This document shows, one piece after another, positions 1 to 64,000 of a stretch of DNA of 64,000 nucleotides. How positions within the stretch are numbered: the stretch's first letter is position 1; each line of letters opens with the position of its first letter. The notes under the pieces were generated by a model. The model did no database searches. It saw nothing but the letters and a program-made list of their open reading frames with translations, and was not told the origin of the DNA. The stretch spans positions 65,407 to 129,406 of the forward strand of contig JAPKDL010000001.1 of the NCBI GenBank assembly GCA_028822585.1, written 5' to 3'. The translations under genes were made by a program, and so were the position numbers. Source of the stretch: Alphaproteobacteria bacterium. GTDB taxonomy: Bacteria > Pseudomonadota > Alphaproteobacteria > UBA8366 > GCA-2717185.

Positions 1-498
1 TTTATGAGTGCCGCTTTCATCGCCGCGCGAGGTGAAGGCCGCTTTGGCGGTGGCGATTTTCGATAGCGCGGCGGCGCTATCTGCCATGCCTTTGATATCA
101 GCCGGATCGCTTGCGGGGCCGACAATCAGGAAGTCGTTATGCATCAGCGGATAGCGTTTGGCGGCAAACCCGTCGGCGACAAATTTTTCTTCCGACGCTT
201 GGTGATGCACTAACAACACGTCGGCGTCGCCCGCCTGCGCCAGCCGGATTGCGGCGCCAGTGCCCACTGCGACGACCCGTACCGATATGCCGGACGTCGC
301 CTTGAATTTGGGCAAGATATGATCGAAGAGGCCGGAATTTTGGGTCGACGTAGTCGATGCGACGGTGATGAAGCTGTCGGTTGTTTTATTAGGGCCGTTT
401 AAAATTGAGCCGCCTGGCACCAGTCCCATGATGAGGCTCATGATGGCGCCCAGGCCCAAGCCGAATGCCAAGGCGACGCTGAGACTGAATTTTATCAT
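1..498 (-). CDS. tupA: ABC transporter substrate-binding protein, TupA-like (tungstate/molybdate type). The N-terminal 166 codons are present; the C-terminus lies beyond the window start.
   Basis: Absent from the ORF track because it runs off the window. The minus-strand ATG at 498 overlaps the stop of the upstream ATPase (ATGA). The translation starts MIKFSLSVALAFGLGLGAIMSLIMG (signal or anchor). It continues ...VASTTSTQNSGLFDHILPKFKATSGISVRVVAVGTGAAIRLAQAGDADVLLVHH, which carries the TTS(T)-type anion-binding motif typical of TupA-family proteins. Confidence 0.7.
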   Translation of the reverse strand, partial: MIKFSLSVALAFGLGLGAIMSLIMGLVPGGSILNGPNKTTDSFITVASTTSTQNSGLFDHILPKFKATSGISVRVVAVGTGAAIRLAQAGDADVLLVHHQASEEKFVADGFAAKRYPLMHNDFLIVGPASDPADIKGMADSAAALSKIATAKAAFTSRGDESGTHK

Positions 499-1298
499 GA
501 CTTGTTAAAGTCTTCACTGCTGCAAGTTTCGTCATCAACCAGCGCCCCATCGAAAATGGATCGCCGCCGCCGCCAGAGCAACTCTCCATTGATAAAGGCT
601 TGGGCGAGATCATTTTCTGGCCTGGTGAAAAATTGGTCGGCGGGTGCGCGTTCCTTTATCCGACCGCGATGCATGAAGATGATTTCATCGGCCAGACGGC
701 GCGTTTGGTTCAAATCATGACTGATCATGATGATCTTCACACCGCTGGTCGCTGCCTCGTCAATCAGACTTTCCACCAAATGCGCAGCCGCTGGGTCCAG
801 GCTTGCGGTGGGTTCGTCGAGAAACAGCACCTTTGGCTCTACAACCAACGCGCGAGCCAACGCGAGCCGCTGCTGTTCCCCAAACGATAACGAGCGGGCG
901 GGCGTTGCGGCGTGGCGGCTTAAGCCTGTACGTTCAAGCGCGCCGTCCGCACGGTCCCGCCATTCGGATTTGGCGAATCCGGCAATTTTTAGCGCGAGAA
1001 TGAGATTGGCGACGGCGGAGCGTCGGAACAAGATGGGTCGCTGGAACACCATCGCCTGCGCCCGGGACAAGGCGCGTGCATTCTGCGGGGTTGCCCAGTC
1101 AACGATGCCTGTGTCGGCGGAGATCAAACCGTGACAGACTTGCAATAGCAGGCTTTTCCCGGCGCCGTTAGGGCCAATGATAACGGTCTTTGGCGGGTCT
1201 ACCGCAAACGTTGTCGTGACATCCTTGAGAACATTTTTGCCACTGCGCGACAAGCCGACGCTTTCCAAACGTAAGGGTAGGGGAGAGGCACCCGTCAT
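495..1298 (-). CDS. tupC: ABC transporter ATP-binding protein (TupC-like)
   Basis: Walker A GPNGAGKS, ABC signature LSFGEQQR and Walker B LFLDEPTASLD are present. The track ORF 495..1556 was trimmed to the ATG at 1298, which overlaps the permease stop (ATGA). The 86 upstream codons are Arg/Gly-rich and overlap the permease gene. Confidence 0.85.
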   Translation of the reverse strand: MTGASPLPLRLESVGLSRSGKNVLKDVTTTFAVDPPKTVIIGPNGAGKSLLLQVCHGLISADTGIVDWATPQNARALSRAQAMVFQRPILFRRSAVANLILALKIAGFAKSEWRDRADGALERTGLSRHAATPARSLSFGEQQRLALARALVVEPKVLFLDEPTASLDPAAAHLVESLIDEAATSGVKIIMISHDLNQTRRLADEIIFMHRGRIKERAPADQFFTRPENDLAQAFINGELLWRRRRSIFDGALVDDETCSSEDFNKS

Positions 1299-2002
1299 GA
1301 CGCCACCTTCGCTTCGCCCAGGGACCTCACTCCGTAGACCAGAAAATTTATTGTTAGAGACAGCAATACCAGCACGACGCCGAGCCCAAGCGCCACCACA
1401 AGGTCGCCTTTGCTTGCTTCCAATGCGATGGTTGTGGTCATGACGCGGGTCACATGGTCGATATTGCCACCGACGATCATGACCGCGCCGACTTCCGCGA
1501 TGGCGCGCCCGAATCCGGCCAGATGGGCGGTTGCCAGCGTGAAGCGCCCATCCCACACGAGCACTGAAATAGCTTGCGCCGGTGTTGCGCCCAAAGATCG
1601 CAAGGCGTCGTGGTATTCGCGACGCATGGATTCCAAACTTTCACGGCACAATGACACGATAATCGGGGTGACAAGAACGACTTGCGCGATGATCATCGCG
1701 GTCGGCGTGAATAATAGATTAAATACGCCGAAGGGGCCGGACCGGGACAACAGCAAATACACCACCAAACCAACAACGACCGGCGGCAGCCCCATCATCG
1801 CGTTGAACGACACCAGAATAATTTTACGTCCGGGAAAGCGCGTGAACGCCAAACACGCAGCAATCGGGAGGCCAATCAGAGAAGCGATCACAAGCGCCGT
1901 CAGACTTACCCGGAGCGACAACAGGATAACTTCGATCAGTCGATCATCGAGCGTCATTAGCATCGAAAAAGACGCCAACGTCGCTTGCCAAATTACATCC
2001 AT
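1295..2002 (-). CDS. tupB: ABC transporter permease (TupB-like)
   Basis: A 235 aa polytopic membrane protein. The motif NIDHVTRVMTTTIALEASKGD is typical of tungstate/sulfate-type permeases. It is translationally coupled to the ATPase gene. Confidence 0.8.
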   Translation of the reverse strand: MDVIWQATLASFSMLMTLDDRLIEVILLSLRVSLTALVIASLIGLPIAACLAFTRFPGRKIILVSFNAMMGLPPVVVGLVVYLLLSRSGPFGVFNLLFTPTAMIIAQVVLVTPIIVSLCRESLESMRREYHDALRSLGATPAQAISVLVWDGRFTLATAHLAGFGRAIAEVGAVMIVGGNIDHVTRVMTTTIALEASKGDLVVALGLGVVLVLLSLTINFLVYGVRSLGEAKVAS

Positions 2003-2343
2003 GGCAGGTTTTCACGAGGCATATTTGAATGCAACGTCTTCATTTTAACCCATTTGTTTGTCCCGACGCGCATAGTGCAGCCGGTAGCCAACTTAATGCA
2101 AGGCGCGCGCCTAATGGTCTGATCGAAACGCTTGGTTCCCAAACCTTTCATGAATCAGCCCACCAACCTATTGATCAGTTGCGTCACTAGAAGGGTGGTA
2201 ACGCCAAATTTGTTGTCGCTGTTCCGGGATATAAAGGAGGGGCCAAGGCCGCTGGCGTGAGCGCTTTTAGTGTGTATGCTTTTATCAGAAAGGGGAGCGT
2301 TGGCAGCCTCTGTATGCGAGCAACAATGCTAAAGGAATTTTAC

Positions 2344-3090
2344 ATGGCGCAAGAAAAACGAACCGCCCTCATTACCGGGTCTGGCAAGAATATTGGCAGG
2401 GGCGTCGCGTTGCATCTTGCAGAGTCAGGATACAATGTTGTGCTCAACGGGTCGCGCGACCGAGACGCCTGTGAAGAGGTCGCTGAAAAAATTCGCGGCT
2501 TCGGGTCGGAAGCATTGATCGAAATGTGTGATATTGGCGAGAGGGACAAAGTTCTCGCGATGGCCCAATCTGCCATTGAAAATTTCGGTAGCGTCGATGT
2601 GTTGGTCAACAATGCCGCGGTTCGTCCGGACGGCGGCTTTCTGACAATTAGTGAGGCAGAATGGAACCGAGTCTACGACACCAATTTCAACTCCGCCTTT
2701 CATCTGGCACGCGCTTGTTTGCCCGGTATGATCGCGAAGAAGTGGGGTCGGATTATTCATTTCACGGGTATGCATGCGCAACAAGGCTATGCGGGTAAGG
2801 CGGCGGTCAGTGCGTCGAAACACGCGCTTTGGGGCATGACCAAAACGCTGTCAAAAGAGTTTGGGCGCCAAGGCGTCACCACCAATATTATATCGCCGGG
2901 CACGTTTCCCGATGTCGATGCGGACGCCTCGTCGCCGCGCTTCCAAGGGTTGTTGAAAGCCAATCCGTCCGGCCGGTTGGGAACCGCCGATGATATTGCC
3001 GCAATGGTGGATCTTTTGGTTTCGGAGAATGGCGGCTTCATCAACGGGCAGATGCTGCAGGTGAATGGCGGCGTCATTAATCAGTTCTAA
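2344..3090 (+). CDS. SDR family oxidoreductase (FabG-like)
   Basis: TGSGKNIGRGVA Rossmann motif, NNAA, and a catalytic S...YxxxK-type region (YAGKAAVSASKHAL). The start was trimmed to ATG 2344 (MAQEKRTALITG). Confidence 0.85.
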   Translation: MAQEKRTALITGSGKNIGRGVALHLAESGYNVVLNGSRDRDACEEVAEKIRGFGSEALIEMCDIGERDKVLAMAQSAIENFGSVDVLVNNAAVRPDGGFLTISEAEWNRVYDTNFNSAFHLARACLPGMIAKKWGRIIHFTGMHAQQGYAGKAAVSASKHALWGMTKTLSKEFGRQGVTTNIISPGTFPDVDADASSPRFQGLLKANPSGRLGTADDIAAMVDLLVSENGGFINGQMLQVNGGVINQF

Positions 3091-3123
3091 TACCGGACTA
3101 AAGAAACAATGGATTAGGATGTC

Positions 3124-5172
3124 ATGGGGTATAGAGTAGGCGTCGACATTGGCGGGACCTTTATCGACTTTTGTGTGTTTGATGAAGCAGCGCAGGCGCT
3201 CACCACGCTCAAGGTGTTGACTACGCCCGCCAATCCCGGCGCTGAAATCATGACGGGGCTGGATCGCTTGTGGGACGCCGCTTCTATTGATCCCAAGGAT
3301 ATCGAAAGCTTCGTTCACGGATCGACAATCGGCGTCAATACGGTGATCCAGCGCAAAGGTGCCCGAATGGCATTGTTTGCGACGGAGAATTTCAGTGACG
3401 TACTGGAAGTCGCCCGGTTGCGTATGGCGGAATCCTATAGTCTGTTTTCCAGCAGACCGGAGCCTTTGATTACCCGTGAGCGTGTCTTTGGCGTTTCGGA
3501 ACGTTTGCACGCCAATGGCGGCGTCTTGCGGCCTTTACAAGAAGCTAGCGTTTTGAAGGCGTTGGCGCAGGCCCGCGCGAAGAACGTGGACGGAATCATT
3601 GTTTCTCTGCTGCATGGGTTTCGCAATCCCATTCATGAACAGGCGGTGGCGGATATTATTCGCCGCGAAGCGCCGGAGCTGTTCGTGTTCACCTCCAGCG
3701 AAATCTGGCCTGTTATTCGTGAATACGAACGTACGACCACCGCCGTCATCAACGGGTATATCCACCCGCGCATCGACGCCTACCTAACGTCGCTGGAAAT
3801 GGCGTTGATTGAAAAGGGCGTTTCGGCCAAACCTTTGGTGACGAAGTCGAATGGTGGCGTGATGAGCGTCGCCAATGGCAAGAAATCATGCGTCAATATG
3901 GTGCTGTCGGGGACGGCGTCCGGTGTCATGGGCGGCGCCTTCGTTGCGAAGAGCTGTGGCGTTAAAGACGCGATCACCTTGGATATCGGCGGCACCAGCG
4001 CGGATGTCGCCGTCATCATTGATGGCGCACCACAGTTTGGGATGGGGGAAAAGATCGGCGAATTCCCGCTTTATATTCCCTCAATTTCCGTCACATCTAT
4101 CGGCGATGGCGGCGGTTCCCTCGCCTGGGTCGATGAGTTTGGCGTTTTAAAAGTCGGCCCTGAAAGTGCCGGGTCGGATCCGGGGCCCGCTTGTTATGGG
4201 AAGGGAGGAACACAAGCAACAATTACCGACGCGTTCGCCGTTTGTGGCTTTCTGGGGCATCGGGATTTGGCCTATGAGTCGGTTCATATCGACCAAGACC
4301 TGGCCGTCGCCGCTGTGCAGGACGTGGCGCAAAAAATGGACCGGGATGTGGTGGGTGCGGCGGAGGCGATCATCGAAATCGCGGTGTCCGGCATGTACAT
4401 GGAATTGAACAAGATCGCTGCGCGATATGGTGTCGACATTCGGGATTTTGCATTGGTCCCCTTCGGCGGTGCCGGACCGATGCTGGGGTGTTTTTTGGCG
4501 CGCGAGTTGGGCATGGCGCGCATCGTCATTCCGGCTCGCCCCGGTGTGGTCAGTGCGCTGGGCGGTTTGATAGCCGATTTGAAGAACGACTTTGTCCGCA
4601 CGTTGTTGATGGATGTGACCGACGCGGCAGTGGTGCCCTTAAAGGACGCCTTGCAAAGCCTGTCGGAACAAGCGGGGCAATGGTTGCAGGAAGAGCAGGG
4701 ATATAACGGCGATGTCGTCAATCACGTGTCTGCCGATATGTGCTATGCGGGGCAGTCCTTCGAGATTGAGATTCCGTTGCAAGCCGCTTGGATTGTGGAT
4801 AGTGACATCGATGCAGTTTCGGACGCTTTCCATCGCCGCCACGATGAAATTTATGATTTTTGCGATCGGGAGGGAGAAACCCGGATCGTCAATTTACGCC
4901 TGGTGACGGTGGGCGACGCCCCGAAACCCGTCTTGAAGAAAATTGAGATAGGGTTTGGGCCGGCCCAGACAAAGGGAGCCGTCAGAGTCTGGTTCGATGG
5001 CGCCTATCATCAAGCCGCCTTAATTGAACGGGGCGCCTTGCGGGCGGGACAAACCATCAGCGGCCCTGCGGTGATTGCGCAATCTGATACGACAATTTGC
5101 GTACCCAACGGGTTTTCCGGTGTCGTGGACGCCGTTGGCAACATTATTTTGACGGCGGAAAATTTGGCATGA
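3124..5172 (+). CDS. Hydantoinase/oxoprolinase family protein, A subunit type
   Basis: The N-terminus MGYRVGVDIGGTFIDF (ASKHA-fold ATP motif) and the 682 aa length are typical of HyuA, oxoprolinase and acetone-carboxylase beta-type proteins. Confidence 0.9.
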   Translation: MGYRVGVDIGGTFIDFCVFDEAAQALTTLKVLTTPANPGAEIMTGLDRLWDAASIDPKDIESFVHGSTIGVNTVIQRKGARMALFATENFSDVLEVARLRMAESYSLFSSRPEPLITRERVFGVSERLHANGGVLRPLQEASVLKALAQARAKNVDGIIVSLLHGFRNPIHEQAVADIIRREAPELFVFTSSEIWPVIREYERTTTAVINGYIHPRIDAYLTSLEMALIEKGVSAKPLVTKSNGGVMSVANGKKSCVNMVLSGTASGVMGGAFVAKSCGVKDAITLDIGGTSADVAVIIDGAPQFGMGEKIGEFPLYIPSISVTSIGDGGGSLAWVDEFGVLKVGPESAGSDPGPACYGKGGTQATITDAFAVCGFLGHRDLAYESVHIDQDLAVAAVQDVAQKMDRDVVGAAEAIIEIAVSGMYMELNKIAARYGVDIRDFALVPFGGAGPMLGCFLARELGMARIVIPARPGVVSALGGLIADLKNDFVRTLLMDVTDAAVVPLKDALQSLSEQAGQWLQEEQGYNGDVVNHVSADMCYAGQSFEIEIPLQAAWIVDSDIDAVSDAFHRRHDEIYDFCDREGETRIVNLRLVTVGDAPKPVLKKIEIGFGPAQTKGAVRVWFDGAYHQAALIERGALRAGQTISGPAVIAQSDTTICVPNGFSGVVDAVGNIILTAENLA

Positions 5173-7133
5173 GTATCGATAAAGTCGCGCTGCAGGTCTT
5201 CGCAAATCATTGCCGCGCGGCGACCGAGCATATGGCCTATACCCTCTACCGCACGGCGCAATCCACCTTCGTCAAGGAAACCGAAGACTTCACCATTGGC
5301 TTGCTGACGCCTCAGGGAAAAACCTTCGCCATTCCATTAGATTTAGGCGCGACATGGTTCCCTGGTTTGGATTATGGGGAGGCGATCAAGTTGGTGATGG
5401 GCGGCTATCAAGACGGTGATATCGCTTTCACCAATGACCCCTATAGCGGTTTCGTCTCCACCCACACGCCCGACCTTCATATGTGGAAGCCGGTATTCCA
5501 TGAAGGTGAACTGGTCGCCTTCGCCTGTGGTCATATTCACAACACGGATATTGGCGGCGCGGTGCCTGCCAGCCTGTCCCGAACGCTCGTTGAAATTCAT
5601 CAGGAAGGCATTCGGTTCACGCCTGCCAAGTTATACAAGGCAGGTGTTTTAAATGAAGAGTTGCTGCAGGTCATGATGACCAATGTGCGCCAGCCGGATC
5701 AAAACTGGGGTGACTTGAAAGCCTTTGTCGGTGCGTTAAATACGGGCGCGCGCAAGGTCAGTGATATCATCGCCAAATTTGGCGTGGAGATATTTCGCGA
5801 GGGAGCGGAAGATTTGATGGACTACGCGGAGCATCAAGCCCGCGATATTCTGAACTTCGTTCCGGATGGCGAGTATTTTTTCTGCGATTTTATCGATGAA
5901 GATTCCGACACCGCGCGAAACCCTTGCCGCCTGGCGTTGAACTTGAAAATCAAGGGCGACAGTGCCGTCCTCGATTTCACCGGCAGTGATCCGCAACTCA
6001 CCTCCTCCATCAACGTGCCGACGGGTGGCTTCGCGCACCACACCTTGATGTTGGTCGGTGTTTATTACGTGCTCTACACGTTGAACCCTAATTTACTTTT
6101 GAATTGCGGATTAACCCGGCCCTTCACCTGCATCCTGCCCAAAGGCACCATCGTGAACCCGGAATTCCCGGCCGCCGTGGGCATGCGTAGTCTAACTTGT
6201 GGGCGCATTCGCAGTTTGATTTTTGGCGCCTTTAGCTTGGCGTTGCCGGACCGAATGCCCGCCGCGCCAGCGGGCTCCAGTTCCATTGTAAATGTGATGA
6301 CCACGGAGAATCAGACCGGCAAGCGCATTATCGCCGCCATTAATCCCGTCGTTGGTGGGGCAGGTGGCATGCCCCATCGCGATGGGCCGGATGGATCGGG
6401 GGCGGATGCGGCTTATTTGAAGAATACGCCAATTGAATTAGTGGAATCTGAGGTGCCGATTGAAATCTTGCGATATGGGTTAGCGCCGGATTCTGGTGGC
6501 GCGGGGCGGTATCGCGGAGGCCTTGGAACATGGTTGGAGTTCAAGGTGTTTTCGCCCAACACCCGCATTACCGCCCGCAACCGGGATCGCACAAGATTCC
6601 GCCCGTGGGGCGTGCTGGGCGGCCGCGCGGGGAAGTCGTCCAATTTCATTCTCAACCCTGGGACGAACCGCGAGAAAATTCTGGGCAACGCTGACCTGTT
6701 AACGGCGGAGCCCGGCGACGTTATTCGCTTTTATGGTCCTGGCGGTGGCGGGCGCGGGTCGCCGCTGGATCGGGAAACAGATCGTGTTGCGCAGGATGTG
6801 GAGCGTGGCTACGTGTCGGTTGAGGCGGCAAAGGCTGAATATGGTGTGGTTTTGACGGATGGCGTTGTGGATGAGCCGGGCACGGCGGCGCTGCGCCAGG
6901 GAATGCAGCGCCATATCGATCATTTCGACTTTGGTCCTGAACGCACTGCCTATGAAAAAACGTGGTCTCGAGAAAAATACGACGACCTAACGGAAATTCT
7001 TATGGGATTGCCGGTGCATTGGCGGTTTTTCGTTAAAAGCCAAATTTTTGATGTGCTCAAAGATGACGAAGACGCTAATGTTCGCACAGCGTTTGACGGC
7101 ATTTTGCGGGAACATCCACAAATCGCAACATGA
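5169..7133 (+). CDS. Hydantoinase B/oxoprolinase family protein
   Basis: The motifs FTNDPYSGFVSTHTPDLHMWKPVF and GHIHNTDIGG are characteristic of the hydantoinase B family. ATG 5169 overlaps the A-subunit stop (ATGA), so the track ORF 5097.. was trimmed. Confidence 0.9.
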   Translation: MSIDKVALQVFANHCRAATEHMAYTLYRTAQSTFVKETEDFTIGLLTPQGKTFAIPLDLGATWFPGLDYGEAIKLVMGGYQDGDIAFTNDPYSGFVSTHTPDLHMWKPVFHEGELVAFACGHIHNTDIGGAVPASLSRTLVEIHQEGIRFTPAKLYKAGVLNEELLQVMMTNVRQPDQNWGDLKAFVGALNTGARKVSDIIAKFGVEIFREGAEDLMDYAEHQARDILNFVPDGEYFFCDFIDEDSDTARNPCRLALNLKIKGDSAVLDFTGSDPQLTSSINVPTGGFAHHTLMLVGVYYVLYTLNPNLLLNCGLTRPFTCILPKGTIVNPEFPAAVGMRSLTCGRIRSLIFGAFSLALPDRMPAAPAGSSSIVNVMTTENQTGKRIIAAINPVVGGAGGMPHRDGPDGSGADAAYLKNTPIELVESEVPIEILRYGLAPDSGGAGRYRGGLGTWLEFKVFSPNTRITARNRDRTRFRPWGVLGGRAGKSSNFILNPGTNREKILGNADLLTAEPGDVIRFYGPGGGGRGSPLDRETDRVAQDVERGYVSVEAAKAEYGVVLTDGVVDEPGTAALRQGMQRHIDHFDFGPERTAYEKTWSREKYDDLTEILMGLPVHWRFFVKSQIFDVLKDDEDANVRTAFDGILREHPQIAT

Positions 7134-7149
7134 TATTCTTTATTTGAAG

Positions 7150-7871
7150 ATGATAATTGGCTTCAACAGCAGGGAAAAGGACAACCGTTTGGCCAAAAAA
7201 TTCGTCGTGGCTGCTACAGGTTTGACGGGATGTTCTCTGGTTGAGTAATTGTTGGACAACGGCCACACAGTCTGTGTGGCCTTACGGTAGCCTGACAAAT
7301 TCGCTACCGCAGTTCGAAACCACGCAAACCTGATGGTTTTGGCCGCTCGAATACTTGGCCTGTCAGACGGGGGGATGGCGGGGCAGGTAAAACATCGTGA
7401 CGCCGCCGCCTCTTGTGTAGGGCATGTCCTCGACCTCAAGGGAATGTTTGGTAATCCAAGGCGGCTTTGTACGGAGGGGACGCAACGTTTGTGCTCGGCT
7501 ATCGAAAAGAACAATGCCCCAGACCCCGTAAAATTATTCTTATGAATACGGGTGGCGTCCAAAATCCCGATTGTAATGAGAAACGAAAGTGGTATGCGGC
7601 AGGGTTGCTTGTAGTCTTGCGTTACGTCAAACCGCTACACCGTGACAACGAAGCTGCGGCCAAGCATCTGCATCGAAAAATTGGACGGAACAACAACAAT
7701 ATTGAATGGCGTAGTGTTCGCCTAGACCCGTTAATTAACGCCCCTATCCCACCCTATGAAACGAACGAGTCGCTCATCACGGGCATTTTTACGGGTCGTC
7801 CTACGTCATGGGCTAGCGTTGCTCAGTTTATGACCAAACTCATTGTTGATGCTGAAATTTGGCGCAAATAA
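7150..7871 (+). pseudogene. Decayed NAD(P)H-binding (NmrA / atypical SDR-like) gene
   Basis: One reading frame gives ...KKFVVAATGLTGCSLVE[TAA 7246]LLDNGHTVCVALR[TAG 7288]PDKFATAV...EGTQRLCSAIEKNNAP. After a frameshift near 7520-7530 it continues ...RKIILMNTGGV...IEWRSVRLDPLIN...ASVAQFMTKLIVDAEIWRK. The Rossmann N-terminus, the mid-protein xxSxxGV motif and the C-terminal region are all recognisable but interrupted. Confidence 0.5.
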
Positions 7872-8041
7872 AAGTACCAGATGCTAGTTATTATGAACTC
7901 AATTGAGTAATGGGCGTTCAAAATATAAGTGGTCGGTTAAGAAGGTCGGACACAGACTAAATTCTCGCTAAACTCGACGGTCACAAGCTGTGGTGATACG
8001 TTGAAATATAATTAAATGCCATTGAATCGAAGCTCATCATC

Positions 8042-9502
8042 ATGCCCAAACCTACGAATTTAATTTTCTTCCTGTCCGACAACCATAACCGCGATTTTCT
8101 AAGCGCCGCCGGTCATCCGATGGTCAAAACGCCTGCCCTGGACAGTATCGCATCCAGAGGCGTCCGTTTCTCCAACGCGTATTGCGCCAGTCCGCTTTGC
8201 TGTCCGTCCCGCGCTGCCTTGGCGACGGGTCGTTATCCGCATCAGACTGGTTACTGGGATAACGCGATGATCTATGACGGTGCCATTCCTACCTGGCATC
8301 ACCGGGTTCGGGCAACCGGCGCCGATATGACCGCCATCGGGAAATTGCATTATCGCTCACCTGAAGATGACAACGGGTTTACTGAGGAAATTGCGACCAT
8401 GCATGTGGTCGAAGCCAAGGGCGCGCTGGTGTCACTGCTTCGTGCTACCCAGGATGGTGTTCCCCGGCGCCAATCCCACAGGGCATTGTATGAGGATAGC
8501 GTGCCGGGTGAAGCGGACTACCAAATCTACGACCGGCAGATCACTGATCACGCGATTGATTGGCTCCGTACCCGAGGCGATCAAGAAAAACCTTGGGTGT
8601 TGTTGGTGTCCTACCCAAGTCCGCATCCGCCCTTCAAGGTGCCGCAACGGTTTTGGGACATGTATGCGCCAAAGGATGCGCCGTTGCCGGTGCAGTGGCG
8701 CCGCGAGGACCAACCGCGCCATCCGGCGACGGAATATCTCGCCTGGATGAACAGTCTGGAGGACGGTTTCGATGAGGGTTTCGTCCGCCGGGTTGTTGCG
8801 GGCTATTGCGGGTTAATCACCCATACCGACGAGCAAATCGGACTAGTCCTGAAAGAAGCCGAAGCGCTGGGCCTGATGGACGACACTCGTATCGTCTATA
8901 CCAGTGACCACGGGGAAGCGGCAGGCCATCACGGTATCCTGGGCAAGGCAAACCATTACGAACATGCTCTGGGAGTACCTTTGTTGGTGGCCGGCCCGGG
9001 GATTCCGCAAGGCCGCGTCATCGACCAATTCACGTCTCATGTCGACCTGTTTCCCACCATTGTGGAGGCCATGGGCGGCAATTCCGAAGAAGATGACGAC
9101 TTGCCCGGCGCGTCGCTATGGCCCGCCATTGAGGGGCAGGAGACCGCGCGCACTGCCTTTGCCGAATACCACGCCATGGGCAGCCGTAATTCAGGCTTCA
9201 CACTTCGCGACGGGGACTTCAAACTTATCTATCACGTTGGCATGGACAACCAACTGTTTAACCTCGCCGCTGACCCACTAGAAGAACACGATCTTTTGGC
9301 GGGCGGTGCAGAGCACCACGCCGCCGCTGAATTGGAGCGAAAACTGCGGGACTTCCTGGACCCTGAAGAAGTGGATGCACGTAGCAAGGCCGAACAGGCA
9401 GCCCATATGGAAAAATTTGGCGGCCCGGAGGCAGTACGAAAAACCGGCGTCTTTTCCATGTCTCCCATACCGGGCAAGGCCGCAAACGTCGAAAGCGTCT
9501 AA
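8042..9502 (+). CDS. Sulfatase family protein (Cys-type, formylglycine-dependent)
   Basis: N-terminal LIFFLSDNHN, then the sulfatase signature SPLCCPSRAALATGRY (CxPxR), and YTSDHGE further on. No signal peptide is visible at the N-terminus. Confidence 0.9.
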   Translation: MPKPTNLIFFLSDNHNRDFLSAAGHPMVKTPALDSIASRGVRFSNAYCASPLCCPSRAALATGRYPHQTGYWDNAMIYDGAIPTWHHRVRATGADMTAIGKLHYRSPEDDNGFTEEIATMHVVEAKGALVSLLRATQDGVPRRQSHRALYEDSVPGEADYQIYDRQITDHAIDWLRTRGDQEKPWVLLVSYPSPHPPFKVPQRFWDMYAPKDAPLPVQWRREDQPRHPATEYLAWMNSLEDGFDEGFVRRVVAGYCGLITHTDEQIGLVLKEAEALGLMDDTRIVYTSDHGEAAGHHGILGKANHYEHALGVPLLVAGPGIPQGRVIDQFTSHVDLFPTIVEAMGGNSEEDDDLPGASLWPAIEGQETARTAFAEYHAMGSRNSGFTLRDGDFKLIYHVGMDNQLFNLAADPLEEHDLLAGGAEHHAAAELERKLRDFLDPEEVDARSKAEQAAHMEKFGGPEAVRKTGVFSMSPIPGKAANVESV

Positions 9503-9629
9503 TGCACGATTCTAGGTAGTTTGCAATTGACCTCGATGTTTTCACTCTGGTGAATATGTGGGCATATGGATAGGTTTGACCGGACCGTGACACGGTCTGC
9601 CGTCTCTCACCATTGAACGGAGTCAGTCA

Positions 9630-9749
9630 ATGTCCGATACAAAAGCCCTGCGTCAGGACGTGAAGGCGACGATTTTGATCCCACCCATCTTTATCCGCGC
9701 CGCTGATGGCAATCGGGCGGGGTTGAGGGGGGGCTCGTTGATTAAATGA
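9630..9749 (+). CDS. Hypothetical 39 aa ORF translationally coupled to the carboxyltransferase gene
   Basis: ATG 9630 is preceded by GGAG about 9 nt upstream. The translation is MSDTKALRQDVKATILIPPIFIRAADGNRAGLRGGSLIK. Its TGA (9747-9749) overlaps the ATG (9746-9748) of the next gene. It is too short for the ORF track and I recognise no family. Confidence 0.25.
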   Translation: MSDTKALRQDVKATILIPPIFIRAADGNRAGLRGGSLIK

Positions 9750-11308
9750 CGAAGTCCTCGATGCCAGACCTGCTGAGCCAAGTTGCCGCTGCGCGCCAGG
9801 AAGTGCTGGACGAAGGCCGCCCTGATGCAGTGAAAAAGCGACGGGATCGGAACTTGCCGACAGCCCGCGAACGGGTCAAATCTTTGCTCGACTCCGACAG
9901 TTTTCAGGAATTAGGCGCGTTGGTCCAACCGGAACGTGGCAATGAATTTAGCCGCGACTTGCAGGCCCCGGCCGATGGGATAGTCACGGGTACCGGACGC
10001 ATTGACGGTCGTGCGGTCAATGTTGCGGCGCATGACTACACCGTTCAGGGTGGCAGCAGCGGTATGATTGGCCGGCGTAAGCTGGACCGATTAATGGAAC
10101 GCTCCCTGGACCGGGGTCTGCCCTTGGTCATGATGCTGGAAGGTGGCGGTCACCGGATTCAGGACGGTATGAGTTCGGCGCATTTTGCTGGTGCGGGTCC
10201 AGTTTTTCAAACGATGTCGCGGATGTCAGGCTGGGTTCCGTCTGTCGCCTTGATGTTGGGTCAAGGTTTTGCGGGACCAACTAATTACGCGGCGCTTGCG
10301 GATTTCGTCGTCATGGTGAAGGGGCAGTCGACCATGGGCATGGCCGGCCCCGCATTGGTGAAGGCCGGGACGGGAATAGAAATTGACAAAGAATCGCTCG
10401 GCGGCGTCGCGCGCCAGGCGGACAAGACTGGGATCGCAGATTTGGCTGTGGAAAGTGAAGCGGATGCGCTGTCCGCCGCCGGCCGGTTCCTGTCGTATTT
10501 GCCGGCTAATGCGTTGGAACAGCCTCCCATAGCGGAAAATATAGCAGCTTCCAATCAAGAGTCGTTATTGAACTTAGTCCCGGCGGATAGCCGCAAGGTC
10601 TACGATGTTCGGAAGGTCATCGCTGTCATTGCTGATCAGGACAGTGTCTTTGAAATTAAGCCTCGATACGCTCGCAATATAGTAACGTGCTTTGTGCGGC
10701 TCGGCGGGCGGCCTGTTGGCGTCATCGCCAACCAATCCCAATCAAAGGCTGGGGTCCTGGACGCGCCGGCGTCGGAAAAAGCCGCCCACTTTATCGCCAT
10801 GTGCGATGCGTTTGGCCTGCCGTTAGTGTTCCTGATCGATGTGCCGGGATTTTCCATCGGGCCAGCGGCGGAAGACACAGGCTTGGGCCGACGTAGTGGC
10901 CGGATGTTTTTTGAACTTGGAATCGCGACTGTACCGCGTATCTCCATCGTTTTGCGAAAGGGCTATGGCGGTGGTTATTTCGCGATGGCGGGTGGTCGTT
11001 CATTTGACGCAGATGCCGCCTTTGCCTGGCCGACGGCGGAAATTTGCGCCATGTCCATCGAAGGTGCCGTCGATGTTGCGTTCCGCCGCCAATTTCAAGA
11101 CGCAGACGATCCAGCGGCGACACGGGCTGAATTGATTGAAAAAATCCGTACTCAGACTGGCGCAATTAATAGCCTTGCTGATTTCGGGCTTGATGATGTG
11201 ATCGATCCACGAGAGACGCGTCGAATTCTTATTGAGACCTTCGCCACCTGTCCGCTGCGTCACCGGGATAAAAACCCGCCGCGAATTCGGCCGATTTCGC
11301 CAATTTGA
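9746..11308 (+). CDS. Acyl-CoA carboxylase carboxyltransferase (beta) subunit family protein
   Basis: 520 aa with TARERVKSLLDSDSFQELG, GGSSG and the two-domain carboxyltransferase architecture seen in propionyl-, methylcrotonyl- and geranyl-CoA carboxylase beta chains. Confidence 0.9.
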   Translation: MTKSSMPDLLSQVAAARQEVLDEGRPDAVKKRRDRNLPTARERVKSLLDSDSFQELGALVQPERGNEFSRDLQAPADGIVTGTGRIDGRAVNVAAHDYTVQGGSSGMIGRRKLDRLMERSLDRGLPLVMMLEGGGHRIQDGMSSAHFAGAGPVFQTMSRMSGWVPSVALMLGQGFAGPTNYAALADFVVMVKGQSTMGMAGPALVKAGTGIEIDKESLGGVARQADKTGIADLAVESEADALSAAGRFLSYLPANALEQPPIAENIAASNQESLLNLVPADSRKVYDVRKVIAVIADQDSVFEIKPRYARNIVTCFVRLGGRPVGVIANQSQSKAGVLDAPASEKAAHFIAMCDAFGLPLVFLIDVPGFSIGPAAEDTGLGRRSGRMFFELGIATVPRISIVLRKGYGGGYFAMAGGRSFDADAAFAWPTAEICAMSIEGAVDVAFRRQFQDADDPAATRAELIEKIRTQTGAINSLADFGLDDVIDPRETRRILIETFATCPLRHRDKNPPRIRPISPI

Positions 11309-11335
11309 TTTAAACCGCGAACGCGCTAGGCCCTG

Positions 11336-12874
11336 TTAGGGGTCAATCCGATGTTTCCAGGCGTAGGTTTGGTTGCAACGGCATCGTTCCAAGGCGTCGA
11401 GGATACGGTAACGCGTTTCCGCTGGGGCGATCACGTCATCGATCAATCCCAGGCCCGCCGCTGCGTAGGCGCTTGATTCGACAACGATTTTCTTTCGAAT
11501 GTCATCGCGCATCGCGTCGGGGTCGTCCGCCTTGGCGATGTCGCGGCCATGCACTAATTCAATGCCTGCTTCGGGGCCCATGACATCGAAGCGCGCCGTC
11601 GGCCAACTGACAAGTAAGTCCGGTTCCACGGCCCGTCCGCCAAGCGCAATATATGCCAGGCCAATCGCTTTTCGCAGCACAATGGTGATTTTGGGTGTAG
11701 TCGCGCCGATAATTGAATTCAACAATCGGCCGGTAAGGCTCACCATCCGGCGTCGTTCAATATCTGGGCCGACCATGAAGCCGGGACAATCCATCAAAGA
11801 AATTATGGGAATGTGGAACGCATCACAAAGGTCGATGAACTTGCGCAATTTTTCCACGCCTTTGTCATCAATTGTACCGGCGCGATGGAGTGGTTGATTG
11901 GCGATGATTCCAACCGAATACCCGTCCATTCGGGCGAACGCGGTCATCGAATTCCGCGCATAATCTCGTTTCATTTCAAAATAATCGCCGCCATCAACGA
12001 GCAGTCCAATCAATGTGCGCATGTCGTAGGCACGACGGTGATTATCTGGAACCAATTGTTCGATGTCCGCGCGTCCCGCCGCGCTGTCAATCTTTGCAGG
12101 TTGTGGTTCCGCCCGAGGTGACGCTTCGTTACAGCTCGACGGTAGATAGGAGAGGAATTTTTTGATCGCGTTCATGCAATCCAGTTCAGTTTTGGCCAAC
12201 AGGTCGGCTTGTCCGGTTTCAATCGCCGCCATCTCGCTGCCGCCAATTTCTTCGTTCGTGACGTCGAGACCAATTCCAACTTTAACAACGGGCGCGCCCG
12301 ACATACCCAAAAATCCCGTTCCTTTCACGATGGGGGAGAAATCGGATTGAACAGCTGTAAACGAAGGCCCTCCGAAGCAAGGGCCGAGCGCCGCAGCGAC
12401 TTGCGGTATGCGTCCCGACATCTTGAAATGGTCACCGAAGCGGTATCCAAGGCCTGCCGCCGTCGCGCCATAGGCTTCTTGCACGCGCGCCGCGCCGGCT
12501 TCCATCAGGCCAATAAAAGGCTTGTGATGCTTTAAGGCGAGAGCGCGCACACGAGCGTTTTTTACTTCGGCGACCCGGCCCCGTGTGCCTGCCATTACCG
12601 TGCCGTCATCAGCCGTGATGTATACAACTCGCCCATCAATTTTACCTGACCCCGCCAACATGCCATCTGCGGGCGTGCGGTCTTTAAGGTCATCATGTTG
12701 GCTGTGCGCCAAGAGTCCGATTTCGACAAAGGATCCAGGATCAAGCAAATGGTCAAGGCGTTCGCGTGCGGTCAGTTTTCCGCGGTCATGGGCTTTTTTG
12801 ATATTTTCAGCACCGCCCATTTTGCGGGACTGTTCACGCTGCGTCACAAGTATTTGTATTGTGTCGTCGTCCAT
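11336..12874 (-). CDS. Acyl-CoA carboxylase carboxyltransferase (beta) subunit family protein (paralogue)
   Basis: Contains TARERLDHLLDPGSFVEIG and has the same architecture as 9746..11308. The start was moved from the TTG at 12892 to ATG 12874, which has GGGGAG about 8 nt upstream. Confidence 0.9.
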   Translation of the reverse strand: MDDDTIQILVTQREQSRKMGGAENIKKAHDRGKLTARERLDHLLDPGSFVEIGLLAHSQHDDLKDRTPADGMLAGSGKIDGRVVYITADDGTVMAGTRGRVAEVKNARVRALALKHHKPFIGLMEAGAARVQEAYGATAAGLGYRFGDHFKMSGRIPQVAAALGPCFGGPSFTAVQSDFSPIVKGTGFLGMSGAPVVKVGIGLDVTNEEIGGSEMAAIETGQADLLAKTELDCMNAIKKFLSYLPSSCNEASPRAEPQPAKIDSAAGRADIEQLVPDNHRRAYDMRTLIGLLVDGGDYFEMKRDYARNSMTAFARMDGYSVGIIANQPLHRAGTIDDKGVEKLRKFIDLCDAFHIPIISLMDCPGFMVGPDIERRRMVSLTGRLLNSIIGATTPKITIVLRKAIGLAYIALGGRAVEPDLLVSWPTARFDVMGPEAGIELVHGRDIAKADDPDAMRDDIRKKIVVESSAYAAAGLGLIDDVIAPAETRYRILDALERCRCNQTYAWKHRIDP

Positions 12875-13027
12875 TGAATTTGCTCCCCGCAAGATGCGCT
12901 GGTGTTGTTAAGCGTCAATTCGACGTAATTCTCTTACGTATGGGTAACTGGTGCACGGGTATATTGTATGGCCGGTGGGATTCAGGCACGATCATGCGTC
13001 GTTAGGCAAATGTGATGGGAAATTTTT

Positions 13028-14137
13028 GTGAAAGCACTGGTAATTGGCGGGACGGGACCGACCGGACCATATTTAGTAAATGGCCTTATCGAACAAGGTT
13101 ACGACGTTTCGATCATGCATCGCGGAACCCATGACAGTGATGAAATTCCGCGCAGCGTTGAACGCATTATTGGTGACCCGCATTTTCGCGAAACCCTGCG
13201 CGATGCACTTCAAGGGCGAACTTTTGATCTGATTATCGCGACCTATGGCCGGATTCGATATATTGCGGAAGTCGCCGGAGAGCACACCGAACGTCTGATC
13301 ACTGTCGGCGGCGCGCCATGTTATCGCGGCATGTTGCAACCGGACGCATTGTTTCCCGCGGGCATGGAAATACCCTTGACCGAGGACGCGCCCAAGGTGG
13401 CGAGTGAGGAAGAGTTCCGCTTCGGATATTTGGTTCGAATTTCCGAGGAAGCCGTGATGGACGGCCATGCGGAAGGTCGCTTCAGCGCCACCCATTTTCG
13501 CTATCCCACGGTTTATGGGCCGCGGCAAATAACGCCAAAAATTTGGGCGATCATGCGCCGGTTTATGGATAGGCGTCCCTATATTGTATTGCCAGATGGC
13601 GGTTTAAGCCTTGTGACGCGCGGGTATTCGGAAAATGTCGCACATGCGGTTCTGTTGGCGGCGCAGCAGCCCGATATCGCTGGTGGACAAATTTATAATT
13701 GCGGCGATGAGCAACAACTCACCTTGGCGCAATGGATTGAGGTCGTGGGGCAGGAGATGGGGGGCACCATAGAGGTGATTGGCGTGCCCGATAAATATGC
13801 TTATTCGTCGCGCACCTTGATGATGTTTGATGGACCGTCGCATCATCAAATATTTGACCTCTTCAAGATCAAATCGGAACTCGGTTATCGGGACAAAGTG
13901 GCACCTTTGGAAGCGGTGGCGCGTACGGTGCGTTGGTATCAAGAAAATCCGCCTGACGATAATTCGGAAATCATAACGGACCTTGCAGGTCATTATCGCA
14001 CGGAGGATGCTATTGCGGAGGTTTACCGCGACGCTTGCGAGCGTCTAGCGGCGATTGAGCATGTGGAGCGGGATTTTCACCACCCCTACCCACATCCGAA
14101 AAAGCCGGGGTTAGACCGTGACCACCGGGCGCGATAA
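13028..14137 (+). CDS. NAD-dependent epimerase/dehydratase family protein
   Basis: GTG start. The N-terminus MKALVIGGTGPTGPYLV carries the GxxGxxG Rossmann motif. The 369 aa length fits an extended SDR. Confidence 0.8.
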   Translation: MKALVIGGTGPTGPYLVNGLIEQGYDVSIMHRGTHDSDEIPRSVERIIGDPHFRETLRDALQGRTFDLIIATYGRIRYIAEVAGEHTERLITVGGAPCYRGMLQPDALFPAGMEIPLTEDAPKVASEEEFRFGYLVRISEEAVMDGHAEGRFSATHFRYPTVYGPRQITPKIWAIMRRFMDRRPYIVLPDGGLSLVTRGYSENVAHAVLLAAQQPDIAGGQIYNCGDEQQLTLAQWIEVVGQEMGGTIEVIGVPDKYAYSSRTLMMFDGPSHHQIFDLFKIKSELGYRDKVAPLEAVARTVRWYQENPPDDNSEIITDLAGHYRTEDAIAEVYRDACERLAAIEHVERDFHHPYPHPKKPGLDRDHRAR

Positions 14138-14149
14138 AATGCGTCGCGC

Positions 14150-14974
14150 TTAACCTTCGTAGTTCCGGATAATGCGTGTATAGGATTGCTTGTTCGCGCC
14201 ATCGACCAGAAGCGATTCGCCGTTCACGTAGGAGGCCCGCGCCGACGCAAGATACACAATTGTCTCCGCAACCTGCCAAGCGTCGCCCCATGGACCAGAT
14301 TCGGCAATAATTTTTTCGCGCCGGGCCAATGCTATTGTTTCGTCATAATCGTTGCCGGCGGCCTCGCGTTCCCATTTTTCGAAACGGTCCGGGGTGATCA
14401 CGACGCCGGGGACGACGCAATTGACCCGGATGTTCTGAGGTCGGAGTTCCTCGGCGAGGTCAGTGGTGAAGCGTAGTTCCGCCGCCTTGGCGGGACCAGT
14501 GCAGGTTGACCCTGGCGGATTGGCTGCTTGGTAGGCAGTGCGGCCCGAGACATTGATGATAACGCCGCCCCCGGCGTCGATCATTATCGGCACAATGCGC
14601 TGAGAGAGGCGGAACTGGGCAAAGAAATTTATCGCCATGCCATACTCTAAATCTTCGTCAGTCACTTCAAGGAATGGTTTATACGTGCCCGTCCCTGCAT
14701 TGTTAACCAGGATATCCACGCGCCCGAAGCGGTCCTTCGCAAACGCGGTGACGCGGTCGAGGTCGGCGGGAATTGCGACGTCGGCTGCGATGGCGTCGAC
14801 CTCGCCGCTACCTTCCGCCTTAATTTCCCGTACGGCGTTCGCCAGTGCTGCCTCGCCACGCGCCGTGATGAGGACTCGTGCGCCTTCGCGCGCCAGCAAG
14901 TGCGCCGTCGCTAGTCCGATGCCTTTGCTGCCGCCAGTGACGACAGCGACTTTGTTTCGAAGTTCCAAATCCAT
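14150..14974 (-). CDS. SDR family oxidoreductase
   Basis: VTGGSKGIGLATA and NNAG motifs. It is the last gene of the minus-strand operon. Confidence 0.85.
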   Translation of the reverse strand: MDLELRNKVAVVTGGSKGIGLATAHLLAREGARVLITARGEAALANAVREIKAEGSGEVDAIAADVAIPADLDRVTAFAKDRFGRVDILVNNAGTGTYKPFLEVTDEDLEYGMAINFFAQFRLSQRIVPIMIDAGGGVIINVSGRTAYQAANPPGSTCTGPAKAAELRFTTDLAEELRPQNIRVNCVVPGVVITPDRFEKWEREAAGNDYDETIALARREKIIAESGPWGDAWQVAETIVYLASARASYVNGESLLVDGANKQSYTRIIRNYEG

Positions 14975-14985
14975 GGCGTTTCCAG

Positions 14986-15795
14986 TCAGGCTGCGGGGAG
15001 CATCGTCTGGGCACGTTCCCGCAGATCGTCGGCGATACGCGACGGTCGTCGCGCGTCAAGGTCAAGTTGAACGCCGAATTGACTAAGACCCGCGATATCG
15101 GTGCCGGTCTCCGCATTGCGCATCCGATGATAGAGCCGCATGGAAGAGCCGCCTAATTGCGCCACGCAGCTTTCGACGTCGATCATATCACCGGGCTTGG
15201 CCTGGCTGTGGAAGGTGAGTTGAAATTCAAAGGTTGAAATCCCTGTCCGGTTTTTTGTCATGTATTCCGGCGTCATGCCGAAGGCCGACAGGATGAAACT
15301 GTTGGCGGTTGAAAATCGACGGATATAGCCCGGCAGCGATAAATTTCCCGCCCAATCCGATTCGGTCGTACGCGGCATATCGCAGCACGATGGGAACCAA
15401 CTCGCGTCGTCGCCTGGTACGGATCGTTCCTCGCGCCCATCGCCATCCCAGGCGACCGGTGTGCCCGATAATGTCACGCCCGCCAAGGTTTGTTGCATTG
15501 TCGTACACAAGGTTCCGGTTTCGGCATTGAAAAGTTTGTGGGCGATGGTCGGCGTGTCGCCAGCATTGATCAGCGCTGTTTCAATTCGATAAATGTCACG
15601 GTCACGCAGTTCGTTCTTGTAATGCGTCAGGCCCTCTGTCGTGCGGGATTTGGCGGGGTCAACACCGGACTGATGCAGGAATCGCCACGTCGCGGCTTCG
15701 AATTTTTCATAATAATAGGCGACGGTGAAATGCTCGGTTGCATCTACTTCCCAGGGAGAGACATCGCCACGGAAGGTTTCGCTATATCCGTTCAC
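14986..15795 (-). CDS. Thioesterase-like protein (tandem hotdog fold)
   Basis: The 269 aa length suggests two hotdog repeats. The N-terminal WEVDATEHFTVAYYYEKFEAATWRF resembles 4HBT/acyl-CoA thioesterase family proteins. The assignment is from family resemblance only. Confidence 0.6.
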   Translation of the reverse strand: MNGYSETFRGDVSPWEVDATEHFTVAYYYEKFEAATWRFLHQSGVDPAKSRTTEGLTHYKNELRDRDIYRIETALINAGDTPTIAHKLFNAETGTLCTTMQQTLAGVTLSGTPVAWDGDGREERSVPGDDASWFPSCCDMPRTTESDWAGNLSLPGYIRRFSTANSFILSAFGMTPEYMTKNRTGISTFEFQLTFHSQAKPGDMIDVESCVAQLGGSSMRLYHRMRNAETGTDIAGLSQFGVQLDLDARRPSRIADDLRERAQTMLPAA

Positions 15796-15847
15796 GGAAA
15801 TTCCTTTGGTTGGTTAAATTTGTGCAGGTTCGGTTTATTCTGCCAAT

Positions 15848-16714
15848 TTATTCTGCGATGTCACGGTGATGCGCTTGGTCGAAATCCCACACGTCCTTAA
15901 AACCAAGCTCGCCAGAGAGTGTCATAAAGTCGCGTAGCGGGACGTCAAGGTCAAGAGACGCGCCGGTGCGCTTCAACGTTCCATAAACCGAATGCAAAGC
16001 TTCTGCGGCTGCCATGAACCCGGTGCCGGGATAGATTGCAATCTGGTAGCCAAGGTCAATATACGCCTGCTTGCTAAGCACGGGCGTACTGCCGCCATCG
16101 ACGACATTCACCAACAGCGGCGCGTCGAAGCTTGCGCAGATCTTCTCCATTTCCGCTTCGGATTCGGGCGATTCGATAAACAAGATATCCGCGCCAGCTT
16201 CGGCAAATGCCTCGCCACGTCGTAACGCTTCATCCAGGCCGTAATTGGTGCGCGCGTCGGTTCGTGCGACAATCAAAAAATCCGAAGAATTTCTTGTTTC
16301 GACCGCGACTTCAATCTTCTGCGCCATGTCTTCGATGGGAATCACCTTGCGACCCGGCGTGTGTCCGCATTTCTTTGGAAATTCTTGATCTTCAATCTGA
16401 ATACCCGCCGCCCCGGCGTCTTCGTAACCCCGAACAGTGTGCTGAACATTCAGCAGGCCCCCATAACCCGTGTCGCCGTCCGCGATGAACGGTGTTGTCA
16501 GCACATCCGCCATCATCTTCACGCGGCCGACCATGTCGGTGTAGCTGGCGATGCCCGCGTCCGGCATCCCCATATGCGACGCCACCGCGCCATAACCCGT
16601 CATGTACAGCATGTCGAAACCAAATGGGTCCGCCATGCGCGCTGAAATTCCGTCGAATATTCCTGGCGCGACCACAAGTTCTCCTTGGCGCAACATTTTT
16701 TTTACACGGGTCAT
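15848..16714 (-). CDS. Isocitrate lyase/PEP mutase superfamily enzyme (methylisocitrate-lyase, oxaloacetate-decarboxylase or dimethylmalate-lyase like)
   Basis: GDTGYGG and the superfamily signature EDQEFPKKCGH (K-K-C-G-H). 288 aa. Confidence 0.85.
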   Translation of the reverse strand: MTRVKKMLRQGELVVAPGIFDGISARMADPFGFDMLYMTGYGAVASHMGMPDAGIASYTDMVGRVKMMADVLTTPFIADGDTGYGGLLNVQHTVRGYEDAGAAGIQIEDQEFPKKCGHTPGRKVIPIEDMAQKIEVAVETRNSSDFLIVARTDARTNYGLDEALRRGEAFAEAGADILFIESPESEAEMEKICASFDAPLLVNVVDGGSTPVLSKQAYIDLGYQIAIYPGTGFMAAAEALHSVYGTLKRTGASLDLDVPLRDFMTLSGELGFKDVWDFDQAHHRDIAE

Positions 16715-16738
16715 TTAACCGTCTCCTCTTTTACTGCG

Positions 16739-17746
16739 TTATGATTCTTTGAAATAAGGCATGACATCCTGGGCGAACCATTCAATTTGTTCGTTCATTT
16801 CGCTCAGTGTATTGGCGGGGATCATCAAGGCGGAGCAATGGTCCACACCGATAGATTTTAGCTTTTCGATCTTTCCGATCACGGTCTGTGGCGACCCGAC
16901 AAGATTGGCGATGACCTGGTGGCTCAGGTCGCGACCTGTATAGGCCAGAGACTGCCGGTGCGCGACGAGACCGCTTTTCATGTATTTGGCCTCCGCCTCC
17001 TCATCCGTGTTGGCGAGCAACATAGAGAATTGCGGGGCGATTTCGACGGCGTTGCGGGGGCGTCCAAGTTCTTCTGTGCGATCTTTTAAAATGCGAATTC
17101 GCTCTTCCATCTCTGCGAACGGGCGCCATCCGGCTAGCCAGCCATGGCCATATTTCGCCGCGCGTTCGACCGTCGCCATATTGTGCCCGCCGATATAAAG
17201 CGGGTAGGGGTTCTGCTTTGGTTTTGGAAACATTTTTATGTTGTCAAAGGCATAATGGTCGCCGTCATGGCTTGCGTTAGGTTCGGTCATGAGTTTCAGA
17301 AAGGCTTCGATGCCCTCGTCTAACAGGTCGCCGCGCCGGGCACCTTTTAGCCGGGGCGCCATGGCATTAAACTCTTCGCGATACGCCCCCAACCCCACCG
17401 CGAGGATGAAACGGCCTCCGGACAATTGATCCAGTGTCGCCACCTGTTTGGCCAGATAAACCGGTTCGCGCATCGGCATGACCAACAGCGCGGTGCCGAC
17501 AATAAGCCGCTCTGTCGCCTGTGCGCACATCGCCAGCGTGATCAACGGTTCATAGAAATTCGGGGCCTTTCCAGGGTGAAGTTCGGTGACATATTGCTGG
17601 GTTGTAATGTGGTCGTTGCCCCACACCGAATGGTATCCCACCCGCTCGCAAAGTTGAGCTTGTGCAACAAAGTCCTGAGGTTCGGCGAACGGGATCGGGT
17701 ACATGACGCCTTCAAACCCGGTCGAGAGGCAAATACTGAATTTCAT
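16739..17746 (-). CDS. LLM-class (luciferase-like) flavin/F420-dependent oxidoreductase
   Basis: 335 aa with typical LLM features (GYHSVWGNDH, LDQLSGGRFILAVGLG). Confidence 0.8.
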   Translation of the reverse strand: MKFSICLSTGFEGVMYPIPFAEPQDFVAQAQLCERVGYHSVWGNDHITTQQYVTELHPGKAPNFYEPLITLAMCAQATERLIVGTALLVMPMREPVYLAKQVATLDQLSGGRFILAVGLGAYREEFNAMAPRLKGARRGDLLDEGIEAFLKLMTEPNASHDGDHYAFDNIKMFPKPKQNPYPLYIGGHNMATVERAAKYGHGWLAGWRPFAEMEERIRILKDRTEELGRPRNAVEIAPQFSMLLANTDEEAEAKYMKSGLVAHRQSLAYTGRDLSHQVIANLVGSPQTVIGKIEKLKSIGVDHCSALMIPANTLSEMNEQIEWFAQDVMPYFKES

Positions 17747-17757
17747 CGGCTAAGTCC

Positions 17758-18741
17758 TCATGCTGGGGCGTTAAGCGCGGCCAAGACTATCGCGATTTGT
17801 TCGGGGGTCCGCATTGACGCGAGGACCGCATTGTCGAGACCAGCGGCGTGATAGGCGGCATTTCGAGCGCGGAACATTTCAGGAGAACCGGCGGCGGCGT
17901 GACGTTCGATGATTTCATCACTAATCAGCCTATCCGCGGTGTCTGCGTTGTCGGCGTTAAACGCGTCATTCACCGCTGCTTGATCCAGGCGGCTGCCTGC
18001 GAGTTCAAGATTATGACGGTGATGTTTGCCGCGCAAGGTCGTCGCCAGAACGCGCCGTACACGGTCGAAGGCCGTTTTTCTATCGTCGGCGACGGCGGCG
18101 TAAACGAGCCCATTACGTTGAAAATTCTCTGGCGTCCCGTGTGCAAAAACCTGACTGAGGCTCCAACGGACAAATTCAACCGAGGCCCCCGCAGATAACA
18201 GCACGCCATCGGCATGCGTCCCGGCGAGCTGTAGCATTTTGGGGCCAGACGCGGCCAGCAATAGTGGAATATCTCGCCGACCGGAACTGAGCGCCCGGTC
18301 TAACGCCTTAAATCTCTTGCCTTCTTGATGCACCGTTTCGCCTGCGAACAAGGCACGGCAAATTTGTAAAGATTCGCGCATTGGTCCTAAAGGCGCAGGA
18401 GTCTCAACGCCGACATCGACCAGGTCGGCGGGCGCGCCAACGCCAAGACACAGGGAAATTCGGTCTGGGAAAAATTCATCAATGGTCGCAGCCGCCATGG
18501 CGGCGTGAACCGGGTGTACCAAATACGGGCTGATCGCGACCAATGTAATTTTCAAATGAGGATGGCGATCCATCAAGACGCTGGCGGTAACGATTGGGTC
18601 GCGTTGGAATAAATGACAGGCGAGCCAGATCGAATCAACGCCGCCTTCGACGGCGGCCTGGGCTTTCGCAAGAACCGCCTCGACGGGTTCGCGACCGTCA
18701 AAGGAAACGCTGGGTCCGATTGGATTTCTAGGTTTGGGCAA
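17758..18741 (-). CDS. LLM-class oxidoreductase (methylene-H4MPT-reductase-like subgroup)
   Basis: 327 aa with VDSIWLACHLF and an LCLGVG-type motif. The TTG start at 18741 overlaps the 2Fe-2S subunit stop by 14 nt. No in-frame ATG or GTG is available upstream of residue 57. Confidence 0.75.
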   Translation of the reverse strand: MPKPRNPIGPSVSFDGREPVEAVLAKAQAAVEGGVDSIWLACHLFQRDPIVTASVLMDRHPHLKITLVAISPYLVHPVHAAMAAATIDEFFPDRISLCLGVGAPADLVDVGVETPAPLGPMRESLQICRALFAGETVHQEGKRFKALDRALSSGRRDIPLLLAASGPKMLQLAGTHADGVLLSAGASVEFVRWSLSQVFAHGTPENFQRNGLVYAAVADDRKTAFDRVRRVLATTLRGKHHRHNLELAGSRLDQAAVNDAFNADNADTADRLISDEIIERHAAAGSPEMFRARNAAYHAAGLDNAVLASMRTPEQIAIVLAALNAPA

Positions 18742-19198
18742 GGCTTTCCACCGCTTCTATGATTTTTTGGTAGCCTGTGCAGCGACAAATGTTTCCGCTC
18801 AAATGATGTTCGATTTCTGCTCGACTGGGCGTTGGGTTCGAGAACAACAGCGCTTTTGTCGCCAGGATCATTCCGGGGGTGCAGAAGCCGCATTGGAGGG
18901 CACCAAATTCAAGGAAAGCTTCCTGGACTGGGTCGAGGTTGTCCCGGTCGCCAAGGCCTTCGATTGTCACGACATCGGCGCCATCGGCGTCGACGGCCAG
19001 CATCGTGCAGCTACTTACGGGGTGGTCGCCCACCAAAACAGTACAGGCACCGCATATCTGCATATCGCAGGAGCGTTTGACGCCGCGCAAATTCTGCGCA
19101 TCCCGCAGAAAATCGATGAGCAATGTGTGGGCTTCGACCAATGCGTTGGTTTTTTCGCCATTGAGCGTCATCGAGATATTATGCGTGGATGAGGTCAC
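18728..19198 (-). CDS. Molybdenum hydroxylase small subunit, (2Fe-2S)-binding
   Basis: Two cluster motifs are present: C-x4-C-G-A-C (CDMQICGACTV) and CGFCTPGMI...CRCTGY. 156 aa. Confidence 0.9.
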   Translation of the reverse strand: MTSSTHNISMTLNGEKTNALVEAHTLLIDFLRDAQNLRGVKRSCDMQICGACTVLVGDHPVSSCTMLAVDADGADVVTIEGLGDRDNLDPVQEAFLEFGALQCGFCTPGMILATKALLFSNPTPSRAEIEHHLSGNICRCTGYQKIIEAVESLAQT

Positions 19199-20052
19199 GG
19201 GGTCCCCTTTTTATCAGCCGCTGCTGTAATGGCGCGCCGGGTCACGGTCTCGGCTAAATGCCGCCGGTAATCCGCGCTAGCGTCTTCATCACTAACGATA
19301 TCGAGCGTGCCAATATCCGTTGCAATTGCATGCGTTAGCCCGTCGTCGAGACTGGCGGGGTTGGCGGAAATATAGCGCTCTGTGGTTGGCAGTGACGTGG
19401 GATGCGTCCCTATGCATCCGACCCAGATTCGTGGCTTATTGGCGGGGTCTTTTGGAATGGCTGCGGCTGCCCCCGCGATGGTGCGATGTCCAAAGACGAC
19501 CCGTTCATAACGTATGTTGCATGCCGTCACGGGTATTTCGATCCGCAGGAGCAATTCGTCTGGCGCCCTTAGAGTCTCAAGTGCACCGATTATGAACTGG
19601 CTTGCTGATATGTGGTGTTCGCCACGCGCAGATTTCAGAACTAATTGCGCGTCCAGCGCGGCGAGCAGCACTGGTGGGTCGGCGCGCGGTTCGGCGAAAC
19701 ATAAGTTACCGCCAATCGTTCCGGACGTTCGAACGCGAGCGTTGGCGATGGAGCTGCAAAGGGCGCCAAGCGCCGGGACAGCGCCAGAAATGATGGCGTC
19801 ATCGGCGATGGTCGCGTGGGTGGCGAGGGCACCCAGGGACACAATGTCGTCACGGCGGATAATGGTTCGAAGTTCGGGAATGCGCTTGAGATCGACAAGG
19901 TGCTGGTAATCTGCAAAGTGCATTTTCATCGCCAGAAGCAACTCGGTGCCGCCCGCGTAAGGAGAAACGTCGTCGCTATAGCGCGCCATGAGCGAAACCG
20001 CGTCATCAAGCGTTGTCGGGCGATGATAGGTGAACGGCCTAGGTAGCATCAT
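19195..20052 (-). CDS. Molybdenum hydroxylase medium subunit, FAD-binding
   Basis: The CoxM/XdhB-like FAD-binding domain includes AGGTELL. The start was trimmed to the MM at 20052/20049, which overlaps the large-subunit stop by 11-14 nt. The stop overlaps the small-subunit start by 4 nt. Confidence 0.85.
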   Translation of the reverse strand: MMLPRPFTYHRPTTLDDAVSLMARYSDDVSPYAGGTELLLAMKMHFADYQHLVDLKRIPELRTIIRRDDIVSLGALATHATIADDAIISGAVPALGALCSSIANARVRTSGTIGGNLCFAEPRADPPVLLAALDAQLVLKSARGEHHISASQFIIGALETLRAPDELLLRIEIPVTACNIRYERVVFGHRTIAGAAAAIPKDPANKPRIWVGCIGTHPTSLPTTERYISANPASLDDGLTHAIATDIGTLDIVSDEDASADYRRHLAETVTRRAITAAADKKGTP

Positions 20053-22318
20053 CGCCCCGCTTGCGCAGCGCGCGCCAGATACGTTCGGGGGTGAGCGGTA
20101 GGTCCCGGATACGGATCCCGTACCGCCGCGCCAACGCGTTCGCAATGGCGGGCGCTACCGGTAATATACCGCCTTCACCCATACCTTTGGCACCCATGGG
20201 ACCTGGGCCGTCGCCGTTTTCGATTAATACGGTGTGGGCGCGCTTAGCAATATCACCAATGGCGGGTACCCGGTAGGCGATGGGCGTCGCATTCACGGGT
20301 TGGCCATCGACGTAATCCAGACGTTCGAAAAGCGCGTGCCCCAAGCCCTGTACGGCGGCGCCCTCCTCCTGGCCTTCCGCGCCACTGGGGTTGATGGCGT
20401 GACCGACATCCGCCACACCTACATAGCGAGTGACCGACAATGTTCCGATTTCTTGATCAACGTCGACGTCGCAGGCGCCGACGGCGGTTTCCCAAAATAG
20501 CGGCGATTTTTTGAAGTCGCTGCCGTCGCGCGTTGGGGTAACCATGGCGCGACCCACGACCTCGCCGGAATCAACGCCGAATGCCCTGTGGTACACATCC
20601 TGGAACGGCAGGAATTCATCGCCATGAGCGACGCCGCCTGGGACGAGCCGAAGGTCGTTTGGCGCGCCGTCGAAGACTGATGACGCTAGCGCCAGAATTT
20701 GATCGCTGGCGTCGCGTGCCGCGTCTTCCACTGCAAGGCCCATGATCACCGTGGATCGGCTGGCACCCGTGCCCCAGTCAAATGGTGTTGTTGAGGTATC
20801 GGGGTTTGCAATCTGAATAGAGTTGGGGTTTTGATTTAACATCTTTGCGACGACTTCGCGCAAAACCGTTCGGACACCCTGGCCAATATCAACGCTGTTG
20901 GACATGACTATAATCGAGCCATCGACAAGAACCCGGACCAACGCGCCCCCAAGAGGGAGAATGCCGGGATCTGTTGCCGCGACGGCAATACCGGCAGCGG
21001 CGCCATCGCCTAGGTTCATTATCGCTTGGTCCGCACGCCCAATCATGTCGCCGATATCGGCGTCGAGAGGGCGCAATGTGTCTAAAATTTCGCCACCGCG
21101 CGGCAGCAGATTGCGACGCCGCAGTTCCACTGGGTCAATACCCATTGCGTCGGCGATCTCATCCATTTGCGATTCTGTCGCCCATACAGCTTGGGGGCCG
21201 CCAATGGATCGGAAGGCGGCGCCCGGTACCGTGTTCGTGTAGACGGCCTTGGCTTCGATTTCGAGGTTCGCGATGTCATAGGGGCCGATGATGCGGTGCG
21301 CCGCCTTCGCCGCAACGGCAGGCCCTGTGTCCGCATAAGCGCCACCATCCAATAAGATTGTGGCGCGTTTGGACAAAATTTTACCCGTCTTGTCTAAGGA
21401 TGTGTGCAGCGTCATTGTTGCGCCCAGGCGGCGACAGGTAAGCATCGATTCTGCCAACGTTAACGTCACGCGAACTGGGCGTCCGGCCTTGCGCGCGGCA
21501 GCGACCACCAGCGGTTCAATTTTGACCGAAGCCTTGCCGCCAAATCCGCCACCGACAAAGGGAACGATGATCCGGATGTTAGCAACGGCAATTCCAAAAA
21601 CTCGGGACAGTACTTTTTGCACCGCCGTGGGGGATTGCGCGCCCGACCATACGGTCAGGTCATCGCCCTCAAAGGCGGCGACAACGCTGTGTGGTTCAAG
21701 CGCGAAATGGGACACGCCAGGAAAGGTATAGGTATGTTCAAAAATATGCGCTGCGTCGCACTCAGCAGCGGTGGCGTCGCCGGTGCTGACTCCGAATTTC
21801 TGAAATATATTCGTGCCAGCGACGGGTTTGGCCTGACCGGTAAAGTAGAAATCGGCGATGGCGTCGTGAACATCGTGCAACACAGGCGCGTCCGGTGCGA
21901 TGGCCGCTGCGGCGGTGTCGACGAAGGGTAAATGTTCGTAGTCAATGTCGATTAAATCAAGCGCAGCTTCGGCAATCTCCAGCGTTTCCGCCACCACCAA
22001 CGCGACCGGTTCCCCGACGTAGCGGACTTTGTCAATCGCGATTACCGGGCGGTCGTTGAGAAATAGCCCCCAATGAATTTGCGCCAGCGTGGCCATATCT
22101 TCGCCAGTCAGGATCGTGACAACACCGTCAAGCGCGCTGGCTTCTGTGACATCCAGGCGTGTGATTCGGGCATGCGGGACCGCGCTGCGCAGAATGCGGC
22201 CATGCGCCATGCGAGGCACACGAATGTCGCTCGCATACACCGCGCCGCCCGTGACCTTATCGATGAGGTCGGCGCGCGCGGTGTTGTTGTCCGGTGGTGA
22301 TTCCTTCCTCACGTCCAA
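20039..22318 (-). CDS. Xanthine dehydrogenase/aldehyde oxidase family molybdopterin-binding large subunit
   Basis: 759 aa. The N-terminus has DKVTGGAVYASDI, followed by GGGFGGK and AAFRSIGGPQ motifs typical of the family. The start is TTG 22318 or GTG 22312. Confidence 0.9.
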   Translation of the reverse strand: MDVRKESPPDNNTARADLIDKVTGGAVYASDIRVPRMAHGRILRSAVPHARITRLDVTEASALDGVVTILTGEDMATLAQIHWGLFLNDRPVIAIDKVRYVGEPVALVVAETLEIAEAALDLIDIDYEHLPFVDTAAAAIAPDAPVLHDVHDAIADFYFTGQAKPVAGTNIFQKFGVSTGDATAAECDAAHIFEHTYTFPGVSHFALEPHSVVAAFEGDDLTVWSGAQSPTAVQKVLSRVFGIAVANIRIIVPFVGGGFGGKASVKIEPLVVAAARKAGRPVRVTLTLAESMLTCRRLGATMTLHTSLDKTGKILSKRATILLDGGAYADTGPAVAAKAAHRIIGPYDIANLEIEAKAVYTNTVPGAAFRSIGGPQAVWATESQMDEIADAMGIDPVELRRRNLLPRGGEILDTLRPLDADIGDMIGRADQAIMNLGDGAAAGIAVAATDPGILPLGGALVRVLVDGSIIVMSNSVDIGQGVRTVLREVVAKMLNQNPNSIQIANPDTSTTPFDWGTGASRSTVIMGLAVEDAARDASDQILALASSVFDGAPNDLRLVPGGVAHGDEFLPFQDVYHRAFGVDSGEVVGRAMVTPTRDGSDFKKSPLFWETAVGACDVDVDQEIGTLSVTRYVGVADVGHAINPSGAEGQEEGAAVQGLGHALFERLDYVDGQPVNATPIAYRVPAIGDIAKRAHTVLIENGDGPGPMGAKGMGEGGILPVAPAIANALARRYGIRIRDLPLTPERIWRALRKRGDDAT

Positions 22319-22401
22319 TCGGCGCCGTCGATGAGCTCCAACATGATCAGCACCGTTGCCGACTCAATCATGTCGGGCACCGCGTAGCCTTCTTCTGTCA
22401 T
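22309..22401 (-). CDS. Hypothetical acidic 30 aa ORF upstream of, and overlapping, the Mo-hydroxylase large-subunit start
   Basis: ATG 22401 has AAGGGG 7 nt upstream. The translation is MTEEGYAVPDMIESATVLIMLELIDGADWT. The stop TGA 22309-22311 overlaps the TTG/GTG start region of the next gene. It is below the ORF-track length cutoff. Confidence 0.3.
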   Translation of the reverse strand: MTEEGYAVPDMIESATVLIMLELIDGADWT

Positions 22402-22475
22402 GTTCTACCCCTTGATGTCCGTTTAGCCAAAATTTGTTTTAGGGATCATGGAGAAAATGTTGATCAATCGAATTC

Positions 22476-23087
22476 TTATGCAGTCTTTTTTCCCGTTAGC
22501 GCGAACCGCATTAATTCGAACCGGTCGTTGCCGAAATACATATCGTCGCTATTCACGAAAAATGTTGGGGATCCGAAACCGCCTCGTTCTATGATTTCAT
22601 CGGTGTTCACGAATAGCTGTTTTTTGATTTCATCCATCCCGATGCGTTCAATGAACGCATCCCCGTCCATACCGACGGAAATTGCGATCTCCTTGAGTTC
22701 CGATTCTTGCGAGATGTCGCGTTTATCCGTCCAATAGGCCTTGAAGCAAGCGCCGGAATATGGACCGATTTTGTCTTCTTCGATGGCGACGAACGCACCC
22801 CGTAACGATTTTACGCTGTTGAGCGGCGAGACCGCCGTTGGGTTTTTTTCAATGTCCAGGTATCTCGCCCAGTCCGCCAGATCCTTTTTATAGTAATTGT
22901 CTTTCGGAGGAATTGGGTTGTCCCGGCGGTTGTAAACGCTGGGGTTTACCTTGTTGAAAACACCGCCCACTAAAAATGGCTTCCAAATTAGTTCGGCGTC
23001 ATTGTCGGTGCAGAATGTTTCAATTCGGCTGTAGGCGTAATAGGTCCAGGGGCTAGAGTAATCGAAAAAAAATTCAACAGTGGCCAT
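22476..23087 (-). CDS. 2-hydroxychromene-2-carboxylate isomerase family protein (DsbA-like / kappa-GST fold)
   Basis: The N-terminus MATVEFFFDYSSPWTYYA carries the SPW(S/T)Y motif in place of CxxC. The C-terminal FGSPTFFV...FGNDRF is typical of the family. Confidence 0.8.
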   Translation of the reverse strand: MATVEFFFDYSSPWTYYAYSRIETFCTDNDAELIWKPFLVGGVFNKVNPSVYNRRDNPIPPKDNYYKKDLADWARYLDIEKNPTAVSPLNSVKSLRGAFVAIEEDKIGPYSGACFKAYWTDKRDISQESELKEIAISVGMDGDAFIERIGMDEIKKQLFVNTDEIIERGGFGSPTFFVNSDDMYFGNDRFELMRFALTGKKTA

Positions 23088-23287
23088 TATCTATATCTTT
23101 CTGAGGCTTAGAGGGTTTTATCGGAACAGCGTGTGCGTTAACTATATAGTAACCTATGGTGTGAGATTAAAAAGGTGGCGTTCAATCAACTCTATATGAA
23201 GTTGAATTTTGAGAGTCTACGACATTTTCATAACATTTGGCCTGCATTTGCAGGTAATTTTTCTTTGAGCGATAGATTTCGTCTCCG

Positions 23288-24181
23288 CTAAGACGCGGCG
23301 GCCAGCGAATCACCGGTTTCTCTCACTGTAGGACCCGTTCCCGCGACCGTGGTACGGCGCATGACGCGCCGGTGTTTGGTGGTGTCGAAGGGAGTGCCGC
23401 GATGCAGGATGCAGCGATTGTCCCAAATGATAAAATCGAACTGTCGCCATTTATGGACATACACAAATTCGGTTTGCGTCGATTTATCCACGAGATCGCG
23501 TAAAAGCTGGCGGCCTTTTTCTTCCGGCCACCCGATAATGTGCGATGCGTGCGAGCCGCTATAGAAATTTTTTCGCCCCGTTGACGGGTTTGTTCGTACT
23601 ACCGCGTGGCGAACCGGGGGTACTTCCTTCAAGGCTTGTTTGGGTGCTTTATAGCCTTTCACTAGGGCGCGCGAATGCCCGTAATTATGTTCCGCGACCA
23701 ATCCATCCAATTGGAGTCGTTCTGCTGCCGGAAGTAAGTCATAGGCGGTTCGGCAGGAGGCGAATTGCGTATCAGCGCCAATGGGTGGCACTTCGCGCCC
23801 GGACAGCATGGAACAATAGGCGGGCGTTGGCTTGAACGAACTGTCGGTATGCCACATTTCATTGCCGCTATTCGACTTCAGGCGTGTATGACCTTTCGGA
23901 AAAATTTCATTCGTACGGTAATCGATGTTGGTGATGTTCGCCACTGGGACGCCGCCATCGCCTTCGGGTTTGTAAACTGTTGTTTCCAAGGTGCCGAAAC
24001 GGGCGCTAAACGCCGTTTGCGTTTCGTCGTCGAAACGTTGGTTGCGGAACACCAGGACCGAATACTTGTCCAGCGCAGCCTTAATTTCAGACACCACTGT
24101 GTCATCGACATTTGCTATCAGGTTGAGGCTGGTAATTTCAGCCCCAAAATAATCTGTTAGATTTTGAATGGTCAACGCCAT
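23288..24181 (-). CDS. TauD/TfdA family Fe(II)/2-oxoglutarate-dependent dioxygenase (paralogue 1)
   Basis: WHTDSSF (HxD iron ligands) and the C-terminal WDNRCILHRG. The start was trimmed to ATG 24181 (MALTIQNLTDYFGAEI). Confidence 0.85.
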   Translation of the reverse strand: MALTIQNLTDYFGAEITSLNLIANVDDTVVSEIKAALDKYSVLVFRNQRFDDETQTAFSARFGTLETTVYKPEGDGGVPVANITNIDYRTNEIFPKGHTRLKSNSGNEMWHTDSSFKPTPAYCSMLSGREVPPIGADTQFASCRTAYDLLPAAERLQLDGLVAEHNYGHSRALVKGYKAPKQALKEVPPVRHAVVRTNPSTGRKNFYSGSHASHIIGWPEEKGRQLLRDLVDKSTQTEFVYVHKWRQFDFIIWDNRCILHRGTPFDTTKHRRVMRRTTVAGTGPTVRETGDSLAAAS

Positions 24182-24262
24182 GGCTGCGTCTCCTCTCGAT
24201 TCCGTTCCAGATGTGGGAATTGAAGCAGGCGACGGTGCTTGATGCAAGCCAGAGTACCTAGT

Positions 24263-24308
24263 GGTTTGATTGAAAGGCTTGGTGTCCAAGAATTTTGTGA
24301 ATCAAACC
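24263..24308. promoter_or_regulatory. 9 bp inverted repeat GGTTTGATT-N28-AATCAAACC in a divergent control region
   Basis: Read directly from the sequence. It lies between the divergently oriented TauD gene (start 24181) and the Prx-like gene (start 24472). Confidence 0.3.
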
Positions 24309-24340
24309 ATTAACCTATTGATTTGGGGAGCGACTGATCA

Positions 24341-24363
24341 AAACGGATGGGCACCATCCGTTT
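24341..24363. promoter_or_regulatory. Perfect 10 bp stem / 3 nt loop hairpin or palindrome AAACGGATGG-GCA-CCATCCGTTT
   Basis: Read directly from the sequence, about 110 nt upstream of the Prx-like ATG. It could be an operator palindrome or a 5' leader structure. Confidence 0.3.
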
Positions 24364-24471
24364 CGGTATTGCCACTCGATCAAGCCATCGTTGCGAAGGT
24401 GGGATCAACGGGCCATACTGCCCTTCATCGTCGCCATGGCATTCAGCGCAAACCTCACAAGGAAATTTTAA

Positions 24472-24942
24472 ATGTCCCCAAAACTTGGAATTGAGGATGC
24501 GTTTCCCGATATTACACTCAACCTCGTCGACGGTGGGACGCTAAGTCTGCCGGTCGGGCTGGATGCAAATTATAAGGTGGTCTTGTTTTATCGGGGACAT
24601 TGGTGACCTTTCTGTCGCCGGCAGTTAGTCGGCTTCGAAAAGTTGAAAGCGGAATTTGATGCGTTGAATACGAAGATTGTCACAGCCAGTATCGATCCAC
24701 TGGATAAGGCGCAAGAAGTGGCGAACGATGTGTCGTTTCCTGTTGGTTACGGCGCGACTCGCGAAATTGGCGATGCGATAGGCGCGTTTTGGGAAGAGCG
24801 GCGAGGATTGATTCAACCGTCTGAATTCATCATCGGCGCGGATAACAAGATTGTCACCAGTAGCTACAGCGATGGCCCGCTGGCGCGGATGGATGCTGCG
24901 GATGTTATCAAACTTATCAAGCTGTACGAGTCGCGAAAATAA
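24472..24942 (+). CDS. Peroxiredoxin-like (AhpC/TSA, PRX-like2) protein with an in-frame TGA at the redox Cys position; candidate selenoprotein (UxxC)
   Basis: ATG 24472 has AAGGAA upstream. The frame reads ...YKVVLFYRGHW[TGA 24604-24606]PFCRRQLVGFEKLKAEFDALNTKIVTASIDPLDKAQEV...KLYESRK. The track ORF 24643..24942 is in the same frame (24643-24472=171). The TGA replaces the first Cys of the conserved WCP(F/Y)C motif, and no other lesion is present. Confidence 0.6.
24608..24642 (+). promoter_or_regulatory. Candidate bacterial SECIS-like stem-loop immediately 3' of the in-frame UGA
   Basis: Manual fold. Lower stem: 24608/24642, then 24609-24612 paired with 24637-24640 (A24641 bulged). 24614 pairs with 24636. 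A 2x2 internal loop follows. Upper stem: 24617-24622 paired with 24628-24633 (GCCGGC/GUCGGC, one G-U pair). The apical loop is AGUUA (24623-24627), about 20 nt from the UGA. Confidence 0.4.
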
Positions 24943-24987
24943 GGCCGGCCATAGCTGGATTAAATACGAAGCGAACGAGATTTTGGT

Positions 24988-25818
24988 ATGGAGATAACGC
25001 AACTGGCCAATGGCTTTGCGGTCGAAATTGGTGGGGTCAATTTAGCCGAGACGCTGAACGACGCTGCCTTCGATGCCATCAAGGCGTTGTGGATGGAAAA
25101 TCGCGTTGTAGTGTTTCGGCATCAAACACTTAACGATGACGGTTTGGTCGCGTTCGCCGCGCGTTTTGGGCCCCTGTTTGTCCATGCGCAATCATCGCTT
25201 CTATCGTCGCGGCGTAAAGAGGTGATGGAGCTTTCCAATCTGGAAGATGTGGAAAGACCCGTCACCCATGAACTCGACTGGCATACGGATCAGAGCTATA
25301 CGGCGCAACCGGTGTTTGGTACCATTCTTTACGGATTGGTGACGCCGGATGAAGGCGGTGAAACTCATTTCGCCGATCTCGCTGGTGCCTATGTTTCCCT
25401 GCCGGAAGAATTGCGGACGCGGATTGAGGACGCCACGGCTGTTTATTCCGCTGAACCGCGTCCAAAGGTAAGGGAGAAACCGCTTAACGCGGAAGAACGC
25501 TCCCGCATTCCCGATTGTGTTCACCCTATCGTTCGGACCCACCCTTATTTAAACCGGAAATCGATTTATCTTAGCCCGTTGCACATTCGAACCATTGGGA
25601 ATTTACCGGAACCGGACAGTCTAAGTCTGTTAGGTGAATTGATTGAACACGCTGCGCAACCGGCACATCTTTACCGGCATCGTTGGTCGGTTGGGGATGT
25701 GGTCATATGGGACAATACTTCTGTCATGCATCGCCGCACATCGTTTCCATCTCATGAACGCCGCCACCTAAAACGGACGGGGTTCTATTTGCCCGACGAA
25801 TTGGCGATACCTGTTTAA
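24988..25818 (+). CDS. TauD/TfdA family Fe(II)/2-oxoglutarate-dependent dioxygenase (paralogue 2)
   Basis: WHTDQSY (HxD) and the C-terminal WDNTSVMHRR. 276 aa. It starts 45 nt after the Prx-like stop. Confidence 0.9.
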   Translation: MEITQLANGFAVEIGGVNLAETLNDAAFDAIKALWMENRVVVFRHQTLNDDGLVAFAARFGPLFVHAQSSLLSSRRKEVMELSNLEDVERPVTHELDWHTDQSYTAQPVFGTILYGLVTPDEGGETHFADLAGAYVSLPEELRTRIEDATAVYSAEPRPKVREKPLNAEERSRIPDCVHPIVRTHPYLNRKSIYLSPLHIRTIGNLPEPDSLSLLGELIEHAAQPAHLYRHRWSVGDVVIWDNTSVMHRRTSFPSHERRHLKRTGFYLPDELAIPV

Positions 25819-25889
25819 TTTCACCTGTGAAACATCCAGGGAGAATTTAAATAGACGACCTCTTTAAATTATACGGTCCCCGATATCGG

Positions 25890-27395
25890 TTGTACGTGAC
25901 GGTGACGGGAATATTGGCCGCCTTCACGATGGTCGTTTCCGGCACTATCGTGAACGTGGCAGTTCCTGATGTTATGGGCGCCTATGGGGTAGGGCAAAGC
26001 GAGGTTCAGCTTCTCTCGACAGCGTTCATGATCGCGATGACGACGGGACAATTGCTCAACGCCTGGGTGGTTGCGGTCGTCGGACAACGTTGGGGTTTCA
26101 TCGGGACCTTAATTCTCTTTTTCTTCGGCAGTCTTGTCGCCGGGTTCGCCGATAATTTTGGGATGATCGTGTTGGGCCGCGTGTTGCAGGGGGCGGCGGC
26201 GGGGGTCATTCAGCCTTTGGTCATGGTGACGCTATTTCAGGCTTACCCCGAAGGCAAACGGGGCTCTGCGCTGGGGCTTTACGTGATGGGGCTTGTCGGG
26301 GCGGCGTCCGTTGGTCCTCCGGCAGGCGGGCTTTTGATCGAAATGTTTGATTGGCGGTATATCTTCTTTGCGCCATTGCTTCTCGTCCTTGTCGCCTTGC
26401 CCCTTGGCGCCCTATTTCTACCTTCTGTGCGAAGCAAGACACCGCCCGCATTCGATTGGATCGGCTTTATCCTGATTTGCAGCGCTTTATATTGTCTCAT
26501 GACGGCGATCTCCAACGGGCCGCGCGAAGGGTGGGGCTCCAATTATATCGTGATGCTTTTTATCATCGGAATCGGCACATCCATCGCCTTTATCCAGTCG
26601 CAGCGGCGCGTGGGTTCGTCGATGCTCGATCTGTCGCTGTTCAGGTACAAGATGTTTGTCATAGCGGTTGTCGTCACGTCGTTCTCGGCGATTGGAAATT
26701 TTGCGTCGGTGTACGCAGTGCCGGTCGCCGCCCAGCTTGTGCAAAACATGACACCCTTTGAAGCCGGCCTTGCGTTGATGCCGTCGATGATGCTGGCGAT
26801 GTTTATCATGCCGATCAGCGGGCGTCTGTCGGATAAAATTCCACCACATCTGGCCGTGATTACCGGGTTTGTCTTTCTGACGGCAGGCGTTGTGCCGTTT
26901 GCCTACGCCGATCCCAATACGTCTTTTATGATGATTGTGATTTACGGGTTGATTGGTCGGTGGGCGACGGCGTTTGTGCAACCATTCATCATGAATACAG
27001 CCCTGAATTCGCTGCCCGAGGACAAGCTCAATGCGGGTGGCGGAACGCTTAATTTCTGTCGTCAATTGGTGGGGTCGCTGGGCACAAATTTATGGGTTGT
27101 CTTCGTTGACCGGCGCATTGACTTTCACGCGAGTACGTTGACGGCGACACAAAGCTCTGCTGCGGCGACAAGCGCGGAATTGTTGCGTGGCGTTGACAAA
27201 ATTTACCGCGAAGCGGGCGTGCCTGAAGCCGTCCATCAGGCAGGCGGGTTGCACTATCTTGGTCAAATCATTGAGGCCCAGGCCAATGTGCTTGGGTTTC
27301 AGGATGGTTTTTGGGTGCTTGCTGCATCCTACGCGATTGGTATCATTCCGGCCTGGTTCATGGGCCGGATGTATTACGAAAATAAACGCAAATAA
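25890..27395 (+). CDS. MFS transporter, DHA2 (EmrB/QacA-like, 14-TMS type); start uncertain and possibly at 25851
   Basis: TIVNVAVPDVMGAYGVGQSEVQ in TM1 and the roughly 500 aa length fit this family. The first canonical start is TTG 25890. The open frame extends up to 25851 and encodes family-like residues (DDLFKLYGPRYR). Confidence 0.85.
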   Translation: MYVTVTGILAAFTMVVSGTIVNVAVPDVMGAYGVGQSEVQLLSTAFMIAMTTGQLLNAWVVAVVGQRWGFIGTLILFFFGSLVAGFADNFGMIVLGRVLQGAAAGVIQPLVMVTLFQAYPEGKRGSALGLYVMGLVGAASVGPPAGGLLIEMFDWRYIFFAPLLLVLVALPLGALFLPSVRSKTPPAFDWIGFILICSALYCLMTAISNGPREGWGSNYIVMLFIIGIGTSIAFIQSQRRVGSSMLDLSLFRYKMFVIAVVVTSFSAIGNFASVYAVPVAAQLVQNMTPFEAGLALMPSMMLAMFIMPISGRLSDKIPPHLAVITGFVFLTAGVVPFAYADPNTSFMMIVIYGLIGRWATAFVQPFIMNTALNSLPEDKLNAGGGTLNFCRQLVGSLGTNLWVVFVDRRIDFHASTLTATQSSAAATSAELLRGVDKIYREAGVPEAVHQAGGLHYLGQIIEAQANVLGFQDGFWVLAASYAIGIIPAWFMGRMYYENKRK

Positions 27396-28256
27396 TCAGG
27401 GTTCTGCGGGCGGAACCACATAGCCAGATTTTTGACCCTGCAAGGTCGTACGCAACATGTGGCGCGGCTGGGAGGGATCGAAATCACCCAGCGCCAGATG
27501 CATTGTCGTGCGATTGTCCCAAGACACAAGATCGCCGACCCGCCATTGATGGCGATAGACGTTTTCCGGGCGGGTGGCGTGGCGGCACAGATAGTCGATG
27601 ATCGGCGCGCTTTCCGCCCGGCTCATGCCATCGAAATGAGACGTGCGTTCGCTGACATAAAGCGCCTTCACGCCGCTGTCCGGATGGGTTCGCACACAGG
27701 GATGCGCGATGGGTGGATTCACTTTCAGCAATTCGACCATTTTCGCGGGATCGCGTTTTGCGGCACCCGACACAAGGGTGAAGTCGTATACTGATTGAAA
27801 GTCGTCAACGACACTTTTCATTTTGTCCGACAAGTCGTCATAGGCGCGGGCCATATTGCAAAACATGGTGTCGCCGCCCACGGGTGGCTTTTCGGTGCAA
27901 TAGAGCATCGACGCGGCGGCGGGACGCCCGGTATAGGAATAGTCAGAGTGCCAGTTCCGGCCGGCGTTCCGGCTTTGTGACGGTTGCCCCTTCTTTGGCT
28001 TGTTTGTGACTTCGAGAAGTTCGGGATGACCGTCAAGCCGTTCGTGCGGCGTCGCGGCGTGGTCATCAAGCGCACCAAACCGCAGTGAAAACGCGATGTG
28101 CTGTGCTGGCGTCAGCTCGAGGCCGCGAAATACGATGACATGGTGTTCCCGCCACGCGTCATGGATCGCCTCGACCTCTGAATTGGAGAGGTCGCCAACG
28201 ATGTTAACACCGTAAATTTCGGCGCCAAGCGCATGCGATAGCCGGTTCGTTTCCAT
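27396..28256 (-). CDS. TauD/TfdA family Fe(II)/2-oxoglutarate-dependent dioxygenase (paralogue 3)
   Basis: WHSDYSY (HxD) and the C-terminal WDNRTTMH. 286 aa. Confidence 0.9.
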   Translation of the reverse strand: METNRLSHALGAEIYGVNIVGDLSNSEVEAIHDAWREHHVIVFRGLELTPAQHIAFSLRFGALDDHAATPHERLDGHPELLEVTNKPKKGQPSQSRNAGRNWHSDYSYTGRPAAASMLYCTEKPPVGGDTMFCNMARAYDDLSDKMKSVVDDFQSVYDFTLVSGAAKRDPAKMVELLKVNPPIAHPCVRTHPDSGVKALYVSERTSHFDGMSRAESAPIIDYLCRHATRPENVYRHQWRVGDLVSWDNRTTMHLALGDFDPSQPRHMLRTTLQGQKSGYVVPPAEP

Positions 28257-28258
28257 GT

Positions 28259-29179
28259 TTAACCGACCTCCGCATGGATCCTGTCGTGCAAGACTTGCAA
28301 GGCGTCTAAGATAGCGTCAACGCTGCGCGCGCCCGACTGAAAAACCGCTGTCGCGTTCAACGCGACGCTATCGAAGCCCATTGCTTTGAGATCGGCGGCG
28401 CGGGCCGCCACCCGGTCGGGTTCGGCGTAGAACGTTTTGCCTTGTTCGTCGCCGGGCCGAGGCGGCGAGGCGATCATGCTCTGCCAGCCAATTGCGTCCG
28501 GGTTGCGCCCGGCGGTGACCGCGGCTTCACGGATAGCGTCCATGGATCGTTTTGCGAAATCCGCATCGGTTACCCGGCTCGCCAACCAACCGTCGCCGTA
28601 TTTACCAACTCGCCGGAACGCTGGTGGCGTGTTGCCGCCCACCCAAATTGGCAGATCTGCGCCTTGCGGAGATTTAGGCTCCATCGCCATGGCTTCGGCG
28701 CTGTAATAGGTGCCGTCGAAATCAATCTGTTCGTCCCGCCAACACGCCCGGATGAAATCAATCGCTTCATCCGTCCGTTTGCCACGGTCCTTGAAATTTT
28801 CATCCAACGCGTCAAATTCCGAGGCTTGCCAACCAACGCCAACGCCAAGCCGCGCCCGGCCACCAGACAGCAAGTCGAGCGTGCTGAATTGCTTGGCCAC
28901 CAGAGCGGGTTGGCGTTGCGGCAACACCAGAACTTCCGTGCCAAGACCGATCCGTTCGGTGACGGCGGCGGCGAAAGACAACATTGCCACCGCTTCAAGG
29001 ACGGGCATTTTGGCGGTGTAGTATGATTTATCGCGGCCCTCGATATCGTATCCCATGATGACATGGTCATAGATATCGAGTTGATCATAGCCGATGTCCT
29101 CAACGCCTTTGGCCATCCGCGCCACTTGTGCGGGACCTTCGCGATAGGAGATGGCGGGAAATTCAACGACCAGTTTCAT
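28259..29179 (-). CDS. LLM-class F420/flavin-dependent oxidoreductase
   Basis: 306 aa with LDLLSGGRARLGVGVGW, typical of luciferase-like oxidoreductases. It lies 2 nt upstream of the TauD paralogue. Confidence 0.8.
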   Translation of the reverse strand: MKLVVEFPAISYREGPAQVARMAKGVEDIGYDQLDIYDHVIMGYDIEGRDKSYYTAKMPVLEAVAMLSFAAAVTERIGLGTEVLVLPQRQPALVAKQFSTLDLLSGGRARLGVGVGWQASEFDALDENFKDRGKRTDEAIDFIRACWRDEQIDFDGTYYSAEAMAMEPKSPQGADLPIWVGGNTPPAFRRVGKYGDGWLASRVTDADFAKRSMDAIREAAVTAGRNPDAIGWQSMIASPPRPGDEQGKTFYAEPDRVAARAADLKAMGFDSVALNATAVFQSGARSVDAILDALQVLHDRIHAEVG

Positions 29180-29193
29180 GGTTTATCTCCAGT

Positions 29194-29979
29194 TTAGGTC
29201 CGCCAATCCGTACCGACGGCGCGTTCCAGCTTACGGATCATCGCGGGCCATTGCTGGTTCTTGGCGGCGGAACCGCCGGCACCGAACAGCTTCTTACCCA
29301 TCATGATGGTGTAGTCCTGGACCTCCTGCGATGGCAGTTGAAGTTCGCGGCCACAGCTTAGAATATCCACTTGATATTGGCAGGCGGTCTCCATGCGGAA
29401 CATCCAGAAAAACGCTTCCGCGATTGTTTCCCCAACCGTAAGAAGCCCGTGGTTGCGTAGAACCAAGACCCGCCCGTCGTCAAGATGCTTCACAAGGCGT
29501 TCGCGTTCATCATGATCCAAGGCGACTGATTCGTACTCATGGTACTTAACGAAGCCCAACACGGTCAGTGCTTTTTGATGATACGGGAGTAATCCTTCCT
29601 TCATACAAGCTACGGCGTTTCCCGCGCGGGTATGGGTGTGAAGCACGGCGTTTAGCTTTGTCTCCGACATATGAATGGCGGAATGAATGGTGAAGCCAGC
29701 CGGGTTGATAGGATAGTCGCTGTCGCCAATCGTGTTGCCGTCCTCATCGACTTTGATGAGGGAGGACGCGGTGATCTCGCCAAAGAGTACGCCATAGGGA
29801 TTGAGTAGGAAATGATCTGTGCCGGGCACGCGAAGCGAAATGTGCGTGCCGAAAAGATCGCTCCAGCCATAATGTTCCACCAGTTGGTAACAGGCTGCGA
29901 GGTCGCATCGCGCCTCCCATTCTTCCGGGCTGTATCCACTTGGCACTTGACCGTATTTGCTGAGACCTGCTGACGACAT
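29194..29979 (-). CDS. Class II aldolase/adducin family protein
   Basis: The HTHT motif region (AVLHTHTRAGNAV) and the 261 aa length fit this family. Confidence 0.85.
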   Translation of the reverse strand: MSSAGLSKYGQVPSGYSPEEWEARCDLAACYQLVEHYGWSDLFGTHISLRVPGTDHFLLNPYGVLFGEITASSLIKVDEDGNTIGDSDYPINPAGFTIHSAIHMSETKLNAVLHTHTRAGNAVACMKEGLLPYHQKALTVLGFVKYHEYESVALDHDERERLVKHLDDGRVLVLRNHGLLTVGETIAEAFFWMFRMETACQYQVDILSCGRELQLPSQEVQDYTIMMGKKLFGAGGSAAKNQQWPAMIRKLERAVGTDWRT

Positions 29980-30019
29980 GGGTATTCCTCTCGATTTCGA
30001 AATTAGACTAAGGTTTAGG

Positions 30020-31231
30020 TTACGCCGACTTGGCGTTGTCGGGAATGGTTAGGGAAATAACGGCGGCGATGATTATGGCGCCGGACAGAATTTGGAAGAC
30101 GTATTCAAGCCCCCAGGCGTCGGCGATGAGCCCGCCCAGGATCGGCACGGCCATAGCGAACAAGGATTGCGTCCCGAACAACAGGCTAACCATCGATCCA
30201 CCAAGTTGTGGCGGCGTCATATCCAACGCCCAGCTTTGCAAAACAGGGCGAACGGCGAAGACAAACACGCCTGATAAGCCTACGACCACAAGAAGGACTG
30301 GCAACGATTCAATCCACGGTAAGGTGAACATGATGATGGCGGAACCGATGAAGCCTATCATAAGGATTGGCCGACGCCCAATCCGGTCGGAAAGAATACC
30401 TGCAAAGGGCGTGGTTACGGCACCGGTGGCTTGTGAAACCATAACCAGGACGCCTAGCCAAAACGGATCAGAATCGAAGGCGGTGACGAAATACAATGGT
30501 AAAAAGGTACGCAGTCCAACTTGGGAGGTGCCCCGAAAGCCGGACATTATGCAAACCTTCCAGGTGTTCGCCTGACAAATTAGCCCGCGCATCCCGATCA
30601 TATAGGCGCGCATGCCCCCATGGCGAGAGCTGACGGGGTTGGACGCCCCGGTCCGACCGAATACCAAAAGCATCAAACATGCGCCGATGAGCGGAACGGT
30701 GCCGCCCGCCGCCGCTGTCCCCTGCCAACCGATAATTGAAATCATCACGCCCGCCGCCATGGGTGCCGCCGCGTCGCCGATGCTCGCGCCGACCGTATGA
30801 AAGGACAACGCCAATCCGCGCCGATCCGCATAGGCCGATGACAGAAATGAAATGGCTGCAGGGTGCCATAATGTATTCATCGCGCCAACGATGCCGATGA
30901 ACACGGCAAGCATCCAGAATTCTGTTGCCCATCCTATGGCGATCAAGGCAAAGCCGCAAAAAACCAAAGCCGTAAGTTGGCACAGACTGCCCTTGCCGGT
31001 GACATCGACAAGCACGCCGCTGGGGATGTTGATGGCGAAGGCGCAGGCATGGACGATGGACGCAAGCATGCCAATTTCAGCATAGCTCATGCCGTACTCA
31101 TCCTTAATGAATGGCAGTAGCAGATAGAAAATCGCCAGGCTCCAATGCAAGGAGCCGTGCGACCCGGCGATGACAAATAGTGGCGCGCGGTCTCGCCAGC
31201 CCAGGGGGCTTTGCGCTTCGGCTGTACTCAT
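30020..31231 (-). CDS. MFS transporter (12-TMS type)
   Basis: 403 aa and highly hydrophobic, with an MFS loop 2-3-like motif (DVTGKG / DRIGRRP). Confidence 0.85.
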   Translation of the reverse strand: MSTAEAQSPLGWRDRAPLFVIAGSHGSLHWSLAIFYLLLPFIKDEYGMSYAEIGMLASIVHACAFAINIPSGVLVDVTGKGSLCQLTALVFCGFALIAIGWATEFWMLAVFIGIVGAMNTLWHPAAISFLSSAYADRRGLALSFHTVGASIGDAAAPMAAGVMISIIGWQGTAAAGGTVPLIGACLMLLVFGRTGASNPVSSRHGGMRAYMIGMRGLICQANTWKVCIMSGFRGTSQVGLRTFLPLYFVTAFDSDPFWLGVLVMVSQATGAVTTPFAGILSDRIGRRPILMIGFIGSAIIMFTLPWIESLPVLLVVVGLSGVFVFAVRPVLQSWALDMTPPQLGGSMVSLLFGTQSLFAMAVPILGGLIADAWGLEYVFQILSGAIIIAAVISLTIPDNAKSA

Positions 31232-31253
31232 TCAGATCGTCCAGATTTTTATA

Positions 31254-31667
31254 TTATTCAGTTTCTTCTTCCGGAATCAGCGACAACGATGCTGAATTCA
31301 TGCAATATCGCAATCCGGTTGGCGCTGGTCCGTCAGGGAAAACGTGCCCCAGATGTGAATCGCAACGTGCGCACAGGGCTTCGACGCGGCGCATGAAAAG
31401 GCTGTTGTCTTCTTCTTCTTCGACAGCCTCCGGCGCGACCGGCGCATAAAAACTGGGCCACCCCGATCCGGAATCGAATTTAGCGTTGGAGGAAAATAGT
31501 GGCGCGCCACAACCAGCGCACGCATAGACGCCTTTGTCTTTGCAGCCATCATAGATTCCAGTGAAGGGGGGCTCGGTGCCCTTTTCCCGGCAGACATGAT
31601 ATTCCGCCGGCGTTAATTTTTCGCGCCATTCTGCGTCCGTTTTTACAATTTTATTGGTGTCCGCCAT
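31254..31667 (-). CDS. msrB: Peptide-methionine (R)-S-oxide reductase
   Basis: The zinc-site CxxC pairs ([21 protein letters not shown]), GWPSF and the catalytic RYCMNS are all present. 137 aa. Confidence 0.9.
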
Positions 31668-32230
31668 CTTTCATCCTCTCGGCACCCGAGCAGCGGCGCA
31701 CCGTTATAGGTTCGCGCACTGTCAAGAAACCCATGCATTTAATTGTTAACGATACCAAGTTCGTCAAGGTGGGACACGGTGTTTGTCAAATTATTCCGCC
31801 CAACGGCCTAAAGGTCCTGCCGCTACAGCCCTGTTAGCGCTATGTGTTGCGAACCGGTTGCGCTGTTGGCGGGTGGCTTGGTCTTATTACAATATAAGGT
31901 GGCGACGAGGGCCAAACACGCAGCGGTGATGGCGGCCGCAAGTCAATTCGGTGCCACAGCAATCAAAACAATCAACAGGCCGACGCTCATCGTCGACAGC
32001 GCCATGCACTCTGCGCGCTGCAGAATAACGCCGTGCTGGGACCAAGCCGCAAGAGGTGCCTCCATTTAGGATGATTGTACAGCCAGGCCCGGCATCGTGG
32101 CGAGCTGCGCGATAATGCTTACAAGGCGATCAATAGAAACACGGTTGTCGGCATGCCCGGCACGACTGCGCCAATCCTGCCCAGGCCGACATGCGTCGAC
32201 CCGCATACAATAACTGCATAGCGCGTTAGG

Positions 32231-32246
32231 CCCTTTAATTAAAGGG
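32231..32246. repeat. Perfect 16 bp palindrome CCCTTTAATTAAAGGG
   Basis: Read directly from the sequence. It lies in the roughly 700 bp stretch between the acyl-CoA dehydrogenase gene and msrB that has no confident gene. Confidence 0.5.
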
Positions 32247-32375
32247 ATCGAAGGCGTGTCGATTGTCGGATCCTGATCGGTCGCCACATTCATGTGCCTT
32301 CACCCAATTCATTTCTGGCGGTTAAGTGCCAGGGCATAAAAGCAGATAGGGGTTAACGATGGTTTAACGCGATGA

Positions 32376-33590
32376 TCACGGATTTTTTGCGCGTGGCATG
32401 TTCATGTATCCGTCGCGGCGTTGCGGCAGTTTCTTGCCTAATATACGGGACGCGACGACGGTGCGGAGAATTTGAGTCGTGCCGCCGCCGATGGTGAACA
32501 TTCGCGCGTCGCGCACCATACGTTCCAGCGGGTTGTTGCGGGAATAGCCGCTGGCGCCAAAAACCTGTAACGCGTCATTGGCGACCCGGATCGCCATCTC
32601 CGAGGTGAATATTTTCGCCTGCGCAGCTTCGTTGGCGTCGGGGAAGCCCGCGCCCGCCTTGCCTGCGGCCTTGTAACAAAGCGCCTCGGCGGCGGCCAAC
32701 TGGACCGACATATCCGCTAAAATCCACTGCAATCCCTGGAATTCATCGATAGGGCGGCCAAATTGTTCGCGGGTGTGGCTGTACTCCAGCGCTAATTCAT
32801 AGGCGCCTTGCGCGATCCCGAGCGCGACCGCTGCGGCTCCGACCCGTTGGCTGTTATAGGCGTTCATCAGTCCAGCGAATCCGCGACGCAATCCTTCGGG
32901 TGGGATGATCATCATCGATTCGGCAATTTCCAAATCCTCGAAATAGATTTCCGCTTCCGGAATGCCGCGTAGCCCCATGGTCGGTTCTCGATCGCCGATG
33001 CGCAGGCCTTTGGGTGTTTGCGTATTTGGATCACGAACGGCGAGAAACCCTGCGATTCCGTTTTCCATGCCGTTTTCAAAAACGCGCGCGAAGATCAAAT
33101 GAAGCCGTGAGACGCCGCCACCGGTAATCCAGTGTTTCTTACCGTTTATAATGTACGCATCGCCTTTCTTGTCGGCGCGGGTCGTCATTTCGCTAGCGGC
33201 GCTACCTGCGTCCGGTTCGGTGATGCAAATTGCGGGTTTGTCGCCGGACAGGACGATTTCAGCCGCCATTTTGCGTTGCGCGTCGTCACCGTATTTCATG
33301 ACCGCGCTGATTGCCCCCATGTTGCATTCGACGGCGATGCGTCCGGTAACGCCACAGACTTTCGCCATTTCCACAATTAGAATCACGGCGTCCAGAAAGG
33401 AACGGCCCTGTCCACCGAGTTCCTTGGGAATTGTGATGCCGATAAACCCAGCGTCCTTCAATGCTTGGACATTATCCCAGGGATATTGTTCGGTTCGGTC
33501 AACTTCAGCGGCGCGGGGTGCGATGACATTTTGCGCCAGATCGCGGGCGCGGGCTTGGAAGTCGATTTGATCCTGACTTAATTGGTACAT
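32376..33590 (-). CDS. Acyl-CoA dehydrogenase family protein
   Basis: Typical ACAD motifs are present (FGRPIDEFQGLQW, the C-terminal GGGTTQILR). The start was trimmed to ATG 33590 (MYQLSQDQIDFQ), giving 404 aa. Confidence 0.9.
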   Translation of the reverse strand: MYQLSQDQIDFQARARDLAQNVIAPRAAEVDRTEQYPWDNVQALKDAGFIGITIPKELGGQGRSFLDAVILIVEMAKVCGVTGRIAVECNMGAISAVMKYGDDAQRKMAAEIVLSGDKPAICITEPDAGSAASEMTTRADKKGDAYIINGKKHWITGGGVSRLHLIFARVFENGMENGIAGFLAVRDPNTQTPKGLRIGDREPTMGLRGIPEAEIYFEDLEIAESMMIIPPEGLRRGFAGLMNAYNSQRVGAAAVALGIAQGAYELALEYSHTREQFGRPIDEFQGLQWILADMSVQLAAAEALCYKAAGKAGAGFPDANEAAQAKIFTSEMAIRVANDALQVFGASGYSRNNPLERMVRDARMFTIGGGTTQILRTVVASRILGKKLPQRRDGYMNMPRAKNP

Positions 33591-33788
33591 GAAGCTTGGG
33601 CCTTGTTGTTCGGGTTGTTGACGGGCGAACCGAGATCCGACCTTTGTCGATGACTTATACACGCGGCAACAATTTGTACATCGCCCGCGTCCCTGATTGC
33701 TGCAAGGTCTCGACTTTTGTGCCTCAGCGGCGTAATTCACGCACATATACATGAAGCGAATTTGGTTTGCGACGGGAAGGCACCATAC

Positions 33789-34542
33789 ATGCGAAATTAC
33801 AAATTAGCCGCAATCCCCGTTGATGGTATCGGTCCGGAAGTGATCGACGCCAGGATTAAAGTGCTAAAGGCACTACAGGCGTGCAGATGCGATTTCCAAA
33901 TTTCGTTGCAGCACTTTTGATTGGGGCTCGGACTATTACCGACGTAATGGGCGGATGATGCCGGAAAACGGACTCGATCAAATTCGCAATATGGATGCGA
34001 TTTACTTTGGCTCCGCAGGTGCCCCGGACGTTCCTGATCACATCACCTTATGGGGGTTTCGGTTGGCCATCTGCCAGGGTTTCGATCAATACGCCAACGT
34101 CCGACCGGCGCGCGTTTTGCCCGGCGTGTCGTGTCCGCTGGCGGGATATGGACCCGGTGATGTCGACTGGATCATCGTGCGGGAAAATTCCGAAGGCGAA
34201 TATGCCGGGGTCGGAGGCCGGGCGCATCAGGGACATGATGCGGAAGTTGGCATGGATGTGGCGGTGTTCACCCGCAGCGGCGTTGAACGGATCGCCCGGC
34301 TCGCCTTTGATCTGGCGCGTACCCGGCCGCGAAAGTTATTGACGATGGTGACGAAGTCAAATGCACAACGTCATGGTATGGTGATGTGGGACAGTGTCTT
34401 TGAAAAGGTGCGCCTGGATTATCCCGACGTGACGATGGATAAAATGTTGGTCGACGCGACGCCGGCCGATTTGGGTGGAACGGCGACCACGGCGGATGTG
34501 ACTTCTGCAGTGATCGCGGCGATCAATCAGGAAAACGAATAA
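33789..34542 (+). pseudogene. Tartrate dehydrogenase / isopropylmalate-dehydrogenase-like gene with a frameshift and an internal deletion
   Basis: MRNYKLAAIPVDGIGPEVI... stops at TGA 33918-33920 inside a TTTT run (33915-33918). The family sequence continues in the next frame (DWGSDYYRRNGRMMPENGLDQ...VRENSEGEYAG...). After ...DKMLVDA (about 34458) it jumps directly to the extreme C-terminal motif TPADLGGTATTADVTSAVIAAI. The combined length is about 250 aa, whereas I recall about 360 aa as typical for this family. Confidence 0.6.
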
Positions 34543-34555
34543 GCGTTGGCAAGAC

Positions 34556-36172
34556 ATGGCGAGCAAAAAACACATTGAACGGATTGAGGCCGCGCTCGGC
34601 GCCGGCGACATTCAACGCGCTCTTAAAATGTGTGACGCGCGGTTGCGGAGCCGCCCTGGCGATTCTGCAATCAAGCTTTTACAAGGGCGCGCGCTTCTGG
34701 CCGCTGGGGAATTTCAAGCGGTCGTAGACAGCCTTGCGGCGTTAACCGTGCAGTCAACGGCATCGGCGGATGCATTCTTAATGCATGCCTTTGCACTTGT
34801 TCAGATGGAACGGACAGAAGCGGCGTTTGATTTGGTTAAATCCGGATTGACCGCGCACCCTGCACATGGCGAATTGCTTCAATACGCTGGATTGTTGACG
34901 GATCAATTAACCCAACCTGTGGAGTCCGAAGTCTATTTTCGGAAATTGACGGCATTGGAGCCGGAACGTGGCGATGCGCATCTGGGGTTGGGCAATGCAT
35001 TGCAACGCCAGGGCCGGGATGATGAGGCGCTCGGTTCTTATAAGGCGGCGGCGGCGGTGGATCCAGGAAACCCGGCGCCCCTGGTGAATGTCGCAAATTT
35101 GCTGGGGAAGCAGAACGACCAACCCGGCGCGCAAGCCGCATATAGGGAAATATTGGAATCCTTCCCCGAACGGCGCGACGTCAGTGCAAATTTAGGCGCG
35201 TCACATGTGCTTTCCCGAGACTATGAGGCCGCCGTGGCGGCGTTCGATGCTTACCTTCAGGCGTTTCCAGATGATTTTGAGGCATCGTTGTCGCGGGCGA
35301 AGGCGATGTTGAAAGGTGGAGATGCCGCGGAATCGGCGCGTGCTCTTGCTGGGATGATGACCCGCTTTCCCGACAACCCCAAAGTCTGCCCCGAACTCAT
35401 CAACGCCTGTCTGTCTATGGGAGAGCCGACAGCGGCGATATCGTATCTCGACGCCTATCTGAAACGGTTTCCGAAATCGGCGGATGCGTATTCCAGCGTG
35501 CCTATTCTTCATGCAGCGCTGCATCCCGGGAATTCCGAAGACGGCGTGGCGGCATTGGAGGCGGAAATTAAGGCTTATGATTTAACGTTACCGCCACATT
35601 ACGCCGATACGCCAGCGTTTTTTGACGCTGTATGTACCGCGGTTTATGCGCATCCTAGTCTGATGGATGCGCCGCCGGAACACGCCACACGGGCGGGATT
35701 GCACACGGGTGACCTCGCCAAGGTGCCCGTGGCGCCCGCCATCGCTGACCTCATTAGTGCAATAAAGGGGTGTGTGCATGATTATGCGGAATCGGACGCG
35801 GGTCGCGGCAATCGTTTTTTCGATGGACTGGATCTGGCGACGGCAGGCTTAAACATGTGGGCGGTGGTCATGCGGGAAGGGGGCCATCAGGAACCGCATA
35901 TTCATCCAACGGCCCGAATTAGCGGCGTTGTGTACGGAAAGGTGCCGGATTCCATTCAAGAAAACGTAGCGCGAGGCGGCAATACGCGTGCCGGTTGGAT
36001 TGAATTCGGTCGCCCCCACGCGGATTTCCATCAGCCGGAGTCATTACCTGTGACCTTAATGCAACCGGTGTTGGGGCGGATCGTTCTTTTCCCATCCTAT
36101 ATGTATCATGCGACCGTACCCTTAAACGGAACAGAACACCGCATAAGTTTGGCGTTTGATATCGTGGGGTGA
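34556..36172 (+). CDS. TPR-repeat protein with a C-terminal 2OG-Fe(II) oxygenase-like domain
   Basis: The N-terminal ~300 aa are Ala/Leu-rich TPR-like repeats. The C-terminus has HIHPTARISGVVYG...RIVLFPSYMYHATVPLNGTEHRISLAFDI, an HxH...H double-stranded beta-helix pattern of the putative 2OG-Fe(II) oxygenase family. Confidence 0.75.
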   Translation: MASKKHIERIEAALGAGDIQRALKMCDARLRSRPGDSAIKLLQGRALLAAGEFQAVVDSLAALTVQSTASADAFLMHAFALVQMERTEAAFDLVKSGLTAHPAHGELLQYAGLLTDQLTQPVESEVYFRKLTALEPERGDAHLGLGNALQRQGRDDEALGSYKAAAAVDPGNPAPLVNVANLLGKQNDQPGAQAAYREILESFPERRDVSANLGASHVLSRDYEAAVAAFDAYLQAFPDDFEASLSRAKAMLKGGDAAESARALAGMMTRFPDNPKVCPELINACLSMGEPTAAISYLDAYLKRFPKSADAYSSVPILHAALHPGNSEDGVAALEAEIKAYDLTLPPHYADTPAFFDAVCTAVYAHPSLMDAPPEHATRAGLHTGDLAKVPVAPAIADLISAIKGCVHDYAESDAGRGNRFFDGLDLATAGLNMWAVVMREGGHQEPHIHPTARISGVVYGKVPDSIQENVARGGNTRAGWIEFGRPHADFHQPESLPVTLMQPVLGRIVLFPSYMYHATVPLNGTEHRISLAFDIVG

Positions 36173-36396
36173 CAGGTTTGCATTCCGTTGGAGGCGATCG
36201 AAATAAAGGGGGCATGACCTTAGTGTGGCAATAATGCAACATTGTTTTGCAGACTCGGAATCTGCTCGTGTGTTAAGTTGACAGTCGATAGGGCGTGATC
36301 ATAGTTTCATCACATAGTCATAAGGTCCGTTGGGACTGAACGGGCTCTAGGCATGTTGCCGATTTAAATTATAATTAACAGGTTTGGAGAAATATC

Positions 36397-37572
36397 ATGA
36401 CGTCTCGCGTTTCGCTACTTAGCAGCACGGCTATCGCCGCTGCGGCTCTTGTCTTCGCTGGAGCGCCTTCGTCGGCGGCCAGTCTCGACGCCCTTGAAAA
36501 GCGCGTAAAGGCGCTTGAAAAATCGGGCGCGGGCAAGTCGGTCTCACGTGCGAAGTCGACCATGAAGTTTAAGGTTAGCGGTCAAATCAACCGCGCTATT
36601 CAGATCGCCGATAATGGTCTCACCAGTGAAGTTCGCCACGTAACCAACACGAACTCCCAGAACAAGCTCCGCTTTTCGGGCACAGGCAAGCTCACCGACG
36701 ACCTGAAGATTCAAGCCTACGCCGAAATTGGCAACAACGACTCCGGCACGAGCAGCCAGACAATCCAATCCGCGGACGTGGGTGGCAACACGGGTTTCGG
36801 ATCCACGCGTTTCATGGAACTGCGCATCTCCAGCAAGTCCATGGGTAAATTGTATCTTGGCCATGGTGGTGATGCTACGGATGGAATTATCGCTGGTGGT
36901 AATCTCTCCGGTTTAGGCGTTGCGATGAGTGGCGGCGCTGACGAAGATCTGCATTTCGGAAGCGAATCGTTTGTTACCACCGGCGGTACAGTGGTTGGGG
37001 CGGTGAAATCGTTTAACGACGAATTTGATGGTACGCGTCAAGATCGTATTCGGTATGACACGCCCAGCTTTGGTGGGTTTAAGGTAATTGTGAGTCATGC
37101 GAATGATGACAAGGTTGCTGTTGGCCTAAAGTATGGCGGCAACTTTAACGGCGTTAAAGTCAAAGCTAATTTTGGCCTTGACCAAAATGAGGCAAATGCT
37201 GATCGCAATGTCACCAAAGGTTCACTTGGTGTCTTGCTTCCCATGGGCTTGAACTTCCAGTTTGCTGCTGGTGAAAAAGATCTTGATACTTCTGGTCGTA
37301 ATGACCCAACGATGAAGTACTATCGTGTCGGGTATCGTTTCAAAAATGCTGACATGGGTGAAACACGTATCGGTGTTTCCTTGCATGACAATGATGATCA
37401 AGCGGCGAATGGCGACTCATACCAATCTCTAAATTTTGCGGTTGTACAAGTCATCGAGCCACTGGGTGCGGAACTGTATGCCGGTTATAGCAATCTTAGT
37501 TTGACAAGGACGGCTACGGCTAATATCGAAGATATCGATGTTGTCACCGTTGGCCTCCGGGTGAATTTCTAA
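36397..37572 (+). CDS. Outer-membrane porin
   Basis: A signal peptide (AAAALVFAGAPSSAAS), a coiled N-terminal segment, alternating beta-strand-like composition rich in G/N/D/Y, and a C-terminal ...VGLRVNF with terminal Phe. GGAGA lies upstream of the ATG. Confidence 0.75.
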   Translation: MTSRVSLLSSTAIAAAALVFAGAPSSAASLDALEKRVKALEKSGAGKSVSRAKSTMKFKVSGQINRAIQIADNGLTSEVRHVTNTNSQNKLRFSGTGKLTDDLKIQAYAEIGNNDSGTSSQTIQSADVGGNTGFGSTRFMELRISSKSMGKLYLGHGGDATDGIIAGGNLSGLGVAMSGGADEDLHFGSESFVTTGGTVVGAVKSFNDEFDGTRQDRIRYDTPSFGGFKVIVSHANDDKVAVGLKYGGNFNGVKVKANFGLDQNEANADRNVTKGSLGVLLPMGLNFQFAAGEKDLDTSGRNDPTMKYYRVGYRFKNADMGETRIGVSLHDNDDQAANGDSYQSLNFAVVQVIEPLGAELYAGYSNLSLTRTATANIEDIDVVTVGLRVNF

Positions 37573-37593
37573 GATTGAGATAGCAGAAAAGTT

Positions 37594-37773
37594 ATGCGGA
37601 CTATCTGGTTGGTAGGGCTTATCTTGATCACCTTTGGTGTGACAGGTTGTCAAAAACTGAAGTATAAGACCTACCTTCCACCAGAATATCGTGGGGACGA
37701 CAGCGATCGAGACCCTAGTGTTCCTGGGTTACTTACTGGCAAGTCTGGTGAATACACGGTTTATGGAAAATAG
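37594..37773 (+). CDS. Small lipoprotein (59 aa)
   Basis: MRTIWLVGLILITFGVTGCQK carries the lipobox VTGC. It lies 21 nt after the porin stop and just upstream of a strong terminator. It is below the ORF-track cutoff. Confidence 0.55.
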   Translation: MRTIWLVGLILITFGVTGCQKLKYKTYLPPEYRGDDSDRDPSVPGLLTGKSGEYTVYGK

Positions 37774-37791
37774 ATCGCATAGTGAAATTAA

Positions 37792-37820
37792 GGCCAGCTC
37801 TTCGGAGCTGGCCTTTTTTT
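37792..37820. terminator. Rho-independent terminator, probably bidirectional
   Basis: GGCCAGCTC-TTCG-GAGCTGGCC followed by TTTTTTT. On the opposite strand the hairpin is followed by TTAATTT. It sits between the convergent genes ending at 37773 and 37909. Confidence 0.85.
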
Positions 37821-37908
37821 ATGCGTGTGAAATGTACAATAAATTTAGACGCCGACCCCCTCAGGACGCAAAACGAACAATAACGACAGGCAATGAAAAT
37901 TGATTGCG

Positions 37909-39981
37909 TCAGTCGCCTTCACGCCGCCATGCTGCAGCGGTTCCGCCGAGCGCGAGAAGCAGAACCAGAAAGGCGGGCAATAGCGATATCTTATCGACGC
38001 CGGTGACAATGTAATCGCCGTTCGCGATAAGCCCGATCCAATCTCGCCCCTGCGTCGGACGTCCTTTTGTGATTCTTCGCAGTTTGGGCTTATTTGTTGT
38101 TCCCGCCGCAGACAGCCACAGCAAGCCGCCACCGGTCGCCTTTGCGACGGGCCTCATAGTGCGATCTGTTGCGCGAATGTCTGCGAATTCCAATGAATTC
38201 AGTGACCCCGAATTCGTCATTGCCGTTTGGTCGCCGTCAGATATTTCGTATAGACCGGTTTGCGTGACGGGCACGTCTGCGCCCCATTCACCATCGCGGC
38301 GGCGGGTAAGCTTTATGGTTTTTCTCTGACCGTTCGGTGATTGCAGCGTGATGCTTTTGTTGTCATCGTCAATGTTCCGTCGAATGATTTCCAATGTGTC
38401 GCCGCGCATTTTGGCGCTTAGTTTATTTTCTTCGAGCTCAGGTTCTTTCATAAGCCAATGGGCGAGGCGTCGAAGTAGTTCGGCTTGTGGTCCACCGCCC
38501 TCAAAGCCCCGTGACCAAAGCCAAATATGATCACTGTTTAATTGTGCGACGCGGCCTTTACCGACCCGATCCAATATTAGTAACGGCTTGTTGTCGAGTC
38601 CCGCCATGACGACATGGCCACGTTTGGTGGTCACATCAATCTGACGAAACCACCGTCCCCATTCCGGCTTGGAGGATTCGTCTCCCACTAAGCCGGATGT
38701 CACCGGATGACGTCGTCCAACCGCGGTAATGGACGGTTTAAAGGGTTTTAATTGGACGTTGCCTGTCGGTTCGCCGGGTAATATGGCGCCCAGGGGGCTG
38801 TGGTATATGCTAAACGAGTCAGCGAATGCGGGCCCTGCCGCCTCCAGCAATGCGCCGCCACCTTTGATGTAGTCGACGACGTTTCCAAAATAACTGGATG
38901 GCAAAATGCCGCGAAGTTGGTAACGGTCCAGAATGACGAGATCGAAATCACCAATGCGAACTTCAAAGAGTTCCCGGATAGGAAAAGATATCAGCGATAA
39001 TTCATTGAGGGGCGTACCGTCATGTTTTTGGGGTGGGCGCAATATTGTGAAATGTATTAAATCGACGGATGGGTCTGATTTTAAAAGGTTCCGCCATGTC
39101 CGTTCTCCGGCGTGCGGTTGACCGGATATAAGCAATACGTTCAGTCGATCCCGGACGCCGTTGATGGAAACGACAGCGCTATTGTTGCGGCTACTTAATT
39201 CACCGGGCTTCGCGTCAATCGCCAATTCAAACATCGTTGCGCCAGCATGCTCCAGTGTGAACGGGGCCGTGAAATCTGCGCCAATCGGTGCCGAAATTTC
39301 TTGCTGTTCGCCACCATCGCGCCGAAGCGTCAAACGAACGTGTCCACTTTTCATGTTGGAATCTTCGATACGCAGCGTCATTTCCAGGGGTTTGCCGACG
39401 ATGCCAAAGCTTGGTGCTTTTTTAACCACTAATCGCCGGTCGTATTCATTGCGATGACCGGTCAGGAGCGTGTGAATTGGACCCGCCAGTTCATTCGGCG
39501 ATTTGGGAACGTCATGGATTTGACCATCGGTTATGACAACGGCGCCAGCGAATCGACGTTTAGGTATATCGCGCATCGTGTGGGCGAGGTCTGTGAATAT
39601 ATTGGTTCCGTCTGCGGCATCGGAGACCCCGTCATGCCGGACGCGCACCACACGGAGTTCCAGGGAATCCTTGTAGGCGGCGGCTTGGGTGATAATGAAC
39701 TGGAAGGCGCTGTTGAGCGCCGACAGTCGGTCGCCTGTCTGTTGACTCGGCGTTTCGTCCAAAACGACGACGCCAATATCCTTTAGGGGTTTACGCTGTT
39801 CTTCGACCAAGGCAGGGTTCAACAATGTTAGGATAAGAACGGCAAAAGTTAAAAACCGTAAGGACCAGCCCCGCGCCTGTGACCAAACCGCCAAGCCGGT
39901 ATACAAAAGCGCGGCACCGCTAAGTCCTAAAATCAGCTGCCAGGGTATAAGGGGCACGAATTCGATGCCGATCCAACTCAC
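37909..39981 (-). CDS. Large membrane-anchored protein of the MoxR/DUF58/DUF4159 cluster; function unknown
   Basis: 690 aa with N-terminal TM helices and a C-terminal TM anchor (ISLLPAFLVLLLALGG). The start overlaps the upstream gene stop (ATGA-type, 39978-39981). Confidence 0.7.
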   Translation of the reverse strand: MSWIGIEFVPLIPWQLILGLSGAALLYTGLAVWSQARGWSLRFLTFAVLILTLLNPALVEEQRKPLKDIGVVVLDETPSQQTGDRLSALNSAFQFIITQAAAYKDSLELRVVRVRHDGVSDAADGTNIFTDLAHTMRDIPKRRFAGAVVITDGQIHDVPKSPNELAGPIHTLLTGHRNEYDRRLVVKKAPSFGIVGKPLEMTLRIEDSNMKSGHVRLTLRRDGGEQQEISAPIGADFTAPFTLEHAGATMFELAIDAKPGELSSRNNSAVVSINGVRDRLNVLLISGQPHAGERTWRNLLKSDPSVDLIHFTILRPPQKHDGTPLNELSLISFPIRELFEVRIGDFDLVILDRYQLRGILPSSYFGNVVDYIKGGGALLEAAGPAFADSFSIYHSPLGAILPGEPTGNVQLKPFKPSITAVGRRHPVTSGLVGDESSKPEWGRWFRQIDVTTKRGHVVMAGLDNKPLLILDRVGKGRVAQLNSDHIWLWSRGFEGGGPQAELLRRLAHWLMKEPELEENKLSAKMRGDTLEIIRRNIDDDNKSITLQSPNGQRKTIKLTRRRDGEWGADVPVTQTGLYEISDGDQTAMTNSGSLNSLEFADIRATDRTMRPVAKATGGGLLWLSAAGTTNKPKLRRITKGRPTQGRDWIGLIANGDYIVTGVDKISLLPAFLVLLLALGGTAAAWRREGD

Positions 39982-42698
39982 TGTGTATCACCCAACCGTT
40001 CCAGGATCGCAGGGACATGGACCTGATCGGACTTATAATTGCCCGTCAACATGTACATCACGAGATTAATGCCAAATCGGTACGCCATTTCCCGTTGTTG
40101 TTCGCCGCCGGGCACCACGGGATGGGTGCGTTGACCGGTTGGGTCCATTGCCCAGGCGGCGGCCCAATCATTGCTGCCGACGATGATGCCGGAAACACCG
40201 TCGTTCAGTCGTTCGCCGGATCGTTCCACCCAGAGGCGACCCCCCGCCCAGCGGCCGGGAAAATCCTGAATAAGATAAAACGACTTCGTCAGAATGTGGT
40301 CGGGGGAAACCGGGACCATTGGAGGTATATCCAGCCCTACTGTCAGATTTCGCAGGTTGCGCCCCATATCACCTGAGAGGCTGCTGCCGTAAATTTGATT
40401 ACGCAAATCAAAAAATATGGTGCCGCCCCCGGCAACGTATTGATTCAGCCGCTGTATTGCTCGTCGGGATGGGCGGGGTTGGCTGTCGGTGATCGGCCAA
40501 TAGATCATGGGATAAAAAGACAGTTCATCGGATTCCAAATTGACGCCAACCGTAAAAGTGTTCTCCACCGTCGATCGGCGGTCCATAATGACGCTTAATC
40601 CGGATAGGCCATTATGGCTGATTTTATCCACTTCCTTATCGCCCGTTAGCACGAAGGCGAGGCTGGTGCGTTTTACGGCGTCCAGCGTTTCACCGGCATT
40701 AGATTGCTTGCTGGTGACGGCCATGGCGCCGAAGGCGACGGCCAGAAACAAGATTGACGTATGACGCCGCGTCCAGGATGGCGTCAGACCTCGTAGCGCC
40801 AGGGTTATGAAGGCGTCGATGATTAACAAGATAAACGCTGATACCAAAATCCAGGGTTTAAGATCGATTTCCCGCTCTTGCGCATAGGGTTCGCCGACAA
40901 TGCCCTGGGGCAGCGATCCCAAGGGCAGTAGTTTAAGGTGGGGTCCCAAATTCACAGCGCGCCGAACCGCTTCAAAACCGTATAAGCCCGGCGGGTGCGC
41001 GGGGCCGATATCGACATATCCATGTGCGGGAATGGCGTTCGTCGCAGCTGCGGGTTTTGTTGCGCGGCCGAAACCATCCAAAACCTCGACTGGGGGGAGG
41101 GGACGTTTCTTTCGATCTATGTCGCTGAGGCTTCCACTCATCGCGACGATCCGTTGCAGCATATCCACAAAGAGCCCCGAAAGCGGCAAGGTTGTCCAAG
41201 CTGCATTGGAGGTCGTATGCACCAAAACCAACCGACCGTCACCCAGCCGCGCCGCGGTCACCAGGGGCGTGCCATCGTTCAGGCGCGCCCAGGTTTTATC
41301 GTTCAGGTCCAGGGCCGGTTGCGCCAACACTTGTTTTGATACGGTGACGTCAGGCGGAATGGTCAAGTTGGCGAAAGGGCTGTCTTGATCGAACGGCGCC
41401 AATTGGGTCGGTTTAGTCCACAACATTGCGCCGCCAAGGGTCCGCCCGCCCCGACGCAGCGCCGTCGGTGCCAGCGTGTCGGTTTTGTTTTGCGCCATAC
41501 GGGGGCCGGCGAAACGCAGCACCATGCCGCCCTTCTTTATCCAGTTTCGCAGCTGTTCGGATTGCGTCGAATCAATAGGCGCGCTATCGGGGATGACGAT
41601 AACGGAGAGCGACATTTTCAACAGGGTTTCAAGCGGGCTGATCGTCACTTCGTTGAAAGGCGCCAGGCCGCGTTCAAGGTAATATGTCTGGGACAGCAAG
41701 GACGGGTTGTTATCGGCGCGTTGCGCAGACACAAGCCCAACGGGCCGCCGCCGCCAGCGTTCATCGGTTAAAATGACACTCGCCGCAGTTGGTTGGTTTT
41801 CCAATTCAAAACGCGCAATTTCGTTGCGTAACTCCAGGGGCATGTCGATCTTGACGGTCGCGTCTTGTTTGTCGTCCGGAAATGATACGGGTTCGTGCGC
41901 CAGTAACCGTCCGTCACTGGCGATCGCGCGCAGGTTAGATAGGGGGCCGCTATCCGCCGTTGATGCGCGGCTGACCGTGACTGTCAACTTGCCGCCCTTG
42001 CTGCTCGGTGCGCGCAGCACCAACGGAAGCGCCGTGGCATCAGGTGTCAGGACCCGAAGGGTCCCGCGCCGCTGCAGAGATTTGATGATGGGGTTGACGA
42101 ATTCATCGCCCAGGCCATCGTTCAGCCAAATCGTGGCTGCCGGTCCCTGGAAGCTCAGGCCTTGAACAGCAGTCAACGCCGCGGCGCGATGGGTTGGCCA
42201 CGGCTTTGGCGTCATGGCAGCTGCGAAAATGCGCGCTTCGGATGCACGCAATTGGCCGGTGGCTGCCGGTAGCCGTCCATCCAATTGAGGCGCGGTGGGA
42301 ATTAGGACAACCGGGCGGTTTTTGCGGTCTGCCTGATCTATGAATTGTTGCAACACCCCCTGTCGCGTGGACCAGTGATGCGCCGCCGCCCAACCGTCAT
42401 CAACAATCAGAATCAACGGACCCTGGCCCCTCAATTCCTTGTTTGGGGTCAATAAGGGGTGGGCCAGTGCGACAATCAGTAAGGCGGCGGCGAGCAATCG
42501 AAGCAGCACCAGCCACAAGGGCGATGCGGCGGGTGTTTCTTCAGGGACGCGAACGCCCATTAAAATCCGGATCGCTGGAAATGGAATTAGTTTGGCTGCT
42601 GGCGGTGTTATGCGTAGGAGCCACCAAAGTATGGGCAGAATCAAAAGTGCTCCCAGAACCCAGGGGGACGTAAAGCCCAGGAGACCGAGGTTCAACAT
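39978..42698 (-). CDS. Membrane protein with an N-terminal double-TM (BatA-N-like) domain and a C-terminal DUF4159-like domain
   Basis: The start was trimmed to ATG 42698 (MLNLGLLGFTSPWVLGALLILPILWWLLR), 2 nt after the DUF58 stop. The C-terminus has FYPMIYWPI...GGGTIFFD...SNDWAAAWA...YRFGINLVMYMLTGNYKSDQVHVPAILERLG. Confidence 0.75.
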   Translation of the reverse strand: MLNLGLLGFTSPWVLGALLILPILWWLLRITPPAAKLIPFPAIRILMGVRVPEETPAASPLWLVLLRLLAAALLIVALAHPLLTPNKELRGQGPLILIVDDGWAAAHHWSTRQGVLQQFIDQADRKNRPVVLIPTAPQLDGRLPAATGQLRASEARIFAAAMTPKPWPTHRAAALTAVQGLSFQGPAATIWLNDGLGDEFVNPIIKSLQRRGTLRVLTPDATALPLVLRAPSSKGGKLTVTVSRASTADSGPLSNLRAIASDGRLLAHEPVSFPDDKQDATVKIDMPLELRNEIARFELENQPTAASVILTDERWRRRPVGLVSAQRADNNPSLLSQTYYLERGLAPFNEVTISPLETLLKMSLSVIVIPDSAPIDSTQSEQLRNWIKKGGMVLRFAGPRMAQNKTDTLAPTALRRGGRTLGGAMLWTKPTQLAPFDQDSPFANLTIPPDVTVSKQVLAQPALDLNDKTWARLNDGTPLVTAARLGDGRLVLVHTTSNAAWTTLPLSGLFVDMLQRIVAMSGSLSDIDRKKRPLPPVEVLDGFGRATKPAAATNAIPAHGYVDIGPAHPPGLYGFEAVRRAVNLGPHLKLLPLGSLPQGIVGEPYAQEREIDLKPWILVSAFILLIIDAFITLALRGLTPSWTRRHTSILFLAVAFGAMAVTSKQSNAGETLDAVKRTSLAFVLTGDKEVDKISHNGLSGLSVIMDRRSTVENTFTVGVNLESDELSFYPMIYWPITDSQPRPSRRAIQRLNQYVAGGGTIFFDLRNQIYGSSLSGDMGRNLRNLTVGLDIPPMVPVSPDHILTKSFYLIQDFPGRWAGGRLWVERSGERLNDGVSGIIVGSNDWAAAWAMDPTGQRTHPVVPGGEQQREMAYRFGINLVMYMLTGNYKSDQVHVPAILERLGDTQ

Positions 42699-42700
42699 TG

Positions 42701-43588
42701 CTATTGGCGGTTGGTTTGCGGTGAAAGCGCTGCATAAAGCGCCAGGAGAACAGATTCGGGTGAATTGTCGGTGCGGTGGGTTAAAAACCCCCACCCGGCG
42801 CGCCGGGTGATATCACGCAAAGTGTCGCGATGATCGGCCAATCGATTCCGATAGGCGGCGCGCGCTGATTGGGCGCGCCCCAGCAGATACTCGCCTTCCG
42901 CTTCCATACCCTGAAAGCGGACCCGCCCGGTGAACGGCAGCGTTTCTTCCGCCGGGTCGAGTATTTGCACTATCTGACCCGATGCGCCGCGCGTGGCGAA
43001 TTGTGCAATTGTGTCGTTAATTTCCTCTAAAGGCGACAGGCAGTCCGTAAAGATTAGTATTTGTGCGTAACGCGGCAAAGGTTGGAACGCAGGTAGGCTT
43101 TTATCCGTGTTTTCCTGCTCTAACAATGATTCCGCCAGGCGGTCATAGGCGCTTCGACCGGATCGTGCGGAGACGCCGCTGCCCAGTAACGTAAAGCGTT
43201 CACCCGCTTGCACTAATAAATATGCGGTGGCCAGCAGCAAGAGTGCGGCGCGGGATGCTTTGGTGGGAAGGCTTGGCGTGGATACGTAATGCATGGAGGG
43301 GGAGGCGTCACACCATAACCACATGGTTTGCGCCGCTTCCCATTCCGATTCGCGGACATAAAGACGGCGGGATTTTGCTGATTGGCGCCAATCGATGGCG
43401 GATGCGGTGTCGCCTGTTTCATGGCGCCGGAATTGCCAAAAAGTTTCTCCCTGACCGACTCGGCGTCGACCGTGCACGCCTTGTGACACCGTTGACGCCA
43501 CTCTTTGTGCGGCAATTAACAATGCGGGCAACTGGGCGGCGATGGTTTCGGCATGGATCTTTATGTCCAACGCCGGATCTTCAGTCAT
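42701..43588 (-). CDS. DUF58 domain protein (vWA-like, MoxR partner)
   Basis: GVHGRRRVGQGETFWQFRRHETGDTASAIDWRQSAK...LYVRESEWE is the typical DUF58 core. Confidence 0.85.
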   Translation of the reverse strand: MTEDPALDIKIHAETIAAQLPALLIAAQRVASTVSQGVHGRRRVGQGETFWQFRRHETGDTASAIDWRQSAKSRRLYVRESEWEAAQTMWLWCDASPSMHYVSTPSLPTKASRAALLLLATAYLLVQAGERFTLLGSGVSARSGRSAYDRLAESLLEQENTDKSLPAFQPLPRYAQILIFTDCLSPLEEINDTIAQFATRGASGQIVQILDPAEETLPFTGRVRFQGMEAEGEYLLGRAQSARAAYRNRLADHRDTLRDITRRAGWGFLTHRTDNSPESVLLALYAALSPQTNRQ

Positions 43589-43641
43589 CTTGGATTACGG
43601 GTTGTTTATAGGGGCCGCGGCGCTGGGTCATCATAGGCGCG

Positions 43642-44724
43642 TCATCGTAGGGGGTCGCAAAGACTGTCGATGATCATATCTATTGTTGTCCCTTCGGTCC
43701 GGGCGATAAAATTCAGCGCCATACGATGTCGCAAAACGGGTTTCGCCAGCGCCAGAACATCATCGACGGATGGGGATAGTCGACCTTCCAACAAGGCGCG
43801 CGCGCGGCTGGCTAACATAAGCGCCTGACTGGCGCGTGGGCCAGGTCCCCAGGAGACGTTTTCGATGACAGCGCTGATATCGCTGGTTTCCGGGCGCCCG
43901 GCGCGCACGATGTGGAGTATGGCGTCCACAACGCTTTCGCCGACTGGAATTTTGCGCACTAATTTTTGGGCTGCGATCAATTTGGCGTCATTGAACACTG
44001 TTTCGACATGATCTTCGTTGACGCCTGTCGTCGCCAGCATCATGTGACGTTCGGCCGTGTCATCAGGGTAGCCCACGTCAATTTGCATCAGGAACCGGTC
44101 AAGCTGCGCTTCAGGAAGTGGATAAGTGCCTTCTTGCTCCAAAGGATTCTGCGTCGCCAAGACGTGGAATGGTTTCGGCAAGGGATGATACGCGCCCGCG
44201 ATGGAGACCCGTCCTTCCTGCATGGCCTGCAACAACGCCGATTGGGTTCGGGGACTGGCGCGATTTATTTCATCGGCCATTAAGAGTTGACAGAACACCG
44301 GACCTTTTAGAAAGCGAAACGATCGTGCACCATCGTCAGACTCTTCCAGAACTTCGGACCCTAAAATGTCGGCGGGCATTAAATCTGGTGTGAATTGGAC
44401 GCGACCATCGTCCAAGCCCAGAACCTGACCTAGTGTTTCAACCAGCCGGGTCTTACCAAGACCGGGAACGCCAATCAACAGTGCGTGTCCGCCTGACAAC
44501 AAGGTGATGAGGCTGAGATCGACAATATGAGCTTGCCCGAAGATGACCCGTCCGACGCTTTCACGCGCGCGCGCTAACAGATGACCAAGCTTTTCGATTT
44601 CGTTCAGAATACCCGAATCGTCCGGCGCAGTTGCTGGATCGTTCTCCAATGTGTCCAATCCTTTCCTCCCGAGTGTTGCATGACCCGATGCTAATTGTAA
44701 GGATGGTGGCGTGAGGTATTCCAC
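43642..44724 (-). CDS. MoxR-family AAA+ ATPase
   Basis: Walker A GVPGLGKT, RVQFTPDLMPADILG, Walker B LMADEINRA and VLATQNPLEQEGTYPLPEAQLDRF. The start is uncertain: ATG 44724, or possibly the TTG near 44658. Confidence 0.9.
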   Translation of the reverse strand: MEYLTPPSLQLASGHATLGRKGLDTLENDPATAPDDSGILNEIEKLGHLLARARESVGRVIFGQAHIVDLSLITLLSGGHALLIGVPGLGKTRLVETLGQVLGLDDGRVQFTPDLMPADILGSEVLEESDDGARSFRFLKGPVFCQLLMADEINRASPRTQSALLQAMQEGRVSIAGAYHPLPKPFHVLATQNPLEQEGTYPLPEAQLDRFLMQIDVGYPDDTAERHMMLATTGVNEDHVETVFNDAKLIAAQKLVRKIPVGESVVDAILHIVRAGRPETSDISAVIENVSWGPGPRASQALMLASRARALLEGRLSPSVDDVLALAKPVLRHRMALNFIARTEGTTIDMIIDSLCDPLR

Positions 44725-44755
44725 GCAAGCCTGGAATGATGGTAATCTTGGAAAA

Positions 44756-45289
44756 ATGAACGAAAATGACCTGACATCGATTGATCAAATTGCGACAGCG
44801 CGCGCTGCGGGCGTCGGCGCGCCTGGAACGTCCGATTTTGACATTCGAATTGCCCGGGATGGCGCGTGGTTTTATCGTGGGACACCGATAAACCGAAAAC
44901 CACTCGTAAAATTGTTTTCAACGGTTCTTCGGTGTGACGGTGATGGCGTATTCTGGCTGCAAACCCCGGTGGAGCGGGGGCGAATCATTGTCGAAGACGC
45001 GCCGTTTACAGCGGTGGAGGTGAATGCCGTAGGCGCCGGTAAGGATCAGGTAGTGACCTTTCGCACGAATTTGGATGTTATGGTGACGGTTGACGGTGAC
45101 CACCCTATTTTTGTGACATTTGACTCGAAAACCGATGAACCCTCCCCATATGTCACAGTACGCGACAACCTTAATGCGCTGATTCTGCGTGCGGTGTTCT
45201 ATGAACTCGTAGAATTGGCGGAAGAATGCGACGGCGTTTTAGGCGTTTGGAGCCAAGGCGCATTTTATCGGCTAGGATCTGTGGAGTAG
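44756..45289 (+). CDS. DUF1285 domain protein
   Basis: FDIRIARDGAWFYRGTPINRKPLVKLFSTVLRCDGDGVFWLQTPVERGRIIVEDAPFTAVE matches my recollection of this conserved alphaproteobacterial family. The start was trimmed to ATG 44756. Confidence 0.75.
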   Translation: MNENDLTSIDQIATARAAGVGAPGTSDFDIRIARDGAWFYRGTPINRKPLVKLFSTVLRCDGDGVFWLQTPVERGRIIVEDAPFTAVEVNAVGAGKDQVVTFRTNLDVMVTVDGDHPIFVTFDSKTDEPSPYVTVRDNLNALILRAVFYELVELAEECDGVLGVWSQGAFYRLGSVE

Positions 45290-45297
45290 GAGGCGTT

Positions 45298-45924
45298 TTG
45301 GACCGGCAACTTATATCGACGAGAATTCGGGAAGACGAGGCCCGTCGCGCGCGGGACGTGGTTGTCCCTCGACCAGCTTCATTGGGCGGCGACCACAGCT
45401 TAAACCCATCCATGATGCCAGGCGCAGATTTAATTCCAGCCGCCGTCCTGGTTCCGCTGGTGGACCGTCCCGAAGGCATGACAGTTCTACTGACGCAGCG
45501 CACCGACCATTTGCACGATCACGCCGGGCAGGTTAGTTTTCCTGGCGGGCGGGTTGAGCTTGATGATGTAAGCCACGAAGCGGCGGCGTTACGGGAAACG
45601 GAAGAAGAAGTTGGGCTGAAATCGGACCGGGTCGAATTGGTTGGACGGTTGGACTATTATATTGTGCGTTCAGGGTACAAAGTGACGCCCGTCGTTGGTT
45701 TCGTTCGACCGCCCTTCGAAATCAAACCGGACCCCTTTGAAGTGGCGGACGTGTTCGAGGTGCCGTTGTCCTTTTTGATGGACACGGAAAACCATCGTCT
45801 GGCGACCCATATGGAAAAGGGCGAGGAACGTTCGTACTATGAAATGCCCTACAATGGGTTTCATATTTGGGGTGCTACAGCGGGAATGCTGGTTAATTTA
45901 TCAACGGTGTTGAACGTCTTATGA
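45298..45924 (+). CDS. NUDIX hydrolase, CoA pyrophosphatase type
   Basis: The Nudix box is GGRVELDDVSHEAAALRETEEEVGL, and the upstream HAGQVSFPGG is typical of NudL-like CoA pyrophosphatases. The start is placed at TTG 45298, just after the DUF1285 stop, and remains uncertain. Confidence 0.8.
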   Translation: MDRQLISTRIREDEARRARDVVVPRPASLGGDHSLNPSMMPGADLIPAAVLVPLVDRPEGMTVLLTQRTDHLHDHAGQVSFPGGRVELDDVSHEAAALRETEEEVGLKSDRVELVGRLDYYIVRSGYKVTPVVGFVRPPFEIKPDPFEVADVFEVPLSFLMDTENHRLATHMEKGEERSYYEMPYNGFHIWGATAGMLVNLSTVLNVL

Positions 45925-46202
45925 TTCGCAAACTGTTAACAATTGGCCTTCCTTTAGCGGCGCCCTTTATCATTTATTTGATTTGGTGGTGGGCTGCCAA
46001 GCGTAAAACATTGGCGGATATCGATGGCCGAAAACTGCCGGCGTGGCAGGAGCTTCCGTGGGCGTGGTTAATCATATCCAGTTGTGGGTTTCTGGCTATT
46101 ACATTGATTTCATTGGCGACACTGGGCATTGAAGGGGCTGACCGTGATTACGTTCCGCCACAATTCCGGGATGGAAAAATCGTACCTGGCCGTTTGGATT
46201 AA
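45921..46202 (+). CDS. Small membrane protein (two predicted TM helices)
   Basis: 93 aa with two hydrophobic segments. The ATGA overlap with the NUDIX gene stop suggests coupling. Confidence 0.55.
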   Translation: MIRKLLTIGLPLAAPFIIYLIWWWAAKRKTLADIDGRKLPAWQELPWAWLIISSCGFLAITLISLATLGIEGADRDYVPPQFRDGKIVPGRLD

Positions 46203-46205
46203 TCC

Positions 46206-47456
46206 GTGACGCCGCCGCGTATGCAGCCGCGTCCCTGGATGACGGCGTCGGAAACGACAGCGGTTTTCAATACCTTGGCCGCTGGCGGCGCGCAGGTGCG
46301 CTTTGTAGGTGGGTGTGTGCGCGATGCGTTAGCCGAGCGCCCGGTGAATGACTTGGATATCGCGACAGACGCCGAACCGATGCAGGTGATTGCCTTAATG
46401 CAGGCGGCCGGATTTAAAACCATTCCACTGGGTCTGGAACATGGCACTGTGATGGTCGTGGTCGGTGTCGAATCGTTTGAAATCACGACATTGAGACAGG
46501 ATATTGAAACCGATGGCCGCCACGCCAAGGTTGAATTCACCGATGATTGGGAGGCGGATGCAGCGCGCCGAGACCTGACGTTTAACGCCCTGTCGCTCGA
46601 TATCGACGGCAATATTTATGATCCTTTTAACGGTGTTGAGGATTTGAAGGTGGGTCATGTGCGGTTCGTCGGAGATGCGACGACAAGGATTCGGGAAGAT
46701 GTCCTTCGCCTTTTGCGATATTATCGATTTTTCGCCTATTTTGGACGTCTGCCGGCGGATTTGGATGCTCGAACCGCCTGTCGCGCGTTGGCACCGGGGC
46801 TTGCGCAGTTGTCTGGAGAACGTGTTCGTGCGGAACTGTTCAAACTATTGGTGGCGCTCGATCCCGTCCCTACCTTGGACATGATGCGTGAGGACGGTGT
46901 GCTGCGCTGGATCATTCAGAGTGATGGTAATATCGAACGCCTCGCACGCCTTGTGGCGGTTGAAATTAAAGACCATACATCAGATCTGATCCGGCGTTTA
47001 TTCGCCTTGTTGTCGGCGGAGTCTGGCGAATTGCGGCGTATAGCGCGGCGCTTGCGGCTTTCAAATTCGGAATTGGATGGCCTTTTACGGTTGGCCGACG
47101 GCGCGGGACAACTTCATGCTCATATGGGATCTGAAGAGCTGCGCCGTCATATATATAGGTTGGGTCCCGCGGCAGTCCGTGATCTGGCGCTTGTGGCCTG
47201 GGCGGATGATGATGCCAATGAAGCTGGTTGGCGGGCGGCGCTGAGCGTGATTAACGATTGGACGCCAGTCGCCATGCCGGTTTCGGGCGCTGATGTGTTG
47301 CGGATCGGCGTCGAATCTGGGGCGTCCGTTGGCGTGTTTTTACACGAAGTCGAAGATTGGTGGATGCTGGGCGACTTCAAAGCAGACAGGGAGTCTTGCC
47401 TTGCCGAATTGGCGCGTATCGTATCAAGTGATGATGGGCAGGTTTCTAATGATTAA
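46206..47456 (+). CDS. cca: CCA tRNA nucleotidyltransferase
   Basis: A poly(A) polymerase head domain (GGCVRDAL...NDLDIAT, RRDLTFNA). GTG start at 46206. 416 aa. Confidence 0.85.
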   Translation: MTPPRMQPRPWMTASETTAVFNTLAAGGAQVRFVGGCVRDALAERPVNDLDIATDAEPMQVIALMQAAGFKTIPLGLEHGTVMVVVGVESFEITTLRQDIETDGRHAKVEFTDDWEADAARRDLTFNALSLDIDGNIYDPFNGVEDLKVGHVRFVGDATTRIREDVLRLLRYYRFFAYFGRLPADLDARTACRALAPGLAQLSGERVRAELFKLLVALDPVPTLDMMREDGVLRWIIQSDGNIERLARLVAVEIKDHTSDLIRRLFALLSAESGELRRIARRLRLSNSELDGLLRLADGAGQLHAHMGSEELRRHIYRLGPAAVRDLALVAWADDDANEAGWRAALSVINDWTPVAMPVSGADVLRIGVESGASVGVFLHEVEDWWMLGDFKADRESCLAELARIVSSDDGQVSND

Positions 47457-47525
47457 ATGCCCGCGTTACGCGTAAAAAGATGGTAATGTGTCGCGTGGAG
47501 GCGTGCTTTATGAGGTTTAGGACAG

Positions 47526-48506
47526 ATGATGATTAGTGATTTCACAATATTCGTATTCGCCATTGTCATTCTTGCGGCGATTTTGGTGTTCGCCGGGGTA
47601 AAAGTCATCCCTCAAGGCACGGAAGCCACGGTGGAACGGTTTGGCCGGTATACAAAAACATTGATGCCGGGGCTGCATTTCATCATTCCCATCATCGACC
47701 GGATCGGGCATCGGATGAACATGATGGAGCAAGTCATGGATGTCCCGACACAGGAGATCATCACGCGGGACAATGCGATGGTGGCGGTTGATGGCGTCGT
47801 GTTTTTTCAAATTCTCGATGCGGCGAAGGCAAGCTACGAAGTTAGGCAGCTCGAAATCGCGACGCTCAATCTCACCATGACCAATATTCGGACGGTCATG
47901 GGGTCGATGGATTTAGATGAATTGCTGTCAAAACGGGATGAAATTAACAGCCGATTATTGTCCGTGGTGGATGAGGCCACATCGCCCTGGGGTGTTAAGA
48001 TAACACGGATTGAAATCAAGGATATCGCGCCGCCACGGGACTTGGTTGATTCGATGGCGCGCCAGATGAAAGCGGAACGCGATAAGCGGGCGAATATCCT
48101 GGAAGCGGAAGGCCAGCGCGCCGCGGAAATTCTGCGCGCGGAAGGTGAAAAACAATCTACGATCCTAGATGCGGAAGGGCGCAAGGAGTCGGCCTTGCGC
48201 GATGCCGAAGCGCGCGAACGCTTGGCCGAAGCGGAAGCCAAAGCGACGGAAATGGTGTCGTCTGCAATTTCCCAAGGGAATGTTCAGGCGATTAATTATT
48301 TCGTCGCGCAAAAATACATCGACGCGTTAAGCAAATTTGCGGATTCACCGAATGAAAAATTGGTGTTTATGCCCCTGGAGGCGTCCGGAATTCTTGGTGC
48401 CATTGGTGGGATCGGCGCGTTGGTAAAAGACGCGCTCAAGGACCAAAATAGCAATGCGCCCACGCCGGGGGCGACCCAGAGCGACGGACCCTGGAATAAT
48501 GACTGA
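47526..48506 (+). CDS. SPFH/band 7 (stomatin-like) protein
   Basis: An N-terminal TM helix is followed by VKVIPQGTEATVERFGRY...RDNAMVAVDGVVFFQI and a C-terminal Ala/Glu-rich coiled region. Confidence 0.9.
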   Translation: MMISDFTIFVFAIVILAAILVFAGVKVIPQGTEATVERFGRYTKTLMPGLHFIIPIIDRIGHRMNMMEQVMDVPTQEIITRDNAMVAVDGVVFFQILDAAKASYEVRQLEIATLNLTMTNIRTVMGSMDLDELLSKRDEINSRLLSVVDEATSPWGVKITRIEIKDIAPPRDLVDSMARQMKAERDKRANILEAEGQRAAEILRAEGEKQSTILDAEGRKESALRDAEARERLAEAEAKATEMVSSAISQGNVQAINYFVAQKYIDALSKFADSPNEKLVFMPLEASGILGAIGGIGALVKDALKDQNSNAPTPGATQSDGPWNND

Positions 48507-48984
48507 ATTTCTGCTTTGGCTGGAAAATGCCAATCATTGGGGATGGGGTATTTTTGGCGTGGCGATGATCGTGCTGGAAATTCTGGCGCCTGGCGCCATC
48601 TTCCTTTGGATGGGCGCCGCCGCGTTTGTCGTCGGGCTGGGCGTCTTCATCTGGCCGGACTTGGAATGGCGCTATCAGTTGCTTATTTTCGCTGCATTGT
48701 CGGTCGCGACCGTCTTCATCGCCCGGCGGTATTTTCGGCGTCACCCCATCGCCACTGACCGCCCGACCTTAAACCGTCGCGGCACGCAATATATTGGCCA
48801 GCGCTTTACGTTGGAGACGCCGGTGATTGATGGTCGCGGCCATCTTCATGTTGATGACACGATGTGGCGCATTATCGGACCTGACCTGCCGGAAGGCGCC
48901 AAAGTGACAGTCACCGACGTCGAGGGCGTCATGTTGCGGGTGGCGTTGGGCGACCCTGAAGTTAGGGCCCAGGACGAAGCCTAG
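48499..48984 (+). CDS. NfeD family membrane protein
   Basis: It overlaps the SPFH gene stop by 8 nt. The protein has TM helices and a C-terminal OB-like domain (GRGHLHVDDTMWRIIGPDLPEGAKV). The track ORF was trimmed to ATG 48499. Confidence 0.85.
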   Translation: MTEFLLWLENANHWGWGIFGVAMIVLEILAPGAIFLWMGAAAFVVGLGVFIWPDLEWRYQLLIFAALSVATVFIARRYFRRHPIATDRPTLNRRGTQYIGQRFTLETPVIDGRGHLHVDDTMWRIIGPDLPEGAKVTVTDVEGVMLRVALGDPEVRAQDEA

Positions 48985-49052
48985 TGGTCAAGTGAATTAA
49001 GTAGTGTTCTGATTCACGAAAGGTTTGAGACCCAAGCGCTTCGATCGGACTA

Positions 49053-49598
49053 CTAACGCTTGGTGAGTTTGGCGCTGACTTCCCGAACAAGGTCCCCATC
49101 ACGTAGTCGCCTAAAGACAAGATCCATACCGAATGCGTTTAGCGTACGTGCGTAGCTTTGCATGCTATATCGACCGGATTTGTCTATCTTCATTATATAG
49201 ACCGTTAGAGTTTGGTCGGTAATTTGCGCCCAGATGTAAGGCTTGCCGGTTAACAGGTCACCGGATCCAACGCCGCGAAACACACCGAACTGATCGGTAT
49301 TGTTAAATACGATATTTTGAGTTCTCCGGCGGGTGTTGGGATTGTTAGGGTCGCCGCCGCCACGAACTATGGTCGTCCAGCGGACAAAAAACGCGCCGCC
49401 GGTATTGTCGGCGCCGATAACAATGTCGAGGTCGCGAGCGGTTGTGCCAAAATAAAGGCTATCTGCGTTTTCAGCGACGCCACTGCCTTGAAAGGCACCG
49501 AAAAACGCAGTGATGGAAAGGTCAGCGGCTTTCGCAGATGTTCCAGCCAAGCATAATATCAGGATTGTGAGAGGACTTAGGATGAATTTTACGATCAT
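49053..49598 (-). CDS. Hypothetical secreted protein
   Basis: 181 aa with a clear signal peptide (MIVKFILSPLTILILCLAGTSAKA/AD). I recognise no family. Confidence 0.6.
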   Translation of the reverse strand: MIVKFILSPLTILILCLAGTSAKAADLSITAFFGAFQGSGVAENADSLYFGTTARDLDIVIGADNTGGAFFVRWTTIVRGGGDPNNPNTRRRTQNIVFNNTDQFGVFRGVGSGDLLTGKPYIWAQITDQTLTVYIMKIDKSGRYSMQSYARTLNAFGMDLVFRRLRDGDLVREVSAKLTKR

Positions 49599-49617
49599 GG
49601 TTGGTTCCTCTAAAAAC

Positions 49618-50478
49618 CTACGGCCAGCGCACTTCTGGCGGCAAGGACATTAATATGGCGTCGGTGTTGCCGCCGGTCATAAGGCCGAATTTCGTACCTC
49701 GGTCATAAAGCAAATTGAATTCGACATAGCGTCCCCGGCGTATTAGTTGGTGGTCCCGTTGCGCCGCTGTCCAGGGGTCGTTCATATGGCGACGTACGAT
49801 TTCAGGATAGGTGTTCAAAAAGGCCAGTCCTACATCCTTCGTGAAGGCGAAATCTGCGTCCCAATCGCCTGAATTTATCTGGTCGTAAAAGATGCCGCCG
49901 ACGCCACGTGGTTCGTTCCGGTGTTTCAAATGGAAATATTCATCGCACCATTTCTTGAAACGATTGTAATAATCATCCCCATGACGGCCGCAAGCTTCGC
50001 GAAACGCGGTGTGAAATTGGTCCGTATCCGCATCGTTGGGGGTCATCGGCGTCAAATCTGCGCCACCGCCAAACCAGTGTTTGGACGTGACTATATGACG
50101 GGTATTCATATGGACGGCGGGAACCAGGGGAGATTGCATATGTGCGACCAAGGATATGCCCGACGCCCAGAATTGACCATCGTCGGCAGCGCCTGAAATC
50201 TCTTTGCGAAAATCTTCGGAAAAGACGCCATGAACTGTTGAGATGTTAACGCCAACTTTTTCGAACACGCGCCCCTTCATGACCGACATGACGCCACCGC
50301 CGCCGTCACTGCCGTCTTCGTTCGTCGGTCGCTTCCAAGCGGTTCGTTCGAATCGCCCCGGCTCACGGTTGGAATAATCACCGGTCAAATCGTCTTCAAT
50401 AGATTCGAATGCCGTGCAAATTTGCTCGCGTAAATCATTGAACCAAGTCTGCGCCGTTGTTTTATGTGATTCGTTCAT
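49618..50478 (-). CDS. hemF: Oxygen-dependent coproporphyrinogen III oxidase
   Basis: [19 protein letters not shown] and the overall 286 aa length match HemF. Confidence 0.9.
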
Positions 50479-50495
50479 TGGTTTTACGTTGGGCC

Positions 50496-50936
50496 CTAAA
50501 GATTGGTTTGCCGAATGGCTTCACCCAATACCATGGAGAGGGCAAGCGCAACATTCAAGGAACGCGCCTGCGGATGCATGGGAATATGCAATCTAGCGTC
50601 CATCGCATCGTGAACTTCCGGTGGTGCGCCAGCGCTTTCCCGCCCAACAATAAGCGTGTCGGAGTCGGTGAATTGAAATTCGGTATAGACCGTGTCGGCG
50701 CGTGTCGTCAAAAGGATTAACCTGTTAGGGGCGTTGCTTTGAAACTGGCTCCAGGATTGATGGCGAACAACCGATGCCTGATCCAGATAATCCATACCGG
50801 CGCGCCGTAACCGGCGGTCGGACCAAACAAAGCCGCAGGGTTCGATGACATCGACGCCGACGCTTAAACAAGCGGCGAGGCGCAATATGGCACCGGTGTT
50901 TTGTGGAATATCGGGTTGGTAGAGTGCGATGCGCAT
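50496..50936 (-). CDS. trmL: tRNA (cytidine/uridine-2'-O-)-methyltransferase TrmL (SpoU family)
   Basis: [23 protein letters not shown] and SLNVALA are SpoU motifs. The start was trimmed to ATG 50936. Confidence 0.85.
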
Positions 50937-51227
50937 GTTTGATTTTCGATGTGTTTGATTGTGAGGCAGCGGCATTTAGTCGTGCGGTTGAGAATGTATG
51001 ATACAATGCACAAGTATGTACGTTAAAGAATGTTACGTCTTTCCAACGGGATATATTTGCATTATTACCGTCAGCGAATTGTGTCGGTGAATTGACCGAT
51101 GGAATCGTAATGGGTACTCTGTATTGACATGAGTTCGGGGTATTAGAGTGTTATATTTCGGTTTGACCAGATTATAATACTCGAACGTCGCGCTGAAGCG
51201 ATGGTGAACGAGATTGAGGGGGTAGGA

Positions 51228-51779
51228 ATGTCGGAAGCGACCCAGTCGCCGGAGTCCACGGAAGATGACGTAGGTCGCCGGGATTTCCTGGTTTTAGCAA
51301 CAGCGGCGGTGGGAGCGGTTGGCGCTGCGTCTTTCGTGTGGCCTTTGGTGGATTCAATGAACCCGTCGGCGGAAGTCTTGGCACTCTCCAAGATCGAAGT
51401 TGATTTGGGGCCCATTGAAGAAGGACAGAGCATTACCGTTGTCTGGCAGGGAAAACCTGTGTTCATCCGGCGACGTACAAAGGTAGAGATTTCGGCCGCG
51501 GTCAAGGATGACGGCGCCGACCTTCGGCAAAAGGAAAAGGATGCGGATCGCACGCAAAAGCCGGAATGGCTTGTGATGATTGGCATTTGCACCCATCTGG
51601 GCTGTATTCCCCTTGGTCAAAAGGCAGTTGAAACAAAAGGCGAATATGGGGGATGGTTCTGTCCCTGCCATGGATCGCATTATGATACGTCAGGACGAAT
51701 TCGTAAGGGCCCGGCACCATTAAATCTCGAGGTGCCGAAGTACAAATTCCTCGATGATAAATCCATACGTATTGGTTAG
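51228..51779 (+). CDS. petA: Ubiquinol-cytochrome c reductase Rieske iron-sulfur subunit
   Basis: A Tat-like RRDFL leader and the Rieske boxes CTHLGCIP and [12 protein letters not shown] 51228 is preceded by GAGGGGG. Confidence 0.9.
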
Positions 51780-51790
51780 GGGGGTCGTCG

Positions 51791-53062
51791 ATGAGTTCTG
51801 CGCCGCAATGGAAAAACCCGGTGATTCGATGGGTAGATGAACGCCTACCGGTGTTCACCTACATCGATCATGAATACAATCAGTTCCCAGTGCCAAAAAA
51901 CCTGAATTATTTCTGGAATTTTGGTGCTTTGGCCATGATCGTCCTTGTCACCATGGTTGTGACGGGGATCGTGTTGGCCATGCAATATACGCCACATGTG
52001 GACTACGCCTTTGGTAGCGTCGAACGCATCATGCGTGACGTAAATTATGGCTGGTTGATTCGCTATATTCATATGAATGGCGGGTCGATGTTTTTCATCA
52101 TTGTTTACATTCATATATTCCGCGGACTGTATTACGGATCATACAAATCCCCTCGGGAATTGCTGTGGATGTTGGGCGTTGTTATCTTGCTGTTGATGAT
52201 GGCAACGGCCTTTCTGGGATATGTATTACCTTGGGGGCAGATGAGCTTTTGGGGCGCAACGGTTATCACGAATTTGTTTTCCGCATTACCGATAATTGGT
52301 GAACCCATTGTCACGTGGTTGTGGGGTGGTTTTGCGGTAGATAATGCGACCTTGAACCGATTTTTTTCGTTGCATTATTTAATGCCGTTTGTGTTGTTCG
52401 CCGTCGTTGGATTGCACGTCGTGGCGTTGCATGTGACCGGATCAAACAACCCAACAGGGATCGAAATCAAGGGTCCACAGGACTCGGTGCCATTCAACCC
52501 GTATTTCACGGCTAAGGATTCGGTGGGGTTGGGCGTATTTTTAATCTTCTTCGCATACTTTGTCTTCTTCGCGCCGAATTTTTTCGGTGAAGTGGACAAT
52601 TATATCGAAGCGAACCCGATGCAGACTCCGCCTCATATTGTACCCGAATGGTACTTCTTGCCGTTTTACGCAATGTTGCGAGCCATAACCTTTGATGTCT
52701 TCTTTATCCCGGCAAAATTACTGGGTGTCATGGTGATGGGTGCCTCGATTATGATTCTTTTTATTGTGCCATGGCTCGACACATCGAAGGTGCGGAGCGC
52801 CCGGTACCGGCCAGTTTATAAGTGGCTATTTTGGGTGTTGGTCATCGATTGTTTTGTGTTGGGTTATGTTGGCGCTAAACCACCCGAAGGCGTGTTGGTG
52901 CTGATGGGACAGTTGGGGACCGCTTATTACTTTCTCCATTTTCTCGTCATCATGCCGATTGTCGGTAAACTGGAAACGCCCTTACCGTTGCCGGCCAGCA
53001 TTAGTGAGGCGGTTAGCGGCGGCTCAGCAAACAGTTCGCCCTCTGGAATGGAGAAACCGTAA
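51791..53062 (+). CDS. petB: Cytochrome b
   Basis: 423 aa with typical cytochrome b motifs ([28 protein letters not shown]). Confidence 0.95.
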
Positions 53063-53820
53063 TGCGCAAGACCGTAATAGGCGTCGCAGCCGCGGTTCTC
53101 ATCACTATTTCTGGACAAGCGATGGCGTCCGGCGGCATAGAGCTGCCGAAACAGCATTGGTCGTTTGAAGGTATCTTTGGCACGTATGATCGCGGTGAAG
53201 CACAACGTGGTTTGCAGGTCTATAGCGAAGTCTGCGCAGGATGCCATGGATTGTCGCTGATTTATTACCGAAATCTTATGGGGCTGGGATACACCAAAGA
53301 TCAGGTTAAGGCGTTCGCAGCGGAATATGAGGTCGAAGATGGGCCCAATGACGAAGGCGAAATGTACATGCGTCCTGCAAAACCTTCGGATCGCTTTGTG
53401 AATCCGTTTCCGAACGACAAGGCTGCGCGTGCGGGAAATAACGGGGCGCTTCCGCCAGATTTATCTTTGGTCGTTGAGGCCAGGGTCGGTGGGCCTAACT
53501 ATTTATATAATTTGATGGCAGGCTATGTGGAGCCGCCTGCCGGTGTTTCCGTGATGGAGGGGATGAGTTACAATGCTTATTACCCCGGCCATCAAATTGC
53601 GATGCCATCGCCGTTATCAGATGAAGCCGTAGAATACGCCGATGGCACCAAAGCGACGGTCGCCCAAATGGCGCGGGATGTGACGACATTTTTGACATGG
53701 GCGTCCGAACCCAACATGGAAGAACGCAAGGGAATGGGAATTAAGGTCCTGTTGTTTCTGATCGTTTTGACAGGTATGTTGATTGCAGTGAAAAAGAAAA
53801 TCTGGGCCGACGTTCACTAA
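53062..53820 (+). CDS. petC: Cytochrome c1
   Basis: A signal peptide, the heme site CAGCH, and a C-terminal TM anchor. TAATG overlap with petB. Confidence 0.9.
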   Translation: MRKTVIGVAAAVLITISGQAMASGGIELPKQHWSFEGIFGTYDRGEAQRGLQVYSEVCAGCHGLSLIYYRNLMGLGYTKDQVKAFAAEYEVEDGPNDEGEMYMRPAKPSDRFVNPFPNDKAARAGNNGALPPDLSLVVEARVGGPNYLYNLMAGYVEPPAGVSVMEGMSYNAYYPGHQIAMPSPLSDEAVEYADGTKATVAQMARDVTTFLTWASEPNMEERKGMGIKVLLFLIVLTGMLIAVKKKIWADVH

Positions 53821-53876
53821 GTATAAAACCCAGCAGTATTAATCGCTGTTGATTTTTGTTTCCACCGGGAAGCCGA

Positions 53877-53907
53877 CGCGACGATCTTTTCCAGGTCGTC
53901 GTGTTTT
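53877..53907 (+). terminator. Candidate rho-independent terminator after petC
   Basis: An 8 bp stem (53877-53884 with 53896-53903, one G-U pair), an 11 nt loop, then TTTT (53904-53907). Confidence 0.45.
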
Positions 53908-54045
53908 GGCGTTCACCCCAATGTTTTCCGAATTAAATTCGACGCCGCGTAAACAGCCTCTGAATCTCTTGGGCGTCGTAGTATGGTAGTTCGTATGTAT
54001 GACTCTGCTTAAAATAGGCCGATAATTAGAGGATTAATCGGAAAT

Positions 54046-54213
54046 ATGGCGTCGATAGGTAAATTTTATCCCGTAATTCTTTCCGGCGGCTCTGGGTCAC
54101 GCCTGTGGCCGATGTCACGGGCGCATTATCCAAAGCAATTATTGCCCCTGGCGGGCGCGCAAACAATGTTACAGGAAACGGCGCGCCATGTCCGGATTGA
54201 GCGCCTTTTTTGA
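54046..54213 (+). pseudogene. N-terminal fragment of a mannose-1-phosphate guanylyltransferase-like gene
   Basis: [49 protein letters not shown]... matches the nucleotidyltransferase N-terminus (GGxGxRLWP...PKQ). It terminates after 55 codons, and the family-like sequence ends near 54190. Confidence 0.6.
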
Positions 54214-54741
54214 AATGCTTCGCCGTCGTCGACAGTTCCTTGGCGATGCCTTGGCCGCGGTAGCACAAAAGACCCAGAGCGTATCCGCCTTTCCCAATTT
54301 CGCCTCGGAGGTTTCCTTGATTGGCGGCTTGGGTACAGAGGTTCTCGGCCTGGGCGAGGTTTGGTTTTACGCCAAGTCCATCCTAATAAAGGCCGCCTAG
54401 GTTACGCAGCGCTTTTGCGGTTCCCTGGTTCGCCGCTTAGGCAAACCATTCGACGGCTTTTTCATAGATTTCGGAGACGCTTATACTTTCTTCGTAATAG
54501 ACCCCTAAGATGCGCTGTGCTTCAGTATGTTTTTGCAACGCTGCTTTTTCAAGCCGGGAATATACCTTATCCGTGTCTGCCGCCATGTCGAGGCCCGCGT
54601 CGTATAGGCATCCCAGCCAATACTGCGCGTCCCGATTACCGGTTTCCGTGGCTGTGCTGAATTCCGTGTAAGCCGAACCGTCTTCGTATGAGTATTACCA
54701 ACAAGGTATGCAGCAACCCGTCTTGTCGGCTCAACCATCAT
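54186..54741 (-). pseudogene. Decayed Sel1-repeat (SLR/TPR-like) protein gene
   Basis: The minus-strand reading gives Sel1-type repeats: ...DAQYWLGCLYDAGLDM...AQRILGVYYEE...KAVEWFA[TAA 54437-54439]AANQGTAKALRNLGGLY[TAG 54383-54385]DGLGVKPNLAQAENLCTQAANQGN...LGLLCYRGQGIAKE...[12 protein letters not shown] frameshift lies near 54680-54700, between MMVEPTRRVAAYLVGN and YSYEDGS. Confidence 0.55.
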
Positions 54742-54847
54742 TTCCCCTTTGGTCGTCGTTTGCGTAATTGAAATGTATTCGGTGGGACAATATACTCGAT
54801 ATGAGCATAATCAATGCGGCGAAATTCATATTAGATTGGAACGTGTT

Positions 54848-55696
54848 ATGTTGGCCTTGGATTGGGATGAAATAGCGCAGCTCGTTGATATTGCGTTGGC
54901 GGAAGATATTGGCAATGGGGATTTAACCACCTCTGTGGCGATTCCAGACTCGGTTCGGGGTGAATTCATTATGAATGTGAGGCATGCCGTCGTCGTCGCG
55001 GGTATCGATATCGCCGCGTATGTGTTCCGGACCGTCAGTCCGGAATGCGAAATCGACATAATGTCAAAGGATGGCGCGCGGCTGAAGGCTGGCGATACGA
55101 TGGCGCGCATTAGCGGCGAGGCCGCCGGTTTGTTGACGGCGGAACGGACCGCTTTGAATATTCTGCAACTTTTGACCGGAATAGCGACTTACGCGGAACA
55201 GTTCGTTCAGGAAATCAAGGGCACCGGCGCGGTTATGGTGGATACGCGAAAAACCATCCCGGGTTATCGGGCGTTATCTAAATATGCGACCCAATTGGGC
55301 GGTGTGCGAAACCATCGCATTCGTTTGGATGACGGCGTTTTGATTAAGGACAACCATATTAGCGTCGCGGGCAGCGTGACGGCGGCCATCGTTGGTGCGC
55401 AGCAGGGCACCCCGCTATTAACCAAAATCGAAGTAGAATGTGATACTTTGGATCAGGTGTCCGAAGCGATTGACGCTGGCGCCGACATGATTTTGTTGGA
55501 CAATATGAGCGTGGATAATCTGCGGTCCGCTGTCTCGATGTCGGCGGGCCGGGTTCCGTTGGAAGCTTCCGGCGGCGTGACAATAGATACAGTTCGCGCG
55601 ATTGCGGAAACCGGCGTTAATTATATTTCCTCCGGTCGCATTACCCAATCGCCGCCTCCGGCTGATATTGGCATGGATGTGCGCCTTGAATCGTAA
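54848..55696 (+). CDS. nadC: Nicotinate-nucleotide diphosphorylase (carboxylating) / quinolinate phosphoribosyltransferase
   Basis: EDIGNGDLTT, ERTALNILQ, DTRKT.PG.R and the LLDNM motifs are present. The start was trimmed to ATG 54848. Confidence 0.9.
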   Translation: MLALDWDEIAQLVDIALAEDIGNGDLTTSVAIPDSVRGEFIMNVRHAVVVAGIDIAAYVFRTVSPECEIDIMSKDGARLKAGDTMARISGEAAGLLTAERTALNILQLLTGIATYAEQFVQEIKGTGAVMVDTRKTIPGYRALSKYATQLGGVRNHRIRLDDGVLIKDNHISVAGSVTAAIVGAQQGTPLLTKIEVECDTLDQVSEAIDAGADMILLDNMSVDNLRSAVSMSAGRVPLEASGGVTIDTVRAIAETGVNYISSGRITQSPPPADIGMDVRLES

Positions 55697-55784
55697 AATT
55701 AAGTGGGCCTGGCGGGTTTTCTGAAATTTAGCTAAAATGTGCTTTAAAAGCGTAATTTGAAAAATTGATGTTTGGACGCCGCAG

Positions 55785-57464
55785 ATGAATGAAGGTAGGC
55801 GGTTTTCGGTCGTTGGGCCCCGTCGATCGACAAATGAGGACAACGCGACTGAGCAAGCCCGTCTGCTGGCATTTGCGCTCTGTACCGCCGACGTGCTGAT
55901 TGAAGTGGATGTCGACGGGCGAATTATTGAAGAATTTGGACCCACGGCGGGCCTTTTCGGGACGCGACCAAAGCAGCTGGTGGACAAAACACTGGAATCC
56001 CTGGCGCTGGAGGATGATCGACATTTATTGCGGGCCTTGTTGGCCCAGGCGGCGACTGGTCAGCGGTTTCGAAGCGCGCCTATCCGATTTTGTGGTCCCG
56101 AAAATAGAGTGCAGACGTTGATATTAAGCGGGTACGGCGTTCCCAACATTGGGGAACATTGTTATTTGACGGTTCGTACGACGCAAATGTCGAGTGAATA
56201 CATTGATGATCCAGAACGCAGTAATATCAGCGGCATTCGAAATATTCACGGTTTTAGTAATTGTGTGAGTAATTATTTCTCCACCGTGCCGGTCGGGGCG
56301 CATCAAGGTGGGTTGACGCTGTTGTATGTGCATGGGCTATCTGATTTGCGGTCGCGAATATTGCCGGCTGTTTGGGCGCAACTGCAACGGCAAATCGGAG
56401 CCTTTTTGGACGCGGTGTCGATAGAAGGCAATGCTGCGGGGCATTTATCAATCGAGCGGTTTGGGTTTATTCATGACCGGACCGTTGATGTTAATGATAT
56501 CTGCGCGTGTTTGGCCGAATTCACGCGCGTTGCGGATCCTGACAATAAGGGATGCGTTATCGTTCCAGATAACGTCGCGGTGCATGAAATCGAATTGGCG
56601 GGCCCTGATCTGGCTCGGGCCATTTTATACACCATCCGCCGGTTCGCTCTTATCCCAAGCCGCAGCGTCATCGGCGATATTGAAACAACTAACGTTTCCT
56701 CGCAATTGAGAGTGGCGGCGGACCGGACGCGTTTTGTCGTCTCGACAATTGCCGGTGCCGATTTTGGCATCGCCTATGAACCTATTGTTTCTCTGGCGGA
56801 TGGCTCCATTCATCACTTTGAGGCCCTACTTCGATTGAACGACCACCCTGAGGGCCTCAGCCCCTATGAATTTATTGTGTTTGCGGAAGAGATTGACCTC
56901 ATCACTGAATTTGATTTGGCGATGTGCCGCAAGGTGATTGCGAAATTAGCGTCACAAGATGCTAATGCTTCGGTAAAAGGGGTGGCGATTAATATTTCCG
57001 GGCGGTCGATAAATTCCTCGCCATTTGTTGAGGCGCTCAACGCGTTGATGGATCGTTATCTCAGCGTTCCCGGCGAATTGATGTTTGAAATTACGGAATC
57101 CGCAAGAATTTGGGATTTGGCGCATGCGAATGACGTTATCCAGGCGCTTCGGAAACGAGGTTTTCAGGTGTGCCTGGATGATTTTGGGGCCGGGGAGGCG
57201 GCGTTTGACTATTTACGCGAGCTTGAAGTGGATTTCGTAAAAATCGACGGCAAATATGTTAAAGACGCGGCGTCGAATTCGAGAGACAAGGCGTTTTTGA
57301 TCGCCATGTCGAGTTTGTGTCATGACCTCGGCATTACAACGATCGCCGAAGGTATTGAAAGCGAGTTGATCCTCGATTTTCTACGCGATTGCGGCATTAC
57401 TTATGGTCAAGGTTTTGTCTTCGGATCGCAAGAAGGTTTGGCCGCACCTCAAATATCTAAATAG
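55785..57464 (+). CDS. EAL-domain protein (putative c-di-GMP phosphodiesterase) with an N-terminal sensory region and a degenerate GGDEF-like region
   Basis: EAL motifs are present: FEALLRL, NISGRS, EITES, DDFGAGEAAFDYL, KIDG, IAEGIESE, GQGFVFG. No intact GG(D/E)EF motif is visible in the middle domain. Confidence 0.85.
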   Translation: MNEGRRFSVVGPRRSTNEDNATEQARLLAFALCTADVLIEVDVDGRIIEEFGPTAGLFGTRPKQLVDKTLESLALEDDRHLLRALLAQAATGQRFRSAPIRFCGPENRVQTLILSGYGVPNIGEHCYLTVRTTQMSSEYIDDPERSNISGIRNIHGFSNCVSNYFSTVPVGAHQGGLTLLYVHGLSDLRSRILPAVWAQLQRQIGAFLDAVSIEGNAAGHLSIERFGFIHDRTVDVNDICACLAEFTRVADPDNKGCVIVPDNVAVHEIELAGPDLARAILYTIRRFALIPSRSVIGDIETTNVSSQLRVAADRTRFVVSTIAGADFGIAYEPIVSLADGSIHHFEALLRLNDHPEGLSPYEFIVFAEEIDLITEFDLAMCRKVIAKLASQDANASVKGVAINISGRSINSSPFVEALNALMDRYLSVPGELMFEITESARIWDLAHANDVIQALRKRGFQVCLDDFGAGEAAFDYLRELEVDFVKIDGKYVKDAASNSRDKAFLIAMSSLCHDLGITTIAEGIESELILDFLRDCGITYGQGFVFGSQEGLAAPQISK

Positions 57465-57598
57465 GCATCGTCGTCGCTACAATTATGATGCAGGCCGCGC
57501 AACATTTCGTGACTATAGGGTGGCCAACGCTATTCTGCCGCCACGAGATAATACTCTAATAAATATGGCCCTCTGGGCTGCTGAATGGGAGATTCCAA

Positions 57599-59686
57599 AT
57601 GTCTGGTCTTGTCGAGTATGAAAAATATGGTGCCATTGGCGTCATTACGGTGAACAATCCACCGGTAAATGCGTTGAGCCCCGGGGTCCCTGAAGGCATC
57701 GTGGAAGGTGTTGAAAAAGGCGTCGCCGACCCTGATGTGAAAGCCATGGTGCTTATCGGTGCCGGACGTAGTTTTATCGCGGGCGCCGATATTAAATTTC
57801 TGGGTAAGCCGCGTAGTGAAACGGCGAAGAATTATCGCGAAATTATCGAAGGCAGCGAGAAACCTGTGGTCGCGGCGATCCATGGCTATGCATTGGGTGG
57901 CGGCCTGGAAACAGCGTTGGGTTGTCATTACAGGGTTGCCGTTAAAAGTGCGAAGGTTGGATTGCCGGAGGTGTTGATAGGCATTCTGCCCGGTGGCGCG
58001 GGCACGCAACGCCTGCCCCGGTTGATTGGGCCCGAAGCCGCGTTGGAGATGATCGTGTCGGGACGCCATGTGCCCGCCACTGAAGCGGGTGAATTGGGTG
58101 TCCTCGATTCTGTGGTTGAAGATGGTGATCTACGAAACGCGGCGATCGCATTTGCCGAAAAAATTGCGGACCAAAGGCCCGTGCCGCGCATTTCGCAGAT
58201 GAATGAAAAGGTTACTAACGTCGATCCCGCGATATTCGACGCCATGCGGAAAAAAATCGAACGTCGTGCCCGCAACCAAATTGCGCCTTACCACTGTATC
58301 GCGTGTGTTGAAGCGGCGGTGAGTTTACCCTTTGAGGAAGGCGTCGCGCGAGAACGCGAGCTATTCCAGGAAATCGTCAATGGAGATGAGGCCAAGTCGT
58401 TACGGTATGCATTTTTTTCGGAGCGTGAGGCTACTAAAATCCCCGATATCGATAAGTCTATATCCGCGGTTGATGTAAGGCTGGCCGCCGTGGTCGGTGC
58501 CGGAACCATGGGCGGCGGCATCGCGATGTGCTTCGCCGATTCCGGTATTCCGGTGAAACTTCTGGAAATTAGCGAGGAATTTCTCGACACGGGGATGGCG
58601 AAAATTAAGGCTAATTATGAAACCAGCATCAAACGCGGCAGTTTGACCGCTGAAGGCATGGCGGAACGAATGGCGTTGATCGACCCTGTCATCAGTTATG
58701 ACGATATCGCCAACGCGGATATGGTGATTGAAGCGGTGTTTGAAGAAATGCCAGTTAAAAAAGAAGTTTTCGCCAAACTGGACGCCGTCATGAAAGAGGG
58801 CGCGATCATGGCGAGCAATACGTCTACTCTGGATATCGATGAAATTGCGAGCGCCACGAAACGTCCGGAAGCGGTGCTGGGAATGCACTTCTTCAGCCCG
58901 GCGAACGTTATGAAGCTATTGGAAATTGTCCGCGGGAAAAATTCATCCAAGGAAGCCGTTGCGACGGCGTTGAAGGTCGCACGGCGCATTGGCAAAGTTG
59001 GCGCGGTCTGCGGCAATTGTGACGGATTCCTGGCAAACCGAAGCCGGATGCCGTTTCAAACGGAAATGAACATCCTGATCGAAGATGGCGCGTTGCCGGA
59101 ACAGGTCGATAAGGTGATGGTTGATTTCGGTTACCCCGTTGGACCGTTTGTTGTTGGCGATATGTCCGGTTTGGATATCGGATACGCGGTCCGCAAGCGC
59201 CGCGCGGCGGAAAGCCCCAATGAATTCCGAAAATTGCCGATTCCTGATCGTTTGTTTGAAATGGGTCGGCTGGGACAAAAGACAGCAGGCGGCTGGTTCA
59301 CCTATAAAAAAGGCGATCGGACGCCCCATCCTGAACCCGAAGTTGTGAAGGTGATTGAGGATGTGCGGCGGGAAATGGGTATCAAACCGCATGATTTTAC
59401 AGATGAAGAAATCCTGCAGCGCCTCTTGTTCTCGTCGGTGAATGAAGCCGCTAAGATCCTGGAGGAAGGAATAGCGTACCGTGCCAGCGACGTGGATATC
59501 ATGTGGCTGTACGGGTTTGGATTTCCACGCTATCGCGGCGGATTGTTGTTCTGGGCGGATCAAATTGGCGTGAAGAAAATTTACGAAATCATGTGTGAAT
59601 GGGAAAAAACGTATGGCGACCGGTGGAAGCCTGCGAATTTGATCAAGGAATTGGCGGAATCAGGAAAGTCTTTCGCCGACGCGTAA
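57599..59686 (+). CDS. Bifunctional enoyl-CoA hydratase / 3-hydroxyacyl-CoA dehydrogenase (FadJ/FadB-like)
   Basis: An N-terminal crotonase fold (GAGRSFIAGADI, HGYALGGGLE) and a central NAD-binding VVGAGTMGGGIA. 695 aa. Confidence 0.9.
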   Translation: MSGLVEYEKYGAIGVITVNNPPVNALSPGVPEGIVEGVEKGVADPDVKAMVLIGAGRSFIAGADIKFLGKPRSETAKNYREIIEGSEKPVVAAIHGYALGGGLETALGCHYRVAVKSAKVGLPEVLIGILPGGAGTQRLPRLIGPEAALEMIVSGRHVPATEAGELGVLDSVVEDGDLRNAAIAFAEKIADQRPVPRISQMNEKVTNVDPAIFDAMRKKIERRARNQIAPYHCIACVEAAVSLPFEEGVARERELFQEIVNGDEAKSLRYAFFSEREATKIPDIDKSISAVDVRLAAVVGAGTMGGGIAMCFADSGIPVKLLEISEEFLDTGMAKIKANYETSIKRGSLTAEGMAERMALIDPVISYDDIANADMVIEAVFEEMPVKKEVFAKLDAVMKEGAIMASNTSTLDIDEIASATKRPEAVLGMHFFSPANVMKLLEIVRGKNSSKEAVATALKVARRIGKVGAVCGNCDGFLANRSRMPFQTEMNILIEDGALPEQVDKVMVDFGYPVGPFVVGDMSGLDIGYAVRKRRAAESPNEFRKLPIPDRLFEMGRLGQKTAGGWFTYKKGDRTPHPEPEVVKVIEDVRREMGIKPHDFTDEEILQRLLFSSVNEAAKILEEGIAYRASDVDIMWLYGFGFPRYRGGLLFWADQIGVKKIYEIMCEWEKTYGDRWKPANLIKELAESGKSFADA

Positions 59687-59698
59687 GTCACACAAATG

Positions 59699-59721
59699 GC
59701 GGCGGATTTATTCCGCCGCCG
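59699..59721. terminator. Hairpin between convergent genes (candidate bidirectional terminator)
   Basis: GGCGGCGGA-TTTAT-TCCGCCGCC. The right arm overlaps the last codons of the minus-strand CoA-transferase gene. The flanking T-tracts are weak. Confidence 0.45.
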
Positions 59722-60904
59722 CTTTCGGCTCCAACACACGCACGGCACCGTCGTTTTCCAGACCCTTAATCGCGTCGTCTGAAAATCCAAGGTCGCGTAA
59801 CACGACCGATGTGTGTTCGCCAATATGGGGGCTGTGCGCGAGTGGGTCGCCAGATTTCAAGGGCGGAATTCCGGGTGTTTTTGGCATGGGAAGGCGGCCG
59901 ACGCCGCTTTGTTCGACCCAGGCGACGGCGTCGACGGCGGTGACGTGGGGGTCGTTCATGTAATCGCCATAGTCTTGAACCGGCGCGTTCAAGACGCCTA
60001 CGTTGTTCAAGGCTTCGTTCCATTCGGCCACCGTGCGCTGGGTCATGGTGTCTTTCATCAATGCCAATAACTCGGCTTCATGTTCCTTGCGTGCGTCTAC
60101 GGTGGCGTAGCGGGGGTCGGTCGCCATCTCCTCTCGGCCGATCAATCCGCAGAGCGCTACGAAATGGGAATCCCGCCGCGCATTGACGTTGATGAAACCG
60201 TCTTTCGCTTTAAAGGTGCCGACCGGTACGCCTGGCGCGGTAGGTTCCGCGCCTTCCAGTTCGAATTCAATCATTTTCGCGGTTTGAAAGGCGCCGACGG
60301 CTTCCATAAGACTCGATTCTATATGTGCCCCTTTGCCTTTGGTGGCGCGTCGATACAGCGCGGCACTGACGGCTTGGAAACCATACAGACCCGTTGAAAT
60401 ATCGATAGCTAGGATGCCAAGACGTTGCGGAATGCCCCGATGATCTTTGTTGATGGACATAAAGCCAGAAAAGGCCTGCAGGACAGAATCGGTCGCCGGA
60501 AGCTTTGAGTTGGGCCCGGTTTGCCCAAACCCGGTCACGGAATAATAGATCATGGTTGGGTTGGAGGGTCGGATGCTTTTTTCATCCAAGCCGAATTTGG
60601 CCAAGACGCCGGGCCGGTAATTTTCAATGATGACGTCTGCGCTTTTACAAAGGGATTTAGCAATGGCGAGGCCGTCCGCGGTTTTCAAATTCAGCGCTAT
60701 GCTTTTTTTGCCGCGATTGTAGACAACGCTGTTAGAGGATTGATCGCCATATTTCTTGCCGATTTCTCGGCACCAATCGCCCTCCATGGGTTCGATCTTG
60801 ATGACTTCTGCACCATGTTGGGCTAGCAACATGCCGCAATGGGGCCCCGCGATGCCTTGAGAAAAATCCACGACGCGTAGGCCGGAAAATGCTGGTTCAT
60901 CCAT
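59708..60904 (-). CDS. Family III CoA-transferase (CaiB/BaiF family)
   Basis: LRVVDFSQGIAGPHCGMLLAQHGAEVIKIEP is typical of the family. The start was trimmed to ATG 60904. Confidence 0.9.
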   Translation of the reverse strand: MDEPAFSGLRVVDFSQGIAGPHCGMLLAQHGAEVIKIEPMEGDWCREIGKKYGDQSSNSVVYNRGKKSIALNLKTADGLAIAKSLCKSADVIIENYRPGVLAKFGLDEKSIRPSNPTMIYYSVTGFGQTGPNSKLPATDSVLQAFSGFMSINKDHRGIPQRLGILAIDISTGLYGFQAVSAALYRRATKGKGAHIESSLMEAVGAFQTAKMIEFELEGAEPTAPGVPVGTFKAKDGFINVNARRDSHFVALCGLIGREEMATDPRYATVDARKEHEAELLALMKDTMTQRTVAEWNEALNNVGVLNAPVQDYGDYMNDPHVTAVDAVAWVEQSGVGRLPMPKTPGIPPLKSGDPLAHSPHIGEHTSVVLRDLGFSDDAIKGLENDGAVRVLEPKAAAE

Positions 60905-61065
60905 GTCGCCACACTCCAAATGAAAATCTATACAAATCATTAACAAAATTACGCCCATGTTAAAAGGACAGGACCTGTGCGGGCAAGGTAAACCATTGCA
61001 GCGGATGGCGTTCTGACGCTAAATAGAAAATCAAACGGATCGTAAAAATCGGAGAACTTAAAACA

Positions 61066-62043
61066 ATGAATCAATACAAAGTCCTGCTGGCCGGATCTAT
61101 GCCAAAGGCCGCGACGGATTTATTCGATGCGCGTGATGATGTGGTCTATGAGGCTATCACCGACGTCTCTGAAGCGGTTCTTTTAGAAAAAATGAGCGAT
61201 GTGGATGGTATTACCGTCCGAACGGCGGACATAACGGAAAATATCATCAAGAATTCGCCAAAATTAAAAGTCGTGTCTCGGTTTGGCGTTGGGTATGACA
61301 GCATTGATGTGCCGGCGTTGAATGCGCAAGGCGTCCCCTTGATGATTGTCGGGACGGCAAACTCCGTCGCGGTGGCCGAGGCCGCGCTGTACATGATGCT
61401 GGAGTTGGCCAAAGCAGGCTTCAAGCATGATCAGGAGGTGCGTCAGGGGAATTGGAATTATCGCCTTGGGATGCACGCCATCGAACTTTGGCAAAAGAAC
61501 GTCCTTATTGTCGGCTTTGGTCGCATTGGAACCCGCGTTGCGCCGCGATGTCAGGCGTTTGATATGAATGTGTTCGTGCTAGACCCCAATGTTGATGATG
61601 ATGTCATCCGGTCGGCGGGCTACACGCCAGTGTCTGATTTGCGAACTTCCTTGCCGGATATGGATTATGTGACGTTGCATTTGCCGCTGAACAACGCGAC
61701 GCGGGATACGATTAACGCGGAAGAATTGGCCTTGATGAAACCAAGCGCCATTCTTGTGAATGCGGCGCGCGGCAATATCGTCAATGAAGCGGCGTTATAC
61801 GATGCGTTGAAAATGGGCGAGATTCGGGGTGCGGGGCTGGATGTGTTGGCGATTGAGCCTGCGGAGAAGGGTCACCCGTTGTTCAAGCTGGAAAATATTG
61901 TCATCAGTCCCCACATCGCTGGCGTTACCAATGAAGCCGCGAACCGTATGGCGATTGCGTGCGCCCAAAACGTGTTGGATGTTTTCGATGGCAAGGCCGA
62001 TCCCGAAAATGTCGTCAACCAGATCGTGCTCGACGACGAGTAG
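61066..62043 (+). CDS. D-isomer-specific 2-hydroxyacid dehydrogenase (phosphoglycerate-dehydrogenase-like)
   Basis: NAD-binding VGFGRIGTRVA, then catalytic-domain motifs NAARG and SPHIAG. 325 aa. Confidence 0.9.
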   Translation: MNQYKVLLAGSMPKAATDLFDARDDVVYEAITDVSEAVLLEKMSDVDGITVRTADITENIIKNSPKLKVVSRFGVGYDSIDVPALNAQGVPLMIVGTANSVAVAEAALYMMLELAKAGFKHDQEVRQGNWNYRLGMHAIELWQKNVLIVGFGRIGTRVAPRCQAFDMNVFVLDPNVDDDVIRSAGYTPVSDLRTSLPDMDYVTLHLPLNNATRDTINAEELALMKPSAILVNAARGNIVNEAALYDALKMGEIRGAGLDVLAIEPAEKGHPLFKLENIVISPHIAGVTNEAANRMAIACAQNVLDVFDGKADPENVVNQIVLDDE

Positions 62044-62046
62044 GGC

Positions 62047-63651
62047 ATGTTTTCCCTGATGCGTCTGGTTGCGTCTGTGGCGTTTTTGAACGCCCTGCTG
62101 ACGCTGCACAATATTTGGCCGACGCCGTGGGTTAAAGTGGTGCCGGAATTATCTGTCGAGCTGTTCGCGGCATTGCTCGCGATGGCGCTGTTGCTGGAAA
62201 TGAAAATACGGGCCGGTCGTATGATGGTGGTGGCCCTAACTGTAATCTTCATTGTATTGGCGGTGGGGCGGTATGCCGACGTGACGGCACCGGCGTTGTT
62301 CGGGCGTCCCATCAATTTGTACTGGGATGTTAGGCACATTCCCAACGTGGCGGCCATGTTGGTTGAATCGGCCGCCATATGGCGTGTCGTGGCTACCATT
62401 GTGGCAGGTCTAGTTTTCGTTGGCGTGTTTGTTGGGATCGTCGTATTTGCGCTAAAGACAATTGTTGCGGGGTTTCAATCCACCGGAATGCGCCGCGTAT
62501 CGGCCTTGGGCTGTGTTGTCTTTATCGGAATTTACAGCGTCGGCATGACCCGCGATGACGTTCACACCGAAGGGTGGTTTGCTATTCCGGTGGCGCCGGT
62601 TTATGCGCGGCAGGCGGCATTCCTTCTCAAGGCGGGGAGGCCCACGGATGCGAGCGGCGAAACGCCAACCACGACATCGGATATGGCGCATGTCAAAGGT
62701 CGCGACGTCTTCCTTATTTTCTTTGAATCCTATGGCGCAACGGCGTTCGATGCGCCTCGTCTCGCCAATGGCCTGGCTCAGGAACGCGCCGCTCTTGATA
62801 CGATGATAGAAGCGACAGGCTGGAACGTCGCCTCGGCGATGGTGGAATCGCCAACATATGGCGGCGCGTCGTGGTTGGCGCATTCCAGTGTTTTGTCAGG
62901 GCGATGGTTGGCGAACCAGGGCGATTATAAGCTCTTCCTCACCCACCCTTCCGAAACATTGGTGGACCGTTTTCGGGCGTTGGGACATCGCACTATTGCG
63001 TTGGCGCCGGGTATAAAGCGTCCCTGGCCGGAAGGGAGTGCCTATGGATTCGACGCCATTTTGGACGCTAAGGCGTTGGACTATGGCGGCCCGGCGTTTG
63101 GGTGGTGGGCCATTCCGGATCAATTCAGCCTGGCGCGATTTCTGGAACGCGAAGTTGGTCCAAACCGTGACAAACCGGTCTTCGTGTTCTTTCCAACCAT
63201 CATGAGCCATATGCCCTTTGGGCCTACGCCGCCGTATCAACCGGATTGGGCGCAGTTGACGAAACCGGATCCCTTTGCGGGGACAGACCTCGCTGAGGCG
63301 CTCACTAATTTGCCGGATTACGGTGATTTGCCAGCTGCCTATATCCGAACTATACGTCATAACTATCGACTTCTTCGCGGGTTTCTGGAGTCCCATGCGC
63401 CCAAGGATGCGTTGATTATTGTGGTGGGCGACCATCAGCCTAGCGCCATCATCAGTGGGAAAGAGGCGTCCTGGAATGCGCCGATTCATATTTTCAGCCG
63501 CGACGCTGAAATGTTGAACTCTTTCATGAAGTCTGGGTTTACGTCTGGTTTTGACCCGCGCGGCGCGATGTTTGGCCGGATGCATCTTCTGCATGAAGCC
63601 ATGCTGAAGGCGATGGATTCCAAAAGTGCGCGCGGTTTGGCGCAACGGTAG
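62047..63651 (+). CDS. Membrane protein with a C-terminal sulfatase/alkaline-phosphatase-like domain (LTA-synthase / phosphoglycerol-transferase-like)
   Basis: About five N-terminal TM helices are followed by VFLIFFESYGATAFD...SPTYGGASWLAHSS...VGDHQP, which is typical of the sulfatase-like transferase fold. Confidence 0.7.
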   Translation: MFSLMRLVASVAFLNALLTLHNIWPTPWVKVVPELSVELFAALLAMALLLEMKIRAGRMMVVALTVIFIVLAVGRYADVTAPALFGRPINLYWDVRHIPNVAAMLVESAAIWRVVATIVAGLVFVGVFVGIVVFALKTIVAGFQSTGMRRVSALGCVVFIGIYSVGMTRDDVHTEGWFAIPVAPVYARQAAFLLKAGRPTDASGETPTTTSDMAHVKGRDVFLIFFESYGATAFDAPRLANGLAQERAALDTMIEATGWNVASAMVESPTYGGASWLAHSSVLSGRWLANQGDYKLFLTHPSETLVDRFRALGHRTIALAPGIKRPWPEGSAYGFDAILDAKALDYGGPAFGWWAIPDQFSLARFLEREVGPNRDKPVFVFFPTIMSHMPFGPTPPYQPDWAQLTKPDPFAGTDLAEALTNLPDYGDLPAAYIRTIRHNYRLLRGFLESHAPKDALIIVVGDHQPSAIISGKEASWNAPIHIFSRDAEMLNSFMKSGFTSGFDPRGAMFGRMHLLHEAMLKAMDSKSARGLAQR

Positions 63652-63660
63652 GCATCGTCT

Positions 63661-64000
63661 ATGCGCTTTTATACGATTTGTGTGATGGTTGCGGCAGCCT
63701 TGGGGGCAGGACTCGTCTGGCGCGCCGCCAATGAACCGGTCCCAGTGCTGGACGGCCCACTAGTGTTGCACGGGGTTACCTACACGCCTCATGGGGCGGA
63801 TCCTGCCAAAGCGCCAATCTTCAACAAAGAGGCAGTTCAGGTCGAGCTGGACCTTATCGCGAAACGCTTTGGCCGGATTCGCACTTATGCTGCCGCCGGT
63901 GCCCAGGGGCGCATTTCCGTCTTTGCGTTACGGCATGGTTTGAAAATTTCACAAGGGGTCTGGATTGGCCCAAACAAGCGCGATAATGAACGCGAGATAG
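63661..64000 (+). CDS. Glycoside hydrolase family 17-like protein; N-terminal part, continues beyond the window end
   Basis: MRFYTICVMVAAALGAGLVW (anchor) is followed by LHGVTYTPHG...VQVELDLIAKRFGRIRTYAAAGAQGRISVFALRHGLKISQGVWIG. This resembles the GH17 glucan endo/transglycosylase domains of proteobacterial beta-glucan loci. The assignment is by resemblance only. Confidence 0.5.
   Translation, partial: MRFYTICVMVAAALGAGLVWRAANEPVPVLDGPLVLHGVTYTPHGADPAKAPIFNKEAVQVELDLIAKRFGRIRTYAAAGAQGRISVFALRHGLKISQGVWIGPNKRDNEREI

Follow-up and report, generated by a model that had tools for sequence, protein, structure and literature searches.

A conserved five-gene cassette of a molybdenum hydroxylase and two luciferase-like oxidoreductases next to an autonomous lyase–thioesterase pair in an alphaproteobacterium

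The stretch of DNA analysed here (the window, 64 kb) carries eight tightly packed genes on its minus strand at positions 14150–22312, as established by ORF listing and translation. In the direction of reading, and preceded by two upstream frames, the features are as follows.

22476..23087, minus strand: DSBA-like thioredoxin-fold gene, ∼160 nt upstream of L (Pfam DSBA)
22309..22401, minus strand: 30-codon ORF 5′ of L, a doubtful gene, with an AAGGGG Shine–Dalgarno-like sequence
20039..22312, minus strand: L, Mo hydroxylase large subunit (Pfam Ald_Xan_dh_C, MoCoBD_1, MoCoBD_2)
19195..20052, minus strand: M, FAD-binding medium subunit (Pfam FAD_binding_5, CO_deh_flav_C)
18728..19198, minus strand: S, small subunit with two [2Fe-2S] clusters (Pfam Fer2_2, Fer2)
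17758..18741, minus strand: LLM1, Mer-like luciferase-like oxidoreductase (Pfam Bac_luciferase), overlapping S by 14 nt
16739..17746, minus strand: LLM2, TIGR03619-family luciferase-like oxidoreductase (TIGR03619 match)
15848..16714, minus strand: ICL/PEP-mutase-family C–C lyase (Pfam PEP_mutase, ICL; KKCGH motif)
14986..15795, minus strand: tandem (double) hotdog thioesterase (Pfam 4HBT_2, two matches)
14150..14974, minus strand: SDR-fold oxidoreductase with Thr replacing the catalytic Tyr (Pfam adh_short)

The seven junctions between the eight genes consist of gaps of 11, 52, 24 and 11 nt and overlaps of 14, 4 and 14 nt, and every domain assignment in the block lies above the Pfam gathering score. 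The gene content and spacing described in an earlier note on this DNA are therefore correct. That note counted nine frames, of which eight stand as genes; the ninth is the unconserved 30-codon ORF, whose TGA stop overlaps the GTG start of L (as GTGA) and which gene callers predict in six independent ENA assemblies, with tblastn matches confined to the source species. The identical block is present in six ENA and three JGI contigs, all from the same species. Membership of the DSBA-like gene in the unit is uncertain, and its adjacency to the cassette is not conserved in the other lineages compared. Because promoter and terminator scans of the block scored no better than shuffled sequence, co-transcription is judged probable solely from the gene packing. 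A tblastn search of the 64-kb window found no XdhC or CoxG homologue, which agrees with the earlier note as regards XdhC.

L is a protein of 757 residues if translation starts at GTG 22312 (alternative start TTG 22318), and its translation contains GGGFGGK and the glutamate in GMGEGG. Its best NCBIfam and PDB matches are 4-hydroxybenzoyl-CoA reductase (4-HBCR), XDH and heterocycle hydroxylases, with 1rm6 as the top PDB match (276 bits), and it falls below all NCBIfam equivalog cutoffs. The top-scoring characterized relative is 4-HBCR (Thauera, 1rm6), and the thioesterase encoded alongside might point to a CoA-thioester substrate; however, L reaches only 451 bits against a cutoff of 994 for the alpha subunit of this enzyme, and a CoA ligase is absent. 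Moreover, M (285 residues from ATG 20052) has no cysteine cluster in its sequence and thus lacks the 4-HBCR-type [4Fe-4S] insertion. The [2Fe-2S] motifs of S are C-x4-C-x2-C-x11-C and C-x2-C-x31-C-x-C. The top NCBIfam models of S and M are the gamma and beta subunits of glyceraldehyde dehydrogenase, respectively, with scores far under the cutoffs.

Two luciferase-like (LLM) proteins follow S. For LLM1, the F420-class Mer models rank first in NCBIfam and almost every match belongs to the F420 class, with none reaching its cutoff, all 11 PDB sequence matches are F420-dependent enzymes or an unassigned LLM, and the best structure matches are Mer structures. LLM2 scores 200 bits against the TIGR03619 model ‘F420-dependent LLM’ (cutoff 166.9), the F420 label of which derives from phylogenetic profiling rather than assays, and close homologues are labelled ‘probable F420-dependent oxidoreductase’ by JGI. 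Its best PDB sequence and fold matches are nevertheless FMN enzymes (SfnG, RslO1 and bacterial luciferase), and the folds closest to its AF2 model are SfnG and LuxA, with Mer and Fgd just behind. Both sequence and fold place LLM2 slightly nearer to the FMN monooxygenases. The pair resembles the F420-dependent LLMs (Mer, Adf, Fgd, fHMAD and TIGR03619) in that LLM2 exceeds the TIGR03619 cutoff and LLM1 is best matched by Mer, but no member of that group is known to form a fixed heterologous pair tied to a Mo hydroxylase.

The lyase lies below the PrpB and CPEP-mutase cutoffs of NCBIfam, and in the PDB it best matches 4iqd, petal death protein and 2,3-dimethylmalate lyase (3fa3). The double hotdog belongs to a narrow family (296 proteins, mostly marine) and has no PDB sequence match; its AF2 model (pLDDT 93.9) is placed by Foldseek closest to acyl-ACP thioesterases and ACOT7/12 (TM ∼0.65). 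In the SDR, TGPAK aligns opposite YNVTK of sorbose reductase (3ai1), and no close homologue was present in the other loci fetched for comparison. At least 16 metagenome loci devoid of Mo and LLM genes carry a lyase homologue (72–86% identity) directly upstream of a hotdog gene, with the pair set in housekeeping synteny (Dus-IspA…Zn-ADH-polyprenyl synthase), and in some loci the hotdog gene is also found alone. The lyase–thioesterase pair is therefore autonomous from the upstream genes.

L-M-S-LLM1-LLM2, on the other hand, is a fixed, conserved cassette. Among 80 species genomes carrying LLM2 (61–88% identity), 70 have LLM1 immediately 5′ of LLM2 and 31 show the complete five-gene order, with reading-frame overlaps resembling those in the window. 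None of the 80 loci has an adjoining lyase, hotdog or SDR gene, even among relatives with 80–83% L identity, and the full eight-gene block is restricted to the source species, an uncultured marine bacterium, and one relative that is ∼91–93% identical. In the marine clade (70–83% L identity) the five genes occur by themselves between variable flanks; one locus has an added UbiD decarboxylase and Rieske oxygenase nearby, another has a second Mo hydroxylase, and in one lineage (L024) a PEP-mutase/ICL paralogue with 40% identity adjoins the cassette. L is 60% identical to the Hoeflea clade and 55–58% identical to an LLM-linked clade of soil Alpha- and Betaproteobacteria, where the cassette lies inside one operon, as in Rhodopseudomonas palustris HaA2 (M24 hydrolase, PLP enzyme, TctCBA, L-CoxG-M-S, LLM1, LLM2, flavin reductase, Fno-CofE-CofD, IclR). 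At least 13 loci have a Flavin_Reduct gene (PF01613) immediately 3′ of LLM2, among them Hoeflea-clade loci with no nearby cof genes; no flavin reductase lies within or adjoining the cassette in the window or the marine clade. Our literature search found no published description of this cassette, which is uncharacterized, and no described pathway that matches, in line with the earlier note. The observation made in that note is thus confirmed and its interpretation is supported in part: the idea that the eight genes form one pathway unit is not supported, and of the nine-gene block proposed for neighbourhood searching it is the five-gene core and, separately, the lyase–hotdog pair that recur.

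A lead missing from the earlier note is the linkage of the LLM pair to F420 biosynthesis genes in many other genomes. In 24 of the 80 loci, CofGH, Fno, CofE, CofD or CofC is encoded no more than 10 kb from LLM2; 17 loci have at least two such genes, and all of these exceed their NCBIfam equivalog cutoffs. In Afipia and R. palustris HaA2 the F420 genes are located downstream, whereas Ramlibacter has them upstream, and LLM orthologues share one operon with Fno, CofE, CofD and FbiC. The LLM pair is thus physically linked to F420 genes elsewhere, and it probably uses F420 in the source organism as well. The 64-kb window contains no F420 biosynthesis genes, nor do the marine-clade loci have any inside 10 kb of the cassette; this, like the slightly FMN-like character of LLM2, counts against F420 use. 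As of a 2021 review (PMC8498797), no F420-dependent enzyme from Proteobacteria had been studied.

The substrate class can be approached through the neighbours of L. A Bradyrhizobium L clade (L010), which at 56% identity is about as distant from L as the soil LLM-linked clade, adjoins NicX, an isochorismatase, an alpha/beta-hydrolase, a group-A flavin monooxygenase, MarR and MFS, making a carboxylated N-heteroaromatic substrate plausible and strengthening the N-heterocycle idea of the earlier note. The TctCBA carboxylate uptake system and M24 hydrolase of the soil operons also favour an N-heteroaromatic carboxylate, which we consider the most likely class, as do the UbiD decarboxylase with the Rieske oxygenase and the second Mo hydroxylase at the two marine loci. 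At 55–58% identity, L may act on a different substrate from the nic-type enzymes. In the aerobic nicotinate (nic) cluster of Pseudomonas putida KT2440, nicotinate hydroxylase is accompanied by NicC, NicX, NicD and NicF. L-M-S is an XDH-family hydroxylase of three subunits that shares 56% identity with the Bradyrhizobium nic-type enzyme; in contrast, the window lacks NicC, NicX, NicD and NicF, two LLMs follow S instead and CoxG is missing from both the window and the marine clade.

We give an even chance to a reading in which two independent modules were fused in a lineage-specific manner, with the cassette hydroxylating an N-heteroaromatic carboxylate on which the LLM pair then acts, probably with F420. 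The five cassette genes would form a self-contained catabolic unit in which the Mo hydroxylase places a water-derived oxo group beside the ring nitrogen of a pyridine-carboxylate-type acid and the obligate LLM pair converts the resulting pyridone or lactam, most likely by hydride reduction (dearomatization) with reduced F420, readying the ring for hydrolytic opening. The lyase and double hotdog, with the atypical SDR, would be an independent small-acid/acyl-CoA module docked downstream, which might consume a product of the cassette without being an obligatory part of it. As the LLM2–lyase gap is 24 nt and both units would be expressed together here, they may be functionally linked.

The same mosaic could instead employ the LLM pair as a two-component FMNH2-dependent monooxygenase, fed by a flavin reductase, that hydroxylates or oxygenolytically opens the ring after the Mo step, with the soil F420 genes serving another enzyme or just one of the LLMs; we consider this unlikely. 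RutA/RutF and PyrA/PyrE are two-component LLM monooxygenases that cleave N-heterocycle rings with the aid of a flavin reductase, and bacterial luciferase is an alpha/beta pair of two LLM subunits. The LLM fold, the presence of RutA among the structural neighbours, the FMN-enzyme matches of LLM2 and the flavin reductase 3′ of LLM2 in many soil and Hoeflea loci, some of the latter without nearby cof genes, all fit such a system, and the last two also count against the F420 reading. However, similarity to RutA/RutF and PyrA/PyrE is low (∼20% identity, 30 bits), the cassette always pairs two different LLMs, and no reductase is present in the window or beside the marine-clade cassette. The cof and Fno genes beside the pair occur in several different arrangements, and the matches of LLM1 are nearly all F420-type with LLM2 above the TIGR03619 cutoff.

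A single dedicated route through all eight enzymes on the model of nicotinate fermentation, in which Mo hydroxylation and LLM reduction would yield a branched hydroxy-dicarboxylate for the lyase to cut and the thioesterase and SDR would be obligatory, appears quite improbable. In Eubacterium barkeri, nicotinate fermentation involves nicotinate dehydrogenase, 6-hydroxynicotinate reductase and enamidase, and ends with 2,3-dimethylmalate lyase. Mo hydroxylation, pyridone reduction and hydrolytic opening would follow the same order here, with an ICL/PEP-mutase-family lyase last, and the window lyase has the catalytic KKCGH and resembles dimethylmalate lyase. The eight co-directional genes with gaps of at most 52 nt (24 nt between LLM2 and the lyase gene), their retention in the close relative and the paralogue beside the cassette of one marine lineage also favour a single pathway. 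However, an LLM that probably depends on F420 would here take the place of the ferredoxin-dependent reductase of E. barkeri; genes for enamidase, 2-(hydroxymethyl)glutarate dehydrogenase, mutase and isomerase are absent; the SDR lacks its catalytic Tyr; and the lyase is not retained alongside the cassette, its pairing with the hotdog lying in housekeeping synteny elsewhere.

We regard as very doubtful an alcohol–aldehyde–acid chain yielding F420H2, in which the Mo enzyme would dehydrogenate an aldehyde or another substrate that is not a heterocycle, and the LLMs, acting like Adf, Fgd or fHMAD, would oxidize alcohols or hydroxy acids while reducing F420. The glyceraldehyde dehydrogenase models that score best for S and M speak for it and against our preferred reading, and LLM matches in the PDB to F420-dependent alcohol dehydrogenase, Fgd and hydroxymycolic acid dehydrogenase also speak for it; yet the former scores are far below cutoff, the best matches of L lie elsewhere, its related clade sits in a NicX-containing cluster and the Fno of the soil operons already makes F420H2 from NADPH. 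Finally, it is extremely improbable that the LLM pair and flavin reductase are F420-biosynthesis accessories placed beside the Mo hydroxylase by chance, for example supplying the missing dehydro-F420-0 reductase of single-domain-CofE bacteria: the CofE of the soil operons is indeed single-domain (∼252 residues), a separate reductase ‘CofX’ has been predicted for such organisms (Bashiri et al., 2019; PMC6450877) and the Flavin_Reduct gene separates LLM2 from the F420 genes, but translation of LLM1-LLM2 is coupled to that of S, more than 50 loci carry the pair without any cof gene inside 10 kb, and the marine cassette keeps it with neither cof genes nor flavin reductase.

The block lies on the minus strand at 14150-22401 of the window and consists of eight solid genes and one doubtful reading frame, listed below.

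Reading frames of the block and the evidence for each
14150-14974, minus strand: SDR, from the ORF listing
14986-15795, minus strand: double-hotdog thioesterase, 269 aa, with two Pfam 4HBT_2 matches
15848-16714, minus strand: ICL/PEP-mutase-family lyase, above the Pfam gathering score, with KKCGH
16739-17746, minus strand: LLM2, luciferase-like oxidoreductase, above the Pfam gathering score and the TIGR03619 cutoff
17758-18741, minus strand: LLM1, luciferase-like oxidoreductase, above the Pfam gathering score
18728-19198, minus strand: S, small subunit of the Mo hydroxylase, with both [2Fe-2S] cysteine motifs
19195-20052, minus strand: M, medium subunit, FAD_binding_5
20039-22312, minus strand: L, large subunit, with MoCo domains and a GTG start
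22309-22401, minus strand: 30-codon ORF, doubtful gene, with a Shine-Dalgarno-like sequence and a stop that overlaps the start of L

The eight genes are separated by gaps of 11, 52, 24 and 11 nt or overlap by 14, 4 and 14 nt. The ORF coordinates reproduce exactly the spacings reported in an earlier note made from the sequence alone, and each domain call of that note scores above its Pfam gathering score. Eight of its nine frames are solid. The ninth, the 30-codon ORF, has a TGA stop sharing bases with the GTG start codon of L (GTGA) and is also predicted by gene callers on six ENA assemblies; it is considered doubtful because its tblastn matches among all fetched loci are confined to this species, and a conserved leader peptide was rejected on the same ground. 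The ORF may be an artefact or a leader for translational coupling. Promoter and terminator scans of the block gave results no better than shuffled sequence, and Rfam returned no match at gathering scores across the window and none at E ≤ 1 in 22200-25100 (no riboswitch or other RNA element), so that the packing of the genes is the sole basis for co-transcription. The 3′ end of the unit is fixed by a convergent plus-strand gene (13028-14137), and upstream the strand of the block carries a DSBA-like and a TauD-family gene. Identical or near-identical copies of the block are found in ENA, JGI, NCBI and Tara contigs that derive from marine metagenomes. The remainder of the window is ordinary chromosome (bc1 complex, HemF, NadC and a Bat/MoxR cluster).

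Relatives of L at 82%, 70% and 60% identity keep the order L-M-S-LLM-LLM and lack the lyase, thioesterase and SDR genes. An LLM2 alignment scanned against one genome per species yielded 80 loci, in which neighbours were counted by tblastn: LLM1 is directly upstream of LLM2 in 70 (two further loci are truncated where the contig stops), at least one of L, M and S is directly upstream in 38, and the five-gene order is complete in 31; lyase, hotdog or SDR genes adjoin none of the 80. Reading-frame overlaps in these cassette loci resemble those in the window. A hotdog alignment scanned against metagenomes recovered the full eight-gene block solely from contigs with 98-100% identity to the window; at least 16 other loci have the lyase-hotdog pair (lyase 72-86% identical) without Mo or LLM genes. 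The hotdog gene is also found by itself in unrelated contexts. Elsewhere the pair occupies a conserved neighbourhood (Dus, IspA, chromate transporter, divergent SDR, lyase, hotdog, Zn-ADH and polyprenyl synthase), of which Dus, IspA, Zn-ADH and polyprenyl synthase are absent from the window. Since cassettes occur without the lyase-hotdog pair and the pair occurs without Mo or LLM genes, the two units have independent evolutionary histories. Their junction is confined to this lineage and a relative ∼91-93% identical to it; the neighbourhood search that the earlier note had proposed for the whole block thus finds recurrence of the five-gene cassette and restriction of the eight-gene block to these two. 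The reading of the block as one pathway survives in part: the adjacency is real, and the lyase, thioesterase and SDR are a docked, separable module, tied to the cassette by adjacency in this lineage and by one PEP-mutase paralogue, 40% identical, that lies close to the cassette of a comparison locus (L024). The window is a warning that neat packing of eight genes into an operon does not preclude a recent mosaic origin.

L, M and S have the composition of a three-subunit Mo hydroxylase of the XDH family, with MoCo-binding and a/b hammerhead domains in L, an FAD_binding_5 subunit and a subunit with two [2Fe-2S] clusters (Pfam). L carries GGGFGGK and the C-terminal GMGEGG glutamate, and falls below the cutoff of every curated NCBIfam equivalog, the top score being that of the 4-hydroxybenzoyl-CoA reductase alpha subunit. 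That enzyme was rejected (alpha, beta and gamma score 451/994, 96/404 and 170/258 bits against their cutoffs), and M is without the cysteine cluster of the [4Fe-4S] insertion. Xanthine dehydrogenase was rejected at 419/780 bits, with Ala following GGGFGGK (GGGFGGK-A) where Glu is expected, the residue that is E802 in the bovine enzyme. Form I aerobic CO dehydrogenase does not fit (CoxL 266/991 bits; loop AAFRSIGGPQ versus AYXCSFR); tblastn across the window finds no CoxG homologue, and none of XdhC, the absence of which had been noticed earlier. PaoABC and glyceraldehyde dehydrogenase score far under the NCBIfam cutoffs and fail the motif checks. The relatives of L form four clades that are ∼55-60% identical to one another: a marine clade (70-83% identical to the window L), a Hoeflea/Flavimaribacter clade, a soil, LLM-linked clade (Rhodopseudomonas, Afipia, Xanthobacteraceae, Ferrovibrio, Ramlibacter and Burkholderiales) and a Bradyrhizobium clade. 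The cassette marks a widespread, unnamed clade of Mo hydroxylases, present in at least 38 fetched species genomes and in marine MAGs and currently annotated merely as 'xanthine dehydrogenase family protein'.

The neighbours of these relatives bear on the substrate. In Bradyrhizobium, the Mo-hydroxylase genes are preceded by a MarR regulator gene just upstream of L and followed by genes for a group-A flavin monooxygenase, an isochorismatase, an alpha/beta-hydrolase, NicX (assigned from a precomputed Pfam match) and an MFS transporter, a composition that is that of an aerobic nicotinate cluster. In the soil operons the additional genes are those for carboxylate uptake (TctC-TctB-TctA), an M24 hydrolase resembling creatinase, a PLP enzyme resembling threonine synthase, and a regulator of the IclR type. 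A UbiD decarboxylase, a protein of glyoxalase fold and a Rieske oxygenase are encoded in addition in one marine locus, and a second Mo hydroxylase in another. Taken together, these genes suggest that the substrate of the cassette belongs to the N-heteroaromatic carboxylates, with no particular compound singled out. Known routes were compared with the window. Nicotinate fermentation of the E. barkeri type as a whole was rejected, the majority of its enzymes being missing. The recently described homarine operon was rejected because its enzymes are of other families: the window block is without any component of homABCDER (FAD-binding HomA, its HomB partner, peptidase, aldehyde dehydrogenase), for which neither a Mo hydroxylase nor an LLM is described (PMC13236597). 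A nicotinate hydroxylase of the nic cluster was rejected by co-location: nicC, nicX, nicD and nicF are all absent from the window, and nic-type genes are seen beside the 56%-identical Bradyrhizobium homologue of L alone.

LLM1 and LLM2 share 23% identity over a partial alignment; they are invariably paired, which suggests either a heteromer or two successive reactions. LLM2 scores 200.1 bits against TIGR03619, 'F420-dependent LLM' (cutoff 166.9), its R. palustris orthologue scores 189.9 bits, and its JGI name is 'probable F420-dependent oxidoreductase'. LLM1 is under every NCBIfam cutoff (top Mer, 133/276); its highest family scores and its matches to solved structures are F420-dependent LLMs such as Mer. 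Gene neighbourhoods also bear on F420. Afipia massiliensis carries, after LLM2, genes for a Flavin_Reduct protein, bifunctional CofGH (1148 bits versus a cutoff of 1018), NADPH-dependent F420 reductase, CofE, CofD and CofC. In R. palustris HaA2 (CP000250.1, 4,988,035-5,009,042), fifteen same-strand genes with overlaps or very short gaps run M24, PALP, TctC, TctB, TctA, L, CoxG, M, S, LLM1, LLM2, Flavin_Reduct, Fno, CofE and CofD, followed by a same-strand IclR gene; in Ramlibacter the F420 genes lie upstream of the cassette, not downstream. Of the 80 loci, 24 have one or more F420 genes no further than 10 kb from LLM2, and 17 have two or more. With just five such genes per genome, this proximity could not be due to chance. 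The 64-kb window and the flanks of the marine clade contain no F420 (cof) genes. No annotated plasmid-borne copy of LLM2 was found at E ≤ 1e-60.

For the family, we consider it probable that at least one of the LLMs uses F420; for the LLMs of this organism the likelihood is lower. LLM2 is 61-88% identical in all 80 loci, a degree of conservation from which the soil enzymes and the one encoded here would very likely share a cofactor. The competing assignment is FMN. A Flavin_Reduct gene (PF01613), absent from the window, is always the next gene after LLM2 in the soil and Hoeflea-clade operons (for example 11005-11634 in L178, 10969-11634 in L038 and 15504-16139 in L009, three of the fetched loci), and together with LLM2 would suit a two-component FMN system. 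The nearest solved structures to LLM2, by sequence and by model (pLDDT 81, built with database homologues), are the FMN monooxygenases SfnG, RslO1 and luciferase, narrowly ahead of Mer and Fgd, so that the predicted fold appears closest to FMN enzymes. The Flavin_Reduct gene itself admits two possible roles in the soil operons. It sits after LLM2 and directly before the F420 genes, and CofE there is single-domain; an unidentified dehydro-F420-0 reductase has been predicted for organisms with such a CofE (Bashiri et al., 2019; PMC6450877). On these grounds the protein is a possible candidate for that reductase, a minor alternative for this gene, or else the FMN supplier of LLM2.

The most likely function of the cassette is Mo-dependent hydroxylation of a pyridine-type carboxylate, the product of which would then be transformed by the LLM pair, probably in an F420-linked reaction. 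A more specific version, to which we give a rather low probability, makes the cassette the physiological client of F420 in Proteobacteria: the Mo hydroxylase would convert an N-heteroaromatic carboxylate into a pyridone, which a heteromer of LLM1 and LLM2 would dearomatize with F420H2. If true, this would be a hybrid oxidative-reductive route, undescribed so far, and the presence of the cassette in uncultured marine Alphaproteobacteria would extend F420-dependent heterocycle catabolism to the ocean. Full-text literature searches (covering Mo hydroxylases, LLMs, F420 and the taxa concerned) brought up no described cluster of a Mo hydroxylase, LLMs and F420 genes, in agreement with the initial impression that the block matches no described pathway; the enzyme families are known, and their combination and the F420 link are undescribed. 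According to a 2021 review, F420-dependent enzymes outside Actinobacteria had not been studied, and the reason why Proteobacteria make F420 is listed there as an unanswered question (PMC8498797). This question is testable because there are cultured strains, R. palustris HaA2 and Afipia massiliensis DSM 17498 among them, in which the cassette shares one operon with a transporter, a regulator and the genes of F420 biosynthesis.

The LLM1-LLM2 pair also occurs without a Mo hydroxylase in ∼40 species (L051 and L057-L094; Reyranella, Enhydrobacter and others), and thus has a function for which the hydroxylase is not strictly needed. These pairs follow the gene of the same threonine-synthase-like PLP enzyme, and genes for hydantoinase/oxoprolinase A and B and for an ABC transporter are often close by. 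The caprolactamase-like hydantoinase A/B genes of the window (3124-7133, plus strand) were rejected as partners of the LLM pair, being paralogues with 33% and 29% identity to those beside the pairs elsewhere.

In the docked module, the lyase, which has the catalytic KKCGH, is a member of the ICL/PEP-mutase superfamily, in its C-C lyase branch. Among solved structures its best relatives are 4iqd, petal death protein, 2,3-dimethylmalate lyase and oxaloacetate acetylhydrolase. The methylisocitrate lyase PrpB was rejected (252/354 and 203/353 bits; no prp genes, such as prpC or prpD, nearby). The thioesterase is a tandem hotdog protein with two 4HBT_2 domains, from a narrow, mainly marine family; its AF2 model (pLDDT 93.9) is nearest to acyl-ACP thioesterases (FatA/FatB) and ACOT7/12, with a TM-score of ∼0.65 and 12% identity. 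Three soil metagenome contigs (L172, L175 and L176) encode distant, ∼34%-identical hotdog homologues that adjoin, in divergent orientation, S- and M-like XDH-family genes, a second, independent adjacency of hotdog and Mo-enzyme genes. The SDR keeps TGxxxGxG, NNAG, Ser and Lys, with Thr in place of the catalytic Tyr (TGPAK versus YNVTK in sorbose reductase, 3ai1), and so departs from the Asn-Ser-Tyr-Lys tetrad of classical SDRs. Its sequence is identical in all assemblies of this species, and no close homologue is present in any other fetched locus. The enzyme may be inactive or mechanistically atypical.

Several other features of the window were observed. Two convergent, paralogous acyl-CoA carboxyltransferase genes (9746-11308, plus strand; 11336-12892, minus strand) have no adjoining biotin carboxylase or BCCP gene. 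A dense run at 23288-31231 encodes three TauD-family 2OG dioxygenases, two MFS transporters, a class II aldolase and a third LLM (28259-29179; TIGR03619, 240 bits) and looks like a second catabolic island; a sulfatase gene (8042-9502) lies on the opposite side of the operon from it. A 195-aa ORF at 33955-34542 (plus strand) matches the isocitrate/isopropylmalate dehydrogenase profile (348 positions) at 52-226 only and may be a truncated gene or pseudogene. The gene at 32376-33752 (minus strand) encodes a protein of acyl-CoA dehydrogenase fold that scores 650 bits against the NCBIfam equivalog for 3-sulfinopropanoyl-CoA desulfinase (cutoff 600), a match that points to a putative role in organosulfur metabolism of the 3-mercaptopropionate or dithiodipropionate type.

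Follow-up and report, generated by a model that had tools for sequence, protein, structure and literature searches.

Does the TGA triplet at positions 24604–24606 end a reading frame, or does it encode selenocysteine (Sec) inside a single peroxiredoxin-like (Prx-like) gene? The triplet lies in a 64-kb stretch of DNA, referred to as the window, that comes from a Rhodospirillaceae-like marine or aquatic alphaproteobacterium. An earlier note on this DNA had proposed the second answer. It described a frame that runs from ATG 24472 across the TGA and stays open to 24942, giving 156 codons in total, and stated that the ORF caller had split the gene and listed only 24643..24942. Both descriptions were confirmed when we re-read the sequence. 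The ATG at 24472–24474 is followed by 44 sense codons, the TGA, 111 sense codons, and a TAA at 24940–24942, and the ORF list holds the distal piece alone (99 aa, with a TTG start). The translation of the frame from ATG 24472 reads ...VVLFYRGHW*PFCRRQLVGF... around the TGA. The features of the gene are as follows.

24459..24464, plus strand: Shine-Dalgarno-like AAGGAA, read from the sequence, with 8-nt spacing to ATG 24472
24472..24942, plus strand: CDS of a predicted selenoprotein, Prx-like 1 (UxxC), 156 aa (44 codons, Sec-UGA, 111 codons, TAA)
24604..24606, plus strand: TGA, predicted Sec codon 45, the U of U-P-F-C; TGA in 80 of 80 related species
24613..24615, plus strand: TGT, Cys48, predicted resolving partner in the UxxC motif; aligns with the BCP-type peroxidatic Cys

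Conservation of the TGA and of the surrounding frame

The position of AAGGAA supports a start at ATG 24472 over one at TTG 24643. The two-sided codon-usage score of the frame was 0.24 upstream and 0.28 downstream of the TGA, against a mean of 0.23 for the long ORFs, and this frame scored highest among all TGA-interrupted frames of the window. The same scan of the window returned no other convincing TGA-interrupted gene and therefore provided no independent in-window sign of Sec use. When the TGA was read as Cys, the joined protein matched the Pfam families AhpC-TSA (PF00578; 1.1e-19) and Redoxin (4e-14) over residues 7–136, so the AhpC-TSA domain spans the TGA.

To NCBIfam models the gene gave only sub-threshold matches, of which the best was SelL_rel_redox (28 bits, where the cut-off is 120); peroxiredoxin was also among them. 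As all NCBIfam scores for the Prx-like gene fall below cut-off, public annotations truncate it (to about 99–107 aa) or split it. The protein collections accordingly hold 99–107-aa “redoxin” fragments, pairs of a 44-aa and a 99-aa ORF, or code-4 translations with W, and on other contigs, too, the gene callers give two ORFs, one of 44 aa and then one of 99 aa. A protein search returned approximately 35 full-length homologues together with many 105–107-aa matches that start just past the stop position.

We collected relatives by scanning one genome per GTDB species, which gave the 80 closest loci, at 58–92% amino-acid identity. All 80 loci are from MAGs, labelled mostly as Alphaproteobacteria (Rhodospirillaceae, Hyphomicrobiaceae, and Defluviicoccus) or Betaproteobacteria (Burkholderiales and Nitrosomonadales). 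The homologous codon was TGA in every one of these species-level relatives (80/80). Mean column identity among the 81 sequences was 0.79 over the 41 codons that precede the TGA and 0.76 in the part that follows it. Upstream of the TGA, stops were found in none of the 81 sequences in the frame of the gene, as against 78 and 43 of the 81 in the two other frames. Between the window and its closest relative (locus L001), the codon changes comprised 17 synonymous and 3 non-synonymous changes upstream and 22 synonymous and 5 non-synonymous changes downstream. These comparisons show that purifying selection acts on the upstream segment in the frame of the gene. A conserved TGA flanked on both sides by conserved coding sequence is what classically marks a Sec codon in silico.

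The TGA had been placed at the first Cys of the redox motif, with the second Cys intact, and the alignment bears this out on both points. Homologues P0001, P0002, P0009, P0035, and P0082 have Cys in the TGA column, and Cys48 is invariant in all 81 sequences. The genuine Cys forms, which are a few among the full-length homologues, read GHWCP[YF]C. Several other entries that appear as full-length homologues (P0003, P0007, P0011, P0021, P0026, and P0068) read GHWWPYC; they are best explained as products of a code-4 gene caller that translated TGA as Trp.

The predicted SECIS hairpin

The earlier note had suggested a search for a bacterial SECIS element, and a conserved hairpin of suitable geometry was found directly after the UGA.

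24617..24633, plus strand: predicted bacterial SECIS core, with a 6-bp stem (GCCGGC/GUCGGC) and a 5-nt apical loop (AGUUA)

The hairpin starts 10 nt after the UGA, and the distance from the UGA to the loop is 16 nt. In the bSECIS consensus, one of the first two loop positions is a G, the next nucleotide is G or U, and the apical loop lies 16–37 nt from the UGA (PMC13188914). The loop A-G-U-U-A, with G at position 2 and then U, and the distance of 16 nt agree with this consensus.

All 81 sequences contain a 17-nt hairpin of this type. The alignment gives the lineage-specific consensus GCCGNC-AGUUR-GNCGGC, located 10 nt past the UGA, which is usable as a search model. The two arms were paired in 96.6% of the alignment cells, against 5–54% when the 3′ arm was slid by 1–3 columns, and RNAalifold predicted the identical helix from the 81-sequence alignment. 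Covariation was observed in two of the six pairs. Pair 21-29 was found as G-U, G-C, A-U, U-A, and U-G, and pair 18-32 changed from C-G to G-C in loci L032 and L064, with an amino-acid change alongside. A U-U mismatch was present at pair 5 in 12 of the 74 distinct sequences.

We examined the synonymous sites because the hairpin region encodes a conserved peptide, CRRQLVGF, from which part of the sequence conservation of the predicted hairpin stems. The Leu codon of the loop was UUR in 81 of 81 sequences, and UUR accounts for 10% of the Leu codons elsewhere in these genes. The Val codon of the hairpin was GUC in 54 of 54 cases (47% elsewhere in these genes), and the Arg codon was CGC in 79 of 81 (49% elsewhere). 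Single-sequence folding of 24598–24670 was not significant (z = -1.07), and an Rfam scan of the whole window gave no match, with no curated RNA family covering the predicted SECIS. The minimum-energy hairpin, which pairs the UGA itself (UGGUGAC/GUCGCCG), was considered and rejected: the Cys codon is UGC in 46 of the 81 orthologues, which breaks an A-U pair.

The hairpin was absent from the distant Cys homologue P0082 (46% identity). Three close Cys forms keep the hairpin, with the loop mutated in one of them, and in these forms it is apparently a fossil of a recent Sec-to-Cys conversion. TGA-containing genes of the DsbA-like (UPWC) and AhpD-like (CTYU) types adjoin the Prx-like gene in related loci, and their hairpins have the same 5-nt xGUxx loops. 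The shared loops suggest a common recognition signal for SelB in these lineages.

A DsbA-family gene is also present in the window itself (22476–23087, minus strand). We considered it as a second selenoprotein and rejected it, as it reads SPWT at the position where the Sec-containing DsbA-like relatives read UPWC.

Sec-decoding genes, gene neighbourhood, and alternative explanations

Neither selA, selB, nor selD (tblastn with E. coli SelA, SelB, and SelD) nor tRNA-Sec (ARAGORN) was found within the 64-kb window, and no Sec machinery was found in the approximately 7 kb past its left end, which were read from locus L098. Among the relatives, 36 of the 80 loci had tRNA-Sec within 10 kb of the Prx-like gene; of the 40 loci with 9 kb or more of sequence on each side, 25 did. 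In 12 loci the tRNA-Sec gene shares the strand of the Prx-like gene and precedes its ATG by less than 250 nt, and there the gene order is selA-selB-selC-Prx-like. The 10-kb flanks of the 80 relatives contained selA in 32, selB in 38, and selD in 11 loci, and selD was sometimes present as a fusion of roughly 744 aa. As sel genes and tRNA-Sec adjoin so many of the relatives, the family is physically linked to the Sec-decoding apparatus. As approximately 37% of the well-flanked relatives have no sel genes within 10 kb either, not finding them in the window says little, and from the relatives we infer that the genome of the window probably decodes Sec.

The order selA-selB-selC-fdhA was described in 2006 as the only such arrangement in Alpha- and Betaproteobacteria (PMC1794560). 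The recurrent order selA-selB-selC-Prx-like, with or without the predicted DsbA-like(U) and AhpD-like(U) genes, extends this fdhA-only picture.

The Prx-like gene of the window is followed by two genes that had already been pointed out as its neighbours.

24988..25818, plus strand: TauD-family Fe(II)/2-oxoglutarate dioxygenase (NCBIfam taurine dioxygenase, 6.8e-39, below cut-off)
25890..27395, plus strand: DHA2/EmrB-type MFS transporter (TIGR00711, 1.3e-86, above cut-off)

The gaps are 45 nt between the stop of the Prx-like gene and the TauD-family gene and 71 nt between the TauD-family and MFS genes. No terminator-like site was found in either gap, and co-transcription of the three genes is plausible. 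This gene order is common only to the window and L001. We therefore rejected the TauD/MFS context as a family-level functional clue; synteny limited to a single relative says little on the function of the family.

A tentative reading, to which we give rather less than even weight, is that in many Alpha- and Betaproteobacteria Prx-like 1 travels with the Sec-decoding trait as a compact “Sec island”, often joined by a DsbA-like(U) or AhpD-like(U) gene, and that the copy in the window was secondarily relocated to a TauD/MFS operon. Such an island, if true, would be analogous to, yet distinct from, selA-selB-selC-fdhA. The relocation, if true, would hint that the protein has a dedicated task, for instance in redox protection or repair tied to organosulfonate or 2-oxoglutarate-dioxygenase metabolism.

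The TGA could also have arisen in other ways. In this strain, a nonsense mutation from TGC or TGT might have killed a Prx-like gene of the ordinary CxxC type; a single transversion suffices for this change, and the gene callers do report the locus as two small ORFs. The occurrence of TGA in all 80 other species effectively refutes this explanation, and purifying selection on both halves of the gene and the conserved downstream hairpin with its frozen synonymous sites also argue against it. The earlier note had raised the possibility that close relatives carry TGC or TGT while this allele decays; none of the 80 relatives has TGY at this codon, the frame is intact on both sides, and the allele has no additional frameshifts or stops. 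We consider a pseudogene extremely improbable. The chance is just as slight that the TGA is a sequencing or assembly error or that it encodes Trp under an alternative code (code 4 or 25). The six database proteins with W at this position would fit the alternative code, but TGA terminates 15 of the 41 long ORFs in the window as an ordinary stop, none of the other window genes requires an in-frame TGA, and the standard code is used by Alpha- and Betaproteobacteria, to which the hosts belong. As to an error, by which TGC or TGT would have been misread as TGA, the exact 99-aa distal ORF is recorded on 13 contigs, of which six were read. Five of these, from independent metagenome assemblies, contain the identical 471-nt gene including the TGA, which is therefore not a sequencing error, and the sixth has a 5-nt variant that keeps the TGA.

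The explanation that the gene is a fossil or orphan, in other words a member of a true Sec family in a host genome without Sec machinery, deserves slightly more weight and is still improbable. Under it, the UGA would terminate translation or be read through by a near-cognate Trp or Cys tRNA, and the gene would be heading for decay or for conversion of TGA to TGY. The lack of sel genes and tRNA-Sec in the window and in the approximately 7 kb past its left end, when many relatives have them within 10 kb, is in line with this explanation, as are the move of the Prx-like gene into new surroundings of TauD and MFS genes and the Sec-to-Cys conversions in the clade, whose close Cys forms keep the hairpin. 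Against it, no decay was observed: synonymous changes relative to L001 outnumber non-synonymous ones by 17:3 upstream and 22:5 downstream in a frame that is intact on both sides, the predicted SECIS is intact, and the allele is identical in five assemblies while its diverged variant keeps the TGA. L001, which has the same non-sel context, also retains the TGA and the hairpin, and in about 37% of the well-flanked relatives the 10-kb flanks are equally free of sel genes.

The conserved TGA (80/80), the Cys forms, the hairpin, and the linkage to sel genes all support the proposal that the locus encodes a UxxC selenoprotein. On this evidence, the TGA at 24604–24606 is very probably a genuine Sec codon in one gene for a 156-aa Prx-like 1 selenoprotein.

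Family, active site, and comparison with known systems

Prx-like 1 (pfam00578, UxxC) was represented by 225 Sec sequences in the GOS selenoproteome (Zhang & Gladyshev 2008, PMC2398784). The supplement of that study lists, under “#Prx-like 1”, sequences that read ...VVLFYRGHWUPYCRRQLVAFEE... and ...EYKVILFYRGHWUPFCRRQLVGFEEQK... (PMC2398784). A Prx-like family whose UXXC motif is thioredoxin-like and stands in place of the TXXU motif of Sec-Prx had already been described in the Sargasso Sea paper (Zhang, Fomenko & Gladyshev 2005, PMC1088965), and the selenoprotein family, also named “Prx-like thiol:disulfide oxidoreductase”, is covered by two reviews (PMC9312934 and PMC13188914). A BLASTP comparison of the window protein with GOS JCVI_READ_286511 gave 52% identity over 127 aa (E = 1e-47). 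By sequence, the window gene is a further member of this computationally defined selenoprotein family known from marine metagenomes.

The structure was assessed with the AlphaFold (AF2) model of P0009, a natural Cys homologue that is 60% identical to the window protein and not the window protein itself. This model has a pLDDT of 90.3; its top PDB matches are Prx/BCP proteins (TM 0.78–0.82), and ResA gave a TM of 0.72. As modelled, the protein has a Prx-type thioredoxin fold. Alignment to the BCP of Aeropyrum pernix (2cx3) placed Sec45 on the Ser/Thr of the PxxxT/SxxC motif and Cys48 on the peroxidatic Cys. The same alignment placed the invariant Pro116 (IQPSEF) on the catalytic Arg; this was one weak phmmer alignment (E ~1e-4), and the replacement of the Arg is accordingly held with moderate confidence. 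Pro116 also occupies the cis-Pro position of thioredoxins, and alignment to StoA (3erw) placed W-U-P-F-C on W-C-P-P-C.

Two of the three features of the canonical Prx triad are thus replaced, the Thr/Ser of PxxxT/SxxC by Sec45 and the catalytic Arg by Pro116, and the protein therefore combines a peroxiredoxin-type fold with a thioredoxin-type active site. Neither does it correspond to a Sec-containing peroxiredoxin (TxxU), as its Sec lies three residues N-terminal of the position of the peroxidatic Cys. Sec at the Thr position of TxxC and Pro in place of Arg make a thioredoxin-like selenol/thiol oxidoreductase activity likely.

The following mechanism is proposed. With UGA at codon 45, the hairpin at 24617–24633 would recruit SelB with Sec-tRNA(Sec), Sec would be inserted at this codon, and translation would run on to the TAA at 24940. 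The selenolate of Sec45 would then act as the nucleophile, with a disulfide, sulfenic acid, or peroxide as the oxidised substrate, and a Sec45-Cys48 selenenylsulfide would form and be re-reduced. All of this, from Sec insertion in the host to the catalytic cycle and the kind of substrate, is a proposal.

The main value of these results concerns annotation: a predicted selenoprotein gene that is very probably genuine, and that is widespread, is still split or truncated by standard gene callers. Correct marking of the TGA restores the intact UxxC active site to the protein and flags its host as a probable Sec user. For the question of the substrate, the most useful lead is the recurrent linkage to selA-selB-selC and to Sec genes of the DsbA-like and AhpD-like types. 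The results introduce no new biological principle, as UxxC Prx-like selenoproteins have been catalogued since 2004–2008.

Compared with the BCP/PrxQ peroxiredoxins (2cx3 and Sulfolobus Bcp4, 3hjp), the protein is alike in fold (TM ~0.8, from the P0009 model), in its AhpC-TSA match, and in the alignment of Cys48, whereas it has Sec for the Thr/Ser of the motif and an invariant Pro116 for the Arg. It differs from Sec-Prx (TxxU), where Sec replaces the peroxidatic Cys itself. ResA, StoA, and TlpA (1su9 and 3erw) resemble it in that their W-C-P-x-C aligns with W-U-P-F-C and in the conserved Pro opposite the motif. Unlike the window protein, in whose 156 aa no signal or anchor sequence was found and which is only ~20% identical to them, these are membrane-anchored or periplasmic factors of cytochrome maturation and sporulation.

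The predicted SECIS resembles the E. coli fdhF element and the bSECISearch consensus in that a stem-loop lies ~10–11 nt past the UGA with a small loop containing G and then U. It differs from the fdhF element by a short, perfect stem of 6 bp that lacks a bulged U, and by its AGUUR loop.

In regard to the Prx-like 1 family, the window protein shares the Pfam domain, the UxxC Sec motif, and the local sequence FYRGHWUP[YF]CRRQLV. The published members, like the window protein, are predictions from sequence. The copy in the window differs in that it lies in a TauD/MFS neighbourhood and not beside sel genes, and nothing essential sets it apart from the family.

Window genes around the Prx-like gene

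The following genes were located near the Prx-like gene in the window.

20039–22318, minus strand: XDH/CoxL-family molybdopterin-binding subunit
22476–23087, minus strand: DsbA-family (PF01323) protein
23288–24289, minus strand: TauD-family dioxygenase
24988–25818, plus strand: TauD-family dioxygenase
27396–28256, minus strand: TauD-family dioxygenase

The three TauD-family genes are paralogous and lie inside 5 kb; two luciferase-like monooxygenase genes, one class II aldolase gene, and two MFS transporter genes are found nearby, and an MsrB gene (Pfam "SelR") is found further along. The clustering of these genes with the three paralogues suggests that the region is an organosulfonate or xenobiotic oxidation island. 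As in the window, about 22 related loci (for example, L042, 13226–15562) carry an XDH/CoxL-family subunit gene no more than a few kb away from their Prx-like gene; the encoded proteins are about 760 aa long and share about 31% identity with the window copy. This proximity could stem from common descent of the region, or the two genes could be functionally linked.

The DsbA-family gene is flanked by the XDH-like genes on one side and by the upstream TauD gene on the other. Its product carries S-P-W-T at the motif position, whereas redox DsbA-like proteins carry CxxC or UxxC at the same place, and it probably belongs among the non-redox, HCCA-isomerase-like members of the family.

Further TGA-containing genes in related loci

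Two other genes with an in-frame TGA were observed in related loci.

L065, about 3350–3966: DsbA-like gene (also L032, L036, L038, L040, L049, L050, L053, L056, L064, L066, L068, L076, and L077)
L074, 8683–9876: AhpD/CMD-like gene split by the TGA (also L008, L011, L017, L024, L057, and L059, upstream of Prx; and L032, L050, L053, L064, and L076)

In betaproteobacterial loci, the DsbA-like gene sits directly 3′ of the Prx-like gene. Its TGA falls in ...LEIFSDYV[TGA]PWCYLST... (UxxC), and a hairpin with the loop CGUGC comes after it. It is a second predicted selenoprotein gene adjoining the Prx-like gene and, like the latter, is cut short by ORF calling. In the AhpD/CMD-like gene, which several alphaproteobacterial loci carry directly 5′ of the Prx-like gene, the TGA lies within ...ARVSALNQCTY[TGA]TTSH... 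(CxxU), and a hairpin with the loop CGUGM is found downstream.

Public "full-length" homologues of the Prx-like protein (P0003, P0007, P0011, P0021, P0026, and P0068) read GHWWPYC at the motif, presumably as a result of gene calling with genetic code 4 or 25. Sec-UGA is read as Trp in these six entries, and mistranslated selenoproteins are therefore present in protein collections.

Linkage to Sec-decoding genes

An ORF of ~744 aa that joins a pyridine-nucleotide-disulfide oxidoreductase-like N-terminus to SelD (L021, 14749–17028; about 9 other loci) adjoins tRNA-Sec and is separated from the Prx-like gene by a few kb; it is the Ndh-SelD fusion already recorded in the GOS paper. In 12 related species, tRNA-Sec lies <250 nt upstream of the Prx-like gene start on the same strand (L003, 6652–10468; also L007, L020, L036, L038, L043, L052, L053, L061, L066, L068, and L069), in a compact cluster ordered selA-selB-selC-Prx-like. 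The 2006 survey (PMC1794560) gave fdhA as the sole selenoprotein, and as the sel neighbour, in Alpha- and Betaproteobacteria.

Follow-up and report, generated by a model that had tools for sequence, protein, structure and literature searches.

The question raised by this locus is whether a hairpin that closely follows an in-frame UGA is a bacterial SECIS element and, if so, which part of the hairpin carries the signal. In the window, which is the whole stretch of 64,000 nucleotides that was analysed, the UGA lies at 24604-24606. The original prediction described an extended hairpin with a lower stem (C24608 with G24642, UUUC 24609-24612 with GAAA 24637-24640, and G24614 with C24636), a GC-rich upper stem (GCCGGC with GUCGGC, including one G.U pair) and the apical loop AGUUA at 24623-24627. 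All of these bases and pairs are found in the sequence where they were placed, the loop and the UGA included. The hairpin is very probably a genuine bacterial SECIS signal, an element of a well-known kind. Function resides in the 17-nt upper stem-loop and not in the extended hairpin as a whole. With a probability of about 0.9, the stem-loop at 24617-24633, which starts 10 nt after the UGA, is the bacterial SECIS of a Prx-like (AhpC/TSA, UxxC) gene. The claim of a SECIS-like element 3' of the UGA is upheld by the redox-cysteine site, the Sec machinery of the genome, the conservation of the TGA, its co-occurrence with selB, covariation, synonymous constraint and agreement with the bacterial SECIS (bSECIS) model.

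The gene, its in-frame UGA and the Sec machinery

Two features define the coding context of the hairpin.

24472-24942, + strand: predicted Prx-like (AhpC/TSA, UxxC) selenoprotein gene; a single open frame with TGA read as U, 156 codons including Sec45
24604-24606, + strand: in-frame UGA, predicted selenocysteine codon in HW-U-PFC; TGA at the same codon in 99 orthologues

The frame ends with TAA at 24940-24942, and the neighbouring genes encode two TauD-family dioxygenases and one MFS transporter. In profile searches the gene product matched PF00578 (E=1.1e-19, 71 bits against a cut-off of 26) and PF08534 (Redoxin, E=4e-14). NCBIfam holds no specific model for this clade, the top match being SelL_rel_redox with 28 bits against a cut-off of 120. 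When the gene is translated with TGA as U, the UGA takes the first position of a U-P-F-C redox motif. It aligns with a cysteine in the Cys-type homologues P0001, P0009, P0035, P0082 and P0090. This is the catalytic cysteine of the homologues, and the Cys forms read HW-C-P[FY]-C at this site.

A Prx-like selenoprotein family with a UxxC motif is known from the Sargasso Sea and GOS metagenomes (PMC1088965; PMC2398784). The GOS data contain 225 Sec sequences of Prx-like 1 (pfam00578, UxxC; PMC2398784 Table 2), and a review of 2026 describes the Prx-like family as 'predicted with high confidence' (PMC13188914). The present gene shares with Prx-like 1, or 'Prx-like thiol:disulfide oxidoreductase', the AhpC/TSA domain, a thioredoxin-like UxxC motif where true Prx has TxxU, what appears to be a marine proteobacterial origin, and the existence of both Sec and Cys forms. 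It matches the published family by the published description rather than by reference sequences (e.g. WP_010940744.1), and the clade with HW-U-P[YF]-CRRQL may be one subfamily of the broad Prx-like group.

Orthologues with 45-92% identity were found in 19 of 60 related genomes, and the TGA occupies the same codon in 19/19. A GTDB scan, in which each species was represented by one genome, gave 251 confirmed relatives. The best 80 of the 251 are 58-92% identical, carry the TGA in 80/80 cases and belong to Alphaproteobacteria, Betaproteobacteria/Burkholderiales and one Gemmatimonadaceae MAG. Of the named relatives, a Rhodospirillaceae MAG (L051) has the closest orthologue, with 92% identity, and the genome of the window is therefore probably alphaproteobacterial as well. 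The 19 and the 80 orthologues cover the full length of the gene, and the codons on both sides of the UGA are under purifying selection across the 99 genomes.

The UGA could instead be a real stop, in a split or decaying gene or through a sequencing error, or it could encode another amino acid, with the hairpin serving in pausing or mRNA stability. The public gene calls for the family would agree with such an explanation, as they either comprise about 105 aa and start downstream of the TGA or run the full length as 'HWW' with the TGA as Trp. The extra stops in two orthologues (TGATGA in L028 and TAG in L029) likewise suggest occasional decay. A real stop is, however, hardly compatible with a TGA that 99 genomes keep at this codon while both halves of the gene are under selection, at the site of a catalytic cysteine, in a published selenoprotein family (PMC2398784 Table 2; PMC1088965), and in a host with a complete Sec machinery whose selB co-occurs with the gene. 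The probability of this explanation is negligible. From the alignments, the UGA is taken to be a selenocysteine codon within one intact selenoprotein gene and not a boundary between two fragments, and we infer that Sec is inserted there. An annotation with Sec at residue 45 is due for this gene. If the codon specifies selenocysteine, the public calls for the Prx-like family, truncated or with Trp at the UGA, are systematically wrong.

The source assembly comprises 3.8 Mb in 265 contigs. A profile search placed selA (585 bits) and selB (437 bits) next to each other on contig C247. The same contig carries the tRNA-Sec (70 bits), and selD (420 bits), which has an in-frame TGA of its own, is present in the same genome. 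All four genes, selA, selB, selC (tRNA-Sec) and selD, score above the curated cut-offs. Among the 60 related genomes, selB is present in 18 of the 19 that have the TGA gene, compared with 11 of the 41 that lack the gene. The one genome with the TGA gene in which selB was not found is G007; in its copy, the Trp codon before the UGA is TGA as well.

Folding of the hairpin and the bSECIS model

The sequence at 24600-24650 reads UUGG-UGA-CCUUUCUGUC-GCCGGC-AGUUA-GUCGGC-UUCGAAAAGUUG, and the RNA of the 17-nt upper stem-loop, 24617-24633, is GCCGGCAGUUAGUCGGC. The parts of the hairpin are as follows.

24607-24616, + strand: spacer of 10 nt from the UGA to the conserved stem, formed by the Pro-Phe-Cys codons and the first Arg base; synonymous variation is normal
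24617-24622, + strand: 5' arm of the upper stem, GCCGGC; in the RNAalifold consensus, with covariation at pairs 15-29 and 18-26
24623-24627, + strand: apical loop AGUUA, in which G24624-U24625 presumably contacts SelB; supported by loop and codon conservation
24628-24633, + strand: 3' arm of the upper stem, GUCGGC, formed by the Val53-Gly54 codons; supported by column and codon conservation
24608-24614, + strand: 5' strand of the lower stem; present here, poorly conserved and outside the RNAalifold consensus
24636-24642, + strand: 3' strand of the lower stem; present here, not conserved, with a weak hint of constraint
24601-24620, + strand: competing hairpin GGUGACC/GGUCGCC, which includes the UGA; the minimum-free-energy (MFE) structure only for the cut 24600-24670

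The upper stem has six base pairs, five of them Watson-Crick and one G.U. When the RNA is folded from the UGA onward (40 to 67 nt), the hairpin is the MFE structure and the pair probability of the upper stem is 0.98-0.99. The 43-nt fold from the UGA has an energy of -13.9 kcal/mol, and the upper stem alone -9.2. In contexts of 141 nt and 289 nt the upper stem stays in the MFE structure with a probability of 0.53-0.64, and the lower stem is displaced by other pairings.

The fold of 24600-24670, proposed earlier as a check, went against the prediction: its MFE structure (-19.6) does not contain the hairpin, and UGG-UGA-CC pairs with G-GUC-GCC. The hairpin is absent because four upstream nucleotides allow the competing hairpin to form with the 5' arm. 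During decoding, the nucleotides upstream of the hairpin near the UGA are inside the ribosome. The competing hairpin is not conserved, since it needs Cys to be encoded by UGU, and the UGU and UGC codons are distributed 46/51 among the orthologues. As a functional structure it was rejected: it depends on a freely varying synonymous site, and the decoding ribosome would melt it.

The fold of the single sequence is only modestly better than chance. The z-score of the 43-nt fold is -1.8, and 15 of 200 dinucleotide shuffles fold equally well. When the peptide was held fixed and the codons were redrawn from the codon usage of the genome, 3% of the synonymous re-codings folded equally well. All six upper pairs arose in 8.4% of the re-codings and at least five of six in 39%; the AGUU loop was present in 20%, and the loop together with all six pairs in 1.7%. 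With a fold that is modestly unusual by shuffles and re-codings, the single sequence does not settle the question. These numbers bear on an explanation in which amino-acid conservation (C-R-R-Q-L-V-G-F, with GC-rich codons) produces the pairing as a by-product, the RNA structure itself having no role. The frequency with which re-coding restores the pairs speaks for it, as does the high conservation of the peptide. The decision between this explanation and a SECIS comes from the orthologues.

In the bSECIS consensus model of Zhang and Gladyshev, as presented in Fig. 2A of PMC13188914, the loop has 3-9 nt and the upper stem 4-16 bp, a G stands in one of the first two loop positions and is usually followed by G or U, the spacing from the UGA to the loop is 16-37 nt and the MFE is at most -7.5 kcal/mol. 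The hairpin at 24617-24633 agrees with the model on every point. The stem-loop follows the Sec-UGA directly within the coding region, its stem beginning at 24617. Its loop has 5 nt and its stem 6 bp, the loop reads A-G-U-U-A with G second and U next, the spacing is 16 nt (24607-24622), at the lower limit of the range, and the energies of the 43-nt fold and of the upper stem alone both fall below the threshold. The hairpin differs from the model in that an AGUUR loop is invariant across this family, which is stricter than the model demands. An Rfam scan of 24000-25500 gave two chance-level matches only (E of 1.2 and 8), a miss that may carry little weight.

Among known elements, a close counterpart is the SECIS of E. 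coli fdhF. Within its 40 nt, the minimal element is an upper stem-loop of 17 nt at a distance of 11 nt from the UGA; three bases, U17, G23 and U24, are indispensable, and the lower region contributes about 25% of the read-through (PMC8659212). The conserved upper hairpin described here also has 17 nt and a G-U in the apical loop, and in both elements the lower region is poorly conserved or dispensable. Several features set it apart from fdhF. The stem starts 10 nt after the UGA (11 nt in fdhF), and the G-U occupies positions 21-22, counted from the U of the UGA, where fdhF has it at 23-24. The loop reads AGUUA instead of GGUC, the two elements share no sequence similarity, and the 5' arm has no bulged U corresponding to U17.

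Conservation, covariation and codon choice

The structure alignment consisted of 92 distinct 54-nt sequences of TGA orthologues aligned from the UGA, and codon usage was compared in 97 distinct CDSs; the orthologues share kinship, and the cell counts given here overstate the number of independent events. Positions are counted from the U of the UGA. The RNAalifold consensus of the first 20 sequences is exactly the upper stem, columns 14-19 and 25-30, which correspond to 24617-24622 and 24628-24633. All six upper pairs form in 73 of the 92 sequences and five of six in 18. The remaining sequence, L055, has three of six pairs in the standard register; by eye, moving its 3' arm by one base gives back six pairs around an AGUU loop of four bases. 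Among the 92 sequences, 77 have the loop AGUUG and 15 have AGUUA, so that AGUU is invariant (92/92), and column 27 is C in 91/92.

The compensatory changes that had been expected in TGA orthologues were found at two pairs. Pair 15-29 is C-G in 82 sequences, U-A in 5, G-C in 4 and broken in 1. The bases that it couples are the synonymous wobble base of Arg49 and the middle base of codon 54, a codon for Gly (GGC), Asp (GAC) or Ala (GCC). In our reading of the protein tree, G-C would have arisen at least two times (in the L030/31/36 clade and in L091) and U-A once. Pair 18-26 is more variable, with G.U in 32 sequences, G-C in 25, A-U in 13, U-A in 4, U.G in 3, U.U in 14 and U.C in 1. Here the partners are the wobble position of Arg50 and the middle base of codon 53 (Val, Ala, Asp or Gly). 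Arg50 is CGU in 4/4 sequences with Asp53 and in 3/3 with Gly53, and CGG in 25 of the 26 sequences that have C as the second base of codon 53. The U.U mismatch of 14/92 orthologues is next to the closing pair and occurs in one clade. The covariation score of 0.209 is higher than those of all 500 column shuffles and of all slid registers. The compensatory changes at 15-29 and 18-26 point firmly to selection at the RNA level.

Codon choice leads to the same region. At conserved residues the codon entropy in the 97 CDSs is normal except at codons 49-54. Arg49 is CGC in 88/97. Arg50 is CGG, CGA or CGU and never CGC, which is the commonest Arg codon at other Arg columns. Gln51 is CAG in 97/97, versus 72 CAG and 22 CAA at Gln115, and Leu52 is UUR in 97/97, versus at most 8% UUR and at least 90% CUN at five other Leu columns. 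Gly54 is GGY in 86/87. Variation is normal at codons 46-48 and 55, with entropies of 1.84, 0.93 and 1.0 bits at P46, Y/F47 and C48, and synonymous variation in the 97 CDSs gave no sign of sequence constraint in the spacer 24607-24616. The constrained codons match the upper stem and the loop, and AGUUR is invariant; the constraint therefore does not come from selection on the protein.

These results argue strongly against a mere by-product of the peptide. Protein selection explains neither the uniform UUR at Leu52 nor the uniform CAG at Gln51, the synonymous sites of stem and loop are frozen while the flanking codons vary freely, and amino-acid replacements at residues 53 and 54 are accompanied by matching silent changes at the Arg wobble bases.

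A further control is provided by homologues that have no UGA. A phylum-wide sample of 400 genomes contained one weak Cys homologue only and was unusable as a Cys control; the control was drawn instead from database proteins, together with their contigs, and from a search with a degenerate DNA pattern. The database homologues are of four kinds, namely the calls of about 105 aa, the 'HWW' calls, true Cys forms and one CGA (Arg) form. The upper stem is kept in the close Cys forms L042, L043, L044 and L050 (56-67% identity) and in the CGA form L049. The pairing potential is thus not strictly limited to genes with UGA, a point that favours the by-product explanation. In a tree, however, the Cys and Arg forms that keep the stem branch from different points within the Sec clade, a placement that is strongly supported for P0009 and P0035. 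The loop of L042 is already AGCUA, which was never seen in the 97 Sec forms, and its stem has a U.G pair. The close forms are best read as recent, independent conversions from Sec to Cys or from Sec to Arg that would retain a fossil hairpin.

In the more diverged Cys forms P0082 and P0090 the hairpin is absent. The outgroup Cys homologues L137 and L139 have the same CRRQL peptide and form two to three of the six pairs; their second Arg is CGC and their Leu is CUN, and in L139 the Gln is CAA. The CRRQL peptide therefore does not impose the hairpin. Taken with the codon evidence, this makes the by-product explanation highly improbable, and a SECIS in the 17-nt stem-loop is preferred.

The original prediction had named two observations that would speak against it, an MFE structure of 24600-24670 without the hairpin and the same pairing potential in Cys homologues. 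Formally, both were made. The first is resolved by the competing upstream pairing and the second by the position of the close Cys forms within the Sec clade, the distant ones having only part of the pairs.

The lower stem, decoding and wider relevance

The claim of an extended hairpin stands for the upper stem and loop, which are conserved with covariation, and falls for the lower stem. Pair 8-35 (U24611-A24638) forms in 9 of the 92 sequences, and the UUUC/GAAA helix is continuous in about 10% of the orthologues. Pairs 5-39 and 6-37 form in 35/92 and 42/92, respectively. Since conservation does not reach the lower stem, the 'extended' part is a peculiarity of this sequence.

A requirement for the lower helix, with the whole hairpin (24608-24614 with 24636-24642, plus the upper stem) as the functional SECIS, would fit the MFE structure obtained when folding starts at the UGA and the contribution of the lower region to read-through in E. 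coli (PMC8659212). It would also fit the remaining pairs of the lower stem, 7-36 (84/92), 9-34 (87/92) and 11-33 (92/92), which form in 91-100% of the orthologues. These three pairs, however, appear to be set largely by codon positions 1-2 of conserved residues or by trivially compatible wobble bases. Codons 46-48 and 55 are without synonymous constraint, the helix is outside the RNAalifold consensus, and other pairings replace it in the longer contexts. A weak hint of constraint comes from codon 56. When it encodes Ala, it is GCA in 24/30 cases, versus about 4-12% GCA at other Ala columns, and this keeps A36 opposite U7; the bias could also be due to inheritance within clades.

When the UGA is in the A site, the next 10 nt should lie inside the mRNA channel according to ribosome footprints. 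An E. coli SelB-ribosome structure mentioned in PMC10945757 is taken as support for this placement. The 5' strand, 2-10 nt after the UGA, would then be within the ribosome, and the lower stem could not exist at the moment of decoding. A required lower helix is therefore very unlikely, and the lower stem arose by chance in this sequence or, at most, adds a little stability.

The mechanism proposed for the 17-nt upper stem-loop follows the analogy of E. coli fdhF. Once the UGA has entered the A site, the mRNA channel would enclose the spacer together with the 5' strand of the lower stem and leave the upper hairpin at its entrance. SelB loaded with GTP and Sec-tRNA(Sec) would bind the G-U of the loop and the stem through its C-terminal domain. 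SelB binding to this hairpin is expected from the analogy. Selenocysteine would then reach the UGA through SelB, which would compete there with release factor 2, and the protein made would be a thiol:disulfide oxidoreductase with a U-P-F-C selenenylsulfide redox centre.

A broader proposal, which is tentative and rather doubtful, joins several of these observations. According to it, the hairpin also shapes the protein, the AGUUR loop with the 16-nt spacing represents a distinct SECIS class that belongs to the SelB of Alpha- and Betaproteobacteria, and the clade with the U.U mismatch has a functional analogue of the E. coli bulged U. Residues 53 (Val/Ala/Asp/Gly) and 54 (Gly/Asp/Ala) appear to change only jointly with the wobble bases of Arg49 and Arg50. 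If the proposal is true, the family is an unusually clean natural case of an RNA structure that dictates amino-acid substitutions, and the AGUUR class and the U.U analogue would go beyond the current bSECIS model.

The 17-nt SECIS itself leaves the picture of Sec decoding as it was, and its main value lies in the correction of annotation and in the covariation data set. As a compact example, with 17 nt, about 100 orthologues and clear covariation, it could serve to train predictors of bacterial SECIS elements and selenoproteins. It is also a candidate SECIS tag for the expression of recombinant selenoproteins, only in combination with a matching SelB.

Other genes of the same genome also combine an in-frame TGA with a downstream hairpin. 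A naive genome-wide scan for a TGA followed by a GC-rich hairpin with a GU loop in an open frame, with a minimum of 30 codons, gave 64 candidates, mainly out-of-frame noise. Two of these, on C140 and C262, were discarded as copies of a palindromic repeat and not selenoprotein genes. The convincing candidates were only the gene in the window and a GrdB/PrdB-like gene (PF07355). The scan missed selD, probably because the open frame upstream of its UGA is shorter than the 30-codon minimum. The candidate SECIS of selD (G000, contig C76) has a 6-bp GC-rich stem (AGCACC/GGUGCU) that starts 11 nt after its UGA, with as many pairs as the stem described here, and the G-U of its loop is likewise at 21-22 from the U of the UGA. 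It differs in the loop, which has 3 nt (GUC) rather than 5, and in the sequence of the stem. In the GrdB/PrdB-like gene and in three other AhpC/TSA genes that contain an in-frame TGA, the GU-containing loops lie somewhat further downstream.

Public gene calls and an Arg codon at the Sec position

The calls of the Prx-like family in public databases are systematically wrong, and the errors are of two types. Calls of the first type are cut to the portion downstream of the UGA (the matches of about 105 aa, P0037-P0120), while in those of the second type the UGA is translated as Trp, giving 'HWWPYC' (database proteins P0003, P0006, P0007, P0011 and others). One homologue carries an Arg codon at the Sec position.

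501-1181, JGI 3300081965 Ga0673031_0044029: homologue L049, with CGA (Arg) at the Sec position

This homologue is placed inside the Sec clade, that is, among the TGA-bearing orthologues of the protein tree. Its hairpin is fully intact and its product is lengthened to 226 aa. It may represent a very recent TGA-to-CGA change, by which the redox site would have been inactivated.

Hairpin variants and additional stop codons among orthologues

In the alignment of distinct orthologue sequences, columns 18/26 (window 24621/24629) form a U.U mismatch, adjoining the loop-closing pair, in 14 of the 92 sequences, which belong to at least one clade. The mismatch results from the combination of CGU for Arg50 with GUC for Val53. 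The stem may tolerate this mismatch, or the mismatch may play the part of the bulged U in the E. coli SECIS. The orthologue L055 (JBFKGW010000432.1) has Ala-Ala-Phe (GCG GCU UUC) after the Leu, and its 3' arm, read by eye, is moved by one base. As judged from the sequence in the same way, this shift would restore a stem of six pairs, of which five are Watson-Crick and one is a U.G wobble, beneath an AGUU loop of 4 nt, and the structure would be retained via a change of register.

An extra stop is present in two orthologues, L028 and L029; these may be copies in the course of decay, or else assembly variants. In L028 the Trp codon preceding the Sec codon is also TGA.

G007:C211, at about locus position 1503-1508: extra TGA of L028, reading TGATGA

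The gene selB was not found in the 92%-complete genome of L028. In L029 (G013:C36) the Gln codon of the loop, CAG, is replaced by TAG, and the closing pair of the hairpin remains as U.G.

Candidate selenoprotein genes and palindromes in the same genome

The genome carrying the Prx-like gene appears to have a sizeable selenoproteome. Its candidate members are a selD that itself contains Sec, a GrdB/PrdB-like protein with a UxxC motif (PF07355), two Prx genes of the BCP type whose peroxidatic residue is Sec, and a further TGA-bearing AhpC/TSA gene. In every candidate the UGA is followed downstream by a hairpin with GU in its loop.

Loci of the candidate Sec genes (contig, position, strand)
C76:15476-16405, plus strand
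C194, 408-aa frame, minus strand
C111:1220-1588, minus strand
C5:23353-23718, plus strand
C121:8905-9351, plus strand

The genome-wide scan for a TGA followed by a GU-loop hairpin also matched two near-identical 28-nt palindromes, ACGAAAUGCUUGGGUGCCAAGCGUUUCG and ACAAAAUGCUUGGGUACCAAGCGUUUUG, on contigs C140 (minus strand) and C262 (plus strand). Their flanks are similar, and the two matches resemble copies of an intergenic hairpin element that is repeated in the genome rather than selenoprotein genes.

Another palindromic sequence, which may serve as an operator or form a leader hairpin, is located in the intergenic region that separates the divergent TauD and Prx-like genes.

Window 24341-24363: perfect 10-bp inverted repeat, AAACGGATGG-GCA-CCATCCGTTT
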